From the IMG/VR virus record IMGVR_UViG_3300035682_000017, positions 1-64,000 of that record: a DNA stretch of 64,000 nt; one strand, written 5' to 3'. Source of the stretch: a virus. The notes below the pieces were generated by a model, which saw nothing but the letters and a program-made list of their open reading frames with translations, was not told where the DNA came from and searched no databases. Positions within the stretch are counted from its first letter, which is position 1. Each line of letters starts with the position of its first letter. Of the stretch, positions 1 through 64,000 are shown piece by piece. The position numbers and the translations under genes are program-made.

Positions 1-373
1 ATGATACAGATTCTTTATAGGTTTCTATTTGGTGATTTAGTGGGCTTAATAGATAGTCAGTGTATGCATTTTGATTTGCATTCTCTAATGATTTTTCTAA
101 TAGGGATATGTATTCCAAGCCTGCTTCTAGGTGACCTAATGCAAGTTCTTTTTCTTGTGTGAGTTTATCAATGTTGTAGATTGAATTGGTATCTACAGTG
201 AAATTGATAATGAATATGAATAAGCAAACAAAGAACTGAATGAAATAGTCAAAGGAGTCATATGCCTCATAGTTTATTAGACGGTCATACATTCCAAGCA
301 CATAGAGGTTTTGTGCTATGAAAATGATTAGAATGACTTGTAGGGATTTAAGGGATGATGATAAAATAGCCAT
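1..373 (-). CDS. Hypothetical membrane protein, partial (runs off the left edge)
   Basis: ATG at 373 on the minus strand; hand translation MAILSSSLNPLQVILIIFIAQNLYVLG...FIQFFVCLFIFIINF stays open to position 1; two hydrophobic stretches. Not in the ORF track. Confidence 0.6.
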   Translation of the reverse strand, partial: MAILSSSLKSLQVILIIFIAQNLYVLGMYDRLINYEAYDSFDYFIQFFVCLFIFIINFTVDTNSIYNIDKLTQEKELALGHLEAGLEYISLLEKSLENANQNAYTDYLLSPLNHQIETYKESVS

Positions 374-437
374 ATTAATTAAATTAGTTAGGGGTTTTAG
401 AGGATTGGGAAATATGATGATTTTAGGGGGTGCAGTA

Positions 438-738
438 AATACACCTGTAAATCAACACGTTACAGATAAAAAAACCCTAATGCTTCCGTGAGAATTGCAT
501 TAAGAACTAAAAACAACTATATTTTATAATCTAAATGCGCACGGTGTGTTGTCATTAAGGTTTTTTATATGTTTTTACCTGTAGTTTTTGGGTTTATATT
601 AAAAAGGTTGTTAAAACTTGTATCCACCGTGTGTAACAAGTATACTAATGCCTTATTAATCAAGCGGTTATATAACTGTGTTTTATACAATAATTAGTAC
701 AATTTGTACTTTGTAACTTATTGATTATCAGTATACAT
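438..738. repeat. Three 25-bp pseudo-palindromes, consensus TAAC-N3-TTGA-N3-TCAA-N3-GTTA
   Basis: Copies at 438-462, 646-670 and 714-738; each matches at least one half of the consensus. Confidence 0.45.
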
Positions 739-929
739 TAAAAATCAATTTTGTCAACATAGCCGTATGCTATTAAAAAAGGTACTTCACAATGCACAAC
801 TGCGCCTGTTCCATTCCATTCTACAGTGAATTGAACTTGATTATTTAGGGCAAGTAATCTAAATGCATAAAACTCTTTAGGACTTAAAGAGATGCTTGTG
901 ATGAATTCAGGGTTTTGTTTTGTTTGCAT
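738..929 (-). CDS. Small hypothetical early protein
   Basis: 63-aa ORF with a typical ATTATG start context, co-oriented with its neighbours. Confidence 0.65.
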   Translation of the reverse strand: MQTKQNPEFITSISLSPKEFYAFRLLALNNQVQFTVEWNGTGAVVHCEVPFLIAYGYVDKIDF

Positions 930-1133
930 AATGTAGGTGATGATAGTAATTAGACCATTAAAGTTACCAAGGGTTAGTAATCATACGTGAGAACGTAAGG
1001 TTACACACCCATGGGATAGTAATTAAAAAATGAGTACGTCACATTGTGGGCTTCGGATAACACCTGCAATGGGATAGTATTTTCAGGGAGTAAGGCATGC
1101 GCCAATGAACCGGAGGTTCAGTTGAGCAAGACC

Positions 1134-1171
1134 AAAAAAAGAGAGAGGGATTTCTCCCTCTCTGTTTTTTT
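1134..1171 (-). terminator. Intrinsic terminator, possibly bidirectional
   Basis: AGAGAGGGA-ttt-c-TCCCTCTCT stem flanked by A7 and T7 runs, at the stop of the 1170 gene. Confidence 0.75.
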
Positions 1172-1829
1172 ATTTAAGATGTTCAGGCATTTTCAAGCCA
1201 CGTTTTGCCAAATATTTCTCCGTCTGTGCTGAAGCAATGGATTTTGCAATCAATGCTTGCGCTTCAGGAGTCAACTCTGCTAACTCTGCCAATTCCTCTT
1301 CCTGTTCAAGGCGTTGGTTTTGCAATAATTCGCAAGCGAATTCAGCAATCCCTGCACTGAAATATTGTGTTGCTCCATATCCGTATTTGGATACTTTGTC
1401 AGACACAATTAATTCAATGCTGTCCACCTTGAATGGAAATAAAGAACCAATCTCAATGTCTTTCTTAATTGGATTAAGAAGACCATTTTGAGTGGTAATT
1501 TTATTCGCACCAAATTGGAATTGATATTGAGTTCTGATAACACCGTCAGTTTTTCTTAAAGAATATTTTAAGAATGGTAACCATACAATGTTTACAGGCT
1601 CACCTGATTCAGTCATCAGTGTTTCATATTTTAATTCCGACACCATTGGAATATCTTCTTTTTCAGAAGATTCATCAACAACCCCTTCAGAGGACATTGC
1701 GTTTTGAACTTGTTCAACAACTGTATCAATATCTTCTTTCAAAGAATTAATTGATGCTACAGTCATTGGTGGATTAATAACGTCAATGTTATTAATCAAA
1801 AATGTTCTTTTGTCTTTTAAAGTTTTCAT
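1170..1829 (-). CDS. Hypothetical early protein (about 219 aa)
   Basis: Track ORF 1170..1895; the more likely start is the ATG at 1829 (MKTLKDKR) after an AT-rich leader. Confidence 0.8.
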   Translation of the reverse strand: MKTLKDKRTFLINNIDVINPPMTVASINSLKEDIDTVVEQVQNAMSSEGVVDESSEKEDIPMVSELKYETLMTESGEPVNIVWLPFLKYSLRKTDGVIRTQYQFQFGANKITTQNGLLNPIKKDIEIGSLFPFKVDSIELIVSDKVSKYGYGATQYFSAGIAEFACELLQNQRLEQEEELAELAELTPEAQALIAKSIASAQTEKYLAKRGLKMPEHLK

Positions 1830-1920
1830 AATAAATGAATAAAAAATAAATAAAAAAATTTGGCTAATTATAATGGGATAGCCAATAAATCCCAAGACAT
1901 AAGACGCGTTAGCGAAAAAA

Positions 1921-1947
1921 TGTCCGTAAGGACACAGATTTAGAATT
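1921..1947 (-). promoter_or_regulatory. Hairpin + ATTTAG element, copy 1
   Basis: TGTCC-GTAA-GGACA-cag-ATTTAGAATT on the plus strand. Confidence 0.7.
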
Positions 1948-1968
1948 AAAGGTTGATTGAAAAACTTA

Positions 1969-2226
1969 TTAAGAGTTTAACCCCTTAACAAGTTCATATT
2001 TTAATGTTGATATGAGATTAAAACCATATAGGTCATCTCTTATAGTTCCATCTTTATGTAACATTACTTTGTTACCTTTGATGTCTTCTACATAAATCTC
2101 CTCTTCTTTCCATTTACCGTTTTGAACTTCAACCATTAAAGTTCTTAGTTCATACTCATTAAGCGTGTGACTATTAACTTTAAATGTTGGAGGTTTAATT
2201 TTGGTGAAATTTGCAATTTTTTTCAT
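1969..2226 (-). CDS. Hypothetical early protein
   Basis: 85-aa ORF tightly packed with its neighbours. Confidence 0.75.
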   Translation of the reverse strand: MKKIANFTKIKPPTFKVNSHTLNEYELRTLMVEVQNGKWKEEEIYVEDIKGNKVMLHKDGTIRDDLYGFNLISTLKYELVKGLNS

Positions 2227-2228
2227 AA

Positions 2229-2405
2229 CTAGTTTTTAGATTTTAATAACTCTTCATAGTCTAAGAGTTGTTGTTTGATACCTTCAACAACTTTCATTTG
2301 TTTGTGGTATATCTTATACCACCCTTTGGAGTAGTAATGGTCTGCTTTTGCAGACTCATTCATGCATTGTTCTAACAATGCATAAACATCTATCATTTTA
2401 TTCAT
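2229..2405 (-). CDS. Small hypothetical early protein (58 aa)
   Basis: Likely start is the ATG at 2405 (MNKMIDVY), just downstream of hairpin copy 2; the track's upstream extension crosses that element. Confidence 0.65.
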   Translation of the reverse strand: MNKMIDVYALLEQCMNESAKADHYYSKGWYKIYHKQMKVVEGIKQQLLDYEELLKSKN

Positions 2406-2418
2406 GACATAAAGTTTT

Positions 2419-2447
2419 AAAGTTCGCAAGAACTTTGATTTAGAATT
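2419..2447 (-). promoter_or_regulatory. Hairpin + ATTTAG element, copy 2
   Basis: AAAGTTC-GCAA-GAACTTT-g-ATTTAGAATT. Confidence 0.75.
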
Positions 2448-2551
2448 GAAGATTGAGTTGGAAGATTGTGTGGCTGATTGTATTGATTGTGGATGATGAT
2501 AGTAACAGGCGGCCACGCCTTTGTTACCACACACCCAACACACCACTGTTA

Positions 2552-2580
2552 AATTACCGTAAGGTAATTCATTTAGGATT
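2552..2580 (-). promoter_or_regulatory. Hairpin + ATTTAG element, copy 3
   Basis: AATTACC-GTAA-GGTAATT-c-ATTTAGGATT. Confidence 0.7.
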
Positions 2581-2636
2581 AAAGGTTATTCAATAGCCCA
2601 AGCCACACATCTCTGTGCAGCCTGGAACTTAATGTC

Positions 2637-2873
2637 TTATTGTGTGTATCTTTCATTGAACATTGCCTGTGTGACATCTTGAGGTTCTACATCCTCATTG
2701 AATGCCACCTCAACAACGAACTCTTCGTTGTCAGGGTTTTGTATACTGTCTTCCCATTTGACAGTAATAGTTTGTTCCTGTGGCACTATACCACAAGAAC
2801 ATAATATATACAATGCAGTTATAACTAGTATTGTATACAGGTAGAATTTACCTACACTTGCTTGTCTTTTCAT
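2637..2873 (-). CDS. Putative small lipoprotein
   Basis: From the ATG at 2873: MKRQASVGKFYLYTILVITALYILCSC, i.e. basic N-terminus, hydrophobic core and lipobox-like LCS|C, then an acidic body. Confidence 0.65.
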   Translation of the reverse strand: MKRQASVGKFYLYTILVITALYILCSCGIVPQEQTITVKWEDSIQNPDNEEFVVEVAFNEDVEPQDVTQAMFNERYTQ

Positions 2874-2884
2874 AATAATAATTT

Positions 2885-3091
2885 TTACTTTATAACTATT
2901 GGGAACTCTGAACAGAACTCTACCGTAGGATAGTATCCGTAATCGTTGCACAATAAAATGTGTTGTGCAATTTGAGGGTCATTCATACCCTCAATTGTAG
3001 TAAACACAGAGCAGTTGTGATTCTCCATGTTGTGTTGGTTATCCCATAACCACATTCCACCCTTATAGATGGATAATATTGAATTCTTCAT
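2885..3091 (-). CDS. Small hypothetical early protein
   Basis: Likely start is the ATG at 3091 (MKNSILSIY) with ATTATG context. Confidence 0.65.
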   Translation of the reverse strand: MKNSILSIYKGGMWLWDNQHNMENHNCSVFTTIEGMNDPQIAQHILLCNDYGYYPTVEFCSEFPIVIK

Positions 3092-3148
3092 AATAATAAG
3101 TTTAAAATGCAGGGTGAGGTACACCACCCTGCTAAGTGTTTAGTCCTA

Positions 3149-3430
3149 TTAAATATTTACTATACTAATAGGTGAGATTATTAAGGCATGTCTATATGAA
3201 TATGAAGCACTTGTTGCTGCTTCAGCAGGAACTGCTTTATATTTAAATATCCAATTGCCTACTTCATCTTTGAAGAATGAAGCACCACAAATATCTCTTT
3301 CTATGCTGTCATTTGCAGCATATTTTTTCTCAACTATTTCTTTTAGTTGAGAAGTATAATCCCATCTCTTTTCATCATAAGAGTAAGGATTAAATTCAAA
3401 TGCAATGCATTCATTAATTAAATTTATCAT
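3149..3430 (-). CDS. Hypothetical early protein
   Basis: 93-aa ORF with ATTATG start context. Confidence 0.7.
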   Translation of the reverse strand: MINLINECIAFEFNPYSYDEKRWDYTSQLKEIVEKKYAANDSIERDICGASFFKDEVGNWIFKYKAVPAEAATSASYSYRHALIISPISIVNI

Positions 3431-3458
3431 AATAAATAATTTAAAAGATTAAATAAAA

Positions 3459-3506
3459 ACAACCGTAGTTAACATGCTCCTCACATCTTGTTTTAACTAC
3501 GGTTGT
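3459..3506. other. Intergenic 14-bp inverted repeat (RNA hairpin)
   Basis: ACAACCGTAGTTAA...TTAACTACGGTTGT between two minus-strand genes; terminator or processing stem. Confidence 0.6.
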
Positions 3507-3516
3507 GTACATTGAC

Positions 3517-3741
3517 TTATGACAATTTCTTAGTGCATAAATCAGACAGCAGAGCATCAGCTCTCTTGTCAATCTCCTTACCTATTAGCGCAGAGATTTT
3601 CTTGTAAGCCTTCTTTTCTACAACGCATTCCGTTGCAGTTCCAAAGGCTTTCTTGTCAACCTCCTTGTCAAAGGAAGTTAACTCTTCATTTGTCATATTC
3701 TCTAAGAATATGACAATCTTGTCTGTGTCTTGTGTGCTCAT
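3517..3741 (-). CDS. Small hypothetical early protein
   Basis: 74-aa ORF starting about 15 nt downstream of hairpin copy 4. Confidence 0.75.
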   Translation of the reverse strand: MSTQDTDKIVIFLENMTNEELTSFDKEVDKKAFGTATECVVEKKAYKKISALIGKEIDKRADALLSDLCTKKLS

Positions 3742-3756
3742 GATAATTAGTTTTAA

Positions 3757-3783
3757 AAGTTCGTAAGAACTTACATTTAGAAT
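3757..3783 (-). promoter_or_regulatory. Hairpin + ATTTAG element, copy 4
   Basis: AAGTTC-GTAA-GAACTT-ac-ATTTAGAAT. Confidence 0.75.
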
Positions 3784-3824
3784 AATGTAAGTAAGCAGTT
3801 TATACTCTTGCTTAGGAGTGGGGA

Positions 3825-4046
3825 TTATGTTAGGGAGTCGTCTGTTATTTGGAGCATTTCCAAATAATATTCTTCATCCCTTTCTAATTCTCTAAATTTG
3901 AATTCATAATTAATGAATGCTATCTCTGCCAAATCTTCGGCAGTAAGCATTGCATCATCCCCATGGAATTCTTGGTAATCCATAAATTCCATTTCAAGGA
4001 GCACAGCATTGTACTCCATGAATTCTGTTCTAGTCATCATAATCAT
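3825..4046 (-). CDS. Highly acidic small protein
   Basis: 73 aa with about 20 D/E and 4 K/R; first gene of the minus-strand block. Confidence 0.75.
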   Translation of the reverse strand: MIMMTRTEFMEYNAVLLEMEFMDYQEFHGDDAMLTAEDLAEIAFINYEFKFRELERDEEYYLEMLQITDDSLT

Positions 4047-4059
4047 AATAATTAATTTA

Positions 4060-4086
4060 AAGTTCGTAAGAACTTATATTTAGAAT
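4060..4086 (-). promoter_or_regulatory. Hairpin + ATTTAG element, copy 5
   Basis: AAGTTC-GTAA-GAACTT-at-ATTTAGAAT. Confidence 0.75.
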
Positions 4087-4421
4087 CAGACCTTGGCTAG
4101 TGTCACAACTCTAACCTACCACACAAACCTTCTTCCCTCTGCCTCTGCATGTGGAACACATGCCTTGCACTGTACAGATAAAACATTCTCCCTGGAGAAT
4201 TTTTCTTGCCATCAGACCATGAGATTATTCTCTATAGTGCTACTGACCAGGGGGTAACCCCTGATGCTGTCTAGGCCTGGGGCTTCCGCAAGGAAGGACT
4301 AACCCACACAATTATATCCCCAAAATTCAATTTACCCAAGATCCTAAATAAGAATAAGTGAGTTCCCCCATTAAAATCCTCTGAAACCCTTGGTATCACT
4401 GGGATATAGACCTATGGGGGT

Positions 4422-4511
4422 AACTTCCCAAAAGGGAAGCCTGCAGTGCTTTAAACTTCCCTTTTAGGCAGTTTTAAAAAAAATTAAATAAAACTTCCTT
4501 TTTGGGAAACT
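4422..4511. repeat. Three operator/iteron-like pseudo-palindromes AACTTCCY-W4-RGGMAR
   Basis: AACTTCCCAAAAGGGAAG (4422), AACTTCCCTTTTAGGCAGTT (4454), AACTTCCTTTTTGGGAAACT (4492). Confidence 0.65.
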
Positions 4512-4516
4512 TTTGT

Positions 4517-4524
4517 TATTTTTG
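4517..4524 (+). promoter_or_regulatory. Bacteroidota -7 promoter element (TAnnTTTG)
   Basis: TATTTTTG 15 nt upstream of the ATG at 4540. Confidence 0.55.
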
Positions 4525-4539
4525 TGGAAAGAAATTATA

Positions 4540-5049
4540 ATGGCTGGAGTAAAAAAAGTAAATAGGGCTGTAGATTTGGATTTAGATAGTTACGTTGATG
4601 ATGAAACTGGGGAGGTAAGGTTACTTGCTGAAATACCCCGGGGGGTTAAAGTGACACAAGAGTCTGGGATGGTAGTTGTGGATTCAGATAACTATGCAGT
4701 TCTTGAAACAGATGCTATGCTTGCTCTTATGAAGGTTTTAAATAATAGTGATTTGTGTAATGTTTTAAAGATGAGTGTTGCTACAAAGACCGCATTGAAT
4801 ATTGTTTTTAATAATAATATACCACATACAAATGATACGCTGCAAAAGTATTTAGAGATTGGATCCCAAAGTAAATTCATATCTCTTATTAAGAGGTTGA
4901 TTTCTGCTGGGGTGTTGTATCAGATTAAGGGTAAGATTTATGGAGAGGTTAGGGTTTGTTATATGTTGAATCCATTTCTTTCTAGGAAGAGAAGGTTGTT
5001 TGAGGCTAAAGTGTTTGATGTATTTGAAAAGTTTAAGTTAGAGCCATGA
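4540..5049 (+). CDS. RepL-like winged-helix DNA-binding protein
   Basis: ATG at 4540; YVDDETGEV N-terminal motif, HTH-like segment (LQKYLEIGSQSKFISLIKRLISAGVL) and C-terminal YMLNP motif typical of RepL-type proteins. Confidence 0.6.
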   Translation: MAGVKKVNRAVDLDLDSYVDDETGEVRLLAEIPRGVKVTQESGMVVVDSDNYAVLETDAMLALMKVLNNSDLCNVLKMSVATKTALNIVFNNNIPHTNDTLQKYLEIGSQSKFISLIKRLISAGVLYQIKGKIYGEVRVCYMLNPFLSRKRRLFEAKVFDVFEKFKLEP

Positions 5050-5174
5050 GAATATTGTTACTGTTAGTATTTTTGTCTGCGTGTGCACCAATATCAGAAT
5101 TGGAATATAAGAGAAAACAGATGCATAAGCAAGATAAAAAAATGTTTAAGCAAATTAAAAGAAGTAGAAGATGA
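5046..5174 (+). CDS. Small basic lipoprotein (42 aa)
   Basis: MRILLLLVFLSA|CAPISELEYKRKQ...; lipobox LSAC; ATGA overlaps with both neighbours. Below the track cut-off. Confidence 0.6.
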   Translation: MRILLLLVFLSACAPISELEYKRKQMHKQDKKMFKQIKRSRR

Positions 5175-5347
5175 GTGAGGAAATAAAAAGACAGATTGAA
5201 GAGTATAGAGATTTACTCACTGGTGATATATTTGCTGATGGTGAAATTCAACAAAAGATTTATGAGTTGAAGAAGCAGCTTAATCCTAGAATTGAATTGC
5301 ATCCGGAAGAGGATGATGATGACGAATGTTTAAATTGTGGATCATGA
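5171..5347 (+). CDS. 58-aa protein ending in an RNR-alpha-like CxxC tail
   Basis: MSEEIKRQIEEYRDLLTGDIFADGEIQQKIYELKKQLNPRIELHPEEDDDDECLNCGS*; ATGA-coupled on both sides. Confidence 0.75.
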   Translation: MSEEIKRQIEEYRDLLTGDIFADGEIQQKIYELKKQLNPRIELHPEEDDDDECLNCGS

Positions 5348-5586
5348 GAACTATTGAGGTGTTAAAGAATCAATGTAAGGTTAGACTTTTTGTAGGTACA
5401 TTTTGCATTGGGGTAGAATTGAATCAGTTCTTTCCAAAATTTGTTGATGTAGTTATAGGTGAACTGGTTGTTAAAAGATACAAGGATCCTGGTTTGTACA
5501 TGATTGATAAGATTAATTTCCAAAAGGAAAATGCATTTAGTAAACAAAAATTGAACTATGAAAGCCGAGCAAGAAAAAGATTTTAG
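5344..5586 (+). CDS. Hypothetical protein
   Basis: ATG at 5344 (MRTIEVLK) overlaps the previous stop. Confidence 0.6.
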   Translation: MRTIEVLKNQCKVRLFVGTFCIGVELNQFFPKFVDVVIGELVVKRYKDPGLYMIDKINFQKENAFSKQKLNYESRARKRF

Positions 5587-5737
5587 GGATAAGTCAGTTA
5601 TAGATGTAAACCCAAGTCCTTTATATATTGGTGGAGTAGATTCTTATGATGAAGAATATGGATATGGATGTTTATTCATGATGATAATAATGATAATGCT
5701 AATAATAATTTGCGGATATGTGGCTATTCAAAGGTAA
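5558..5737 (+). CDS. Small membrane protein (59 aa)
   Basis: MKAEQEKDFR...GCLFMMIIMIMLIIICGYVAIQR*; fills the gap between genes; C-terminal hydrophobic helix. Confidence 0.55.
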   Translation: MKAEQEKDFRDKSVIDVNPSPLYIGGVDSYDEEYGYGCLFMMIIMIMLIIICGYVAIQR

Positions 5738-6134
5738 AGAGTTTAAAGAATTGGATATTCCAGAAAATGGTTTTGGATTCATCTATGAAATGTCTGCTAT
5801 AGTGGATGGGAAATCTGTTCGGTATATTGGAAAAAAGAATTTCTATGCAGATGTTAAAACCAATTTGGCTAAGAAAAATATGCCAACGGATAAAAGGTTA
5901 AAAACTTATACCAGAAAACGTAAGTTCACGTATCAAAATTATTACAGCAGTAATTTAGTATTAAAAGCTGCACATAAAGAAGGTGTTATTATCAAACGTG
6001 AGATACTTGCAATCTGTTTTAGTAAAACGGAATTGTCGTATACGGAATGTAAATACCAATTTAGCTATGGGGTATTAGAATCAGATGAATTCTTGAATGG
6101 AAACATTCTTGGTAAATTCTATAAATTCAAATAG
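5718..6134 (+). CDS. GIY-YIG family endonuclease
   Basis: GFIY...YIGKK motif, conserved Glu (SYTECKYQ) and Asn (FLNGNI). Confidence 0.75.
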   Translation: MWLFKGKEFKELDIPENGFGFIYEMSAIVDGKSVRYIGKKNFYADVKTNLAKKNMPTDKRLKTYTRKRKFTYQNYYSSNLVLKAAHKEGVIIKREILAICFSKTELSYTECKYQFSYGVLESDEFLNGNILGKFYKFK

Positions 6135-6208
6135 CTATGTGGGTAGAAATGCATAATGAGTGGGATATTGAACACTGTGAAACTCGTAACCAACTAAAAA
6201 TAAATAAA

Positions 6209-6604
6209 ATGAGATCAACAACAGAAATTAAAGAAGAAGCAGAAAGCAAGTATTATGAAACACCAGCTAAAAAATGTGAACCTCAACATACAGAAAGAGG
6301 AATTGAGAACCCATTATTGCAAGATATGGCGGATACATTTACTGCGTGTTATGAAACGGCAACAAGAAAGAATCATGATTATGGAGGAAGTAATAATGAT
6401 CCTTATGCAAACTTCAGAAATTCTACCATTGCTGGTGTATCAGTAGAACGTGGAATTTTGGTAAGGTTGATGGATAAAATGTCACGCATTTCTACTCTGC
6501 TTGACAAGGAAGCAATGGTAAAAGATGAAGCAGTAGATGATACTATCGATGATGCAATCAATTACTTAGCAATTTTAAAGTCTTACCGTAAAAACAACAA
6601 GTAA
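6209..6604 (+). CDS. DUF1599 / nucleotide-modification-associated domain 1 protein
   Basis: RKNHDYG...NF...VRLMDKMSRI...DTIDDAINYLAI; start may be 6137 or 6209. Confidence 0.75.
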   Translation: MRSTTEIKEEAESKYYETPAKKCEPQHTERGIENPLLQDMADTFTACYETATRKNHDYGGSNNDPYANFRNSTIAGVSVERGILVRLMDKMSRISTLLDKEAMVKDEAVDDTIDDAINYLAILKSYRKNNK

Positions 6605-6891
6605 TGGAAAATCTAACATTTGGACAAGCTCTTGAAGCCTTAAAAGGTGGTAAAAAAGTAGCAAGAAAAGGATGGAATGGTACAGGTATGTTTGCTGTAT
6701 TATCACCTGGTAAAAAACAATTAGAAGCAGAAGGTTTCTTTAACCCTGATTTAAAAGCACATGCTTTAACAATTGGTGGATTTATGGATGTGCGCCCTGC
6801 ATTCATGTTAAAAACAGCTCAAGATGATGTAGCATATTGGGTTCCTTCAGGTAGTGATTGTTTGGCAGAAGATTGGTTAATTGTAGAGTAA
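6604..6891 (+). CDS. DUF2829 / Tad2-like anti-Thoeris sponge protein
   Basis: [26 protein letters not shown]...[13 protein letters not shown], the family signature. Confidence 0.8.
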
Positions 6892-6892
6892 T

Positions 6893-7513
6893 ATGGGAAA
6901 GTTTGTTAAGAAACCGGTAATCATTGAAGCAGTACAATGGACAGGAGAAAATAAGTTAGAAATTTCTGAATTTGTTCAAGACTCTGAAAGAAGATATGAC
7001 TTCAAAGGAGATGCTTTATTCATTCATACTCTTGAGGGATCTATGCGTGCAAGCAAAGGTGATTACATTATCAAAGGAATTGAGGGTGAATTTTATCCTT
7101 GTAAGCCGGAAATCTTTGAGAAGACTTATGCGAATGAAAATGAAATTGGTAATTTATCTGATGGATACCATACATACAATGAGTTATACAATTTCAGAAA
7201 AATGTATAATGCTGCATTGTTTAATGAGTGGGGTAAAGATAGAGTGCAACATCCTCATTGGTGGAAAGAAGGAAGACCTTTCTATTCATACAAGTATGAT
7301 GTGCATAAATCCAAAAGACATCATAATGGTGAGTTATGTTTTGGTGGTGGTTGGTTCGTGGTTAGTGCTACGCTTCCTACAGGTCAAATTACTAATCATT
7401 ATGAAATGAAAGATTGGGATTTATTCCAAATACCAGAAGAACCAAAAGCAATGTATGAGTTTGATGGTCACACCGGAGAAGATGTATTAGAAAGATTAAA
7501 AGTTTTAAATTAA
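6893..7513 (+). CDS. Two-domain fusion: PGDYG-like N-domain + WDGH-like C-domain
   Basis: N: [11 protein letters not shown]...TLEG...[23 protein letters not shown]: [11 protein letters not shown]...HKSKRHHNG...GQITNHY...FDGHT. Confidence 0.7.
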
Positions 7514-7518
7514 GCATA

Positions 7519-7602
7519 ATGGGTAAAACAGGTAACAAAGCAAAAATAGAAGCACTCAAGGGATGGCTTTTAAGTTTAGTAACAATTAAAAAAGGTAAGT
7601 AA
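7519..7602 (+). CDS. 27-aa basic micro-protein
   Basis: MGKTGNKAKIEALKGWLLSLVTIKKGK*; TAATG coupling to the next gene. Confidence 0.45.
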   Translation: MGKTGNKAKIEALKGWLLSLVTIKKGK

Positions 7603-7856
7603 TGGAAGAAATCACAACAGAAAGAAAATTGTCCTTTGGTGAACAATTGGTAGGATTGAATTTCAATCCATCCGCAGATGACAAAGTAGCACAAGCTAAA
7701 GCATTGTTTGCAAAAGCAGCAGATCTTCTTGAAGAAGAATATCGCGCTAAAAATTTAGCAGCTAACCCAATGCATACAATGATGTATGAAAATGCAATCG
7801 GTGAAGTATTGAATGCACAAATGAACACAGTAAAAATATTAACCCTTAATTATTAA
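7602..7856 (+). CDS. Acb2/Tad1-like helical hairpin protein (putative)
   Basis: FGEQLVGLNFNPS..DKV..K...A...AQM.TVK pattern; all-helical, 84 aa. Confidence 0.55.
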   Translation: MEEITTERKLSFGEQLVGLNFNPSADDKVAQAKALFAKAADLLEEEYRAKNLAANPMHTMMYENAIGEVLNAQMNTVKILTLNY

Positions 7857-7859
7857 ATT

Positions 7860-8141
7860 ATGAAATTTTTAGGTAAAGTGGTTGTTTTAGAGAAACCACA
7901 CATTGAAAGCAAACCATCTGGAATTGAATTAGGACCAGAAGCAAAACAACAACTTGAAGACAGCATTGTTAAAAAGTTTAGTAAACTTAAAGTGTATGGA
8001 GTTGGTGAAATGGTAGAAAGAATTAAAACTGCAGACTTTGTTTTAGTTACTCCAAAATCTCTTTCTTATGCTGATACATTTGAAATTGATAATGTCATTT
8101 ACTATATTGTTCCAGAAAATCAAGTTGTGGCAATACATTAA
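7860..8141 (+). CDS. GroES/Cpn10-like co-chaperonin
   Basis: SGIEL mobile loop, VYGVG..V..IK..D.V, and C-terminal IDNVIYYIVPENQVVAI; 93 aa. Confidence 0.7.
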   Translation: MKFLGKVVVLEKPHIESKPSGIELGPEAKQQLEDSIVKKFSKLKVYGVGEMVERIKTADFVLVTPKSLSYADTFEIDNVIYYIVPENQVVAIH

Positions 8142-8161
8142 ACTAAAATTTTATTAATTTT

Positions 8162-8189
8162 AACCCTTACTAACCAGTAAGGGTTTTTT
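8162..8189 (+). terminator. Intrinsic terminator
   Basis: AACCCTTACT-aacc-AGTAAGGGTT followed by a T run. Confidence 0.85.
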
Positions 8190-8207
8190 ATTTTCAATTA
8201 TTTTTTG

Positions 8208-8214
8208 TATATTA
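8208..8214 (+). promoter_or_regulatory. Putative late promoter element TATATTA
   Basis: The same heptamer precedes operon starts at 19873, 26297, 29212, 40169 and 47234. Confidence 0.55.
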
Positions 8215-8234
8215 TAGTATAAAGCTGAATTATT

Positions 8235-8480
8235 ATGACACACGCGGAATATGAACATAGAGTATTAAGTTTGTTAGGGAAACAAACTTCCAGGTTGTTA
8301 GAGATGCAAAATTTACCAGGATATGTTAGAGAATTTACGTATTCAGGATCAACCTCAAATATTATTGAGATAAAACATTATTCTACAAGTGATAATTTAA
8401 TTGCTCCAGTTGTTGAAACAATTGAATATCAAAATGCAACAGTTGAAGGATCAAGAGTTACTAAAATTACAATTTCTTAA
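8235..8480 (+). CDS. Hypothetical virion-associated protein
   Basis: 81-aa ORF heading the fibre/lysis operon. Confidence 0.7.
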   Translation: MTHAEYEHRVLSLLGKQTSRLLEMQNLPGYVREFTYSGSTSNIIEIKHYSTSDNLIAPVVETIEYQNATVEGSRVTKITIS

Positions 8481-8482
8481 TT

Positions 8483-10246
8483 ATGCCTTATAAATTAAAT
8501 CCCATAACTGGTAAGTTAGATTACTACGAAGCACCAGGTTCTGGCAGTGGTGCAAATTTAGCTTACACTGCATCTCCAACAACTGGTGTGGTTGTTTCTG
8601 ATTCAGGAACTGATGCTACTATTCCGTTAGCTTCTTCTGTAAATGCAGGTTTATTTTCACCAGCTGAAAAAACTAAACTTGCTATTGCTCTTGTTGAAGA
8701 AGGTATTAATTATAGAGGGGATTATGATAATGGTGCTTCTTATGGTTATGAACAGGTAGTAAGTATTCCGGCAGGAAGTCCTTACGGATTACCTGGACAA
8801 TTATTTATAAGAGTATCTAATCCTAATAACCCTGGGTATCCTCCAGGAACATCATCTTGGGAACTTTATGATATTTATACTGGTTCACCTGCTTTTGATG
8901 CTTGGGTTAGAAGTGTTTTAGGAACTAAAGTTACTGTAGAAGAGGGTAAAGGTTTATCAACTGAAGATTATACTACAGTAGAACAAACAAAACTTGCAGG
9001 TATTGCTGTAGGTGCTGAAGTAAATGTTAATCCAGATTGGAATGCAACTACAGGAGATGCAGAGATACTAAACAAACCATCAAGTCTTCCTACAGCAAAT
9101 GTTAAACACTCTGTAAAATATGCAGAAGCCTTAACTATTGGACAAGCTGTTTATGTAAGTGGTACTAGTGGAACTAACATGCTTGTTTCTAAAGCAAGTA
9201 ATACTTCAGAAGCCACTTCATCAAAAACATTAGGATTAGTTACTGTATCAGGTGCAGCTAATTATCAAGGAGAAGTTATTACAGAAGGTTTATTAGCTGG
9301 ATTAAATACTTCTACAGCTACTGATGGGGATGCTGTATGGCTTGGAACTGATGGTAATCTAATTTTCTGGCATTATGGTTTAACAACTAAACCAGTTGCA
9401 CCTGCTCATCTTGTATTCATTGGTGTTGTAACAAGAGTAAGTGCTACAGTTGGAGAAATTTTTGTAAAACCACAAAATGGATTTGAGATTGATGAACTTC
9501 ATGATGTTCTTATCACAAATCCTGCAAATGATGAAGTAATAGCTTTTGATTTAGCTACAGGTTTATGGAAAAATAAAACAATTGCTGGAGGAAGTGGAGA
9601 AAAATCGGGATCTATATTATCTACAGCAAGAAGTTTACCATTTAGAATGGGAACTAATATAACTACTTATCGTTCAGCTTCTGGTGTAGGTAGTACAGTA
9701 GTTTCTTCTACTACATTTGCTGGTGAGTCAACTCATTACTTTCCTATATCTCTTAAAGAAGGTTCTCCTGTAAACGCAGCTGCATTTAGAGTAAATTCAG
9801 CAGGATCTGGAGGGCTTGGTACAGCAGAAATAGAAGTTGGTATTTATAATTCAACAACAAATGCAAATGGAGAATTAATACCTGGAACACTAGAAGTTCA
9901 ATTTGGTAAAGTTTCTGTATTATCAACTGGTGTTAAAGAAGCTGTTTTAGCTAGTCCTTACACACTAGGATCAACAGTAGATAATATTTATTTTATTGCT
10001 TTTAGAAGTTATTCTACCAACTCTACATCATTAAATATTTATTCTACAAGTGATGTTCTTTCATCTTGGATTGGTATATCATCTTCATCAGCTCTTGTTA
10101 AACTAGGCATGTTTATAGCAACTACTCCATATACTGCGCCAACAGGATTACCTGCAAGTTTACCGGTTACAGGCGGTGTAGGTTTTACACAAAGTGCAAC
10201 TGTAGCTGGTTATACAGTTAACCAATTATTAATAGGACTTAGATAA
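8483..10246 (+). CDS. Fibre / receptor-binding-like structural protein
   Basis: MPYKLNPITGKLD anchor, GKGLSTEDYT...DWNATTGDAEILNKP fibre repeat, G/S/T-rich beta domains. Confidence 0.7.
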   Translation: MPYKLNPITGKLDYYEAPGSGSGANLAYTASPTTGVVVSDSGTDATIPLASSVNAGLFSPAEKTKLAIALVEEGINYRGDYDNGASYGYEQVVSIPAGSPYGLPGQLFIRVSNPNNPGYPPGTSSWELYDIYTGSPAFDAWVRSVLGTKVTVEEGKGLSTEDYTTVEQTKLAGIAVGAEVNVNPDWNATTGDAEILNKPSSLPTANVKHSVKYAEALTIGQAVYVSGTSGTNMLVSKASNTSEATSSKTLGLVTVSGAANYQGEVITEGLLAGLNTSTATDGDAVWLGTDGNLIFWHYGLTTKPVAPAHLVFIGVVTRVSATVGEIFVKPQNGFEIDELHDVLITNPANDEVIAFDLATGLWKNKTIAGGSGEKSGSILSTARSLPFRMGTNITTYRSASGVGSTVVSSTTFAGESTHYFPISLKEGSPVNAAAFRVNSAGSGGLGTAEIEVGIYNSTTNANGELIPGTLEVQFGKVSVLSTGVKEAVLASPYTLGSTVDNIYFIAFRSYSTNSTSLNIYSTSDVLSSWIGISSSSALVKLGMFIATTPYTAPTGLPASLPVTGGVGFTQSATVAGYTVNQLLIGLR

Positions 10247-10256
10247 AACTAAAAAT

Positions 10257-10631
10257 ATGACTCAAACAGAAAACATAGAAGTATATCAAGATGGTCAACT
10301 AATTAGTAGTGATCAGATTCAATATACAAATGAAGATATTATTAGATTTGAAACTGAAAAATATCTTAGTCGAAAAATTGATGGAGAAAAAACATTTTTA
10401 GCATTTGCTGCAGATTTAAGATTAAAAAAATTAAATGCTGTAATTACAAGTGTTGAATTTGATCAAATTGAAGAATTGTTAGTTCCAGTTAGAACTGAAA
10501 TTACATTAGGTCAATGGAAAACTGCATTAAAAAAACTTCAGGAAATTAATCCTGTTTCAATTGGTGAAGAATTGTATAGTAAAATCGAAACAACAATTTC
10601 AGATTATATTTTACAAAACTATCAACCTTAG
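10257..10631 (+). CDS. Hypothetical protein, possible fibre assembly chaperone
   Basis: 124 aa directly after the fibre gene; function inferred from position only. Confidence 0.6.
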   Translation: MTQTENIEVYQDGQLISSDQIQYTNEDIIRFETEKYLSRKIDGEKTFLAFAADLRLKKLNAVITSVEFDQIEELLVPVRTEITLGQWKTALKKLQEINPVSIGEELYSKIETTISDYILQNYQP

Positions 10632-10654
10632 TAATAAATTTTAAAAATAATTAC

Positions 10655-10879
10655 ATGAAAACCGCTAAAGAAGTTAAAAAAAGATGGTTAGCTCCTACTC
10701 CTAAATTTTGGAAAAATGTCCAAAGAATTGGTATATTTGTAGGAGGGTTAGGTTTGGTAGTAGCAGCTCCTCCAGTAGGGTTAGCAGTACTAGGTAGTTA
10801 CATGGTAACAGCTGGTTCAGTTATAGGCATACTATCTCAACTAACAGTTGAAAATAGTACTAATCTTGAAAACCAATAA
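10655..10879 (+). CDS. Holin-like membrane protein
   Basis: RWLAPTPKFWK followed by two hydrophobic helices; upstream of the endolysin-like gene. Confidence 0.7.
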   Translation: MKTAKEVKKRWLAPTPKFWKNVQRIGIFVGGLGLVVAAPPVGLAVLGSYMVTAGSVIGILSQLTVENSTNLENQ

Positions 10880-11208
10880 TGATGGATTTTTTAAATGTAG
10901 TTTTAGGTGTTGCTGTACCATTATTATTAATAATATTTGGAATAATAGGATACTTTTTAAGAACATTACATAGTGATGTAAAAACTTCTATTACAGAACA
11001 AGCTCATAATTATTCCAAGATGTCAGAAGACATTGGAAAATTAAAAGGAAAGATAGAATTGGTAGAACAAGAGGGAAGATTAAAGTACCAATTGGTTACA
11101 GAAACTACTCAACAAGAAATCAAAAATATGGCTAGTAAAATAGGTGAGCTTTCAGACACTGTAGGACAACTAGTAACAGTTCAATTAAGATCTAATAGAC
11201 CAGTTTAA
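10879..11208 (+). CDS. Membrane-anchored coiled-coil protein (lysis cassette)
   Basis: N-terminal TM helix plus heptad coiled coil, between holin and endolysin. Confidence 0.65.
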   Translation: MMDFLNVVLGVAVPLLLIIFGIIGYFLRTLHSDVKTSITEQAHNYSKMSEDIGKLKGKIELVEQEGRLKYQLVTETTQQEIKNMASKIGELSDTVGQLVTVQLRSNRPV

Positions 11209-11209
11209 T

Positions 11210-11815
11210 ATGAATAATGTAAGAATCTATACTGATGTGCAAATACTTGAAAGAATGGCTAGTCTGCCTTCTTTTAAAGGTTATCCTAAAGGAAGACACA
11301 TTGTGGGTGTTAGATCCAATGAGGATGCCGCAAATGTTCCAGATGATAAATTTTATTTTTTTACAGAGAATAAATTTGATACTATGACTACTGGTACTAC
11401 CAATCCTGGTACTCCAGTACTTGAGGGAGGATTCTTAAAATATAACAAAGCTGGAGCTGCTGTAATCAAAGCAGATGAAGTTTATTATAATGTTTGGAAG
11501 TATGGATTACATATGGGTAAAATGCCTGCATTAGTTCAAGTTGGAAAGTTTCTTGGCTTCAGAGATGGAGATAGAGATAAAAAATCTGAAGAGATTGGAC
11601 CATTGCAAACATTTGAATGGTGTGGTATAAATTTCCATACAATGGATTATGATAAACACAGTAAAGCTGTTAAAGAAACTATTGGAAATTGGAGTGCTGG
11701 ATGTCAAGTTGTAAATGCTGTTGAAAAATTCTATCAAGTAATTAATTTGTATAAAGAACAAAATTTAGTTACTTATACATTACTTAATGAGTGGGATCCA
11801 AATGGACAAAAGTAA
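11210..11815 (+). CDS. Putative endolysin with L,D-transpeptidase-like His/Cys motif
   Basis: GINFH...NWSAGCQV (H-x-S-x-G-C arrangement); follows the holin-like genes. Confidence 0.65.
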   Translation: MNNVRIYTDVQILERMASLPSFKGYPKGRHIVGVRSNEDAANVPDDKFYFFTENKFDTMTTGTTNPGTPVLEGGFLKYNKAGAAVIKADEVYYNVWKYGLHMGKMPALVQVGKFLGFRDGDRDKKSEEIGPLQTFEWCGINFHTMDYDKHSKAVKETIGNWSAGCQVVNAVEKFYQVINLYKEQNLVTYTLLNEWDPNGQK

Positions 11816-12104
11816 AAGAAATGGTTTAGCTGGTAAATCCACTGGAAAAAGTGAATCTGCCAAATACTTTGCTTCTAATCCTGAAGCAAGAGCAAAGAAG
11901 AATGCTTACAATAAAACTTATCATGCTACTGATGAAAGAAAAGCATACAGAGCCTCATTGAATAAAGCAAACCGAAACGCTGGTACTTATGGAAATGGTG
12001 ATGGTAAAGATGCATCTCACACAAAATCAGGCAAGTTGGTAAAAGAAGCAGCCTCAAAAAATAGAGCCAGAAATGGTAAAGGAGATAATAAAAGATTAAA
12101 ATAA
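11802..12104 (+). CDS. Basic protein with a minimal HNH-like motif
   Basis: GDGKDASH...SKNRARN; very K/R-rich. Confidence 0.55.
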   Translation: MDKSKRNGLAGKSTGKSESAKYFASNPEARAKKNAYNKTYHATDERKAYRASLNKANRNAGTYGNGDGKDASHTKSGKLVKEAASKNRARNGKGDNKRLK

Positions 12105-12136
12105 AGCGCACCCTATATCATAGAATGATGTAGCTG

Positions 12137-12166
12137 AAGCACTCCAATAGGGGTGCTTTTCTTTTT
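12137..12166 (+). terminator. Intrinsic terminator
   Basis: AAGCACTCC-aata-GGGGTGCTT followed by a T-rich tail. Confidence 0.75.
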
Positions 12167-12194
12167 AAATATAAATTAGTTAAGTTATATTCAT

Positions 12195-12202
12195 TATATT
12201 TG
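12195..12202 (+). promoter_or_regulatory. Bacteroidota -7 promoter element
   Basis: TATATTTG matches TAnnTTTG, upstream of the packaging operon. Confidence 0.65.
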
Positions 12203-12225
12203 TCATAAATAAATATAAATTAGTT

Positions 12226-12459
12226 ATGTCAGAAGAAACCAACCAACCAGAAAGAGAATTTACAAAAGAAGAATTGTTAGAGATTAAAAACAAAACTGTT
12301 GCTTTTTATGAAGAACAAATTCCTTTTTTAAAAAAACAAACTGAATATGAAGAACTTAAAGCTAGAATTGATAAAGCTAGATTTGAAAGTTTTGAAGCTA
12401 GAGTTAAGCATATTCAATTAGAGCATAGTGTTAGAGAAGTAAAAGAAACAGAAGAGTAA
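12226..12459 (+). CDS. Coiled-coil hypothetical protein
   Basis: 77 aa, charged and helical. Confidence 0.75.
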   Translation: MSEETNQPEREFTKEELLEIKNKTVAFYEEQIPFLKKQTEYEELKARIDKARFESFEARVKHIQLEHSVREVKETEE

Positions 12460-12833
12460 TGGCAAAGGCACGAATTATAAATAAACAAGTGCCTATGTCA
12501 ATGTTTGATATTATTAGGTATCAAATTAATATGCACTGTTTTTCTAATAAGATTAGATTAAGTCCGGCACAACAAGACTGTTTAGCATTATTGGGTTTGT
12601 ATGGAGAAATGTTTATTTCAGATTTTTGTGAAGAAACTGTAAATAAAGAGATATTTGGAAATGTACAAACTGCAAGAAACTTTATGGTTAAATGTATTAA
12701 GGATGACTTGGTTGTTAGAAGCGGAATGGGAAATAAAGTCATAAGTCTTAATAAGAATTTAGAGATTCTTACAGATGGAACTATACTCCTTAACTTAAAA
12801 GTTTATCATCATGCTGCCAACGAAAGCAACTAG
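12459..12833 (+). CDS. Putative winged-helix DNA-binding protein
   Basis: LSPAQQDCLALL...NVQTARNFMVKCIKDDLVVR helix-turn-helix-wing pattern. Confidence 0.55.
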   Translation: MAKARIINKQVPMSMFDIIRYQINMHCFSNKIRLSPAQQDCLALLGLYGEMFISDFCEETVNKEIFGNVQTARNFMVKCIKDDLVVRSGMGNKVISLNKNLEILTDGTILLNLKVYHHAANESN

Positions 12834-13206
12834 TTTAATTTCTGATACTGCAAAAGAATTAGGTTTGTCTGAAGAACTTGTTAAAGACGTTGTGGATTTC
12901 TATTACTCTACAGTGATTAAAAAAGTAGAAAGGTTGCAATCCCCAACATTATTACTTCATGGGCTTGGCACTATACGGATGAGTAGAGTTAAGATTAAAA
13001 ACAAAATAGAATTTTTAAAAAAGGTTCTAAATAGTAATGACCAAGAAGATTTTAAAAAAGTTTTAAAATACAATATAACTAAAGACTCTCTTTTGCAATT
13101 TGAAAATGCATTAGAAAATTGTAATAATTATTATCAACCACTTTATGAAAAGCGTAATAAAAATTTGGAAGTCCAAAGGACAGATACTAGAGGGAATAAA
13201 GAATAA
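12811..13206 (+). CDS. HU/IHF-like DNA-binding protein
   Basis: LISDTAKELGLSEELVKDVVDFYY...LLLHGLGTI resembles the HU/IHF N-terminal fold; such genes are usual in crAss-like phages. Confidence 0.65.
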   Translation: MLPTKATSLISDTAKELGLSEELVKDVVDFYYSTVIKKVERLQSPTLLLHGLGTIRMSRVKIKNKIEFLKKVLNSNDQEDFKKVLKYNITKDSLLQFENALENCNNYYQPLYEKRNKNLEVQRTDTRGNKE

Positions 13207-13459
13207 CATATTCAAGACTGATCACATAGAAGAAATTGCTGCAGAAAGATTAGACTTTTGCAAAGGTTGTGTTTTATATGATGGTCATTGTGCAGTAATT
13301 GGAACTGGTCCTTGTTGCGGTAGTTGCGGATGTTCATTAAAATTAAAGATTAGATCTTTATCTTCTGAATGTCCATTACCAGAACCTAAATGGAAAGCAG
13401 TACTTACATTTGAGGAAGAGTACATGTTACAGAAAAAACTAAGAGAAGATGGCAATTAA
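13145..13459 (+). CDS. Cys-rich zinc-binding protein
   Basis: RLDFCKGC...CCGSCGCSLKLK....ECP...KW. Confidence 0.7.
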   Translation: MKSVIKIWKSKGQILEGIKNNIFKTDHIEEIAAERLDFCKGCVLYDGHCAVIGTGPCCGSCGCSLKLKIRSLSSECPLPEPKWKAVLTFEEEYMLQKKLREDGN

Positions 13460-14291
13460 ATTTTATGCAGACACACACAAGTACGTAAGTCTTGACACTG
13501 AAGATCCAATTGAATGGATTAGTGTTACGCGTTTAATACATTTTTTTAAAGAACCCTTTGATGAAATGACAATGTCCGTAGCCTGTTCTAAAGGAAAGAA
13601 TCCAAAGTATGTTGGTAAAACTCCTGAAGAAATTAGAGCAATCTGGAAAGCTGAAAATACACGTGCTGTAACATTAGGTTCTTGGTATCATGATCAACGT
13701 GAACGTGATGTTTTAAGTTGCACCACTATTACTAGAAAAGGAAAAGATTTAACAATCATTAATCCTTTAATGGATGGTGTTGTAAAACTTGCACCAATTC
13801 AACAGTTGGCTGAAGGAATTTATCCTGAACATTTGATTTATTTAAAATCTGTAGGGATTTGTGGTCAAGCGGACAGGGTTGAAATAGTTGAAGATTGTAT
13901 TGATTTGTATGATTACAAAACAAATAAAAAAATAGAAACTGAAGGTTTTAAAAATAAAAAAACTGGAAAGACTAAAAAAATGTTACCACCGTTATCTCAT
14001 TTAGATGACTGCAACTTTAATGATTACGCATTACAGTTAAGCATTTACATGTACATGATGAACAAGCATAATTATAATTTGCAACCAGGGATTATGAGAA
14101 TTGATCATATTGAATTTGAAATTTCTCATTTAGATAAAAATGGGTATCCTGTTTCCAAGTTAGATAAAAATGGAGAACCTGTTGTAAAATCTATCACACC
14201 TTATACAATTCCTTATTTGAAAAAAGAAGTAATTGCATTATTTAATTATGTTCAAACTAATAAAGATAAATTATTAAATCATGGCCATTAA
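13449..14291 (+). CDS. PD-(D/E)XK nuclease
   Basis: SVT...G..H...E...GQAD...DYKT...YALQLSIY motifs. Confidence 0.8.
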   Translation: MAIKFYADTHKYVSLDTEDPIEWISVTRLIHFFKEPFDEMTMSVACSKGKNPKYVGKTPEEIRAIWKAENTRAVTLGSWYHDQRERDVLSCTTITRKGKDLTIINPLMDGVVKLAPIQQLAEGIYPEHLIYLKSVGICGQADRVEIVEDCIDLYDYKTNKKIETEGFKNKKTGKTKKMLPPLSHLDDCNFNDYALQLSIYMYMMNKHNYNLQPGIMRIDHIEFEISHLDKNGYPVSKLDKNGEPVVKSITPYTIPYLKKEVIALFNYVQTNKDKLLNHGH

Positions 14292-14793
14292 ACTATTTGA
14301 ATTAAAAGGAGATAATGTAATTCCTACAGAGCATTGTTATGTTATAGGATACTTAAAAGACATTATTGATAATTACCCTGAAAATCATAAAAAGATTTTA
14401 GCGTACTTATTCTACATGAATTGTAGAAGTGAAGACAACCCTTATTACAATAAACCTCAAGAGGATTTAGACATTGAAATTTTGCGTGATATTCATGCGG
14501 ATTTTGATGTGGAAGATCCTTTGATATTAAAAGCAATGGTTAAAGTAAAAGCATTGTATGAAACTCCTACAGTAAGGGCGTACAATGGTTTTGCTAACAT
14601 GCTTGAAAAACTTGCATTTTATTTAGAAACACAAGACATTACAGATGGTAGAGATGGTAACATTTCTGCTATAGTGCAAGCCGCTAAAAACTTTGACAGT
14701 ATCCGTAAGTCATTTAAAGGTGTTGCAAAAGATTTGGAAGAAGAGCAATCTTCAAGAGCAAGAGGTGGAACCAGATTATCTTATGATGATTAA
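14281..14793 (+). CDS. Putative terminase small subunit
   Basis: 170-aa helical protein immediately upstream of the terminase, ending RARGG..LSYD. Confidence 0.55.
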   Translation: MAIKLFELKGDNVIPTEHCYVIGYLKDIIDNYPENHKKILAYLFYMNCRSEDNPYYNKPQEDLDIEILRDIHADFDVEDPLILKAMVKVKALYETPTVRAYNGFANMLEKLAFYLETQDITDGRDGNISAIVQAAKNFDSIRKSFKGVAKDLEEEQSSRARGGTRLSYDD

Positions 14794-14795
14794 TT

Positions 14796-17015
14796 ATGAG
14801 TAATGAGTTAGGAAAAATATATGAGGAAATTCCTCATTTTGATAATGGTGTTTGGACAACTAAAAGTTATTCATCAAGAGAAGAATTCAATCAGGATCTA
14901 ACAGATAATTATTTTAAAGAACCTGGTGAATACTTTTTAGATGAAACAATTGAAGTGTTTCAAGCTCCAGCATTACATTTTAGAAAACATGGTTATTACA
15001 CAGATGCTTTAGAAGGAACTAGAGATTTTATTAATTACTGGGATTCAGAAAAATTAAAATCTCGCAAGGGATGTTTCTTTTCTAATAATGGAAAGCATTG
15101 GTATCTTCCGCGTGATTATTACTTCTTTATAAACTTTGTACAAATTCCAGATAAGGTAAAAAAAGAAGATGACTTTACAGACATTTGGGATGGTCAGTTG
15201 CATTTAGCACTTTATGAATGGATTGCTGAATTAAGTTATAAACACGGTATAGTATTAAAGAAAAGACAGTTTGGTTCTTCTCTTTACCATGCTGCCAAAT
15301 TATTAAATATACTTTGGTTTGAACAATCTCCAGTATTAAAAATTGGTGCATCATTAGGTGCGTATGTTACTGGTACAACAGGTACATGGAAAATCTTACA
15401 GGCTTATAGAATTTTCTTGAATAAACATACTGCTTGGTATAGACCAATGAATCCTGGAGGTGTTGGAGAATGGCAGCAAAAGATTGAGTATGTAGAGAAT
15501 GGTAGAAAGACTGAAAAAGGTAGAAAGGGTGTACTTCAAGCATTATCATTTGAACAATCTGATACAGCCGGTGTAGGGGGTTTATGTACTTTGTTTTTCT
15601 ATGAGGAAGCTGGAATTGCTAAATCAATGGATAAAACTTACGAGTTCATGAAACCAGCAATGGAGTCTGGAGATATTACTACAGGTTTTTTTGTAGCCGC
15701 AGGTTCTGTAGGGGATTTAAAACAATGTGATCCTCTAAAAAAATACATCACCTTTCCTGAAGCAAATGATTTCTTAGAAGTACGCAACAAGTATGTTGAT
15801 GAAAAAGGCACTATAGGAATGACTGGAATGTTTATACCAGAACAATGGTCAATGCCACCATACATTGATACCTATGGAAATTCAGATGTAGAAACTGCAC
15901 TTGCTGCCATTAAAGAAAAAAGAATTAAATGGAAGAAAGATTTAGATCCTGAATTATATCAGTTACGTATTTCACAGCATCCAATAAACCTTGAAGAAGC
16001 ATTTGCATTTAGAGGTGAAAGTATATTTCCAGTTCAAGTTGTTAAGTCTAATAAGAGATCAATTGAAGATGGAGATTTTCCTTTTAAATCATACAAGTTA
16101 GAATTTGATTCAGAAGGCAGAGTTGTTGCAGAGCTTACTAAAAAAGCACCAATAACTGAATTTCCAATTACAAAAAATGCAGAAGATAAAACTGGTGTAA
16201 TTCAAGTATGGGAAGAACCTGATGAAGAAAAAGATTTCTGTACAACATATTTTGCATCTGTCGATCCAGTTGGTGAAGGTAAAACTACAACTTCTGAATC
16301 CTTGTGTTCAATTTATATTTATAAGAATCCTATTCAGGTTCAAAGAGTAAATGTAAATGGAGATGTAGAAAATTTTATTGAAGGTGATAAAATTGTTGCA
16401 GCATGGTGTGGTCGTTTTGATGATATTAATAAAACCCATGAAAGATTGGAATTAATGATTGAGTGGTATCAGGCTTGGACATTAGTTGAAAATAACATAG
16501 GTTTATTCATCCAATACATGCAGTTTAAAAGAAAACAAAAGTATTTGGTTCCATCTAGTCAAATGGTTTTATCAAAAGAGATACAGCAAGCTAAAACGCA
16601 GTTTCAAGCATATGGTTGGAGAAACGTATCCACTTTGTTTAAAAGTACAATGTTAAGTTACTTGATAGAGTTTGTAAGTGAAGAGTTAGATCAAGAAACA
16701 GATGCTCATGGTAAAGTGTATAAAACCCATTATGGAATAAGTCGAATTCCAGATATAATGGCAATGGTGGAGATGGAACAATACCAACCAGGACTCAACG
16801 TGGATAGGCTTGTTTCTTTAGCTGCATTGATTACCTTTATAAAAATTCAAGAATCTAATAGGGGAATTAAGAAAAGAACTGAATATGAAAACGAAAGTCA
16901 CTTGGATAATTCAGAAAAATTCACTAAATTAATAAGGTCACCTTTTAAAAATATTGGGAAATCTAGTAGTATGTCAAGTAATAGATCAAGAAATCCTTTT
17001 AAAAATATCAGGTAG
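14796..17015 (+). CDS. terL: Terminase large subunit
   Basis: Walker A KKRQFGSS, Walker B FFYEEAG, nuclease motifs YFASVDP, LVENN and NVDR; crAss-like type. Confidence 0.92.
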   Translation: MSNELGKIYEEIPHFDNGVWTTKSYSSREEFNQDLTDNYFKEPGEYFLDETIEVFQAPALHFRKHGYYTDALEGTRDFINYWDSEKLKSRKGCFFSNNGKHWYLPRDYYFFINFVQIPDKVKKEDDFTDIWDGQLHLALYEWIAELSYKHGIVLKKRQFGSSLYHAAKLLNILWFEQSPVLKIGASLGAYVTGTTGTWKILQAYRIFLNKHTAWYRPMNPGGVGEWQQKIEYVENGRKTEKGRKGVLQALSFEQSDTAGVGGLCTLFFYEEAGIAKSMDKTYEFMKPAMESGDITTGFFVAAGSVGDLKQCDPLKKYITFPEANDFLEVRNKYVDEKGTIGMTGMFIPEQWSMPPYIDTYGNSDVETALAAIKEKRIKWKKDLDPELYQLRISQHPINLEEAFAFRGESIFPVQVVKSNKRSIEDGDFPFKSYKLEFDSEGRVVAELTKKAPITEFPITKNAEDKTGVIQVWEEPDEEKDFCTTYFASVDPVGEGKTTTSESLCSIYIYKNPIQVQRVNVNGDVENFIEGDKIVAAWCGRFDDINKTHERLELMIEWYQAWTLVENNIGLFIQYMQFKRKQKYLVPSSQMVLSKEIQQAKTQFQAYGWRNVSTLFKSTMLSYLIEFVSEELDQETDAHGKVYKTHYGISRIPDIMAMVEMEQYQPGLNVDRLVSLAALITFIKIQESNRGIKKRTEYENESHLDNSEKFTKLIRSPFKNIGKSSSMSSNRSRNPFKNIR

Positions 17016-17040
17016 TTAAAACAATTAAAATTAAAATAGT

Positions 17041-19779
17041 ATGGAAATAATAAATGCAATGAGCATTAAAAAAGGTAAAAAAACCAAAAATAATAAGTTT
17101 GGTGTATTTACTCAACCAATACAGTTTTTACCAATTGAAGAAAAAGATGATGAATGGACAAGACATAATCTTGATTGGATGGAATGGCAAGGTATTAAAC
17201 AAATTTTTGGTAAGGCTCGCAGGTTAATGAAAAACTATAAACTTGCAAAAGGTACTATTGATAAAAGTGATTATATTCCAAGTGAGCAAAATGAATATGC
17301 AGAGATGATTGATGTTCTTACTGAATATAATGATGAAGGCGCACTTGAATTAAAATTTTATCCAATCATTCCAAATATTGTAAATGTATTAACTTCTGAA
17401 TTTGCAAAAAGAAATACAAGGATTGACTATAGAGCTGTAGATGAATATTCCTATAATGAAGTTATGGAGAAAAAATCTCAAGCTATTTCTGAAGTTTTAA
17501 TTGAAGATGCAAAACAAAACATGTTAGCGGAGTTACTTAAAATGGGATTAAGTCCTGATTCTCCACAAGCACAAGAAAAATTAGATCCAGAAGTAATTAA
17601 AAAATTACCAGGAATTCAAGAGTTTTATTCTAAAAAATATGTTACTCTTACTGAACAATGGGCTTCTAAACAACATCAAATAGATGTTAATAGATTTAGA
17701 ATGGATGAGTTAGAAGAAACTGCATTTAGAGATATGCTTGTAACTGATTCTGAATTTTGGCATTATAGAATGTTTGATACAGACTATGCTGTAGAAGTTT
17801 TAAATCCACCATTGACATTTTATCATAAGTCACCAAATGTTCAATACATATCCCAAGCAAACTGGGCTGGTTATATTGAAATGCTTACTATAGCAGATGT
17901 TATAGACAAGTATGGTTACATTATGGATGATGAACAAATTCAAACATTGGAATTATTACACCCAGCACGTTCTGCAAGAAACATGATGGATGGTATTCCT
18001 AATGATGGTTCACTATACAACAGTGACACATCCTATGAGCAAAATAGAAAATCAGGTGTAGATATGAAACGCCACTTGTCTTTCTTGGATAATCATTATG
18101 ATACACATGATATTGTTTCTTGGATTGTAGGACAAAGTGAACATACAGGATTATTAAATAATGCAGGTATGTTGCGTGTTACTACAGCCTATTGGAAAAC
18201 ACAACGTAAAGTTGGATTGCTTACATCTATTGCTGAAGACGGTTCAGTTTTTTCTGATATTGTTGATGAAACATTTAAAATGGCAAACAAGCCTGTTTAC
18301 AACAACACATTTAATAAAAACAAAGTTGCTGAAAATTTAATTTTTGGTGATCATATTGAATGGATGTGGATTAATCAAGCTTGGGGTGGTGTTAAAATTG
18401 GTAACAACCGTACAATTTTTAACTCAACTACTGATTCTGATTTTGATCCATTGTATATTGGTATAGATGCAAAAAAACCAGGACCTCTTAAATTTCAATT
18501 TAAAAGTGATTCTTCAATGTATGGTTGTAAATTACCAATTGAAGGAAGAGTCTTTTCTGATAGAAATAGTAAATCAATGTCAATGGTTGATTTATTAAAA
18601 CCTTCTCAAATTGGATTTAACATAGTTAATAACCAAATCTCCGACATTCTTATTGATGAGATTGGAACTGTTGTTGTACTTGACCAAAATGCATTACCAA
18701 AGCATTCTATGGGTGAAGACTGGGGGAAAGGTAACTTAGCCAAAGCATATGTAGCAATGAAAGATTTTTCAATGCTTCCATTGGATACAAGTATTTCCAA
18801 TACAGAAAGTGCTACAAACTTCCAGCATTACCAACAATTAAATCTTGAGCAAACAAATAGATTGATGTCAAGAATACAACTGGCAAACTATTTCAAGCAA
18901 CAAGCAATGGAAATTATTGGTTTGAGTCCTCAAAGACTTGGAATGCAACTTGGACAAATCAATACAGCTACTGGAGTAGAACAAGCAGTTGCTGCATCTT
19001 ATGTACAAACTGAAGTTTACTTTGCTCAACACTGTGATCAACTTATGCCTAGAGTGCATCAAATGAGAACGGATGTTGCTCAATTTTATCACTCAACAAT
19101 AGATACTGTTAAACTCAAAGGAATGATTTCTTCTGATGAAAGAACAAACTTTGAAATTAACGGAACTGATTTATTACTTGCTGACCTTAATGTATTTTGT
19201 GCTACAAATGCTAATCAAAGAACTATACTTGAAAATTTAAAACAGTTGTTCATGACTAACAATACATCTGGAGCAAGTGTATATGATTTAGGTAGAATGA
19301 TGCAAACTGATTCAATAGGAACATTAAACACTGTTCTTAAAAATATTGAAATCAAGGGAGAAGAGCTTCGTCAACAACAAGCTGCTCATGAGAAAGAAAT
19401 GCAAGAAGCTGAAATTAAAGCTAAACAACAAGAAAAACAACTTGCTTTTGATCATGAATCCAGAGAGAAAGAAAAAGACCGTAGAGCACGTTTACTTGAA
19501 GCTGAAATCAAATCTGCAGGATATGGTTCAATGCAAGACATTAATAAAAACGAAGAGTCTGATTATGTTGATGCCTTAAAGGTTGTTAAAGATTCTGAAC
19601 AATACCAGGATACTATGAACTTCAATAGAGAAAAAGAATCAAGCAAATCTAATATAGCACAACAAAAAATTGACTTGGACCGTGAAAAATTAATGGCTGA
19701 TCAAAGAAACAAACAGTTAGAGTTTGCAATTGCTAGAGAAAATAAAAATAAATATGATCAGAAAAAACCTAATAAATAA
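17041..19779 (+). CDS. Portal protein
   Basis: 912 aa after terL; FYPIIPNIVNVL..E, IIGLSPQRLG and TATGVEQAV motifs; C-terminal coiled coil. Confidence 0.88.
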   Translation: MEIINAMSIKKGKKTKNNKFGVFTQPIQFLPIEEKDDEWTRHNLDWMEWQGIKQIFGKARRLMKNYKLAKGTIDKSDYIPSEQNEYAEMIDVLTEYNDEGALELKFYPIIPNIVNVLTSEFAKRNTRIDYRAVDEYSYNEVMEKKSQAISEVLIEDAKQNMLAELLKMGLSPDSPQAQEKLDPEVIKKLPGIQEFYSKKYVTLTEQWASKQHQIDVNRFRMDELEETAFRDMLVTDSEFWHYRMFDTDYAVEVLNPPLTFYHKSPNVQYISQANWAGYIEMLTIADVIDKYGYIMDDEQIQTLELLHPARSARNMMDGIPNDGSLYNSDTSYEQNRKSGVDMKRHLSFLDNHYDTHDIVSWIVGQSEHTGLLNNAGMLRVTTAYWKTQRKVGLLTSIAEDGSVFSDIVDETFKMANKPVYNNTFNKNKVAENLIFGDHIEWMWINQAWGGVKIGNNRTIFNSTTDSDFDPLYIGIDAKKPGPLKFQFKSDSSMYGCKLPIEGRVFSDRNSKSMSMVDLLKPSQIGFNIVNNQISDILIDEIGTVVVLDQNALPKHSMGEDWGKGNLAKAYVAMKDFSMLPLDTSISNTESATNFQHYQQLNLEQTNRLMSRIQLANYFKQQAMEIIGLSPQRLGMQLGQINTATGVEQAVAASYVQTEVYFAQHCDQLMPRVHQMRTDVAQFYHSTIDTVKLKGMISSDERTNFEINGTDLLLADLNVFCATNANQRTILENLKQLFMTNNTSGASVYDLGRMMQTDSIGTLNTVLKNIEIKGEELRQQQAAHEKEMQEAEIKAKQQEKQLAFDHESREKEKDRRARLLEAEIKSAGYGSMQDINKNEESDYVDALKVVKDSEQYQDTMNFNREKESSKSNIAQQKIDLDREKLMADQRNKQLEFAIARENKNKYDQKKPNK

Positions 19780-19915
19780 TGAAATAGTATTTTTTAGCCA
19801 TATACTGCATAAAAATTAGTTTAAACCTAAAAATAGTTAAATATATTATGTTTAAAATAAGATATTTTTGCTTATATTATATATAGTCAGTTATTAACCA
19901 AACCAACCAACCAAC

Positions 19916-21166
19916 ATGACAGAAGAAGAAAAAATCGCAGCAGCGGCTGCAGCCACTTCAGGCATTGAAGAGGTAGACTTTGACAACTTAGATGATCTGC
20001 TAGGAATTTCATCTTCAGTACTTACACCTGAAGAAAAACCACAAACTGTTTTGTCATCAGCTAGAGTGGATTTAGACTTTTTAGATGATGAGGATAGTGA
20101 AAAAGGTTTAGAAAACGCTTCTCAAGAAAAACTTGAAAGTGTAGTTTCTGATTTAGTTGACAACGCAGATCAAGATGACCAAGAAGATCAAACAGTAAAT
20201 AAAGGTGGTAGACCAAAACTTGTAAAAGATGCAATGGTTGAAGCTGCTACTAGAATGATTGAAAAAGGAATCTTACAGCCATTTGATGATGATAAACTTT
20301 TATCTGATTATACAGTAGAAGATTTTGAAGAATTGATTCAGGCTAACATTGAAAGTAAAGTAACAACTACTGCACAAGTTGCACCAGTTGAATTATTCAA
20401 AACTTTACCACAAGATGTGCAAGCGGTTGTTAAGTACGCATTAGATGGAGGCCAAGATACTAAAGCGGTATTCCAACAGTTAGCAAAAGTTAATGAAACT
20501 TTTGACTTAGATGTTGAAGATGAAACAGATCAAGAGCAGATTATTCGTGAATGGTATAATGCTTTAGGTACATATGATTCAGTAGAGGAACTTGAAGATG
20601 AACTTAATATCATAAAAGATAGAGGGGATTTAAGAAAGTATGCTGAAAGATATAAACCAAAGTTAGATGCCAAACAAGCTGAAATTGTTGAGAAAAAACT
20701 TAAAGAGCAAAACTTAGCAAAAGAACGCAAAGAAAAAGCAGCGGAACAGTACAGAGGTACTATAGCAAATACATTAAATGCAACACACTTGAATGGATTA
20801 CCACTTACGGAAAAAGTTCAAAACATGTTGTATTACGGTTTAGTTGATGCTAGTAGATACCAAAATGCAGAAGGTAGACAAACCAATGCATTAGGGTTTT
20901 TATTAGAACAACATCAATTTGGACCAAAACCAAATCCTTCATTAGTAGCTGAAGCGTTATGGTTACTTGCTGATCCTGAAGATTACAGAACTGCTATTAA
21001 AAAAACTGTGGAGAAATCTACAAATGAAAAAACAGCACGTATGTTAAGAACAGAACAAGCATCAAGTAAACAAGCATCAAGTTCTAGTATAGAAGGTGAG
21101 AGAGGGCAAACACAAACTAGGAAGCAACCAATACAGCGACCTAACAGAAACATTTTCTCAAGATAA
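19916..21166 (+). CDS. Acidic scaffold-like protein
   Basis: Very acidic N-terminal half and coiled coil; lies between portal and major capsid gene as in crAss-like phages. Confidence 0.65.
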   Translation: MTEEEKIAAAAAATSGIEEVDFDNLDDLLGISSSVLTPEEKPQTVLSSARVDLDFLDDEDSEKGLENASQEKLESVVSDLVDNADQDDQEDQTVNKGGRPKLVKDAMVEAATRMIEKGILQPFDDDKLLSDYTVEDFEELIQANIESKVTTTAQVAPVELFKTLPQDVQAVVKYALDGGQDTKAVFQQLAKVNETFDLDVEDETDQEQIIREWYNALGTYDSVEELEDELNIIKDRGDLRKYAERYKPKLDAKQAEIVEKKLKEQNLAKERKEKAAEQYRGTIANTLNATHLNGLPLTEKVQNMLYYGLVDASRYQNAEGRQTNALGFLLEQHQFGPKPNPSLVAEALWLLADPEDYRTAIKKTVEKSTNEKTARMLRTEQASSKQASSSSIEGERGQTQTRKQPIQRPNRNIFSR

Positions 21167-21194
21167 ATTTGTAACAATTAAATAAATAAATAAA

Positions 21195-22811
21195 ATGAGT
21201 ACACCAGTTTTAAATAACGGACTCTTATTAAGAGAGAACAGTTATCAAGCTTCTTCTCACGTTGATTCATTTCACTTGATGAATTTGATGAAAGATGCTC
21301 AACCAGATGATTTAGGTCCAATTGAATTATGGGCTCAAGTTAAGAAAGTTGAGATGCCTTTGTATAAAATGTCATCATTCAATGGAAAAAACGTAATTGA
21401 AGTAAACCACCCAAGAGGTGAATACAAGTGGAGCACACCTGTATCTGAAGAATTACCATACATTGTTGAAAACATTGAAGCTGGTCTTAATTTAGGTGAA
21501 GATGGAACTCCATTCCGTATTAAATTAAACAAACGTGTTTTTGGTCACGGTGACATCATCACTTATGATAAATTCAATGGTATTGAGTTATTCATTACTG
21601 ATGCTGACATCCTTGATGTAGGTGATGGATTTATCTACACAGTACAAATGCCTAATTTAGATTCTACAAGAGTTTTCCCAGCGGATAAATTCTTAACATC
21701 TCAAACTTATTTCTTTAGAGTAGGTTCTGCAAAAGGTGAGTACGGTGAGAAATATTCTGATCTTTCTATGACTCACTCAACACGTGAGTTCTACAACTAC
21801 GTAGGTAATGCTGATGCACACGTACATTACACAGTTTCTAATCGCGTTAAGTTGATGGAAATGGGTGGTATGAAAGCTGATGGTTCAGTTCCTGTAGTTG
21901 AGATTTGGAAAAACTTTGATACAAATGTTGATCCATCTGTGAACACTTTAGAAGGAATGGTTGCATCTAAAGGTAAAGATTACGTTAAAAAATCAATTGA
22001 TAACGGAAATCTTGTTAGATCTTTCATCACTAAAATGGAAGCAGCTCACCTTTCTAAAATTGCTTATGATATTGAAACTTACCTTATGTGGGGTAAAGGT
22101 GGTCGTATCAAGCAAGATGGACCAGATGATTTACGTTTATCAGTTGGACTTTGGAAACAATTAGATTTGTCTTTCAAACATGTTTACAACAAAGCTGATT
22201 TCCGTTTAGATGTATTCCGTTCTGAAATTTTCAATTTCTACAATGGTAAAGTTGATTTCCAAGGACCAGATCCAAGCCGTGAACTTATTGTTCAAACAGG
22301 TATGGGAGGTATGCGTTTAATCAATGAAGCTATTAAGCGTGAAGCAATGTCTTCTGGTTTAGTTATGAATGCTAAAGAATTAGGAGCAGTAACTAATCAA
22401 GGAATGGATTTAGGATTTGGATTCTCTTTCACATCTTACACAATTCCTTTCTTAGCAAACATCAAGTTTGTATTGAACCCTGCGTTTGATAACTTACAAA
22501 ACAATGAGATTGAAAATCCATTGATTGATGGTTACAGATTATCTTCTTATTCCTTCATCGTATTTGATGTTACTGAAAATGGTTCAGACAACATTAAATT
22601 ATTGAAATGTGCTTGGAATAAAGAATTACAATGGAGATATGTAAATGGTACTATGGATTATATGGGAAGATCTCAAGGATTCCAATCTTCAGGTAACTTT
22701 AATGGATACCAAATCTACATGACACAGGCTATGCCAGCGATCAAAGTAGAAGATCCAACTAAAGTATTGAAAATTGTTATGAGAAACCCATTAACAGGTG
22801 GTTCATTATAA
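21195..22811 (+). CDS. Major capsid protein
   Basis: 538 aa; strongly biased codon use (CGT, TTC, AAC); position after portal and scaffold; LMWGKGG...GLWKQL and VQTG.GG motifs; followed by a terminator. Confidence 0.85.
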   Translation: MSTPVLNNGLLLRENSYQASSHVDSFHLMNLMKDAQPDDLGPIELWAQVKKVEMPLYKMSSFNGKNVIEVNHPRGEYKWSTPVSEELPYIVENIEAGLNLGEDGTPFRIKLNKRVFGHGDIITYDKFNGIELFITDADILDVGDGFIYTVQMPNLDSTRVFPADKFLTSQTYFFRVGSAKGEYGEKYSDLSMTHSTREFYNYVGNADAHVHYTVSNRVKLMEMGGMKADGSVPVVEIWKNFDTNVDPSVNTLEGMVASKGKDYVKKSIDNGNLVRSFITKMEAAHLSKIAYDIETYLMWGKGGRIKQDGPDDLRLSVGLWKQLDLSFKHVYNKADFRLDVFRSEIFNFYNGKVDFQGPDPSRELIVQTGMGGMRLINEAIKREAMSSGLVMNAKELGAVTNQGMDLGFGFSFTSYTIPFLANIKFVLNPAFDNLQNNEIENPLIDGYRLSSYSFIVFDVTENGSDNIKLLKCAWNKELQWRYVNGTMDYMGRSQGFQSSGNFNGYQIYMTQAMPAIKVEDPTKVLKIVMRNPLTGGSL

Positions 22812-22824
22812 TATTAACTAAAAG

Positions 22825-22865
22825 AAGGAGTTAGTCAGGCAACCCCCTGGCTACTCCTTTTTTTT
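22825..22865 (+). terminator. Intrinsic terminator
   Basis: AAGGAGT.AGTCAGG...CCTGGCTACTCCTT followed by a T run. Confidence 0.8.
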
Positions 22866-22877
22866 AATACTTTAATT

Positions 22878-23132
22878 ATGTCAATTATATTATTTAAAGC
22901 CGAAAGTCCAGATCCAACTTTACAAAAAAGAAATTATGAAGAAGGTCAACTTGCACGTTTAGCTCATGTAAATGAATTAGCCGATCAAATTAAATCTCAA
23001 ATTTCTAAAATTGAAAAATTGGGTGATACTGTTAGTTTAACAACAGCGTGGACAACATCTCAACCAATAGTTGAATCTAGGTTAGATGCTATTGAAGCAA
23101 AATTAGATGCTATTATAACAGCATTATCATAA
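22878..23132 (+). CDS. Small virion-associated coiled-coil protein
   Basis: 84 aa; LARLAHVN motif; C-terminal heptads. Confidence 0.7.
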   Translation: MSIILFKAESPDPTLQKRNYEEGQLARLAHVNELADQIKSQISKIEKLGDTVSLTTAWTTSQPIVESRLDAIEAKLDAIITALS

Positions 23133-23138
23133 ATTAAG

Positions 23139-23172
23139 AAAAGCAGTTCTAATAGTTTAGAACTGCTTTTTT
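23139..23172 (+). terminator. Intrinsic terminator
   Basis: AAAAGCAGTTCTA-atagtt-TAGAACTGCTTTTT. Confidence 0.85.
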
Positions 23173-23207
23173 ATTAAATTTGTCAGTAAACCAACCAACT
23201 ATTAATT

Positions 23208-24194
23208 ATGACACAAAATTTAAAACCTGGAAAAGTACGCGTTAAGGCATACTGTGATCCAACAAATGAAAACATGGGTTTAGAAAATTACAACTATGTT
23301 GTATTTCCAAACACATTTCAAGTAGAAAGTTTAGCGGCAGTTGAACAAAACGGAAAGGTTATTTATTTAACAGGGTTAAATGAATTTGCTCCATTTGTGA
23401 AATCTATTAAAGATGAACAAAAAAGAACCGCAGTAATTAAAGACATCAGAGAAACTGTTGCATTACTTGAAAGAGAAAGAGGCTTTAATGATATTAAAAC
23501 CGATGACAAAGACTTCTGGGCTAAAGTGCAAACCTTTAAGTCAGACAATGCTGAAGTATTCGGTACAATGAATTTAAGATTAGGAAATGATGATTTAATT
23601 TTGGATACACAAAATTTAGATCACGTGTTAATCATTAAAGCTATTGAAGGTGGAGGTTTTTCACTTGTTGCTTCTTCTTATGAAGATGCTAGAAGATTTG
23701 GAAAAAAATGGTACTTGGATAGACAAATAGATACAGTAGCAAGTAAAATTTCTGTTACTAAATTACGTAACAAAGCTTTATCTATTTTAGCTTCTATATC
23801 AGATGACAATCCAAGAAAACTATATTACATTGCTAAAAATGCAGATGGAAACAGCATTCAGTATAACAATAGAACATTAGCAGATGTTGTTTATGATAAC
23901 ATGGATAAATTCATTAATGGTTTAGGTCATGAAGGTGATAAAAAAAGAGCTGCACAATTCTTTATTGATTTGTCTGAATTAAGTAATGAGGAACTTAAAT
24001 TAAAAGCTGTTATTAAAGATGCAATTTATTATAAATTTATTGCTTCAAAATCTGATGGCGTTTTATATGAAGTTTCTAAAAATGTCATTATGGGTAGAAA
24101 TTCTGCAGAAGTGTTAGAGTTTTTAAAGAATCCAGGTAATGATGATTTATTAGATACCTTGTTAGCTAAGGTTGAAGATGTTTGGTCAAAATAA
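23208..24194 (+). CDS. Conserved crAss-like capsid-module protein
   Basis: 328 aa downstream of the major capsid gene; preceded by a TAAATTTG promoter element at 23175. Confidence 0.7.
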   Translation: MTQNLKPGKVRVKAYCDPTNENMGLENYNYVVFPNTFQVESLAAVEQNGKVIYLTGLNEFAPFVKSIKDEQKRTAVIKDIRETVALLERERGFNDIKTDDKDFWAKVQTFKSDNAEVFGTMNLRLGNDDLILDTQNLDHVLIIKAIEGGGFSLVASSYEDARRFGKKWYLDRQIDTVASKISVTKLRNKALSILASISDDNPRKLYYIAKNADGNSIQYNNRTLADVVYDNMDKFINGLGHEGDKKRAAQFFIDLSELSNEELKLKAVIKDAIYYKFIASKSDGVLYEVSKNVIMGRNSAEVLEFLKNPGNDDLLDTLLAKVEDVWSK

Positions 24195-24220
24195 AAAATA
24201 AATATAAACTAAAAATAATT

Positions 24221-24661
24221 ATGGCAACACCACTAAAACCTTCTGAAGAGTACATGTACAATTGGACAAATAGATCTGTCCTGGATTTTGCTAAAGCAAT
24301 AGCTCCTGAACCAAGTGAAACAAAAGCTCTTGTAAATGTAACAACTGCAGTTAATATGCCTTTAACAACTGTAGCTAACAAAACTATTTTTAAACTTGTT
24401 ACTCCTCTTGGTGATCCTAATGTTGCAAATATTAGTTTAACTAATTTAGGTGCTCAACAAATTGGTGATCAATTAATACTAATTGCTACCATAAATTCTG
24501 GACCTAACGGAACACTTTTAAATTTTGACAATTCATTTTATTTAACTAGAGCTGGTTCAATAGTTACCTATTTGAATTTTTATTCAAATGAAACTTACAG
24601 ACTTGTTATTACATTTACATATGATGGTACTAAGTTTGTTGCAACAACTGATTTTGGATAA
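24221..24661 (+). CDS. Hypothetical beta-rich structural protein
   Basis: ATG at 24221; C-terminal ITFTYDGTKFV is typical of fibre or decoration domains. Confidence 0.65.
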   Translation: MATPLKPSEEYMYNWTNRSVLDFAKAIAPEPSETKALVNVTTAVNMPLTTVANKTIFKLVTPLGDPNVANISLTNLGAQQIGDQLILIATINSGPNGTLLNFDNSFYLTRAGSIVTYLNFYSNETYRLVITFTYDGTKFVATTDFG

Positions 24662-24667
24662 AATATT

Positions 24668-24796
24668 ATGGCAAAGACAAAAACTACTACAAGTTCAAAA
24701 AAATCAGATTGTGCAGAAAAGGTTAAAAAATCTTTTCAGGCAGGAATGATGATTGGTCGCAACATGAAAAAACCAGTTGACAAAAAGAAAAAGTAA
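24668..24796 (+). CDS. 42-aa lysine-rich micro-protein
   Basis: MAKTKTTTSSKKSDCAEKVKKSF...KKKK*; TAATG coupling. Confidence 0.6.
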   Translation: MAKTKTTTSSKKSDCAEKVKKSFQAGMMIGRNMKKPVDKKKK

Positions 24797-24963
24797 TGGC
24801 AAAGGTTAAAAAAGGTATGGGTTTTAAAGCGGCTCAAAAAAACATTGCTAGTAAACAAGGTATAAGTGAGAAAGCTGCAGGTGCAATACTTGCAGCTTCT
24901 GCTCGCAAAGCATCTCCAGCAGCCAAGGCAAAAAATCCTAATCTAAAAAAAGTTAAAGGGTAA
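24796..24963 (+). CDS. 55-aa Lys/Ala-rich micro-protein
   Basis: MAKVKKGMGFKAAQKNIASKQGISEKAAGAILAASARKASPAAKAKNPNLKKVKG*; TAATG coupling at both ends. Confidence 0.7.
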   Translation: MAKVKKGMGFKAAQKNIASKQGISEKAAGAILAASARKASPAAKAKNPNLKKVKG

Positions 24964-25661
24964 TGAATAATACTACACTTAAAATAAAAGTAAGACAAAG
25001 GCTAAATAAACTTGCTAGTAATGATTATGATAACATTACTGATTGGCAAATTGTTGAAGCTTTTAATAAAGGTACTTTGCAATGGGTTAGAAGAAACCTG
25101 CATGGTTACAATATGCTTAAAGAAGGTGATGAGGAATCTAAAAGAAGAATGACTGATTTACAAGTTCTTCTTAAAGAAAAATCATTAAAAGTATTGAAGC
25201 ATGCTATTGATTGCCATGTGGAATTACCAAATGATTTTATGGAATGGAAAAGAGTATCTGTAAAAGCTAAAGCAAATTGTTGTGATGAAAAACAAATGAT
25301 TACTTACTTGGTAAAAGAAGAAGACATTGACATCCTGTTAAAAGATTTTAATACCAAACCTAATTTCTCATGGGGAGAAACTTTATGCACATTGATTGGA
25401 AACAAGTTAAAAGTTTATACCAATGATGAGTTTGTAGTTACTGATTTAAAATTAACATACTACAAGGTTCCAATAAAAGTTGAGTTTGGCGGTATATCAA
25501 ATGCTTATACTGGTGAAATTTCTAAAAAAGAAATTGTATCTGAATTTAAAGATGATATAGTAGAAGTATTAATTGATGAAGCTGTAAAAATACTTTCTGG
25601 AGATATTGAAAGTGTTACTGCAAATCAAATAGCTGAAAGTAGTACAGAATCTAATAATTAA
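24963..25661 (+). CDS. Head-tail adaptor / ring protein
   Basis: 232 aa; RLNKL.S..Y..I...I..AFN..Q, LP.DFM and LTYYKVP pattern of crAss-like ring proteins. Confidence 0.65.
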   Translation: MNNTTLKIKVRQRLNKLASNDYDNITDWQIVEAFNKGTLQWVRRNLHGYNMLKEGDEESKRRMTDLQVLLKEKSLKVLKHAIDCHVELPNDFMEWKRVSVKAKANCCDEKQMITYLVKEEDIDILLKDFNTKPNFSWGETLCTLIGNKLKVYTNDEFVVTDLKLTYYKVPIKVEFGGISNAYTGEISKKEIVSEFKDDIVEVLIDEAVKILSGDIESVTANQIAESSTESNN

Positions 25662-25668
25662 AAATAAA

Positions 25669-26115
25669 ATGCAAAATCCTAGAAGACTCTTAACTAGAGA
25701 ACCTGTTAAAAATGTTACTACTAATGTTCCAAGTAATTGTTCAGAAGCAGTATCCATGTGTGTAACAGAATTAATGAATGCAGCAGTAAGTTTTCACAAA
25801 CTTCATTTAAAAGTTACTGGTTCCGGATCTTATGCCGCACACAAAGCTTTAAATGAAATATATGATGCTTTACCAGGTCATGCTGATACATTAGTTGAAG
25901 GTTACCAAGGTGCATGTCTTTCACTTATATCCTATAGTGAATGTGCACCAAAAAGTTTAAGCACTGTAGAATCAGGAATTGCTTATGCAATGGAATTAAA
26001 GAATATGATCAATGAACTTCAAAAAGTTATGCCGTATTCTGAAATAGTAAATGACTTAGATTTAGTGAAGTCTAATTTGAATTCACTAATGTATAAGTTA
26101 AAATTTCTTATGTAA
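25669..26115 (+). CDS. Dps/ferritin-like protein (DUF5856-like)
   Basis: HKLHL..TG.GSYAAHKAL.E.YD....AD.LVE.YQG...YKLKFL ferroxidase-type motif. Confidence 0.8.
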   Translation: MQNPRRLLTREPVKNVTTNVPSNCSEAVSMCVTELMNAAVSFHKLHLKVTGSGSYAAHKALNEIYDALPGHADTLVEGYQGACLSLISYSECAPKSLSTVESGIAYAMELKNMINELQKVMPYSEIVNDLDLVKSNLNSLMYKLKFLM

Positions 26116-26134
26116 TCTTTAAACTCAAATAAAA

Positions 26135-26272
26135 ATGGCAATGGCAAAAAAAGCAACTGCAACAAAAGGTGCAGCAGCAAAAGCAAAAGGTGCAAAACTT
26201 CCACCTTGGTTAAAGGAAAAAGCAATTCCTAAGAAAGCAAAAGGAGGTTCAATGAAAAAAGGAGGATGTTAA
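26135..26272 (+). CDS. 45-aa Lys/Ala-rich micro-protein
   Basis: MAMAKKATATKGAAAKAKGAKLPPWLKEKAIPKKAKGGSMKKGGC*. Confidence 0.65.
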   Translation: MAMAKKATATKGAAAKAKGAKLPPWLKEKAIPKKAKGGSMKKGGC

Positions 26273-26335
26273 TTTGTTTTATTAATATTTTTTTTGTATA
26301 TTAAATTATATGTTTATTAATTAAAAGTAAAAAGA

Positions 26336-27832
26336 ATGAGTTATTTTAATCATGCGTACCGTAAATCCTTTTTAGGTACAAAGCCTACATTTAACACTGG
26401 TGGTGTTAGTGTAGAAGATGGATTCTTGCTTACAGCAGGTTTACATACAAGTGAGTTAGCAAAAAATGTACAATTGGGTACAGAAGTTGTTGACAAAAAA
26501 GTTTTTGGTTTTTTCAATCCAGATGATTATTTATCTGTTAACAAAGCATGGGTTACTGCTCATCCTGGAAAACCATTAATTTTAGCATCTACTTCTTTAT
26601 TATCGCAAGATAAAATTGGACCATTCCACGGAGGTTATGCTGAATCAAACAAATCAAAGTTGATCAACCCACGTTATGTAAACAAGTTTTACAAATCAAC
26701 TGGTGCTGATGCTGAACAAAACATTTACCATATTGGTAATACAAACTACTTTACTGCAATTGCTATTACAACTCCAGGTGCTACATTAGCAAATGGTGCG
26801 TTTACAGCGGCTGCTACTACAAGTGGTTCTGGTACAGGATTAACTGTTACAGGTGTTGTTGCTGGTGGTCTTGTTACTTCAGTTAAAATTGCAAACAGAG
26901 GTAACGGTTATAAAACTGGTGATGTTGTTTCATTTACTACAGGTAGTGGTACTGCAGCTACATTTACATTGACTGCAAATTGCAACTTTGAGTTTTATTG
27001 TGGTGAAACTTATAACTTACAAATTAACCTTTGGGGTTCTCCATTGTTACGTTATTTGAATCATGATGCTTACCGTAGATTAGCTGCTTACACTGGATGT
27101 TGTGCTACTGGTACTGCACCAACTCTTGTGAATTCAACTTTGGTAATGATTGATTGGGCTAAACAAATCATGAATGATGTATTCTTGAAAGACTTTATCC
27201 AACCTATCGTTTATACTGAAGCTGGTACTAAGTTGGTTACTTTAGCAGAAATGGATGCTTATGTAGCTACTGCTCCTGCACACGTTGCAAACAAAACTGC
27301 TGGTATCCGTTTAGTTGGTGCTTATGTTGATACAAAGTTCAAAAAATGTTCTTTCCAAAAATCTGATTTTTACGAAAAAGAAATTGTACGTATCAAAGCT
27401 CAATTAGTTGATTTATCTGGAGAATCTTGTTACACACCTTTATGTGTTAATGAAGAAAATCCTGGATTCCAAGGTCAAGGTTATGGTGAAACAGTTCTTA
27501 GAGATTTGATCTTAGATGAGTCTTACTTAACTAACCATTTCCACGATGATCCAAGATTACGTGAGATTAACCAAGGTAATGATATTTATGATGCTGTTGA
27601 TAGAGCAGTTAAATATAACCGTTATGTACTTATTCACTCTGTTCCAAGAGTTAGTAATCCAACTGGTGTATTTGACAATGATCAATATGCATTAACAGTT
27701 TATGTACCAAATACATTTGGAGCAGCTACTGCATTTGAAGAGTTCGTAACAGAATTTTTAGATAAAGCAAATAGTCATGTAACTTTAGAAAGTGATTTAT
27801 CACATGTTGCATATGTACCAGATGCATTATAA
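26336..27832 (+). CDS. Abundant structural protein (auxiliary capsid or tail hub-like)
   Basis: 498 aa; codon bias like the major capsid gene; own promoter and terminator; G/T-rich insertion (GNGYKTGD). Confidence 0.7.
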   Translation: MSYFNHAYRKSFLGTKPTFNTGGVSVEDGFLLTAGLHTSELAKNVQLGTEVVDKKVFGFFNPDDYLSVNKAWVTAHPGKPLILASTSLLSQDKIGPFHGGYAESNKSKLINPRYVNKFYKSTGADAEQNIYHIGNTNYFTAIAITTPGATLANGAFTAAATTSGSGTGLTVTGVVAGGLVTSVKIANRGNGYKTGDVVSFTTGSGTAATFTLTANCNFEFYCGETYNLQINLWGSPLLRYLNHDAYRRLAAYTGCCATGTAPTLVNSTLVMIDWAKQIMNDVFLKDFIQPIVYTEAGTKLVTLAEMDAYVATAPAHVANKTAGIRLVGAYVDTKFKKCSFQKSDFYEKEIVRIKAQLVDLSGESCYTPLCVNEENPGFQGQGYGETVLRDLILDESYLTNHFHDDPRLREINQGNDIYDAVDRAVKYNRYVLIHSVPRVSNPTGVFDNDQYALTVYVPNTFGAATAFEEFVTEFLDKANSHVTLESDLSHVAYVPDAL

Positions 27833-27851
27833 TAAATGTAAATGATTCTCT

Positions 27852-27892
27852 AAAATGGAGAATAGAGTTTTTCTCTGTTCTCCATTTTTTTT
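27852..27892 (+). terminator. Intrinsic terminator
   Basis: AAAATGGAGAATAGAG-tttt-CTCTGTTCTCCATTTT plus T run. Confidence 0.85.
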
Positions 27893-27906
27893 ATAATTTT
27901 GATGCT

Positions 27907-28473
27907 ATGATAACAAACAAACTAAATCTAAATATTCCTGATATTCTTACACCATGTGTTTTAAGAATTGAAGACTTGTCAATTTATAATGAATTGATGC
28001 CTTATGTCTGTCCTACAGTGCAAGTAAAAATACCAGGCTTTGATGAATGTGCAGTTTTTACTCAAGATGGAGATGAAGCAACTACAGTTCATAAAAACTT
28101 TGTTTTAAACTTATCTGCATGTAACTTAGGATTGCAAAGTCAAAACTGTACATCTGAATTTGAAACAATTCCTGATGGTGTTTATACAATCACATACTCT
28201 TTATCTCCTAATGATAAGTTATATGTTGAGTATGATCACTTGAGAGTAACCAACATCAAACTTAGATTAAAAAAAGAATTATGTGAATTAGATCTAGCTG
28301 CTTGTGAACCAAGTGTAGAAGTTTTTGATAAATTAAAACAACTTAATTTAATTAATGACTATCTTGATGCGGCAAAAGCAAAGGTTGAATTCTGTAATGA
28401 TTCAGAAAACGGAGTTATCTTGTATGCTTATGCAGATAAATTATTAAGTGAGTATTCATGTAAATTATATTAA
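27907..28473 (+). CDS. Cys-rich structural protein (tail hub/collar-like)
   Basis: IPDGVYTITYS motif; many Cys; structural gene context. Confidence 0.65.
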   Translation: MITNKLNLNIPDILTPCVLRIEDLSIYNELMPYVCPTVQVKIPGFDECAVFTQDGDEATTVHKNFVLNLSACNLGLQSQNCTSEFETIPDGVYTITYSLSPNDKLYVEYDHLRVTNIKLRLKKELCELDLAACEPSVEVFDKLKQLNLINDYLDAAKAKVEFCNDSENGVILYAYADKLLSEYSCKLY

Positions 28474-28475
28474 TT

Positions 28476-28613
28476 ATGGCTAGAAGTTGTCCAAATTGCG
28501 GAACCTGTACGTGTTCAGGAAGTTATTTAATTACAATGCCAAACAACTTTATTTGTTGTTCAAAGTGTGTTAGTTTGGTTATGGAACAACAAGCAGAATC
28601 TGCTAAAAAATAA
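28476..28613 (+). CDS. 45-aa Cys-rich micro-protein
   Basis: MARSCPNCGTCTCSGS...CCSKC...; 7 Cys; fills the gap between genes. Confidence 0.65.
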   Translation: MARSCPNCGTCTCSGSYLITMPNNFICCSKCVSLVMEQQAESAKK

Positions 28614-28620
28614 AATTATT

Positions 28621-29178
28621 ATGAATTTACCAAGTACATATAGTTCTTCTTTATCTGAAGGCTTAGAATTTTATGGATTGTTTGACTGTGATTCAAAAGA
28701 ACTTTGCACTGTAAATGGTTTTCCAACTGTATTTGTATATGATGGAACATTTAATAAAGATTTAGATCCTGAAAAAATTGTAGGTAAAAAAATGAAAAGT
28801 TTTACTACAATTAATGAAAAGAAAACTGAAGGTTGTTTTAAAATTGAATTAATAGAGTGTGCTGATAACTATGAGATTTTAAATTATAGTGAATTCTTTT
28901 TAGATGCGGAATTTCAATTAACCGTAGATCAGGTTAAAGTATTTCCAACAGTACCTTTTGGTAGAACAATTTATCCTGAAGCAATGTTGCCAAACAATGT
29001 TGATTCTGGAAAAGCTTTAAAAATAATGACTTCTTTTTCAATAGCAATGCAGCAAAAATATTTGCAAACTATATTGGGAATAAAGATGTGTTGCGGTGAA
29101 GATCATTTAAAAGCTAGATTAAAACATCAAATTTTAAAACTAGATTTAATAGATGGCTCAAAAATGTGCTGTCCATAG
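28621..29178 (+). CDS. Hypothetical structural protein
   Basis: ATG at 28621 (MNLPSTY); Cys pairs near the C-terminus. Confidence 0.7.
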   Translation: MNLPSTYSSSLSEGLEFYGLFDCDSKELCTVNGFPTVFVYDGTFNKDLDPEKIVGKKMKSFTTINEKKTEGCFKIELIECADNYEILNYSEFFLDAEFQLTVDQVKVFPTVPFGRTIYPEAMLPNNVDSGKALKIMTSFSIAMQQKYLQTILGIKMCCGEDHLKARLKHQILKLDLIDGSKMCCP

Positions 29179-29223
29179 ATGAATTAAGTTGCTATTTTGT
29201 AAAAAATTTATTATATTATAAGT

Positions 29224-29739
29224 ATGAGTATGTTTCCTAAAAATATAAAACCAGACGGATGTGTTCCAACATCAAGCAAATGTGTTATTTGGCAAGGTCC
29301 GGATATTCCATTTTTAAAATTATGTAAAGGAGATAGCATCAATGAAGTGATTGCTGGAATAGCAAATAAAATATGTCTTATCATGGAACAAATGAATCCA
29401 AGCAATTTGGATTTTTCTTGTTTAGATTTAACTGACTGTCCACCAAAAACTTTTAATGAGTTATTTCAAATAATTATTGAAGAGATCTGTTTATTAAAAC
29501 AAGCAACATCTGAACCTTTAACATCTGAAAATATATTAGATGTGGAAGTTGGAGTTGCAGCATGTATACAAGGACTTGCTGGTGGAGCTTTTGTTCCAGT
29601 TGATGTTGCAATAGCAGCTATTGGACAATTTGTTTGTAATCAAAAAGCTGAAATTACTCAATTAAATGCTACGATTTCTAACATCACTTCTAAAGTGAGT
29701 ACATTAGAATCAACTGTTAACGCAATAACTGGAGGATAA
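29224..29739 (+). CDS. Cys-rich coiled-coil fibre-associated protein
   Basis: SSKCVIWQGPDI N-terminal motif; C-terminal coiled coil. Confidence 0.7.
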   Translation: MSMFPKNIKPDGCVPTSSKCVIWQGPDIPFLKLCKGDSINEVIAGIANKICLIMEQMNPSNLDFSCLDLTDCPPKTFNELFQIIIEEICLLKQATSEPLTSENILDVEVGVAACIQGLAGGAFVPVDVAIAAIGQFVCNQKAEITQLNATISNITSKVSTLESTVNAITGG

Positions 29740-29740
29740 T

Positions 29741-31222
29741 ATGATTTGTGAAAAAGAAAATAGCTTACCTTGTGATATAAGTTTATGTATCAATCCTGTT
29801 AGTTACTTAATGGGGTTGGTTTATAATGTTGTACAAGATATGGATTCAAGCACCACTACTGTTTATAAAGATGCTTTTGATGCGGTAATGGTTAGTGATG
29901 GTATTATTTTATCAAATGCTTCTGGTAAATATTGTTGCCCTGATTGTAATACTGAAAATGGTTTTTATTTTTTAGGAGATTTTGCTGAATTTCAAAGTAT
30001 TGTAACTTTTGATGGATTAGGTAATGATAAACCTCAACATCATGAATTAGGATTTGATAGAGATAGACTCTTTGGTTGTTGTGTAAATAGTGCATTACAA
30101 CAAGATGAACACGTTACTTATAAAGATGATTTGTTTCTTAACACTACTAATAAAGCAGTTTGTTATGGTTACGGTTATCATTATAATTTTGTTTCTATAA
30201 GTTATCCTGGTTACAATATTGCTAATCCTGTTAATGGTTGGAAAGTTCCAACAGAAGCAGAGGCATTACAATTAGTTAATTATATTGGTGGTAGTGCAGA
30301 AGCTGGTGGTAAACTAAAAGAAAAAAGAGGCGGTTTAAATGCATATCAGCATTGGAGTGGTGGAAACATTGGTGGAATTAATAAATATAATTTTAGTGCA
30401 TTAGGTAGCGGTTATATTGATTATTTAGGTGGTGAGCATGATCTTAAACAAGAGTTTAATATGTGGACAACTACAATTGATTCTGCAAATACTACTCAAG
30501 CTATAGTTTTAAATTTAACTACTGGTCAAACAACTTCTAATTTTATTAGTAGGGATAAACGTGAAGGACTTTCTGTTAGATTAGTAAGAGTTGCTACAGC
30601 AATTGAATTATTGTTAGCTGACGGTACTACATCTGAAAGTAATCCAACTGAATTATCCGCTTATGTTGGAAATGATGGAAAAGTTTATACTACTACAAAA
30701 ATTGGTAATCAAATTTGGTTAGCTGAAAATTTAGCAGAAACTTATTTTTCAAATGGAAGTAGTATTAGTTATGCATCTAATTCTAACATTTGGATAAATA
30801 TCAATACTAACTTTTCAGCTTATATTAAATTTGATGTAAGCAGTTATGATCCAATTGATGTTTTATTAAAAAAATCTCCTTGTTTTGATTTATTTGACAA
30901 AACACCTCCTTGTTGTAAAACAAACTTTAATGAAAGTTATCAAAGACTTTTATATGATACTGATTTAGATTTAACTACTTCTGCTAATGATTCTACTGGT
31001 TTCAGTTTAATTGAAGGAAGTAGTTTTAATTTAAGAAGTGGTTTAGGTATTATGTTGGATAGTTTAAAAAGATTGGATCCAAATGTTACTAAAGCTCAAA
31101 TGGCTGAATTTTTTCAAGCTTTTTTAGGTGAAGAATCACTAGTAATTAAATGTATTGGATGTGATATTCACATTTATACTGGTGCAGGATATAGAAATTA
31201 TTTACAAGATAAAAACATTTAA
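29741..31222 (+). CDS. Structural protein with a circularly permuted FISUMP (Fib_succ_major) domain
   Basis: YG..YN, GWKVPT.AE, AGGKLKE, FSALGSG and GLSVRLV precede DGKVYTTTKIGNQIWLAENL. Confidence 0.75.
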   Translation: MICEKENSLPCDISLCINPVSYLMGLVYNVVQDMDSSTTTVYKDAFDAVMVSDGIILSNASGKYCCPDCNTENGFYFLGDFAEFQSIVTFDGLGNDKPQHHELGFDRDRLFGCCVNSALQQDEHVTYKDDLFLNTTNKAVCYGYGYHYNFVSISYPGYNIANPVNGWKVPTEAEALQLVNYIGGSAEAGGKLKEKRGGLNAYQHWSGGNIGGINKYNFSALGSGYIDYLGGEHDLKQEFNMWTTTIDSANTTQAIVLNLTTGQTTSNFISRDKREGLSVRLVRVATAIELLLADGTTSESNPTELSAYVGNDGKVYTTTKIGNQIWLAENLAETYFSNGSSISYASNSNIWININTNFSAYIKFDVSSYDPIDVLLKKSPCFDLFDKTPPCCKTNFNESYQRLLYDTDLDLTTSANDSTGFSLIEGSSFNLRSGLGIMLDSLKRLDPNVTKAQMAEFFQAFLGEESLVIKCIGCDIHIYTGAGYRNYLQDKNI

Positions 31223-31227
31223 TAATT

Positions 31228-33051
31228 ATGAGTTGTCCAAGTTGCAATGAAAATAGTAATGGAACTTTAGAAAATGTTCCATGTGAAAGTTGTGGTGCAC
31301 CAAACTGTGCAACACCACAACCATGTCCAGAAATTATTCCTACAGATTGTGTAATATACACTGGTGATGATAAAGAATGTCATGATGATTTAGTTTATGA
31401 AAAAAATGATTCATTAGGTACAGTACAAAGTAAGATTACAGATTACTTCTGCGAAAAGGTATTTACTCCTTCTGCTAAAGTGGTAAACTTACCAACACAA
31501 AATATTACTGTGTATGGAGCTGGAGTGCCATTATCAGATGCTATAAGTTCTGTTGTTAATTGGGCTCAAACTTTAATCAATGCTATACCAACTGGAGCTA
31601 ATATTATTTCAATTTCACATTCTGATTTAAAAAATCTTGAAACTACAAGTAGTTTTTCACCAGGACAATGGTATAAGATTATAAATTTTAAAACAATATA
31701 TGAACAACCTTCATATATAGGTTCAGCATCAGTTACAAATTCTCCAGAATTAAAAACAGATTCTCCAGTACAACCAATCATTGTATTTGCTACTGCTAAT
31801 AACAAATTAGCATCTTTTGCATTTCAACCTGATTTTCCTGAAGATGTTTTATTTTATGAATTAAACTATTCAACTCCTGTTTTAAATCAAAGCACTTTAG
31901 GTAGAATTATTTACAGAAAGGATGATAAAGGAAATGAATGTTCTTGGGATTTTAGAAATGTTAAGTTTAAAAGATACCAGGATACAGTAAGTAATTTATA
32001 TACAAGTGTATTTGATACTGGAAATAATAACTTTATTGAACAAACTATTTTTGGAAATAATTATACAGATTGTTTCAATAATTCAATTTTAATTAATAAA
32101 AATTTTAGTACTTCTGATGCTCCTTTAACTGGAGCAACAACTATTGGATTTGATTTACCAAATATTGTATTCTTTGCTAAATGTCAGAATATTGAATTAA
32201 TTGGTATACATAGAAATATAACTGTTAATGCAAATAAATGTATCAATTTATCAAATAGATATAGAATGATTGATGCAGTTATTTACGGAACAAACAATAG
32301 TGATGTAACTAATAATTATTTTGAAGATGTTATTAATCTTTATTTAGAAGGTATTGGAATTAATCATAACAGTTTTGAAAATCATGCACATGGCGTAACT
32401 ATAAAATCATATAATGGTATTTTTAAAAATGAAATAACTTATTTTGAAAATTCTAGTATTACATGTTATGAATTTAATCAAAACAACTTTGGTTATATTA
32501 ACGCTGTAACTGCAAATCTAAACAATGGAGTTATGTCATATAACAAAATTGAAAACTTTTTAAGTAACACTTTAACAACATCATTTAAAAATAATGTATT
32601 TATTGATTTTAGTGATAATTTATTAGATGGAACAGGTTCTTGGTTTGGTAATAAAGGTATTTTATTTACTAGTAATACTACTTCAGGAAGTTGTCAAAAT
32701 AATGACTTTGGTCCTAAATTTTCATCAAACACACTTGATGTAAACTTTGGTAGAAAATCTAGTACAAATGAATGGCTTGGAAATGTTTTTTTAAGCATTG
32801 CATCTGGTAATACTATTGGAGCTGCTTTTTATGGAAATAATTTACAAAGACTTTTTAAAGACAATGTTATATTTTCAGGATTTAAAAATAATGATGTAGC
32901 TTTAGAACTTAGTGCAATTACTTTTAGTAATATGACTGGTCATGTGTATAAAGATTATACAACCAAGTTAATTAAAAATTCAGCTAACATTCAAAGGTTA
33001 TCATATTATGATCAGTATGATGCTGAACAAACAGTAAACATAACAGATTAA
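31228..33051 (+). CDS. Tail fibre/spike with Asn-rich beta-helix
   Basis: Cys-rich N-terminus, WDFRNVKFKRY motif, and about 11-residue F.N.N repeats. Confidence 0.75.
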   Translation: MSCPSCNENSNGTLENVPCESCGAPNCATPQPCPEIIPTDCVIYTGDDKECHDDLVYEKNDSLGTVQSKITDYFCEKVFTPSAKVVNLPTQNITVYGAGVPLSDAISSVVNWAQTLINAIPTGANIISISHSDLKNLETTSSFSPGQWYKIINFKTIYEQPSYIGSASVTNSPELKTDSPVQPIIVFATANNKLASFAFQPDFPEDVLFYELNYSTPVLNQSTLGRIIYRKDDKGNECSWDFRNVKFKRYQDTVSNLYTSVFDTGNNNFIEQTIFGNNYTDCFNNSILINKNFSTSDAPLTGATTIGFDLPNIVFFAKCQNIELIGIHRNITVNANKCINLSNRYRMIDAVIYGTNNSDVTNNYFEDVINLYLEGIGINHNSFENHAHGVTIKSYNGIFKNEITYFENSSITCYEFNQNNFGYINAVTANLNNGVMSYNKIENFLSNTLTTSFKNNVFIDFSDNLLDGTGSWFGNKGILFTSNTTSGSCQNNDFGPKFSSNTLDVNFGRKSSTNEWLGNVFLSIASGNTIGAAFYGNNLQRLFKDNVIFSGFKNNDVALELSAITFSNMTGHVYKDYTTKLIKNSANIQRLSYYDQYDAEQTVNITD

Positions 33052-33062
33052 ATTTAAAAAAA

Positions 33063-34871
33063 ATGAGTATATTAAGTAATTCAAGTCTTCAATTAGTTAG
33101 AGTAACTAGCGTAGCTGATCTACCAGTTCTTGGTACTGCAGAATTTGTAATGTACTGTATAGATAATGGTACAGATCCAGAAGAATATAAAATTTGGAGA
33201 GGTGGTTCTTGGGAAACTGTATTTGTTACAGGAGGTGCTGGTGCAGATGGAGCTGATGGAGTTGATGGATCTGATGGTAACACAATATTAAATGGAGGTG
33301 CTGCACCAATTGCAGGTATTGGTGTTGATGGTGACTTTTATCTTGATACTGTTACTAATACAATTTTTGGACCAAAGGTTGGAAGTAGTTGGGGTACTGG
33401 AACATCGTTAAACGGTCCTACTGGTGCACAAGGTCCTACTGGTGCACAAGGTCCTACTGGAGCAACTGGTCCTCAAGGTACGCCTGGTATATCTCCAGCT
33501 GGTTTAGCATTCAAAGGACTTTACAACCCAGCAACAACTTATGTTGATGATGATGTTGTAAGTTATAATGGAAGTTCTTATTGGGTATGGAATGGTCCAG
33601 TTACTGGAGTTATTCCAACATTCAATGGTGCTCAATGGGCTTTATTAGCAACTCAAGGTGCTACTGGTGCAGCTGGACCTACCGGACCTACCGGACCTAC
33701 TGGTCTTACTGGTCCTGCAGGAACTAATGGAACTAATGGTGCTCCAGGTACTAATGGTACTAATGGAGCAAGAGGTGCATTTGCATCTAATGCTTTAATT
33801 TATCAAAATGGTACTTATACTAATGCTGGTGCTGCTGGATTTGGTGCTACTCTTATGAGTTCAATAGCTCAATTAGGTATGAATAAAACAGCTATGTCTG
33901 GATATTCTGGAACCGTAGGTACTACAAATAATGCTTCAGCATGGTTGGCTTCAATTGCAATAGATGATCTTATACAAGTAGTTGATATAAATGACTCAAC
34001 AATATCTGGTATTTTTAAAGTAACATCTATACTAGCTAATCCAACTCATATTGTTTTTAATGTTCAATTTCTTTTTGGTAGTGGAACTATAGGAAACAAT
34101 GTAACTCTTGCAATTTCTTATTCTAAAAAAGGAGCAACAGGAGCAACTGGAGCTACTGGAGCTGCATCAACTGTAGCTGGTCCAACTGGTCTTACTGGTG
34201 CGGCTGGAGCAAATGGAGCAAATGGAGCAAATGGTAAAACAATTTTAACTGGTTCAACTTCTCCATCTGGAGGAACGGATGGTGATTTTTATTTAACAAC
34301 TGATTGGAAAATATTTGGTCCTAAAGTGTCTGGATCTTGGCCTGCAACGGGAACTCAATTAAGTAACCCATGGGAAATGCCTTTAAAAACAACTGCTCAA
34401 AGATTAGCAATACCTTTAAGTAATTCTAATTTAGGGTATCAAGTTTATGATTTAGACACTTATGGAGTTTATACTGTTGTAAAAACAGGAACCGAATATA
34501 ATACTAATGCAGGAATTGTTTTAGAAACATTTGGTTGGAGATGTCCAACTATTCCTGACACATATACGCTTACAACAGATTTTGCAATTACTCCAGGGTA
34601 TAATGGTTCTATAATATATTGCACTAATACAAGTGCAATTACAATTTATACACTGCCTGCTTTTTTTGGTGTTGAAGAAGCAAGTACTGGTTTTTCTTGT
34701 ATTATAGTTAGACAAGGTGTAGGAGAAGTTACTTTTTTTGGTGGTAATCAATTTAGTTCTGAAAATTTATATTCAACTAATGCAGAGAAAAAATTACGTG
34801 TTCAATATTCATTTGCTACTTTAACTAAAAAAGGAAATGATTGGTTTTTAGGTGGTGATTTAAAAGTATAA
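33063..34871 (+). CDS. Collagen-like fibre protein
   Basis: Several (G-X-Y)n tracts; repeated G.DGDFYL...IFGPK..GSW modules. Confidence 0.85.
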   Translation: MSILSNSSLQLVRVTSVADLPVLGTAEFVMYCIDNGTDPEEYKIWRGGSWETVFVTGGAGADGADGVDGSDGNTILNGGAAPIAGIGVDGDFYLDTVTNTIFGPKVGSSWGTGTSLNGPTGAQGPTGAQGPTGATGPQGTPGISPAGLAFKGLYNPATTYVDDDVVSYNGSSYWVWNGPVTGVIPTFNGAQWALLATQGATGAAGPTGPTGPTGLTGPAGTNGTNGAPGTNGTNGARGAFASNALIYQNGTYTNAGAAGFGATLMSSIAQLGMNKTAMSGYSGTVGTTNNASAWLASIAIDDLIQVVDINDSTISGIFKVTSILANPTHIVFNVQFLFGSGTIGNNVTLAISYSKKGATGATGATGAASTVAGPTGLTGAAGANGANGANGKTILTGSTSPSGGTDGDFYLTTDWKIFGPKVSGSWPATGTQLSNPWEMPLKTTAQRLAIPLSNSNLGYQVYDLDTYGVYTVVKTGTEYNTNAGIVLETFGWRCPTIPDTYTLTTDFAITPGYNGSIIYCTNTSAITIYTLPAFFGVEEASTGFSCIIVRQGVGEVTFFGGNQFSSENLYSTNAEKKLRVQYSFATLTKKGNDWFLGGDLKV

Positions 34872-34873
34872 TT

Positions 34874-35476
34874 ATGATAAGTTCTATTGGAATATTAAGA
34901 CATAAGGTTGTTGATCCAGGACCACCTGTTACAGGACAAGTTTTACAAATTGGTACAGGTACATCGTTGGTGTATTATGCTCCAAATAATTATAGTTTTA
35001 AATATTCAAAATCTGCTTTTATCTGGACTGCTGCAGAAATGGGTGCTGCTAAAACCATTAACAATCTTCTCTTTTATCTTAGAAGTTATGGTGCATTTCC
35101 AAATTTTTCAATGCAAACATTAAAAATAGGACATGTTGCACAATCTTCTTTTGCTACAAGTAATCCTCCAATTAATTTATCAGATTTAACTATATCAGAT
35201 TTAACTACGGTTAAAAGTAATTTTACATATTTTTTTAATCAAAATAATTTATGGTGGCCCGTTATTTTTGATACAAATTTTGTTTACAATGGTACTTCAA
35301 ATTTAATATTAATTTGGGAACATGATGCTAATGATTGGGTTTCAACAGCTGGTGGAGCAGATGGTGAAACTCAAGCAAATAAAGGAATAACTGCTGGAAG
35401 TATGACAAGTGCTTCAACAATACCTGCAGTTGGAACTATACTTACAAAAAGACCAAATATTAAAATTGGTTATTAA
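34874..35476 (+). CDS. Fibre tip / receptor-binding-like protein
   Basis: Beta-rich; YSKSAFIWTAAEM...FDTNFVYNGTSNLIL...RPNIKI resembles Bacteroidota surface-protein domains. Confidence 0.6.
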   Translation: MISSIGILRHKVVDPGPPVTGQVLQIGTGTSLVYYAPNNYSFKYSKSAFIWTAAEMGAAKTINNLLFYLRSYGAFPNFSMQTLKIGHVAQSSFATSNPPINLSDLTISDLTTVKSNFTYFFNQNNLWWPVIFDTNFVYNGTSNLILIWEHDANDWVSTAGGADGETQANKGITAGSMTSASTIPAVGTILTKRPNIKIGY

Positions 35477-35496
35477 CTTTATAAAAAATATTTACA

Positions 35497-36126
35497 ATGG
35501 GTTGTAATGAAGATTTAAAATGTAATGATGACATAAGAGGTCAACGTGGACCCAGAGGTTATCAAGGTGAAAAAGGAATTAAAGGTGATGGAGGTTCTAA
35601 TGGTTCTAATGGCCCAGCTGGTCCTGTTGGTCCTCCTGGCCCTGTAGGCCCTGTTGGTCCTGTAGGTCCACAAGGAACTCCTGGTGATAAGGGAGAACCT
35701 GGTGATCCTGGACCTGCAGGACCTCCTGGTACTTCTGGAAATCCTGGTACAGATGGTAATGCTGGTGCTGCCGGTTCAAATGGTGCGGATGGTACTCCTG
35801 GTGATGCTGGAAAAGATGGAAACTATACTGCTGGTATTTATGATGAGTCATTAGGTGAACAACAACAAGGTGGAACAATCCTTACTGTTTATAATGGTGA
35901 AACAAATCAACCTGAAAGTAGATTTGAAATTTTAAATGGAATTGATGGAAAATCTGGTAGAGGGGTTGCTGTATTTGTACAAGGTACACAACCAACCGAT
36001 GCAGATCTTATTACCCAGTATGATCAAATTCCTGGATTCACTGTACAACAATTAAATATAAGTGGTCTTTTTCAAGCAGACCAACTAAGAGCTGGTGATA
36101 TTTGGATTAAACCTGAACAACCTTAA
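35497..36126 (+). CDS. Collagen-like protein
   Basis: Continuous G-X-Y run of about 30 triplets; ends GDIWI. Confidence 0.85.
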
Positions 36127-36128
36127 TT

Positions 36129-38426
36129 ATGGATTCTGATTATAAAGTATTTGATGGAACGGATTGGTTAGATCCATGTAAAAGAGAAATTTCTTTTTTA
36201 AAAACAGATTTAGCTTGGGAAACATTAGATCCTAAAAATAAAATTACCCATTATTTTGATGGAGTTGAATGGAAACGATTAATCTGTCCTGAATGTATAT
36301 GTGCACCTGGATATTTTGTAGATGCTGTTAATGACACTTGTTTTAAAGTTACCTATAAGGCTGCTCAATATAGAGAAGGTGCTGTTGTTTATGAATTAGG
36401 AACTGCGGATAATGCATTGTATGGTTCAAAAGGTTTGGCTTTATATCAAGATATTACATTTAAAACATTTCCTTTAAATGGATATAAAAGCGCACCTGGT
36501 GATTTTTTATCATCTTATCCAATTAAAGAGAATGCTGGAACTGGTACTCAATTATCAGTATTACAAACAAATGTTAATAATTTTCCAATTGGTGGAAATA
36601 GATTAAGAGCTTGTGGACTTTGGGCTAAAATTCCTGGCAGTTCTCCTGTTGCAAACTGGCCTAATGGACAATGGCTTACAGTTAAATATTGTATAAACAT
36701 TACTGAAAAGAAACAATATATTTTTGCTATAGCTGGTGATAATCAAATTAAAGCTTCAATAGATTCTACGACATTTAATGGAGGAGGTGTAACAAGTTTA
36801 ATTAATTTGTGGGGTGGTACTACAGCAGATGGATCAATAGCACCAGTTGCTTCAACTCAACCTTTTACATATTGGCACATGTTTCCAATAACACTTCCAG
36901 TTGGTTCTCATACATTAATTCTATCAGGATATAATTATAGTGATGCTGGTAGTTTTGGTGCTGAAATTTATGACTGTACTGCTACATTTATGAAGAATAC
37001 ACTTATGGCTGGTTTAGAAGCTATTGATCCATATTTACTTTTTTCAACTAAACAGCTTATAGTTCCCCCACCACAAGGTCCATTAGTAATTGCTGGTCCA
37101 ACAGAAACTAATCCTGGATTTACATGTGCTGATCCTACCACTACCTATAGTGAATGTTATGGAGCTCCAGCATGTGTAAAACTTCTTACATTAGATTGTG
37201 GTGAAGTTCCACCATTTGTTTTAGATTGTTCAACTGCAGTAACTGCTGGAGTATATATTGCTAACACGCCTGTTGTTAATGGAACTATTAATATACAATA
37301 TACTGGTGGAACTGGTCAAGAATATCCTTTATCAACAAGTCAGTCTACTGGTGTTACAGGACTTACTGCTACTTTGCCAGCTGGAGTTATGAGTCAAGGT
37401 GATGGTATTTTAACATTTAATGTAACAGGAACTCCTAATGAAGGGGGTACAATAAGTTTTGTTATTGACGTATTAGGACAAACTTGTACAGTTGATATTA
37501 CTGGTGATAATGAAAACACAGTTAATGTAAACTTCCTTGCTGATTATATTGTTTTAACATATACTTTTAAAAAACCTGGAGAAAGTGAACCTGCAGATAC
37601 TTGGATTCTTGATGATGGTACTGATTTTTATAATACACCATATACCGTTCCTGGTCAACCAACAAAACTTGTTAGAAATGATATTCAAGGAAAAGATTTA
37701 GATACACATACAAGAATTTATGCTGGACCTGATGAAAATAATCCTGTTCTTACTTCAGAATATTTTGGATATGGTACTGGTGCAAATACAACTTCAGTCG
37801 ATGGGCCTTACCCATATTATACTGTTGCAGGTGGTAACATAGGCTTTATTGTAGCCGCTGATGGAAATGGAGTTATACCTTTAGATGATGAAGCAGTATT
37901 TAGGTGGGGAAATGATAATACAGGAACAGGTTCCGAAACTGTTTTAATTAACGTAAAAGAATTTTTAAGAAGATTTGGTCCTGGAGGTACAAATGTTGGT
38001 GCAGCATCTGCTACTCAAATTCCTACACCTATAACAACTTTTAATGTTGAAATGAGAGCTTGGTGGTATGATTCAAGTGGAATACCAACTCGCTATCCAG
38101 TAAAAATGAAAGCTGAATTTTATAAGAATACTACTGCAAATCCAATTACTGGTATAACATGTCAAGCCTTTAAATTTATAATTGCAGGTGGTGAAACTAC
38201 TACTGTATTAACGCCACCAGTTATAGTAATAAATGATTTAACATTAGCAAATCTTAAAGATGATCTTTATTATAATGATAATGGTGCTCAAAACCTAACT
38301 ATACCAATAAGTAAAAGAATCAACGTGTTCACTTATTCTGCATTAACTGGTGCTGGTGCATTTGTAAATGATAACTATTCATTAATTCCAATAGCACCTT
38401 ACATAAGAAAACCTATTGATATATAA
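36129..38426 (+). CDS. Large beta-rich virion fibre/adhesin-like protein
   Basis: 765 aa; FDG.EW N-terminal repeats, Cys pairs, Ig-like segment (GVTGLTATL...VTGTP). Confidence 0.65.
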   Translation: MDSDYKVFDGTDWLDPCKREISFLKTDLAWETLDPKNKITHYFDGVEWKRLICPECICAPGYFVDAVNDTCFKVTYKAAQYREGAVVYELGTADNALYGSKGLALYQDITFKTFPLNGYKSAPGDFLSSYPIKENAGTGTQLSVLQTNVNNFPIGGNRLRACGLWAKIPGSSPVANWPNGQWLTVKYCINITEKKQYIFAIAGDNQIKASIDSTTFNGGGVTSLINLWGGTTADGSIAPVASTQPFTYWHMFPITLPVGSHTLILSGYNYSDAGSFGAEIYDCTATFMKNTLMAGLEAIDPYLLFSTKQLIVPPPQGPLVIAGPTETNPGFTCADPTTTYSECYGAPACVKLLTLDCGEVPPFVLDCSTAVTAGVYIANTPVVNGTINIQYTGGTGQEYPLSTSQSTGVTGLTATLPAGVMSQGDGILTFNVTGTPNEGGTISFVIDVLGQTCTVDITGDNENTVNVNFLADYIVLTYTFKKPGESEPADTWILDDGTDFYNTPYTVPGQPTKLVRNDIQGKDLDTHTRIYAGPDENNPVLTSEYFGYGTGANTTSVDGPYPYYTVAGGNIGFIVAADGNGVIPLDDEAVFRWGNDNTGTGSETVLINVKEFLRRFGPGGTNVGAASATQIPTPITTFNVEMRAWWYDSSGIPTRYPVKMKAEFYKNTTANPITGITCQAFKFIIAGGETTTVLTPPVIVINDLTLANLKDDLYYNDNGAQNLTIPISKRINVFTYSALTGAGAFVNDNYSLIPIAPYIRKPIDI

Positions 38427-38448
38427 AACTTAGTAATATTTAAAAATT

Positions 38449-40017
38449 ATGAGTAATAAATGTAATAAATGTAACAGCTTAGTTTGCGATTGCGTAAATG
38501 AGGCATTTGTAAGAAAAGGTCCAAGAGGTAAACAAGGACCTAAAGGTAATACAGGTGTAGGAGTTTCTGTAGCTGGACCACAAGGTATAGAAGGACCTAC
38601 TGGACCGGCTGGACCATCTGGTGTTATAGGACCTACAGGTTTATCAGCTTATCAAATTTGGGTAGCAAAAGGAAACATTGGAACTGAACAAGATTTTTTA
38701 AACAGTCTTATTGGACCACCTTCTCAACTTCCAGCTGTATCCGTAGGTACTACAACCACGTTAGCAAGTGGTACGCCAGCGTATGTAAATACAACTGGTT
38801 CTACTGCCAGTAATTCTATTTTTAATTTTGGAATTCCAACAGGACCTGCTGGTGAAAAAGGTGAAAAAGGAGATAAAGGAGAGCCTGGCGCACCTGGTGC
38901 AAACTGCTTAATATTTAAAAATGAAGCTGGTGCAGTAGTTGTTCCAGGTTCATTTAGAACTCAAGGGGGTGCAAACTTTGCAGATGTAACTACATTGCAA
39001 TTAAGTAAAACATCAATGCTTGGTTATTCAGGTTCTGTTGCTACAGCAAATAATGCTGCAGATTGGTTAGCTTCAATTGCTATTGAATCTGTAATACAGT
39101 TAACTAATGTTAATGATTCAACAAACTTTGGAATTTTTAAAGTAGGATCTAAAACTAATAATGCTTTAGGTGTAACTCTTATTCTTGACTATATTGCTGG
39201 AAATGGAATTGCTAATGCTACAAATTCTACATTAACAGTTTGTTATAATGTACCATGTATTGCTGAACCAGCAAATGTAAATCCAGACAGTCTTTGTGGG
39301 GATGATACTGGTGGTAGTGGAGTACCTCTTCCAGTTCCTGGTTCAGGTTGCGGATGTCTTCCAGTTGGATTTTTATCTCCTTTTGCAGGTGCAGTTGGTG
39401 CACCAGAAGGATGGTTGCCAGCAGATGGTTCAACAAAACTAATTTCTGATTATCCAGCATTAGCTGCTGTACTTGGAACTACTTATGGACCAACTACAAC
39501 GACTACTTTTAAATTACCAAACTTAAATGGTAAAGTTATTGCAGGACCTGGTAATTTTGGCAGTATTGGTCCTGGAGCAATTGGACAAGTTAAAGGAGTT
39601 GCTGATGTTACAACATCTATAGAACTTACGGTTGAAGGAGAATTAGGTGAAGCAATGTTACCTTTACATAAGCATACTGCTGGTACACTAGCTGCTGGTG
39701 GAGGAGGTGCTCACAACCATAAACTTAAACGAGATAATACTGGCGCACTTAGTGATCCTAATAGAGGTACATCCATAGATTTCAAAGATAGTCAAGAATG
39801 GGCTGGTCCTAATTATAATCAAGGAAATGATGATTTTAATGATACTACTAATAACACTGTATCTGCAGTTGCAGATCATACTCACCCAATTACAGGTGAA
39901 ACTGGTGAAGCTGGAACAGCTGGTTCACCAGATCCAGTTAGTTTAACTGGAAATACTAGTTTTGATGTTTCGCTTATACAACCAACTTTAGTAATGCGTT
40001 ATATGATTAAATTTTAA
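38449..40017 (+). CDS. Collagen-like tail fibre with tail-collar domain
   Basis: G-X-Y tracts; PVGFLSPFAG..PEGWL.ADG....DYPALAAVLGTTYG...FKLPNL collar; H-x-H motifs; QPTLVMRYMIK terminus. Confidence 0.85.
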   Translation: MSNKCNKCNSLVCDCVNEAFVRKGPRGKQGPKGNTGVGVSVAGPQGIEGPTGPAGPSGVIGPTGLSAYQIWVAKGNIGTEQDFLNSLIGPPSQLPAVSVGTTTTLASGTPAYVNTTGSTASNSIFNFGIPTGPAGEKGEKGDKGEPGAPGANCLIFKNEAGAVVVPGSFRTQGGANFADVTTLQLSKTSMLGYSGSVATANNAADWLASIAIESVIQLTNVNDSTNFGIFKVGSKTNNALGVTLILDYIAGNGIANATNSTLTVCYNVPCIAEPANVNPDSLCGDDTGGSGVPLPVPGSGCGCLPVGFLSPFAGAVGAPEGWLPADGSTKLISDYPALAAVLGTTYGPTTTTTFKLPNLNGKVIAGPGNFGSIGPGAIGQVKGVADVTTSIELTVEGELGEAMLPLHKHTAGTLAAGGGGAHNHKLKRDNTGALSDPNRGTSIDFKDSQEWAGPNYNQGNDDFNDTTNNTVSAVADHTHPITGETGEAGTAGSPDPVSLTGNTSFDVSLIQPTLVMRYMIKF

Positions 40018-40054
40018 AGAATGTCACAAAGGTTGGTTTCATGTGGCTGACAAA

Positions 40055-40088
40055 AAAATAGGTCCTGGGGTAATCTGGGGCCTATTTT
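40055..40088 (+). terminator. Intrinsic terminator
   Basis: AAAATAGGTCCTGG...CTGGGGCCTATTTT imperfect stem. Confidence 0.65.
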
Positions 40089-40104
40089 AACCTTTGTATT
40101 AATT

Positions 40105-40134
40105 ACCCACTAGGAAACTAGTGGGTTTCTTTTT
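40105..40134 (+). terminator. Second intrinsic terminator
   Basis: ACCCACTAG-gaaa-CTAGTGGGT-TTCTTTTT. Confidence 0.8.
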
Positions 40135-40181
40135 ACAGGTTTAATTTGTATTTTTGGTGGTAAATTAGTATATTATTAGAT

Positions 40182-40658
40182 ATGGTTAATGATTTAAAAG
40201 GAAATCGGATTAGAGAAATTAAAGGAAAGGTTATTGAAAAGATAGATGTTAAAAACTTTAATGTTAAATATCCTGAACACAAAGGCTTACAAAAAGAAGA
40301 TATACTAAAAGTAGTAAAAGTCTTTAATGCTAAAATCATTAGTGAAACTATTAATAACATTTATGGTGTTTCTTTACCACAAAACATTGGAGTTGTTTCA
40401 ATTGTAAATAAAGGACCATCAGAAAAAAGACCAATAGATTTTAAAAATTCTTTGAAAGAAGGAAGAGTTATTAGATATAGAAATTGGGATACTGATAATA
40501 ATATCATGGGGATAAGATTTTCACATAGTGGAAAAGGACTTCAACCTAAAAATATGAAGCTGTTTGGATTTACAGCAATAAGACAATTTAAAAGAGAAGC
40601 CTCTAAATATTTTAAAAAAAATTGGCAGAGATGTTTATTTATAACTAAACCACTTTAA
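40182..40658 (+). CDS. IHF/HU-like basic protein
   Basis: Helix-helix, then GVSLPQNIGVVSI strands and arm; position before the tail genes matches crAss-like IHF-like genes. Confidence 0.55.
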   Translation: MVNDLKGNRIREIKGKVIEKIDVKNFNVKYPEHKGLQKEDILKVVKVFNAKIISETINNIYGVSLPQNIGVVSIVNKGPSEKRPIDFKNSLKEGRVIRYRNWDTDNNIMGIRFSHSGKGLQPKNMKLFGFTAIRQFKREASKYFKKNWQRCLFITKPL

Positions 40659-40660
40659 GA

Positions 40661-41332
40661 ATGACAACAATCGGTGAATGTGTATCAAGACTTCGTAGTA
40701 AAATAAAAGCAAGAACAGAAGATGCTTTTGTTACAGACCGCTATCTCTATAGTGTATTCATTAGTTATGCTAAAGCTTTAATTAGAAGACAGGACAATGA
40801 AAATAAAATAATGAGATATGATTCATTATTTGAACTTTTACCAATGGTTGATTTAATTGAAGTTGATAAAGCAGAAGCTAATTGTGCTGGTATTAAAACT
40901 GGATGCAAAATAATGCGTACTAAAAATAAACTACCAAAAGTATTTCAAGGAAGCTTAGGTCCTATTTTTAGAAGTGTTGGACCTATTGATGGTTCAGATA
41001 CATTTCAACAAATTAATTCTGCCATCTATGTTGCAATGACAAGCTCAACTAATTTTAAATATAACAAGACTCACTACTTTTGGTATAGAAATGGTCATTT
41101 ATATTTTCCAGATATTAAATGGGTTGCTGTTCAAATTGAAGGAATGTTTGAAGAACCTGTAGATAAGTTTTGCAATCTAAATGATGTTGATTGTACAAAC
41201 ATGCAAGAGAAAGAATTAAATCTTCCAGAGTATTTAATTGCAGAAGCAGAACAAATGGCTTCTCAAGATTTGCTTACACCGGTTAAAATACCTAGTGATA
41301 CATCTGATGATCAACAAAACATACATAGATAA
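40661..41332 (+). CDS. Tail ring / tubular protein
   Basis: 223 aa; YFWYRNGHLYF...IEGMFEEP pattern; upstream of the muzzle gene. Confidence 0.65.
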   Translation: MTTIGECVSRLRSKIKARTEDAFVTDRYLYSVFISYAKALIRRQDNENKIMRYDSLFELLPMVDLIEVDKAEANCAGIKTGCKIMRTKNKLPKVFQGSLGPIFRSVGPIDGSDTFQQINSAIYVAMTSSTNFKYNKTHYFWYRNGHLYFPDIKWVAVQIEGMFEEPVDKFCNLNDVDCTNMQEKELNLPEYLIAEAEQMASQDLLTPVKIPSDTSDDQQNIHR

Positions 41333-42255
41333 TGGCTTCATATAATTTACAATACAGAACTTATGACCAATTGTTGGCAGAGGTTCAATCTGATTTTAAA
41401 AACTACTACCTTGAAGATTTTATTAATCCGCAAGAGTTCATTAAAGTTGCTAAAAGATGTAACCGTGAATTGGGTTTAAAGATATTTAAAACTCATGAAG
41501 CTGTTCTTGATGTAGAAAGAGGAAAAGCTAAACTTCCTAATAACTTTAATGTTTTAAATTTTGCATTCATTGTAGGCAAGTTTAAAAGAATTGAACCTGT
41601 TATTTCAGGTACTCATACAGAACGTGTACCAGTTGGAACTAAATATGATCCAGGAGTTGGAGATCTTGTAATTTGTGCAGATCCAGTTGTAAATCCTGAA
41701 AACACATGCTCTACTTGTAACGTGTCTGTTACATCTTGTAGTTGTAATGTTCAACTTAATTGTAAAGGTGAGCAAACAATACTTGTTCAAAAACTTAAAT
41801 ATGAAACAAGAGTATGGGAAGAGTTTACACCAATTAGAATAATTGAAAATGGAGATGTTGTAGATATGAATTGTCCAAATAAAAAATGGCAAGTTTATAA
41901 TTCTGCATACATTAAAGATAATTTCATTTATCCTTCTTTTCAAACTGGAAAGATTTATATAAACTATCAAGGTTTTTTAGAAGACAATGATGGAAACTTA
42001 TTAGTTCCTGATCATGATCTATTAAATGAGTTTTATGAATATGCTATAAAACAACGTGTGTTAGAGAATATGATTATGAATGGTGAAGTTGTTAATCAAA
42101 TGCAAATTCAATTGATTGAGCAAAGATTAAAAGCTGCAAGAAACAATGCATATTCATTAGTGAATACACCAGATTTTAATGAGTTAAGAAGAATATGGGA
42201 AGTTAATAGAAAAGCTCAATATTCTAATTATTACGACATGTTTAGAAGTATGTAA
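41332..42255 (+). CDS. Tail ring / tubular protein
   Basis: 307 aa; KAKLP.NF, SFQTGKIYINYQG..ED.DGNLLVPD...EFYEY pattern. Confidence 0.7.
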   Translation: MASYNLQYRTYDQLLAEVQSDFKNYYLEDFINPQEFIKVAKRCNRELGLKIFKTHEAVLDVERGKAKLPNNFNVLNFAFIVGKFKRIEPVISGTHTERVPVGTKYDPGVGDLVICADPVVNPENTCSTCNVSVTSCSCNVQLNCKGEQTILVQKLKYETRVWEEFTPIRIIENGDVVDMNCPNKKWQVYNSAYIKDNFIYPSFQTGKIYINYQGFLEDNDGNLLVPDHDLLNEFYEYAIKQRVLENMIMNGEVVNQMQIQLIEQRLKAARNNAYSLVNTPDFNELRRIWEVNRKAQYSNYYDMFRSM

Positions 42256-42257
42256 TT

Positions 42258-45200
42258 ATGGCAAAGAAAAAAACAGCATCTGCATCAAGCAGCACATTTA
42301 AGTCTACTGCTACTTTTGATAAAGCAATGGTAACGGATGTAAATGATTATCATTTACCGGAAAACGCATGGACCTATGCACGTAATGCAATTAACAATTC
42401 AAGAAAGGGTGACATTGGTAAGTTATCTAATGAACCTGGTAATCAATTTTGTACTACTGCTCCATTTAATATAATTGGTTCAATACATATTGAAAAAGAT
42501 ATTTGGGCTGTATTTTCAACAAACAATTATCTATCAGAGATTGGTTTATTTGTTGAAGGTGAATGTTCATATACAAAACTTGTAAGAAGTACGTGTCTGC
42601 GCTTTAAAACAACAAACTTGATCATTGGAGTAGCTAAACCAAATGCATTTTGTAGTCATGAATTATTTTGGGATGATGGTATTAACCCTACTAGGTATAT
42701 TGACATAAATAAAATTCCATGGCTTGAAACATGTGAAGATGTAGATGGATGTAAAATCTGTGAACCAACTTTGGATTCTAATGATGAAAAAATTCTTGAT
42801 TGTGAACAATTAAGATTAGAATCTATTTATAAAACTCCAACTGCAGTTGTTAAAAAAGGAGTTGGTATTGGAACATTAAACAATGGTACATATCATGTTC
42901 ACACGGCTTATTATGTAAATGAACAAAGAGTAACTGACTATACTACAATGTCAAATACAATTTCTTTATTTACACATGATAATGTTAATGGAAGTATTGA
43001 TGTAGATATTAAAAATTTAGATACTAATATCTTTGATGACTACGAGTTAGTATTGGTATACACTGTAGCAGAGAAGACTGTTGCTAGGCATATTGGTATG
43101 TATAGTACTGGTGTAACTAAAGTTTCTATTGATAATATAAATTTAGAATCTGGAGTTATTGATTCAAAACTTTTAGGTTACATTACACCTGTTCCAGATA
43201 AATCAAAAGGAGTTTATTCTACAGGTAAATATTTATTGCGTGTAAGTCCAACTGATAAATTTCAGTTTAACTACCAGCCATTGGCAAATCAAATTAGAAC
43301 TTTTTGGCAGTCTGTAGAATATCCAAAAGATTATTATAAAAATGGAGGCATTAATGTTGGTCACATGCGTGATGAAGTTTATACTTATTTCATACGTTGG
43401 ATTTATAACACTGGTGATAAAACTCCTTCTTTTCATATTCCAGGTAGAGGTCCTGTTGATTATGTTTTAACAAATGATGATGGTTCTAAAGGTTCCACTT
43501 TAAAAGAAAATGATCCCCTTCCGTCTTCATTTGAAAAGAATGTAATTGAGGATTATACTCCTAAAGTGTTTGAAGTATTCAATACAGCTTACTTTACTAA
43601 ATCTCCTAACACTCTTTTAGATGACGGTGGTGTTGTTATCCATGAAGGAAGAATGGGATACTATGAAAGTTTAGAATTATATCCAGATAACAATCCTCAA
43701 GTTTGGAATGCTAGTTCACATCTATGGTCTGATTCTGGTGATGATAATCATGACTTGTGTGGTAAACCAATCCGTCACCATAAATTCCCTGAAAATTCTT
43801 TAAACTATTCAGGACTGTATTCTGATATTACTAATCACTATAATAAAACTGGTGATAAGATTAGAGTAATGGGAGTTAGGTTTGAAAACATTAAACCTCC
43901 AAAAGATAACAAGGGAAAAGTTATTAAGAACATTGTTGGTTATGAAATCTTACGTGGTAGTCGTGATGGAAACAGAAGTGTTCTTTACAAAGGTTTAATA
44001 AATAACATGTTTGAATATGATCTTCCTTCTAAAATTACAAGTAGAAAAGGATTGTATGCAAACTATCCTTTTAATGATTTAAGACCAGATCCATTTATTT
44101 CAAAAAAGAAAACTAACTATGATACAGCAGGTGGTTTAAAAAATCTTGTACCAAATACAGCTTACAGTAAAAAACATTTTACTTTTAATTCTCCAGATGT
44201 ATCTTTTGGTAGACCTTTTTTAAATGCTAATGAGTTAAAGATTTATGGTATTGCTCATGGTATTTCTTCTGGTAAATATGCAGAAGCTAGTGATCACCCT
44301 AAACATAAATTTTATACAGATTTAGCTTTAGGTGTTGCTTTAATTGCTGGTGTTGGATATGCTATGGCTAAACAATTTGGTAAAAAGGTAAATACATATA
44401 CTGGATGGCAAAAAAATTCTACTGCTTTACCTTGGAATGTTACTGGTACAACTGTAGCATTTACTGGAGGTACTGCTATTGGATATTTACCTAATCCTAA
44501 ACCTACAGCTGCAGCTGCTGCTTTAGCTGCAGCAGATACTGTTAAAAATAATGCACTTAAAGGTTTAGGTATTCTTGATATATTTACTGGTACTAATACA
44601 AAAGAATTAGCACAAAAGGCTTATATTAAATCTACAGCTAGTGCTGCTGTAATGGGTTCGATGTATAGTTCTGCATCAAAGAATGAAGGATTTGATAATG
44701 TAGATCAAACTCCAACTGCATTAAGAATGATGCAAGCAATTCCAATGTTCTTAACTAACATGCAAGATGGTGCTAATAGTACTTTGGAATTAATAAAAGC
44801 AGTTTCTCCTTACAATCAATTTGCTCATCAGTTTATTTCTAAATGTGAGTATGAAGAATATCAAGCTCCTAGTGCTAATAATAGAAGAAGAAAGATTGAT
44901 GATAGTAGATATACTACATCGCAGATGCAAGACTTTCAAAGTACTCACATAATTAATAATTTGTATAGACCAACTGGCGTTGTGTTTAATACATTTAAAA
45001 ATGTTGAGAATACTGCAATTGCAGATGTATCGCGACCTGATAGATTATCTCAAATGGCTGACAATGATAAGTTTGAGTTTCAAAGAAGACGTGCTGCTTC
45101 TCACTACGTTGCATTTAAAAATCCGGATAGAAGACAATATGGTCAGTTAGATTCTATTAAAATGATTCCTACCAAAAGTGAATATGTTGAAATTGATTTA

Positions 45201-47198
45201 ACGCAGAAAACTTCTAAATCTCCGGTTATATTTGGTGGTGATACATACATTGGAAAATACTCTGAAAAGAATACTTTATTTTATTTTACTAACTGGTTAG
45301 AATCGGTAATGTTAGATGGTGGCATTTTAGATTATACTAAATACATGATGTTTGATTACTCTTCCTTTTGGATGAATACTTCTGAATTTAACATCAATGA
45401 GTTTTATAAAAGTATTGGTGACGGTTTAGTTGCTGCCATGAAAACTTTAAAGTTTGCTACATTTTTTAAAACTATTAAAAGTCCTTCTGATTTTCATTGC
45501 TTTGATAGAAATGGTGGTACAGGATGGATGATGTTGAAAAATGCATACATGTATTTATTTAATTCAGGAGTTAGAAACTTTTTTGTTGAGTCCGAATTAA
45601 ATGTTGATTGTAGAGATTATGAGGATGAGGATGCTAAAAAACATTATCCTATTGAATCAAACTTGTCTAATTTGTTTAACATGCGTACTATTAAAGCGGA
45701 TAACTTTTATAAATTAGATAGAAGTTTATGTGAGTCATTTTTACCGCATTCAAAAACTTCTTGGAGTACTCTTCTTGATACAAAGTATGATCCGACATTG
45801 TCAGAAACTTGTTATACTACAAGAGAGAATAGATTAATTTATTCCTTACCGCAAGAAACATTAAACAAAAAAAATAACTGGTCTGTATTTTTACCAAATA
45901 ATAAAAAAGATTTTACAAGTAAGATTACAGCAATTAAACCTGTAGATAAAACAGGAGCCATGTTGTTTTTTCAAAATGAATCTCCAGCATTACTTCCAGG
46001 AGTTGATGAGTTACAAACTGGAAATGGAATCAAATTGATTGTTGGTGATGGTGGTTTATTTTCAAGAGAACTACAAAGATTAAGTCATACAGAAAGATCT
46101 ATTGAATATGGTTCTTGCCAAGATGGTTTATCTGCTATAAATACACCGTCTGGTATATTTTGGATTAATGCAAACCAAGGAAAGATTTTTAACTACGCTG
46201 GTGGTTTAAAAGAAATCTCATTAAAGAATAATAGATTTTGGTTAAGTAAACATTTACCATTTCAGATATTAGAATCTTTTCCAAATTTTGATGGTGTTAA
46301 TAATCCTTTAACTGGAATTGGTTGTCAAAGTGTATATGATAATGAATACATGTTGGTTTACTTTAGTAAGAAGGATTACAAATTAAAAGATGAGCATAAA
46401 GATAAACCGCATTCTTATGTTGGAAACGGTTTATTTATTGTTGATGGGTATAGTACTTTTATTGATAACCCTTTATATTTTGATGAGTGTTCCTTTACTT
46501 TAAGTTATGATGTAAAAAGTTCTGAATTTATTTCATATCATGATTGGTTTCCTGATTTAACTTTCAGCAGTAAGAACAACTTCCTTACAACAAAAGGTGC
46601 TACAATCTGGAGGCATAATAAAACATGTCAGAAGTATTGTAACTACTATGGTATTGATTATCCATTTGAAGTAGAATTTCAATTAGATACAAAGTTTGCT
46701 GTTTCTACTATTAGAAACATTGAATACTATTTAGAAAGTTATACTTATGCTGATAACTGTTATGATAGATTACATTTACTTGATCATAACTTTGATGAAG
46801 CTGTTGTATATAATTCTGAACAATGTTCTGGTGTTTTAAGAATGAGAGTTGCTCCTAAAAACAATATTACTCAATTGCTACTCTATCCTAAAGTGTCTTA
46901 CAGTTTTATAGAGATTTTATTTTCAAAAGAAGAACAGCAATATAGATTTAATCAGTTTTGGGATATAACAAGAAACAGAGGTGAGTTTCAAGATACCAAT
47001 GAAGTTATGTGGAATACAGAAGCAAATGGTTATATTCGCGAATTAAATACAAAGTATCTTAATTATAAAAAGAATGCATTTCAGTTAAAGAAATTTAGAC
47101 ACTATAACAGTAGGGTTTTACTTAAAAGAAATGTTTGTAATAATGTTGAGATGCTTGTAAATGTTGCGTTTGCTAACCAGCATTTATCACCTAGATAA
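42258..47198 (+). CDS. Tail stabilisation / muzzle protein (P22 gp10-like)
   Basis: 1646 aa; M.TD...YARNA..LSNE.GN start, DGINPTR, IRHHKFP, YGSCQ and FISYHDW motifs; beta-rich. Confidence 0.8.
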   Translation: MAKKKTASASSSTFKSTATFDKAMVTDVNDYHLPENAWTYARNAINNSRKGDIGKLSNEPGNQFCTTAPFNIIGSIHIEKDIWAVFSTNNYLSEIGLFVEGECSYTKLVRSTCLRFKTTNLIIGVAKPNAFCSHELFWDDGINPTRYIDINKIPWLETCEDVDGCKICEPTLDSNDEKILDCEQLRLESIYKTPTAVVKKGVGIGTLNNGTYHVHTAYYVNEQRVTDYTTMSNTISLFTHDNVNGSIDVDIKNLDTNIFDDYELVLVYTVAEKTVARHIGMYSTGVTKVSIDNINLESGVIDSKLLGYITPVPDKSKGVYSTGKYLLRVSPTDKFQFNYQPLANQIRTFWQSVEYPKDYYKNGGINVGHMRDEVYTYFIRWIYNTGDKTPSFHIPGRGPVDYVLTNDDGSKGSTLKENDPLPSSFEKNVIEDYTPKVFEVFNTAYFTKSPNTLLDDGGVVIHEGRMGYYESLELYPDNNPQVWNASSHLWSDSGDDNHDLCGKPIRHHKFPENSLNYSGLYSDITNHYNKTGDKIRVMGVRFENIKPPKDNKGKVIKNIVGYEILRGSRDGNRSVLYKGLINNMFEYDLPSKITSRKGLYANYPFNDLRPDPFISKKKTNYDTAGGLKNLVPNTAYSKKHFTFNSPDVSFGRPFLNANELKIYGIAHGISSGKYAEASDHPKHKFYTDLALGVALIAGVGYAMAKQFGKKVNTYTGWQKNSTALPWNVTGTTVAFTGGTAIGYLPNPKPTAAAAALAAADTVKNNALKGLGILDIFTGTNTKELAQKAYIKSTASAAVMGSMYSSASKNEGFDNVDQTPTALRMMQAIPMFLTNMQDGANSTLELIKAVSPYNQFAHQFISKCEYEEYQAPSANNRRRKIDDSRYTTSQMQDFQSTHIINNLYRPTGVVFNTFKNVENTAIADVSRPDRLSQMADNDKFEFQRRRAASHYVAFKNPDRRQYGQLDSIKMIPTKSEYVEIDLTQKTSKSPVIFGGDTYIGKYSEKNTLFYFTNWLESVMLDGGILDYTKYMMFDYSSFWMNTSEFNINEFYKSIGDGLVAAMKTLKFATFFKTIKSPSDFHCFDRNGGTGWMMLKNAYMYLFNSGVRNFFVESELNVDCRDYEDEDAKKHYPIESNLSNLFNMRTIKADNFYKLDRSLCESFLPHSKTSWSTLLDTKYDPTLSETCYTTRENRLIYSLPQETLNKKNNWSVFLPNNKKDFTSKITAIKPVDKTGAMLFFQNESPALLPGVDELQTGNGIKLIVGDGGLFSRELQRLSHTERSIEYGSCQDGLSAINTPSGIFWINANQGKIFNYAGGLKEISLKNNRFWLSKHLPFQILESFPNFDGVNNPLTGIGCQSVYDNEYMLVYFSKKDYKLKDEHKDKPHSYVGNGLFIVDGYSTFIDNPLYFDECSFTLSYDVKSSEFISYHDWFPDLTFSSKNNFLTTKGATIWRHNKTCQKYCNYYGIDYPFEVEFQLDTKFAVSTIRNIEYYLESYTYADNCYDRLHLLDHNFDEAVVYNSEQCSGVLRMRVAPKNNITQLLLYPKVSYSFIEILFSKEEQQYRFNQFWDITRNRGEFQDTNEVMWNTEANGYIRELNTKYLNYKKNAFQLKKFRHYNSRVLLKRNVCNNVEMLVNVAFANQHLSPR

Positions 47199-47245
47199 AT
47201 ATTAATTAGTTAAGTATTGTAAAAAATTTTTAGTATATTAAAAGT

Positions 47246-50200
47246 ATGGCGAAGAAAGTATTAGATAATAAACCTACATTGGATGAATACATTAAGGTGT
47301 ATGAACAATCTCTGGCTTTAGAGAATTCTTTAAAATCTAATCCTGATTATAAGTTAACTGCGGCTTTTCCAGCTAAAACAGATTGGTTAAAAAATTTACG
47401 TATTGCTAGTGATAATTATGAAGCTGACACTAATCCAAAGCATCCATATTTTTCACGACTATTAAGTAATCCTTATCTATCAAAAGAAGATAAAGCACAA
47501 ATACTAGAAAACTCTAAAAAATATACACCGGGCTTTTATTATAAAGAAGAAACTCCAAATACTTTTTATCAAAGAGAATTATCTTTTGGTAATATTAATG
47601 ATGAGTTTCCAATGGCATATTACGATACAAGAATTAAACCTACTTTACAAGTTGTTTATCAAAGAGAGGGAGCTGGAGAATTACAAGATCGTGTTCAAAT
47701 GTATAAGTATGATCTTCCTGTTTTAAGAGAACAAGTTGTTAAATTATTTCCAGAAGCAGAAGAAAAACTAAAAGCTGTAGAACAAAAGTTTAATAAACCT
47801 GTTGCTACTACTCAAGCTGCACAACCAGTACAATCAGGATACCCTTCTGGGTATGCTCCATATAGTTTGTATGGAAAAGTTCTTGATCCAAAAGTTTATG
47901 GCTATGGAGAAAGTACAAGTGGTACTCCTATTCAAGTAGCTCAATTTTTAGATACTTATGGGTTGCAAAGAAAAATGAAAGAGTATTCAAAAGATAATTC
48001 TTTTCCATGGTCAGCACAAAAAGAAACTACTTTTGATAATGGAGGTATGGTTTTAAAACGTGACATACAAAAAAATGCAGCTTTAGTTCCTAAACAAAAA
48101 ACTGTTACTCTTGATACACATGATAATGAATATTCCAATACACCTAAAATTAGAGATGCGGATAAAACTTATTATGATGATACAACTGGTACAATTTATT
48201 TATCTCCGGAAGATGCAAAAAATAATGATGTAATTAAAGATCTTGAAGCTCAACATTATAAGTTACAAAAATACAAAGACTTGGATAAACAAGGTGTTGC
48301 ATTTAAAGAAAAGAATAGAGTTAAATCTTTTCAAAGTGTTCCTTTTGATAGCAATTTTAATTTTAACTTTAATACAGATACAAAACAGGAAGCTGATAAT
48401 AGAAAACAAATTACTGGAGTTAATACTTCTTTAGATGTTAATACTCCATTTGGTTTAAGTGTTGGTGCAGATGCATCATTTAAAAAAGATGCAGATAGAG
48501 TTTTGTTTGCTTTAAAAAATCAAAGAGTTGGGTTGCAAGGAAATGCAGGTAATTATAGTTTTGGTGTTAATGCAAATAACAGTTTTGATGAAAATGGTAA
48601 ACCTTTATTCAATCCTAATACTACAGCATTTATTCAAAAAAATAATTTTAGAGTAGAAGGTAATAATAGTTTTCAAAAACAAGAAGATGGTACTTACAGT
48701 TTTAATCCAAATGCAACATTTTCTTATGATGATGGAAGAAATTCGGTAGCAGTAAAGCAAGAGTTTGCAAAAGGTGAAGATGGTAAATGGAAAACTACAC
48801 CTAGCTTTTCTGGAAATTTTAAAAGAGGAAATTGGGATTTTGGTCAAAGTGTTTCTCCTTTTAGAGATGAAGAAGGTAATCTTAATACAGAGGCATCTAC
48901 TTCAATAGGATATACTAGTCCAACTGAAAGATTTAATGTTGGTGCTACTAGAAACACTTCTAGTTTTAATAACGAATCTCCACAATTTAATAGTGGAAAT
49001 CTTAATATGTCTTATATGCAACCTGTTGGTAGAAATGTAAACTTAAATGTTTCTGGTTCCAATGAGTTTACAAAAGAAGATATGTTAAATCCTAATTTAA
49101 AACTAGGAGTTAATTATGGTGGAAAAAATAATCCTATGTCAATTAACATAGGTAATGAATTTAAAGAAGGATCATTATTTAATCCAACTGTAGGATTTAG
49201 ATACAAATTAAAAAAAGGCGGTCCTATAAAAAAAGAATTGCCTGATGATTATAATAATTTTTTAAACTTTAATAAAACTCTTCCTTCAAATTTACAAGAT
49301 CCAAATTTTGAATATGGTAATCCTAATCATTATGACTTGTATGGTTTATGGGAAAGTTTAGGAAAGTCTAAAGATTTTAATCAAGCTGTAAAAAATAATC
49401 CTGATTGGCAACCTGATGAAGAAGATGGACTATATCATGGATTTACTGTTAATACAAATGGTGTATTTTTAAAACCTGCAAACCATCCAACTACTTATAA
49501 AGAAGTTATGATGGCTAGTTTAAATACAGATCCTTATTTTAAGGAAAATACAATTATAATGAACGAGGATGGTAGATTGCAATATGTACCACGTAAAAAA
49601 AATGGAGGAACTATGAATGAGCAATTAATGCAACAAGTGCAACAGATGATTGAACAAGGCGCATCTAAAGGAGATGTAGCTCAACAATTAATGGCAGCTG
49701 TACAAGAAGGACAGTTAGACCAAGAATCAGTTATGCAAGTATTTCAGCAATTAGGAATTACTGAACAAGATTTACAACAAGTACAGCAACCGCAACAACC
49801 TTCTGAAGCTCAACAACAAGTTATGGCTTTAGGTGGTATGCCTAGATTTCCTAATGGAGGACAACCTTCTCCAGAAGAAATGGCTATGATGCAACAGCAA
49901 CAAGCTCAACAACAAGGTGCGCCTCAAGAGCAACAACAAGGAGGTGGTGATCAAATGCAACAAGTAATGCAAATGGTTCAGCAAATGGTTCAACAAGGTG
50001 CACAACCTGTTGATATAGTGCAAGCCTTACTGCAAAATCAATTACCACCTGAAGCAATTATGCAAGTGCTTACTCAAATGGGTATGGAACCTGAAGAAGC
50101 GCAAGCAACTATTCAGCAAGTAATGCAAGGTGGTCAACAACAACCACAACAGCAACAAGGTCCTGGTGAAGAACAAGTAGAAGGTGAATCTTCCAATCCT

Positions 50201-51862
50201 GAAGAAGAAGAAGAGGAGCAACAAGAACTTCCTCAACAAGCTTTTGGTAGTCAATTGAAAAAATTAATTTCAAATCACTCTAAAAGTGAACTTACTTCTG
50301 AAGTGGATTCTGACATTCATTCTGCAACTAGAAATTTAAAATTTGCAAATACGCTTAGAAAGAATGCACATGAGGCAATGCTAAATGAAGCTTTTGATTT
50401 TCCTAGTTTAAAAAATAATTCTAACTCTAACTCTTTACCACAAGCTGCTTGGGGGGATGATTTGAAAGCACTTCAAGATAAATATAAAGATGATGCTGAA
50501 TATAAAAAATATTTAGATGAGCAAAAGGCTTATACTGATTGGAAAACAAATCAAGGACAACAAGGTCAAGGACAAGGGCAACCAGGTGTAAATAATATTT
50601 ATTATGTAAATGATCCTAGAGGTGGTGGTTCACAATCAACTTATCAAAATCCTGGAGCATTTTCAAGATTATTTAATAACTCTGGTTGGACTTCAGATAG
50701 ATTAGGTTTTGATTTTTCAAATCTTCCTTTATCCAATGATCCAGATGCTAAATACAATGTAACTGCTATAACTCCTGAAAAAGGAATTTTGGGTAGAAGA
50801 AAAGTAAGGTATGATATTAATTGGGGAACAACTCCTAATGATGCTTCAACAACTGGTACAGGTGCAACAGGTACAACTCCTGCGGTTGAACCTTTATCTG
50901 ATAGACAAATAAGAAGAGGTAGAAGAAAATTTGATAATGAATATGAAGATGCTTTAGATGAAAAAATTGACGGTGTTAATAAAAATCAATCAAAAGCAGA
51001 CCAATTTACTGATAAGTGGAATGCAGCTAACGACTTAATAAATTCTAAAGAGTCTACTAAATTTAAAGATCAAGTAAATCCATATGATGCACCTAACCCA
51101 CTTCTTGCTGAAAAGTATTTTGAAGGTGATGACAATATTTCCAGAAGAGATATTAAAGGTTATTATAAAGAAGCTTATCCGAATATGCCTCGTAAAGATG
51201 TAAGACAACTAGCAAGAGAATCTGCTGAAAACAAAGTGGTTATTGGTACTAATAGTAACTATGAAATTCCAGCAAGTCAAGATGATGCAAACGGTATAGG
51301 TGACTTCTTTAGAAATACTGCTTATAATGTTCGTACTGGTATTAGTAATGCATTTGGTCATTTAAGTAATAAATCTTACGGAGGTTTAATTCAAGCTGGT
51401 CCAGGTATTAACATGGAAGATCCAATGGTTAGAGGATATAGTACAGATGAAGATAAACCTGCTACAGCTTTAAATCAAAAAGGAAGCGTTACTGTAAAAG
51501 AAAAGTTTAAATTGGATAAGGATGCTTTTGCAGATGCTTCTAAATTAACTGCGGATACAATCTCTTCTAGCTTAAATAGAGCAGATTTACAAGAAAGAGC
51601 AAATGATCCTGAACAATATTCAGCTGTGAATAGATTCAGTCCAACTGCTTATTCACATGCTTCAAGCGGTTTATATGATGAGCAAGGTAATTTTAAACCT
51701 AACAACGTAGGTGCTACAACTATATTCAATCCAACAAATGCAGAAGGTAGTTTTTATAAACAATTGTTTGCACTTGGTGGAGGTGTAAATAAAATAACTT
51801 TTACAGATGAAGAGTTACAAGTTTTAAAAGACGCAGGTTATAATACTGATGACTTAATCTAA
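47246..51862 (+). CDS. Large mosaic internal (cargo) protein with beta-barrel-like and Gln-rich segments
   Basis: 1538 aa after the muzzle gene; modules separated by xxxGG motifs. Confidence 0.7.
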   Translation: MAKKVLDNKPTLDEYIKVYEQSLALENSLKSNPDYKLTAAFPAKTDWLKNLRIASDNYEADTNPKHPYFSRLLSNPYLSKEDKAQILENSKKYTPGFYYKEETPNTFYQRELSFGNINDEFPMAYYDTRIKPTLQVVYQREGAGELQDRVQMYKYDLPVLREQVVKLFPEAEEKLKAVEQKFNKPVATTQAAQPVQSGYPSGYAPYSLYGKVLDPKVYGYGESTSGTPIQVAQFLDTYGLQRKMKEYSKDNSFPWSAQKETTFDNGGMVLKRDIQKNAALVPKQKTVTLDTHDNEYSNTPKIRDADKTYYDDTTGTIYLSPEDAKNNDVIKDLEAQHYKLQKYKDLDKQGVAFKEKNRVKSFQSVPFDSNFNFNFNTDTKQEADNRKQITGVNTSLDVNTPFGLSVGADASFKKDADRVLFALKNQRVGLQGNAGNYSFGVNANNSFDENGKPLFNPNTTAFIQKNNFRVEGNNSFQKQEDGTYSFNPNATFSYDDGRNSVAVKQEFAKGEDGKWKTTPSFSGNFKRGNWDFGQSVSPFRDEEGNLNTEASTSIGYTSPTERFNVGATRNTSSFNNESPQFNSGNLNMSYMQPVGRNVNLNVSGSNEFTKEDMLNPNLKLGVNYGGKNNPMSINIGNEFKEGSLFNPTVGFRYKLKKGGPIKKELPDDYNNFLNFNKTLPSNLQDPNFEYGNPNHYDLYGLWESLGKSKDFNQAVKNNPDWQPDEEDGLYHGFTVNTNGVFLKPANHPTTYKEVMMASLNTDPYFKENTIIMNEDGRLQYVPRKKNGGTMNEQLMQQVQQMIEQGASKGDVAQQLMAAVQEGQLDQESVMQVFQQLGITEQDLQQVQQPQQPSEAQQQVMALGGMPRFPNGGQPSPEEMAMMQQQQAQQQGAPQEQQQGGGDQMQQVMQMVQQMVQQGAQPVDIVQALLQNQLPPEAIMQVLTQMGMEPEEAQATIQQVMQGGQQQPQQQQGPGEEQVEGESSNPEEEEEEQQELPQQAFGSQLKKLISNHSKSELTSEVDSDIHSATRNLKFANTLRKNAHEAMLNEAFDFPSLKNNSNSNSLPQAAWGDDLKALQDKYKDDAEYKKYLDEQKAYTDWKTNQGQQGQGQGQPGVNNIYYVNDPRGGGSQSTYQNPGAFSRLFNNSGWTSDRLGFDFSNLPLSNDPDAKYNVTAITPEKGILGRRKVRYDINWGTTPNDASTTGTGATGTTPAVEPLSDRQIRRGRRKFDNEYEDALDEKIDGVNKNQSKADQFTDKWNAANDLINSKESTKFKDQVNPYDAPNPLLAEKYFEGDDNISRRDIKGYYKEAYPNMPRKDVRQLARESAENKVVIGTNSNYEIPASQDDANGIGDFFRNTAYNVRTGISNAFGHLSNKSYGGLIQAGPGINMEDPMVRGYSTDEDKPATALNQKGSVTVKEKFKLDKDAFADASKLTADTISSSLNRADLQERANDPEQYSAVNRFSPTAYSHASSGLYDEQGNFKPNNVGATTIFNPTNAEGSFYKQLFALGGGVNKITFTDEELQVLKDAGYNTDDLI

Positions 51863-51867
51863 TTACA

Positions 51868-54084
51868 ATGAGAAATTTAAAACAAAATATTAATACTACT
51901 TTAAAACCAGAAGATAGAAAAAAATCTAATGTTGAAGTAGAAAAAGGAGAAATTGTATTTACTAAAAAGGATCCTAATTCAAACATGTTTGAGCTTTATT
52001 TAGCTGGTGGAAAAAAACATGGTTCTGGAGGAACGCCATTAAATTTACCAGTAGGGGATGGTGAAAATAAAGGATCATCTTTTATATTTTCAGATAGATT
52101 GAAAGTTAAAGATAAAGATGCTTTAGATTTTTTTGGATTTGAAACCAATAAGAAAATAACAATAGCTGATTTAATCAGACCATTGGTAGATGTTGTAAAC
52201 AAATCTAAATCTATTTTGTTAGATAAAAATGCAGATAAAATCTCTAAAGGTTCTGCAGAAAAAAATCTTGAAAATGCTAGATTTAAAATTGATGCTGCAA
52301 AGTTATATCAAGAATCTCTTAAAGGGATGAAAGATGTTCCAGAAGCAGAATCATTTTTTGAAAAAACAGCATTAAGTCCAGAAAAGGTTTTTGGAATTGA
52401 TCCTAAACAACAAGAGCAAGCACATGAAGCTATCAAAATGGCTTTAGGTGGAATGATGCAAAATGCAAACTCACCGAGTTTTGATTTTGGTGGAGATCCT
52501 CAAATACATTATTATGAAGATCCTGAACCAGAATATTCACCATCTCCATTCTTTATGGCAGAAGGTGGACAACTTCCTAAATATCCAGGTGGAACTTCTG
52601 TTAGAAGAAGAAAAACTATTGTGTTTGATTCAAAAAGTGGACCAGGTACAGTTAGTCAATGGGTTAATAGTGATGCAAAAAATAAAGAATTGGATGAAAA
52701 AGCAAATGCTATTATTGAAGCTGGTATTGCAAAAGGTGAAATTAAATATAATGAAAACACTGGAAACATTGAGCTTTTAGGAAACTTTTCTCCGACCTTT
52801 GCTGAAAGAATGATTATTACAAAAGTATTTAATCAAGCTGGTGAAAAAAAACTTGCCACTACTCAATTCAATGTAACTAATCAAAAACCTGGAAGATACT
52901 CTAAAGCAAATTCAAAAGGTACGTTAGAAGGAACTGGTTCATTTGTTGCAGGATTTACTCCTGAAATGTATGAGCAAAAATATATGTATTCAAAAGCTCT
53001 TGCTGAAGGTAAATCTGAAGAGGAAGCATTAAAATTTGCGGATGCACATAGATCTACAAAAGAATCAAGAGCAGAGTTTACTAAGTATTTAGGACTAAAC
53101 ATTCCAGATGCAGATTTAGCAGATGACAAATGGTATGATAAAAACTATGATAAAATTACTTCTGGTATTGAAGCAACATTTCCAAAAGATCAATATAGAA
53201 AGTATAAAGGTAATGATGGTACTTCAGGGTTTGACCACTTTGATGCAATTGGATTTAAAGCTAAAAAACCTATAGAAAGTTTACCAGGAACTAGTAATGA
53301 TAAAGATACTTCTGTTACAACTGTTGATCATGTTAATCCTAATGTGGGAGCTACTCCTTTTGGTTATAGACAAGAAGATATTAATTTATTAAATAGAGGT
53401 TTAGAACGTAAAAATGAAATAGGTGCATTGCTTCCTATACAAGCATCATTTAATGCTGTCATTCCTAAAGTGCCATACTATTCTCCTGAAAGAGCTCTTG
53501 CTTCAAATAAAGAAGACATGGCGCAAGCTATTGCTGGAATTAAAACTTTTTCTGATCCTAATGCGGCAGCTGCTAATGCAATGGCTGTATACAATGAAGG
53601 CTACAAAAAATCCATGAATATAATTGACAATGTTTCTGATAAGAATATTAATCAAGAATCTATTTATGAACAAAGCAAAGCACAAATTCTAAACCAGTTT
53701 AATCAAGCTGATGCTGCTTCTGATGTACTCTATACAGATAAGGTAAATTCTACAATGCAAAATGTTAGAGATGCTTTAAGTACAGCCAAAGATGCGATTG
53801 TAGGTTATAAGAATTCAGCACTTACTAATGCTTCTGATATTTACAATGTTAACCAAATGCAAGAGCACTATAAGAAGAATCCTGTTACTGGTAAGATTGA
53901 CTTTGCTCCAGGATACGATCCATTTGCAGCATCTAAAAGTTCTACTACTACTGCGTATGATGAGTTCAATTCAATTAAAAGTAAATACAAAAATATGCCT
54001 GATGAACTTGCTGTTAAACTAGTAGCTATTCAAATGGGTAAAAACACAGATAAGACGGTAGCAGATCCAGATGAAAAAATTTAA
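51868..54084 (+). CDS. Internal virion (cargo) protein
   Basis: 738 aa; NVEVEKGE...GKKHGSGG...FIFSDRL domain typical of crAss-like cargo proteins. Confidence 0.7.
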   Translation: MRNLKQNINTTLKPEDRKKSNVEVEKGEIVFTKKDPNSNMFELYLAGGKKHGSGGTPLNLPVGDGENKGSSFIFSDRLKVKDKDALDFFGFETNKKITIADLIRPLVDVVNKSKSILLDKNADKISKGSAEKNLENARFKIDAAKLYQESLKGMKDVPEAESFFEKTALSPEKVFGIDPKQQEQAHEAIKMALGGMMQNANSPSFDFGGDPQIHYYEDPEPEYSPSPFFMAEGGQLPKYPGGTSVRRRKTIVFDSKSGPGTVSQWVNSDAKNKELDEKANAIIEAGIAKGEIKYNENTGNIELLGNFSPTFAERMIITKVFNQAGEKKLATTQFNVTNQKPGRYSKANSKGTLEGTGSFVAGFTPEMYEQKYMYSKALAEGKSEEEALKFADAHRSTKESRAEFTKYLGLNIPDADLADDKWYDKNYDKITSGIEATFPKDQYRKYKGNDGTSGFDHFDAIGFKAKKPIESLPGTSNDKDTSVTTVDHVNPNVGATPFGYRQEDINLLNRGLERKNEIGALLPIQASFNAVIPKVPYYSPERALASNKEDMAQAIAGIKTFSDPNAAAANAMAVYNEGYKKSMNIIDNVSDKNINQESIYEQSKAQILNQFNQADAASDVLYTDKVNSTMQNVRDALSTAKDAIVGYKNSALTNASDIYNVNQMQEHYKKNPVTGKIDFAPGYDPFAASKSSTTTAYDEFNSIKSKYKNMPDELAVKLVAIQMGKNTDKTVADPDEKI

Positions 54085-54133
54085 ACAATTTTTAGTTAAT
54101 TTTTAATTAATATATTTACAAAAACATTATTAC

Positions 54134-55993
54134 ATGGCAACTTTTAATCAAAAAGATATAGCTTCTACTTTGCAACCTAGCAAACCTAACTTGCAGTTTG
54201 ACTTGCAGTTACTACAAGCTAAGGAAAGTTTGTATAAGGCTAACAAAAAAAAAGTTAGTGAGCTTTACGGTTCTATTTTAGATTCTGATGTTACAAGAAC
54301 AGACAGTCAAGAAAAAAAAGATGAGTTCTTCAAACAAATTTCTTCTGATATAAAATTACTTGGTAGTGTGGATTTCTCATTGGATTCAAATGTTGATGAG
54401 GCAAAAAATATGTTCAAATCTATTTATACAAATAAACAGGTTTTGAAAGATATGGTCTGGACAGAAAACTTTAAAAACCAATTACAAGCTGGTCAAAATT
54501 TAAAAGGATGTATAGATCCAAAAAAATGCAACGGTCAATGGTGGGAAGAAGGTGATAAATACATGGCTTATAAAAAACAAGAATTTATAAATGCCAGTAA
54601 AGGAGACATGCTAAATTTTTCTGATGTAGAATATGTTCCATATATAGACATTACTGCTAAAGGATTAAACATTGCTAAAGAAAAAAAAATTAGTGTTAAA
54701 AAAGATAAAGTAGTTGGTAATTATATTGTTACAACTACCAATGGAGTAAACGGAATTTCTGCATATACTGCTTTATTTGGTGCATCAATTGGAAGTGATC
54801 CTTCTGTAAAAGCAATGTATAAAGCTAAGTCTTATGTAGATAGAATGGATGGTGTTTACTCACTTATGCAAAACGGAGAAGCTGCATCATTTGAAGAAGC
54901 TCAAGTAAAGTTTTATGAAACAAAGAGTGAGGAGCTTGATCAAAAATTACAAGAGAAAGCGGATGTTCTTAATGTGGAAAGAGATTATCTAAAAGAAAAA
55001 GTTGATGAGTATGAAACTGCATATAAGAATGGAAAGTTAAAAGAAAATACACCTGAATGGGAAAAAGCATTGGAGGTAAAAGAACTATATGCTAATTCTT
55101 TACGTATTGAAGAATATTTTGACTTAGCTGATAATGCAAAATTAAATATGAACAGGCAGTCTAATTTAAACTTCTTAAATGAAAGTTATGATACAAGAGC
55201 TGGTATTAATTTAATGTTTGATGATATTACTAAAGTTGCTTCCGCAATTTCAAATGCAAGTGAGGAAACAGAATTAACAGAGTCAAAATTTGCTTTAGAG
55301 AAAATGAAATTTAATAATGATGTTTCTTTAGAACAAACAAAACTTGCTAATAAAAAGAATTACGCATTATGGAAAAAAGAAAACAACATTACTGATAGTG
55401 ATGGAGATGGAGATGGAACAACTCCTGCTAAAGAAGAAAAAGCTAAAAATGATAGAGCTGCAGTTGCTAATAAAGCAGATGCGGCAAAAAATCTTGTTTC
55501 TTCTTTTAGTTTACAAGATGAAGTTAAAAAACAATATAAAGATATATATGGTTCTGATTTACCAGCTGACACAAAAGGTTTTCAAGCAGGTTCTCCTGAA
55601 GTAAAAGCTTATAAAAAAGCAGTTAAGGCTGCTAAAAATGAACTTATTAAATTAAAACGTGAGGCTAATGATGTAATTATAAATAGTAAAAAAAGAACTA
55701 TGCCTTTACCATATCCTGAAGCTGTAACTCAATCTCAACTTTATTCGACATCTAATATTTTAAGTGATGATCAAGTAGATCAAGTTACAAACTGGATGCA
55801 AAAATCAAATCTTTTAAATTCTGAAGGAACGCCTGTTGGAAAAATTGGTAAAAACTTTATGGGTTTATTAGAAAACGGTGATTTTAATAAATACTTTACA
55901 CAAGGACTTACTATTTATGGATTGTGGAATATTTATAAAAAGAAAGGTGATTTGCAAGATGTAAAAGATTATTTAGGAGAAGAAGAAGAATAA
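54134..55993 (+). CDS. Internal virion (cargo) protein
   Basis: 619 aa, helical and charged; cargo gene context. Confidence 0.65.
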   Translation: MATFNQKDIASTLQPSKPNLQFDLQLLQAKESLYKANKKKVSELYGSILDSDVTRTDSQEKKDEFFKQISSDIKLLGSVDFSLDSNVDEAKNMFKSIYTNKQVLKDMVWTENFKNQLQAGQNLKGCIDPKKCNGQWWEEGDKYMAYKKQEFINASKGDMLNFSDVEYVPYIDITAKGLNIAKEKKISVKKDKVVGNYIVTTTNGVNGISAYTALFGASIGSDPSVKAMYKAKSYVDRMDGVYSLMQNGEAASFEEAQVKFYETKSEELDQKLQEKADVLNVERDYLKEKVDEYETAYKNGKLKENTPEWEKALEVKELYANSLRIEEYFDLADNAKLNMNRQSNLNFLNESYDTRAGINLMFDDITKVASAISNASEETELTESKFALEKMKFNNDVSLEQTKLANKKNYALWKKENNITDSDGDGDGTTPAKEEKAKNDRAAVANKADAAKNLVSSFSLQDEVKKQYKDIYGSDLPADTKGFQAGSPEVKAYKKAVKAAKNELIKLKREANDVIINSKKRTMPLPYPEAVTQSQLYSTSNILSDDQVDQVTNWMQKSNLLNSEGTPVGKIGKNFMGLLENGDFNKYFTQGLTIYGLWNIYKKKGDLQDVKDYLGEEEE

Positions 55994-56015
55994 ATAACAA
56001 TTAAAATATTATAAA

Positions 56016-58172
56016 ATGACTGATTTTTTAAAACGTGTGCAACAAAGAATTTCTGAAAAAAATGAAGGTTCTATACCAACACCAGCAGTTTCTAGTTCTA
56101 AGCCAGCAGTTTCTACAGCAACTGTTTCTACTGCATCAGCAACATCAAATAAACCTGTTGTAAAATCAGATTGGCTTAAAGATGTACAACCATTAGCAGA
56201 TCAATTAAAAACTGGTTTAAATTATGAAGAACATGGTTACATTATGCGTGCTTATTCAGGTAGGTATGATGGTATAGCTAATGATCCAAATACAGATGCT
56301 GAATTAAAAAAAACATTAAAGGCTTTAAAACATGGTGCTGTAACTCTTGCTGCTGGATTAAAAACAAAAAATGATAAACTCTACCAACAAGGTGCTTCTG
56401 AAACATTTAATAATTGGCAGAAAGTACAAGAGTTAACTGTTAATGAAAACTCTGCATATAAAGTTGAATCAGATAATTTTAAATTATCAACTAAAAATCA
56501 AGCTGCAAAAAATAATGAACATCCTGTTTTTTATACAGACAAGCAAGGTAATGTTGAATCTACAGTTAAAATTACTGGAGAAGATAATATTAATAAAGAA
56601 ATTTCTTGGTCTTATTTTTCACAAAAAGGAATGAATAACAGATGGCAAAGTAGTATTAAAAATCAAATTAAACCTGTATTAACTAATTGGTATGATCAAT
56701 CAACAAAATCACTTTACGGAAAGAGTGTAAATGCTGATGATAAATATAATGCCTATAATTTAAGTAAAGATTTACTTCAACATATTGCAGAACATGGAGA
56801 TGAGAATAAAGAAAATAAAAAAGAAGCAAATGCAATTATAAAACAAATGTGGAAAGAGAAAACCATTGAAGGTAAAATTGAAGTTATTAAAAATAATAGA
56901 GCTGCAATTAAAGAACTTTCTGGAAAACTTGGATACTATGGTTCCACTTCTATATATAATAGACACGTTGATAAACTTAAAACAAAAGAGTTATATCATT
57001 CAGATGATTTAGACAATATCAAAGAATCAATCAATGGCTATAGTGAATTTAAAAATTTTGATAAAAAAGTAAAAGCTGATGTTGCAACAAGATTAAAAAA
57101 TTCTAATCCAAATGGAGATCCTGCATTTAATTATTTATTTAATGAAGACAATAATTTAAGATCATATTCAGAGTTTAAAAAATTATATTACAATAAAATT
57201 CCATTAGATAAACTTACAGATGCTGGATACAACGTACAATATGCTTCTCAACAAACATATGATGCTGCTTATAACGAAGCTTCTGCAAAAACATATTCTG
57301 AACTTACAAAACAATACAGGCTTGGTTATAACAATGTTGATATAAAAAACTTTAGCAATGATACCTTTTATGTTAATGGTATTGGTAATGAAGTTGTAAA
57401 AATTGGAGGATATGAAAGTATTGATTTTACTTTAAGAGGTGATAACAAAACTATTAAAAACATTGGTAAATCAAACAAACAAAACTATGCTCAAAATGTT
57501 TTAAATAAAATTTTTGATGTAGATGGTAATCTTGAAAAAGATGTTGTAATTAAAAAAGATGTAGATGGTAATTTTGAAAGATACTTTGATTATGAATCAT
57601 CAACAAAAGATAAAGTTGGTTCTTCTGGAAAACCTACTGCTAAAAATTTAAAAGAAGCTTTTAATGAAGGTAGTCGTGCTGCATATTCAGAACCGCAAGA
57701 CATGGATGTGTTTAAATCTTATTTTAAAAATCCAAGACCTGATGTTGACATTTTATTTATTAAGCATACTGGTAATCAAAATTATTCTTCTTATGTTATA
57801 AAAGATAGAAAGACAAAAGAAACTTTACAAATGTATGTTCCAAAAAGTAGATTAAAAGATGACTACTTTTTTAAGAATACAGACATAGATAAATTTGAAC
57901 ATAATTTTAGAATTACCGGTGAAAAAGTTTTGCCAGAAATTAAAGATAAAAGACCAGATGGCTCTGATATTTTTATGGGCCAGCCTTCTATTTCTATTAA
58001 CAATAAAAAAGGTACAAAAGAACTGCATTATACACTTGTTAATGATGAAGGAAAACCTGTTGATAAAGTGGTTACACTTGGATCAAATGAATCTATAAAC
58101 ATTAAAGAGGCTAATGATTATGCTAAAAAAAGATTAGCTGAAATTGTTAATTACTATAATACCAACAATTAA
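56016..58172 (+). CDS. Internal virion (cargo) protein
   Basis: 718 aa; K/N/D-rich; cargo gene context. Confidence 0.65.
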   Translation: MTDFLKRVQQRISEKNEGSIPTPAVSSSKPAVSTATVSTASATSNKPVVKSDWLKDVQPLADQLKTGLNYEEHGYIMRAYSGRYDGIANDPNTDAELKKTLKALKHGAVTLAAGLKTKNDKLYQQGASETFNNWQKVQELTVNENSAYKVESDNFKLSTKNQAAKNNEHPVFYTDKQGNVESTVKITGEDNINKEISWSYFSQKGMNNRWQSSIKNQIKPVLTNWYDQSTKSLYGKSVNADDKYNAYNLSKDLLQHIAEHGDENKENKKEANAIIKQMWKEKTIEGKIEVIKNNRAAIKELSGKLGYYGSTSIYNRHVDKLKTKELYHSDDLDNIKESINGYSEFKNFDKKVKADVATRLKNSNPNGDPAFNYLFNEDNNLRSYSEFKKLYYNKIPLDKLTDAGYNVQYASQQTYDAAYNEASAKTYSELTKQYRLGYNNVDIKNFSNDTFYVNGIGNEVVKIGGYESIDFTLRGDNKTIKNIGKSNKQNYAQNVLNKIFDVDGNLEKDVVIKKDVDGNFERYFDYESSTKDKVGSSGKPTAKNLKEAFNEGSRAAYSEPQDMDVFKSYFKNPRPDVDILFIKHTGNQNYSSYVIKDRKTKETLQMYVPKSRLKDDYFFKNTDIDKFEHNFRITGEKVLPEIKDKRPDGSDIFMGQPSISINNKKGTKELHYTLVNDEGKPVDKVVTLGSNESINIKEANDYAKKRLAEIVNYYNTNN

Positions 58173-58183
58173 AATTTTTTAAA

Positions 58184-61100
58184 ATGGCAAATGAAATAAA
58201 TCCAGGTAAACCTAAAAAAAAAGTTGACTCTTCTGAATTAGCAGACAAACAAGCATCTATAGCAACCGGTAAAGAACTTGGAAAATTAAGAGAGGGTAAT
58301 TTTAAAAATGCTATGCAAGGTGGTCAAGTAAGTGCTACTAAAGTTGGTGTTGATAGATTTATTACTTACGGAAGTAAGACTTTTGGAAAATTAGGATTTG
58401 ATCCAAATAGAGATAATGCTGAATTTTATAACAACCGAACTTCTACTAGTGATGAAATGTGGAGAAGTGTTAAAGGTGCTTGGAATTTAGCAGGTGTTGG
58501 TTTTCAAGATAGTATTTTTCTAGGTGCAGTTTCTGATAAAAATTCTTCTCAAAAGTTTTCAGACATCATGGCTGATTACCAAGTTGATGAAAGAAGAGGT
58601 AACACTGCATTTTGGGGAAACACTATTACTTCTGCTGGATATACTGCTGGTATTATTGGAGCTATTGCTATTGAAGAAATTGGATTAGGTATTGCTACTG
58701 GAGGTTTAGGATTACTTGGTTCTGGTGGTATTATTGGAAGAGGTGTAGATAATATCTTTACAGGTTTAGGTAAAAGTAAACTTGCTAAAGTTGCTGGTGG
58801 TGGTAGAACTCATATTGAAATGATGGAAGGCCTTGCTGAAGTTGAAAGAGCAAGAGAAGCTTATGACAGTTATAGCAAGTTAAAAAAAGTTGGACTTAGT
58901 TTAGGTGAGTTTGGTAAAGACATTGCAAAAGGTTTAAATCCTATTGGTAATACTGCTGGGTTTTTAAAAGACCTAGAAAAAATGAATGATGTTAACGGCT
59001 TTGTTAAAATGGCAAATGGAGCTGGAGCTTTATACAGAGATGCTAGAAAGTTTACTATGACTCATAGTGAATCTAAACTAGAAGCTGAAATGAACTCAAA
59101 AGAATTTTTTAATAAAGAACTTGATGCACTATATAAAAAGAATCCTGGTGCAGAAATATCCGAATTAGATCTTGAAGATTTAAAATCTAAAACTCAAAAT
59201 GTTTTTGAAAAAACTTACAACGCCAACTTTGCTTTAATCTATGCAACAACTGCAATTGCTTTTGATAATGTTTTCCGTAACTTAAAGTTTAATCAGAATT
59301 GGTTAAAATCTGCAGAAGCTGGTAAAAACTCTATGAGAAATATAGGTAAGTCTTCGGCTGAATTTGTAACAGAAAACTTAGGAATTAATTTATCAAGAGG
59401 TTTAAAAAATTATGCTAAACGTACATTTTCTATTGGAGGATTAACTAGAGCCACTTTAGGAAATATTGCAGAAGGTTACCAGGAATTACAACAAGATGGT
59501 ATTTCAACTAGTGCTGTTAGTTTTGCTAAAAGAAGTAAGGTAACAAAACAAACTGAAGGTAACTATTTTACAAATCTATACAATGAGTTAGCAGACAATT
59601 TTGATTTTGTTGCTAATGGATTAGAGTATAAATTTATTCCTAAAACAGGAAGAGAATTAAGTACGTTTTTATCTGGTGCTTTTATGGGTGTAATTGCTTC
59701 TCCAGTTTCTATGGTTACGCAAGGTGCTCAAAAACTCACACTAGGAAAAGGATACAAATCTTTTTCTAAATCTTACAGAGAAGAACAAGCTAAATCAAAT
59801 AGTAAAAATCAAGCAATTGCTAAAGTTCTTAACATGACCTTTAGAGAAAATCTTGATAAAGCTTACGATGTAGTTAACAAGCCTTTATTTACACAGATAG
59901 AACTTCAAGAAAAAATTCTTGAGGCTGTTGAAAAAGGAGATACAAAAGCATTAGAAGATTTAAAAGATGCTACTTTTGCTGTGCAAGCAAACATGTTGTT
60001 AGAAACAAATGCAGATGAGGATTTTGCTGAACATTTAGATCAAGCTGCTTCAAAACTTAATGATTCAGAATTAGCAGAATTTTTAGGAAGAACTAACATT
60101 GATGCAGAGAACTCTTCTAAAGTGCGTAAGGTTTTAAAAGATAAGGCAACTACTCTTAAAAAATTAAGAGCTGTTAAAAATGAAATTGATGCTAATGTAG
60201 TTTCTCCAATTAATCCAAATCTTTTAAATAAGAAGGATCCAGAGTATGCTCAAAAATATCACACATACCAGGCGTTTCAATCATTGAAAAAAGAGTTGTT
60301 ATATTCTCATGCTGCTATTTTGCAAAATGTAAATAGAACAGAAGGAATTAGAAGTAAACTTTTAGATAACTCAAAAAATATAAATTTTAGTTCATTTGAA
60401 GTAGAAGCGTTATTAAGTAGTGCTGATTTAAAATCACAAGTTGAGTTATTAAAAACTGAAATAGAATCAGTTAAATCTATTGGTTCTAGTAGACCTGAAT
60501 CTAAAAAAGAATTAGAAGTTTTAGAAAAAAAACTTGTGGCTTATACAGAGTATCAAAAAGCATATGAGAAATTAAAAACAACTAAGGATTCAAATTCGGA
60601 AGAATATGCAGATAGTGTAGATGCTGTACAAGAAGCTTTTCAAAATGTTGCTAAAGCATATAATGAAAGAACTACAAATAGATTCTTAGAAGTTGAAGGT
60701 ATGTCTACAGACATTGTTGATTACTTAACTTTAGGTGAAGAAAGAGATGCTTTACAACAACATGTAAACCTTTTAACAAATAAAGATTACGCTTTCAATT
60801 TTATTACAGAAGCTGAAAAACAAAATAAAAAAGCTTTAGCAAATCTTCAAAATCATATTGAAGATTCATTAAATGAATTTGATAAAAGAAAAGCTGCTAA
60901 TACCATGATGAAAATATTATCTGAAAAAGGAATAATATTTGACATGAATGAAATTGATGACTTATTTGAAAAAGGAATAATGCCATCAAAAATTTATGAT
61001 ATAGCAAAAAATAGTTTTGCTAATTCAAAACAAGTAGCAGAAGCACAAACCATTATTAGTTCTATTTATAAAAACCTTACAGGTAAAAGTATTTTAAATG

Positions 61101-64000
61101 ATAAATCTAAAATAACAAGAGCTGGTTCTCAAAGAGCTGACAATGATACTAGAACTGTTAAAAATATCATTAAAGAATATGGTCTTAAAATGGATGAAGA
61201 CATTGATTTGTCTACTCCAGCTGGTAAAAGAATTATTAAAAAAGTTCTAAATTCAAATAAGTTAAGAGCAACAGATGTTGAAATATTAAATGAACTTCTT
61301 GAAAAAGGTGGTATAATTAAATTTGTTACTAATGCTGAATTGCCAATTACTTTTGAGAAAGGTGTTACAACTATTGATTTAAGATTTGCTGGAGCTGATT
61401 ACAAAGGAACCACTTTATCTTTTGAAGGATTATTTACAACAGCATTACTTCAGGATAAAGTTGCTAGAAGAATTACAACTGATTCTGAATTTGCAGGTGA
61501 GGTAACGCAGTTAATGCAACAAACTAAACAATCACTCATAGATAAAGATCAAAGTGCACCAGCAGCTTTCTTTACGGATCCTGTGTTGTTTCTAGTTGAA
61601 GCTATGAACAATAGAGCTTTGCAACGTGAAATGCAATCTATTAAAGATGACACACAAGTTTCAGAAAAAAGTATTTGGGCTTCCATGGCTGCGTTAATCA
61701 AACGTATAATTAAAAGCACTTTAGCAAATGATACTCTACTTGAGAGAGCAGTTTACTTAACTAAGACCGCAACTTCAGATGGAGAACTTATTAAAGTTGA
61801 GGCAAAAAATGAAGAGGAATCTGCTGTAGAAACTGAACAAGAAGTTCAACAAGAAGAACCTACAACTGAAACTGAACTTGGTTTTGAAACAGATCCTGTT
61901 CTTGATTTAGAAAATAGAATTGATCAACTTAAAGTTGAATTGGCAGTATATGAAAATGAATTACGTAAAGTAAATAAACTTACTTCATTTAGAAAGTACT
62001 CCCAGCTTCAAAAGAAAATAGCTGGTTTAAATATAATGATTAATGATTTATCTGTTGAATTAAATGATCTTGTACCTGCAGAAGTTGTTGATAAACCAAA
62101 ACCATTTTCTCCAGTTAATAGAGTAGCGGATGAAGATCAGTATGGAAATATTATTCTAAATGAGAATGCTCCATTAAATGCTTTTCCAAAAGACATACTT
62201 AATGAACTTTCTAATATCTATGGTAAAGATGTTACTACTTTAAAAGATTATGAGGAAGAAGAATTAAGAAAACTTATATCTCAACATCCTTTAATTATTA
62301 AAATATTGAAAGCTCACAATGATGATGTCTATTCAATAGCAGATGAGTATGCTATTCTTACTAGCAATGAACAGGCTATGGAAGAAGGCAAACTTCTTGC
62401 TGAAAAAAGAGCAGCTGCACGTGAAAAAAGTATTCAAGACAACAAAGAAGAAGCACGTAAAAATGCAACTTTACAAGAAGACATGACACCAAAAGATATA
62501 CTTTGGTTTAAGTTTGAACAAGCAGGTTTGTCTACAGATAATTTAAGATTGTTAACTGACAAGCAAGCTGAAACTCTCTTTGTTAAAGTGCGTGCAAAAG
62601 AACTTGATCTTAATGATGTATTTAAGTTTGTTGAAAAGAAAAAACTTTTAAAAGACCAAAGAGCTACTAAAAAGTTTCAAAAAGAATTAGACTTATTAAT
62701 TACTAATGAGCAAGAAGATTTAGATAAGCAAAAAGAAAAAGAAGAGGCTCTTCAAAAAATAATTGATGAAAACAGAAAATTATTATCAGGTAAAAACATT
62801 AGAAGACGTAAAAAGATTTCTGAAAATAGATCAAAAGTTGTAAAAACAAATGTTCCAAAATCACATATTTTATTTTATGAAACATACTTTCCAGAAGTTT
62901 TACTTATTGAAGATGAAATTAAATTTATTGAATTTATAAACAATGTTATTAAAGCAAGAGTTAACAATGGTAGAGTAAAAGCTAAAGCTGCATCTTTTTC
63001 AAAAAACAAAAATGAAGCATTAAATCAACTTGTAGATTTATTTATTGAACTTGATCACGCTAAAGAATTATTTCCTACAGTTGCAAATACAATTAATAAA
63101 CAACTACGCGCATCTAATTTACCATATAGAATTACTATGACTCCTACTAATAAAGGTGAACAACTGGTTGGTAGTATGTATAAAATTAGACACGTAGGTG
63201 ATATTAAAAAAAGAATTTCTAAACCTAAAAGAATACTAGGAGTTAATGATATTTTTAACTATTCTCAAAAAAGAGAGTTTGTTAAAAGTTATTTACCTAC
63301 AAATCTTAATGGAGAAGCTGCAGTTGAATTAGCAGTTATTCAATGGTTTTTAAATGGTGGTCGCGTTAGTTCTGAATTTATAACTTCTCAAGTTGGTTCA
63401 GATTCTTCAGAGTTAAAAGCTAAAAAATCATTAATTAGTGCTAATGGTAAAAATAGATTGGATACAATCTTAGATGATTATATAGATATTTTAGATGTTG
63501 ACATTACAGAAAATGTTGCAATTTCTTTGTTAAATGATTACAGCACCATTAAAGAAATGGTTGAAGGAATGTTTGATGCTATTAAAGCTAACATTGATTC
63601 TGAAGAAAATCAACAAGGTGGTTCTGAAGATGAAAATTGGAATAACTTTATTAATTCTGAAGAGGGATCTGATTTCTTAAAAGATATGTATGAAGATGCT
63701 AGTACTTATGAAAAAGAAGAACTCAACTTACTTGAATTTTATGCAAGCCCTGAAGGTAAAAAATATACAGATGCCTACAATAAAAATGTAGAATCTTATT
63801 ACAATTCCACATTATTTCAAATTGAAATGGGTGCTTTTGAAGGAGATCCTAACACTTTAGAGGGTGCGGAAAGAGAAGCTTACATGACGGCTGTAAAAGA
63901 AAATCGTTATGAAAACAAGTTAAACCAGGATGAGAATACTGATGATACTGAAGATGTTTCACAAAAACCAAAAAAGGAAACTGCTGAAACTAAAGATGCA
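58184..64000 (+). CDS. Giant internal/ejected protein, partial (>=1939 aa)
   Basis: ATG at 58184 (MANEINPGKPKKK); same frame at the window end (...QKPKKETAETKDA) and no stop in the parts translated; Gly-rich hydrophobic segment near the N-terminus; EGYQE motif. Missing from the track, presumably because it has no stop codon. Confidence 0.85.
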   Translation, partial: MANEINPGKPKKKVDSSELADKQASIATGKELGKLREGNFKNAMQGGQVSATKVGVDRFITYGSKTFGKLGFDPNRDNAEFYNNRTSTSDEMWRSVKGAWNLAGVGFQDSIFLGAVSDKNSSQKFSDIMADYQVDERRGNTAFWGNTITSAGYTAGIIGAIAIEEIGLGIATGGLGLLGSGGIIGRGVDNIFTGLGKSKLAKVAGGGRTHIEMMEGLAEVERAREAYDSYSKLKKVGLSLGEFGKDIAKGLNPIGNTAGFLKDLEKMNDVNGFVKMANGAGALYRDARKFTMTHSESKLEAEMNSKEFFNKELDALYKKNPGAEISELDLEDLKSKTQNVFEKTYNANFALIYATTAIAFDNVFRNLKFNQNWLKSAEAGKNSMRNIGKSSAEFVTENLGINLSRGLKNYAKRTFSIGGLTRATLGNIAEGYQELQQDGISTSAVSFAKRSKVTKQTEGNYFTNLYNELADNFDFVANGLEYKFIPKTGRELSTFLSGAFMGVIASPVSMVTQGAQKLTLGKGYKSFSKSYREEQAKSNSKNQAIAKVLNMTFRENLDKAYDVVNKPLFTQIELQEKILEAVEKGDTKALEDLKDATFAVQANMLLETNADEDFAEHLDQAASKLNDSELAEFLGRTNIDAENSSKVRKVLKDKATTLKKLRAVKNEIDANVVSPINPNLLNKKDPEYAQKYHTYQAFQSLKKELLYSHAAILQNVNRTEGIRSKLLDNSKNINFSSFEVEALLSSADLKSQVELLKTEIESVKSIGSSRPESKKELEVLEKKLVAYTEYQKAYEKLKTTKDSNSEEYADSVDAVQEAFQNVAKAYNERTTNRFLEVEGMSTDIVDYLTLGEERDALQQHVNLLTNKDYAFNFITEAEKQNKKALANLQNHIEDSLNEFDKRKAANTMMKILSEKGIIFDMNEIDDLFEKGIMPSKIYDIAKNSFANSKQVAEAQTIISSIYKNLTGKSILNDKSKITRAGSQRADNDTRTVKNIIKEYGLKMDEDIDLSTPAGKRIIKKVLNSNKLRATDVEILNELLEKGGIIKFVTNAELPITFEKGVTTIDLRFAGADYKGTTLSFEGLFTTALLQDKVARRITTDSEFAGEVTQLMQQTKQSLIDKDQSAPAAFFTDPVLFLVEAMNNRALQREMQSIKDDTQVSEKSIWASMAALIKRIIKSTLANDTLLERAVYLTKTATSDGELIKVEAKNEEESAVETEQEVQQEEPTTETELGFETDPVLDLENRIDQLKVELAVYENELRKVNKLTSFRKYSQLQKKIAGLNIMINDLSVELNDLVPAEVVDKPKPFSPVNRVADEDQYGNIILNENAPLNAFPKDILNELSNIYGKDVTTLKDYEEEELRKLISQHPLIIKILKAHNDDVYSIADEYAILTSNEQAMEEGKLLAEKRAAAREKSIQDNKEEARKNATLQEDMTPKDILWFKFEQAGLSTDNLRLLTDKQAETLFVKVRAKELDLNDVFKFVEKKKLLKDQRATKKFQKELDLLITNEQEDLDKQKEKEEALQKIIDENRKLLSGKNIRRRKKISENRSKVVKTNVPKSHILFYETYFPEVLLIEDEIKFIEFINNVIKARVNNGRVKAKAASFSKNKNEALNQLVDLFIELDHAKELFPTVANTINKQLRASNLPYRITMTPTNKGEQLVGSMYKIRHVGDIKKRISKPKRILGVNDIFNYSQKREFVKSYLPTNLNGEAAVELAVIQWFLNGGRVSSEFITSQVGSDSSELKAKKSLISANGKNRLDTILDDYIDILDVDITENVAISLLNDYSTIKEMVEGMFDAIKANIDSEENQQGGSEDENWNNFINSEEGSDFLKDMYEDASTYEKEELNLLEFYASPEGKKYTDAYNKNVESYYNSTLFQIEMGAFEGDPNTLEGAEREAYMTAVKENRYENKLNQDENTDDTEDVSQKPKKETAETKDA

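Follow-up and report, generated by a model that had tools for sequence, protein, structure and literature searches.

The question raised by this locus is where early transcription begins in crAss-like phages, which belong to the Crassvirales, a group that ranks with the most abundant known phages. For the injected RNA polymerase of crAss-like phages, promoters have yet to be defined, and a cluster of short repeated elements in the genome of an uncultured lake crAss-like phage offers a precise, testable candidate for such a start signal. The whole 81,703-bp record (G000) was analysed, its positions 1-64,000 being the window, that is, the 64,000-nucleotide stretch described in the initial annotation; a relative with a complete genome of 120.5 kb (G001) and a close strain variant (L128) were also compared.

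Five intergenic hairpins accompanied by an ATTTAG box had been proposed. All of them were found exactly at their coordinates as read on the plus strand, ATTTAG starts exactly 8 nt past the loop in 5/5 copies, and every copy is intergenic and lies 5' of minus-strand ORFs. In gene direction the elements are the following.

4060-4086, minus strand: element 5, the first in gene direction; hairpin 4060-4075 (AAGTTC-GTAA-GAACTT), 2 nt, box 4078-4086 (ATTTAGAAT); in gene sense ATTCTAAAT
3757-3783, minus strand: element 4; hairpin 3757-3772 (AAGTTC-GTAA-GAACTT), 2 nt, box 3775-3783 (ATTTAGAAT)
2552-2579, minus strand: element 3; hairpin 2552-2569 (AATTACC-GTAA-GGTAATT), 1 nt, box 2571-2579 (ATTTAGGAT); in gene sense ATCCTAAAT
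2419-2446, minus strand: element 2; hairpin 2419-2436 (AAAGTTC-GCAA-GAACTTT), 1 nt, box 2438-2446 (ATTTAGAAT)
1921-1946, minus strand: element 1; hairpin 1921-1934 (TGTCC-GTAA-GGACA), 3 nt, box 1938-1946 (ATTTAGAAT)

Read in gene sense, an element consists of a box of about 18 nt (yAAyCTTya-ATTCTAWAY), an inverted repeat of 5-7 bp immediately downstream of it, and a short T/A-rich spacer. Three copies had been placed 13-16 nt from a start codon, and the distance from hairpin base to ATG is indeed 13 nt for element 2 (58-aa ORF, ATG at 2405), 15 nt for element 4 (74-aa ORF, ATG at 3741) and 13 nt for element 5 (73-aa ORF, ATG at 4046). After element 3 comes an ORF-free stretch of about 105 nt that extends to the box of the next copy (133 nt copy to copy), and after element 1 a 91-nt leader that ends at the ATG at 1829. 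The loop of element 2 is GCAA here and GTAA in L128.

The arrangement is rare and its copies are confined to one place. In the entire 81,703-bp record CGYAAG-N7-ATTTAG occurs five times forward and 0 times in reverse, and the same pattern written backwards gave 0 and 0 matches. A box without mismatches joined at the fixed spacing to a hairpin of at least 5 bp was matched five times in the record, against a mean of 0.14 and a maximum of 1 in 100 shuffles; boxes with one or two mismatches plus a hairpin added 11 matches, about the chance level of 11.1. All five exact copies fall within 2.2 kb of the 81.7-kb record, in the sense of one arm, and they head the replication arm, which encodes a DNA polymerase, a DnaB-like helicase, a primase and an exonuclease. 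Four more elements occupy the equivalent spot in G001, all 4 within 1.5 kb and in the same arm sense (0.10 in shuffles).

Between G001 and the record the box and the 8-nt spacing from box to loop are kept, the stems differ and their pairing is preserved. Element 5 and G001 element a, which have the upstream flank CAAGGTCT in common, are positional orthologues that differ on both sides at 3/6 stem pairs. Covariation was assessed on 11 rows, which represent two lineages and one strain variant only and whose copies are paralogues. In this set 74/77 cells pair and 4/7 pairs are changed on both sides, which bears out the initial claim that pairing is kept despite differing stems, and the closing C:G is present in 11/11 rows. 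The percentage paired and the covariation score were each reached by 0/500 shuffles, and slid controls gave at most 50.6% paired; two of five covariation measures were not above shuffles, being reached by 370 and 426 of 500. A covariance-model search was run on 246,703 bases with a model built from eight tetraloop copies: the three held-out triloop copies of G001 scored 33.6, 30.2 and 22.3 bits and the best other score was 18.4 bits. The elements are thus real bipartite signals that combine a sequence with a covarying structure.

Their placement relative to genes is informative as well. The distance from hairpin to ATG is 13, 15, 13 and 15 nt in 4/9 copies and that to the upstream stop ranges from 22 to 57 nt; 5/9 elements precede non-coding stretches. 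Intrinsic terminators immediately precede element 1 in L128 and element d in G001. Since the distance to the ATG hardly varies in those four copies, that to the upstream stop is variable and terminators stand directly upstream of two of them, the elements behave as 5' signals.

Known kinds of signal were considered for these elements. Among the 34 sigma-70-like sites in positions 1-9000, a total below the shuffle mean of 40.6, none overlaps an element, and a sigma-70-type promoter was rejected. Promoters of the primary sigma factor of Bacteroidota carry TAnnTTTG about 7 nt upstream of the start and TTTG near -33. This type was likewise rejected, as the motif is in none of the 9 elements. The earlier contrast with TAnnTTTG stands to that extent; the motif, a putative host promoter only, is enriched in neither genome (75 and 60 per strand versus a shuffle mean of 56 in G000; 78 and 90 versus 88 in G001). 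An intrinsic terminator was rejected too: only element 1, followed in gene sense by T6, scores as terminator-like (1/5), and the true terminators of the cluster, such as that at 1142-1163, differ from the elements. The terminators and the nearby genes include:

1142-1163, both directions: bidirectional intrinsic terminator with a 9-bp G+C-rich stem and T runs on both strands, which ends the unit of the 219-aa ORF
1170-1829, minus strand: 219-aa ORF downstream of element 1, with no family match
1969-2226, minus strand: 85-aa ORFan cassette between elements 2 and 1
3451-3504, minus strand: terminator-like 12-bp hairpin (3461-3472 with 3493-3504), then GTTTTTATTT in gene sense, as read from the sequence

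The last of these hairpins leaves about 20 nt to the next ATG, at 3430, and, having a loop longer than 8 nt, is absent from the terminator scan. Elements are lacking for three ORFs (3430 to 2637), which lie behind terminator-like hairpins. None of the 10 neighbouring ORFs matches PHROGs at E <=0.01 and none reaches the Pfam cut-off; the 219-aa ORF has seven homologues with 42-95% identity.

The hairpin loops have a strand polarity. A stable C-GNNA-G loop had been assigned to the template strand, and a C-G(N)NA-G loop is read there in 8/9 copies: the template loops are GTAA (four copies), GCAA, GAGA, GAA (two copies) and AAA, the last of which (1/9) breaks the G..A rule. Loop length is 4 nt in the window copies and 3-4 nt in G001, with three-nucleotide loops in 3/9. 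When both genomes were searched for C-G(N)NA-G hairpins of at least 5 bp, 16/16 were on the strand that is the template of the replication arm, the shuffle expectation being 3.2 and 3.9 per genome for both strands together; 13 of the 16 sit in the two arm heads, 4 of those 13 being box-less. Box-less mini-hairpins in the window include:

1106-1120, plus strand: TGAACC-GGA-GGTTCA on the template strand, just past the terminator of the 219-aa gene, with an orthologous copy in G001 and in L129
4283-4296, plus strand: template-strand CTTCC-GCAA-GGAAG, lying upstream of element 5 within the divergent non-coding region

In 9/9 copies folding is slightly more favourable for the template strand than for the sense strand, and the hairpins are weak as DNA (-3.5 to -6.1 kcal/mol). 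GCGNAGC and GCGNNAGC are described as extraordinarily stable DNA mini-hairpins (PMC13037366, PMC3201870). The predicted template-strand loops resemble them in having G(N)NA closed by 5'C:G3' in 8/9 copies, and differ from them in that the second pair is C:G or T:A instead of G:C and the stems are longer and A+T-rich.

An enzyme that might read such signals is encoded nearby. The initial annotation was correct in finding no polymerase gene in the window: a 4109-aa ORF with DYDID lies just outside, at 64599-76928 of the record. The segment of this ORF that surrounds the DYDID motif has matches in a total of 88 crAss-like records, among them phi14:2 g066 (E 1e-6), whose annotation is catalytic RNA polymerase subunit; judging from the g066 match, the phage encodes a gp66-type (two-barrel) virion RNAP. 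The replicative module of phi14:2 forms the early class and is read by gp66 in a rifampicin-resistant manner, gp66 is active on denatured DNA, and highly transcribed early non-coding stretches occur near the arm head. Among crAss-like phages, early 5' ends have been mapped for phi14:2 only, and the authors saw no common motif upstream of these; of 51 short hairpins within the first 9 kb of phi14:2, none belongs to the C-G..A-G type, whichever strand is read. If the elements are promoters, the signal would be lineage-specific, which in turn would account for the absence of a common motif in phi14:2.

Some indications of a start position come from the region downstream of element 1, where the following block is found.

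1898-1914, minus strand: leader block CGCTAACGCGTCTTATG (gene sense), starting 6 nt past the hairpin of element 1

The block is nearly invariant in the 120-kb relative, whose downstream protein is only 46% identical, and in the comparison of orthologues sequence conservation resumes 5-8 nt past the hairpin. One contig of an RNA library spans 1320-1827 and continues for 86 further letters beyond a masked repeat, which would place its end near 1913, 7-8 nt past the hairpin of element 1; the 219-aa ORF has the highest depth among the RNA-library contigs on positions 1-10000. An end near 1913, where the conserved leader begins, is a weak hint of a start site, as a contig end need not be a transcript end and the RNA run may contain DNA.

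From these features we infer that the elements function as promoters and act as DNA, and we also infer which polymerase reads them and where RNA starts. The interpretation that we favour, with a confidence that falls just short of even, is that the elements heading the replication arm are early promoters specific to the phage, probably serving the injected polymerase. After injection, the A+T-rich hairpin would be extruded by negative supercoiling and would provide a single-stranded entry point for a polymerase unable to open duplex DNA; the gp66-type virion RNAP (64599-76928) may be that enzyme, with the box conferring sequence specificity. RNA would start about 5-8 nt downstream of the hairpin, and the products would be very short leaders for three small ORFan genes, the 91-nt leader of the 219-aa gene and one non-coding RNA. 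The earlier proposal of early promoters for a virion RNA polymerase stands as regards the bipartite and covarying structure, the position at the head of the arm whose phi14:2 counterpart is early and vRNAP-dependent, the template-strand loop and the presence of a gp66-type RNAP gene. Against the favoured interpretation stand the weak folding of the hairpins as DNA, the three ORFs that have no element, the AAA loop, the lack of such hairpins in phi14:2 and a competing motif. This second repeated motif is represented in the window by two copies.

2494-2505, minus strand: TTACTATCATCA (gene sense), within the non-coding stretch after element 3
938-949: further copy of the motif, 8 nt before the ATG at 929

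It is spread along the whole replication arm, 8-46 nt before ATGs, with five exact sense copies in G001 and two in the window, and could be the real early promoter instead.

Part of the evidence can also be read at the level of RNA. A less likely explanation, but a serious rival, is that the box alone is a contiguous phage-type promoter, used either by a modified host RNAP or by that of the virion, and that RNA starts at or just before the hairpin; the 5' stem-loop would then shield the RNA from 5'-end-dependent decay and be followed by an A/U-rich ribosome landing site of 13-15 nt. The order box, hairpin, 13-15 nt and ATG in 4/9 copies is what such a scheme predicts, and T7 phi10 transcripts, in which a promoter is followed by a 5' stem-loop, provide a precedent; covariation suits an RNA stem equally, the sixth pair is G-U in gene sense in 2/11 rows, and it would not be unusual for a contig to fail to reach such a start by about 20 nt. 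It accords less well with sense loops (UUAC, UUGC, UCUC, UUC, UUU) that fit no stable RNA loop class familiar to us and have 3 nt in 3/9 copies, with conservation between orthologues that resumes only 5-8 nt past the hairpin, and with G..A polarity and C:G closure that lie on the opposite strand in 8/9 copies and in four nearby box-less hairpins. It is a good deal less probable that the elements work inside longer transcripts, as nut-like sites whose box and hairpin recruit a factor that cuts polycistronic early RNA or enables read-through of terminators. RNA processing was the alternative named in the initial annotation, box, short spacer and 5-7 bp hairpin do resemble nut, and the cluster contains terminator-like hairpins, with too little space for a promoter ahead of the ORF at 3430. 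Nevertheless, five copies are found in 2.2 kb, each positioned relative to a downstream ATG, no host-type promoter upstream of element 5 was found as a feeder, and loop polarity again indicates the opposite strand; moreover, two elements stand directly behind strong terminators, so that no other conserved signal would be left to start the next unit.

A role in DNA that does not involve transcription appears very improbable, whether as joints for cassette recombination, similar to the PeSLs (promoter-early stem-loops) of T4-type phages, or as signals for priming on single strands, next to an origin-like region with iterons at 4090-4540. DNA mini-hairpins were first described at a phage origin, and all those found here are on one strand beside repeated iteron-like boxes. 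In L128 an unrelated gene replaces the 85-aa gene between elements 2 and 1 while the flanks are 89-95% identical, and a DNA run showed a 219-letter replacement at 1964-1972 and a deletion joint from 3506 to 3738; the breakpoints of the L128 swap, however, coincide with ORF ends and are not within the elements, and neither version explains the fixed distance of 13-15 nt to the ATG or the conserved box. Repeated promoters can give rise to such shuffling as a by-product, as described for PeSLs (PMC2839356).

Literature searches found no such crAss-like elements in print. A compact signal of about 40 nt, with a box, a covarying hairpin, a loop polarity and a fixed spacing, provides a direct experimental handle. 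Should the favoured interpretation, early promoters read by the injected polymerase, be true, two unrelated families of virion polymerases would have converged on hairpin promoters and the early transcription units of uncultured crAss-like phages would become annotatable; if the box alone matters, the elements would still constitute a new class of phage-specific promoter, with 5' stem-loop cassettes framing swappable ORFan genes.

Several known systems invite comparison. The lambda nut site (boxA plus the boxB hairpin) acts in RNA, once per early operon and downstream of the promoter, and is bound by an N-like protein. It shares with the elements a short conserved box, a few bases and a hairpin of 5-7 bp that covaries among relatives; here, in contrast, each of the 4-5 copies immediately precedes a gene or a non-coding unit, some stand directly behind terminators, and the strand with the purine-rich loop is the wrong one for gene-sense RNA. 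The PeSLs of T4-type phages are sigma-70 consensus promoters combined with G/C-rich terminator stem-loops that attenuate transcription from upstream (PMC2839356). Similarly, repeated composites of a candidate promoter and a stem-loop border the small ORFan genes of a hyperplastic early region here, and cassettes between the composites are swapped among close strains; the cluster differs in that the box matches neither the sigma-70 nor the TAnnTTTG consensus and the stem-loop is A+T-rich, downstream of the box and accompanied by a T run in only 1/5 copies.

The closest parallel is N4, whose early promoters P1-P3 are read by the injected virion RNAP gp50 (PMC4496689, PMC13434306). Their hairpins rely on a C:G closing pair and a sheared G:A pair of the template strand (PMC4496689). 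Initiation in N4 takes place a fixed distance past the hairpin and depends on supercoiling and SSB. Both systems have a few copies clustered at the head of the first-expressed region, a short inverted repeat (5-7 bp here) whose non-conserved stem bases vary if pairing is kept, a template loop with C:G closure and a sheared G:A pair, which for the present hairpins is a predicted fold, and a virion-carried polymerase that works on single-stranded and not on duplex DNA, the crAss-type case being that of phi14:2 gp66. The polymerases are nevertheless unrelated, gp50 being T7-like and the enzyme here of the predicted gp66 two-barrel type. The conserved bases of N4 form a G+C-rich heptamer that is centred in the hairpin and common to all its promoters, whereas only the C-loop-G is shared here and the stems are A+T-rich and variable; the conserved box of 9-18 nt outside and upstream of the hairpin has no N4 counterpart, and N4 loops have 3 nt, those of the window 4 nt and those of G001 3-4 nt. 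It is conceivable, and we put this forward as a tentative proposal that may well prove wrong, that the two-barrel crAss-like RNAP has converged with the T7-like N4 enzyme on supercoil-extruded template-strand mini-hairpins (C-G(N)NA-G) as a way to initiate on duplex DNA that it is unable to open, here in a lineage-specific form with an upstream box of 9-18 nt and a start 5-8 nt past the hairpin.

The five hairpin-plus-box elements reported in the initial annotation are all recovered in the window at the following positions:

1921, minus strand, element 1
2419, minus strand, element 2
2552, minus strand, element 3
3757, minus strand, element 4
4060, minus strand, element 5

In gene sense, each is composed of the box ATYCTAAAT, 1-3 nt, a 5-7 bp stem, a 4-nt loop (TTAC in four elements and TTGC in one, corresponding to GTAA and GCAA on the plus strand), the second arm and T/A-rich sequence; the fixed spacing claimed between box and loop holds at 8 nt in 5/5. 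The conserved block is a contiguous stretch of ~18 nt (yAAyCTTya-ATTCTAWAY) that abuts the hairpin. Across the whole record the exact pattern occurs five times forward and never in reverse, and box and hairpin at the fixed spacing give 5 matches vs 0.14 per shuffle; with one or two mismatches allowed in the box there are 11 matches, which are noise because 11.1 are expected by chance. Three elements had been said to lie 13-16 nt before a start codon, and they do so, at 13, 15 and 13 nt from the ATGs at 2405, 3741 and 4046; one element is followed by a 91-nt leader and then the 219-aa ORF, and one by ~105 nt without an ORF.

The record is that of a linear virus of 81,703 bp, rated 68% complete by CheckV; the window spans its initial 64 kb, and at least half of its sampled words are present in 15 lake or freshwater metagenome runs. 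Its large terminase and portal match crAss PHROGs, a terminase search returned 128 phage records, every one below 60% identity and most of them crAss-like, and the phage is, as judged from its proteins, a distant crAss-like phage. Alignment of the 219-aa protein with seven homologues led to G001, a 120,528-bp IMG/VR record that is rated as complete. The two phages share 84% identity in the portal, 72% in the 169-aa protein that adjoins the divergent region and 46% in the 219-aa protein. G001 carries four elements (a-d) in the same position and orientation, with the box ATTCTAWAY, again 8 nt from box to loop, stems AATGACC, AATTACC (twice) and AACTACC, and gene-sense loops TCTC, TTT, TTC and TTC; its shuffled genomes give 0.10 box-plus-hairpin matches each. 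A metagenome scan added two short contigs, L128, a strain variant (91% protein identity) in which elements 2 and 1 are present and the loop of element 2 has changed from TTGC to TTAC, and L129, which lacks the upstream part.

A covariance model trained on eight tetraloop copies also picked up the three triloop copies kept out of training, with 33.6, 30.2 and 22.3 bits; nothing else in 246,703 bases scored above 18.4 bits. The proposal that the stems covary with pairing kept is upheld in the 11 aligned copies, where 74/77 cells pair and four of the seven pairs are changed on both sides, covering 18 cells; percentage paired, double-change cells and covariation score were each reached by 0/500 shuffles, and pairing with slid partners tops out at 50.6%. 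The two measures based on counts of pairs or of pair types do not exceed the shuffles (reached by 370/500 and 426/500). Because the copies are paralogues and their alignment was fitted to the model, the covariation numbers overstate independence. Two lineages supply all the data.

Several features of position bear on the function of the elements. In G001 the arm in the element sense, of ~42 kb, carries small ORFs and, after them, DNA polymerase, a DnaB-like helicase, primase, a second helicase and an exonuclease, and genes for head, tail and cargo are on the opposite arm. The elements lie at the start of the replication arm, over its first 1.5 kb in G001 and, in the window, where this arm is truncated at position 1, over its first 2.2 kb. 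The distance from element to downstream ATG is near constant where an ATG is close (13, 15, 13 and 15 nt in 4/9 copies), the distance from upstream stop to element varies from 22 to 57 nt, and ORF-less stretches directly follow 5/9 elements. In L128 a strong terminator stands immediately ahead of the element 1 box, and in G001 a terminator GTGTC...GACAC, then TATTTTTT, ends 14 nt ahead of the extended box of element d; the next unit therefore starts at or after the element. By this arrangement the elements are to be read as a 5' signal, not as a 3' signal. In G001, ~420 nt without an ORF (61752-62178; 9404-9830 in locus L008) extend from element c to the intrinsic terminator before element d, and this unit is a candidate for a long non-coding RNA made early.

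As intrinsic terminators, the elements would resemble the genuine ones of the cluster, which are G+C-rich with T runs (e.g. 1142-1163); the resemblance extends only to element 1, the single copy of the five that qualifies, and this reading was rejected. An operator for a dimeric DNA-binding protein was rejected as well, given three different stems inside one genome. A host-type promoter is not what the motifs point to: no sigma-70-like site overlaps an element, such sites total 34 vs 40.6 expected and show no enrichment, TAnnTTTG is absent from the elements, and neither the record nor G001 is enriched in this motif, whether alone or together with TTTG. A universal crAss-like signal was also rejected, since none of the 51 short hairpins in the first 9 kb of the reference phage phi14:2 is of the C-G..A-G type; its g004 is unrelated to the 219-aa protein. 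A promoter reading also has to accommodate three ORFs, from 3430 to 2637, that have no element, and a second gene-sense motif, TTACTATCATCA, most copies of which lie 8-46 nt ahead of ATGs and which is spread over the whole replication arm:

61639, 63240, 67199, 71976 and 99246 of G001, plus strand, TTACTATCATCA copies
2494-2505 (2504) of the window, minus strand, TTACTATCATCA copy
938-949 (948) of the window, minus strand, TTACTATCATCA copy

This motif may be a second promoter class, the main one, or a shared leader motif.

The template-strand loops of the nine copies in the two phages are GTAA (four), GCAA, GAGA, GAA (two) and AAA, which bears out the stable C-G..A-G loop proposed for that strand, with C:G closure in all and G(N)NA in 8/9. 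GCGNAGC and GCGNNAGC are described in the available text of two studies as extraordinarily stable DNA mini-hairpins that owe this stability to the closing pair (PMC13037366, PMC3201870), and the hairpins of N4 promoters, likewise on the template strand, are stabilized by a sheared G:A pair and C:G closure according to the portion available (PMC4496689). When C-G(N)NA-G hairpins of at least 5 bp were counted on both strands of either whole genome, there were nine on the plus strand and none on the minus strand of the record (7/9 in 1106-4283), and none on the plus and seven on the minus strand of G001 (6/7 in 60792-63083), so that 16/16 are on the replication-arm template strand; shuffles gave 3.2 and 3.9 per genome, both strands combined. 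Thirteen of the 16 are in the arm heads, and 4/13 have no box:

1106 of the window, box-less hairpin with a G001 orthologue
4283 of the window, box-less hairpin
61600 of G001, box-less hairpin
61702 of G001, box-less hairpin

Their loops (GGA, GCAA, GTA and GATA) conform to the DNA rule but break the GNRA rule of RNA. By nearest-neighbour calculation the DNA hairpins of the elements are of modest stability (-3.5 to -6.1 kcal/mol), with the template strand favoured in 9/9 by 0.1-0.7 kcal/mol, and the five inner stem pairs contain no G-U. Loop polarity, energies and the absence of G-U favour a template-strand DNA hairpin without proving it.

Between orthologues, sequence conservation starts again 5-8 nt past the hairpin, with CGCTA(A)CGCGTCTTATG after element 1 and G001 element d, and CAGTG after element 3 and G001 element b. 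A 594-nt contig from an RNA library, of a strain 90-95% alike, covers 1320-1827 plus 86 letters past a masked repeat; this would place its end at ~1913, where the conserved leader starts, a weak hint, as contig ends are not transcript ends. The RNA contigs of that run (X20) match portions of 1-2004 and a few stretches further along, and the blank at 2339-5344 is uninformative because the strain is only 90-95% alike and the region hypervariable.

The initial annotation had held that the polymerase gene is not identifiable in the window, and the candidate indeed lies past its end, in a chain of giant ORFs (1538, 738, 619, 718, 2137 and 4109 aa, then at least 1592 aa) downstream of a muzzle-family ORF:

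42258-47198, 1646-aa ORF matching the Crassvirus muzzle family PF25731
64599-76928 of the record (6599-18925 of locus L006), beyond the window, 4109-aa ORF with GGDYDIDK at residue 2289

The segment of the latter ending at GGDYDIDK matches phi14:2 g066, annotated as "Catalytic RNA polymerase subunit" (E 1e-6; 88 crAss-like records in total), and therefore a gp66-type virion RNA polymerase appears to be encoded by the phage. Towards its C terminus, at residues 3715-3871, the same ORF has a 2OG-Fe(II) oxygenase domain of the AlkB type (Pfam E 1.4e-10). That a crAss-like virion polymerase transcribes early genes, as had been stated, is correct for gp66: in the available text of the phi14:2 study, the early class comprises the whole replicative module and is transcribed by gp66, largely resistant to rifampicin; denatured DNA serves gp66 as template; early transcription is strong over two long non-coding stretches close to the arm head; and the authors found no common motif upstream of the early 5' ends (10.1101/2020.03.07.982082).

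Further searches for element-bearing relatives added little. In viral_contigs neither the exact stem-plus-box pattern nor the 219-aa protein as sole query had a match. The extended box AACCTTTMATTCTAWAY gave at least 119 stretches, with hairpins at the right spacing in G001 only among the matches listed, the others being chance; only G001 was real among 13 stretches for the leader block and nine for the first-element flank, the other eight of the latter being hairpin-less, with 19-23 bits owed to the box alone. No element-bearing relative was found in genome_contigs, and searching with the portal turned up one 12.9-kb contig stopping short of the element region and one distant record. Six homologues of the 219-aa protein (42-49% identity) are on Logan or ENA contigs of up to 14.8 kb. 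At loci L150-L152, which encode a homologue 50% identical to the 169-aa protein, the layout differs and is co-directional; their sense strand has no C/G-closed hairpin of 6 bp or more, and the covariance model matches nothing there at E <=10. Rfam had no family match in 1-6000 at E <=1, and in the literature searched such a signal is not described for crAss-like phages.

The 219-aa protein (1170-1829, minus strand) has no family match. Its model is poor (mean pLDDT 57.3), with a small beta-barrel at residues 67-135 whose best Foldseek matches are PriB and SSB chains (E 0.0096 or worse), together with weak matches to other OB-fold nucleic-acid binders; the best VIA Z-score is 4.9, under the level the tool takes as meaningful. 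Given the poor model and these weak scores, the OB-like barrel is only a lead; an early single-strand binder would suit a hairpin-promoter mechanism. Behind the terminator of this gene, a conserved non-coding stretch (930-1130 of the window, minus strand; 10700-10900 in L008; 830-1040 in L129) contains repeated ATTACTATCCCAT / ATTACCGTTCCCAT boxes and is spanned by an RNA-library contig (912-1188); by analogy with those of phi14:2, it may represent an early non-coding RNA. Next to the conserved 169-aa gene, the divergent non-coding region (4090-4540 of the window; 7930-8040 in L008; 6190-6400 in L152) holds short repeated boxes: GTGCTAAAAATAACAC three to four times at 32-nt spacing in the relative, palindromic ACTTCC...GGAAG-like boxes in the window, and CCTAAATAAGAATAAG in three lineages. 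These repeats give the region the look of an iteron-type origin accompanied by its initiator gene.

Taken together, the promoter reading of the elements is the best supported, and their assignment to the virion RNA polymerase, with the hairpin acting as DNA, is a plausible hypothesis. The intervals between elements also exchange genes: in L128 an unrelated gene takes the place of the 85-aa ORF that separates elements 2 and 1, with flanks 89-95% identical, and in a DNA run a 219-letter replacement lies at 1964-1972 and a joint runs from 3506 to 3738. Unlike the PeSL of T4-type phages, the elements of the window have a box that does not resemble a sigma-70 promoter and a stem-loop that is no terminator; the swapped cassettes nevertheless resemble the PeSL-framed ORFan cassettes of those phages, as described in the available part of that report (PMC2839356).
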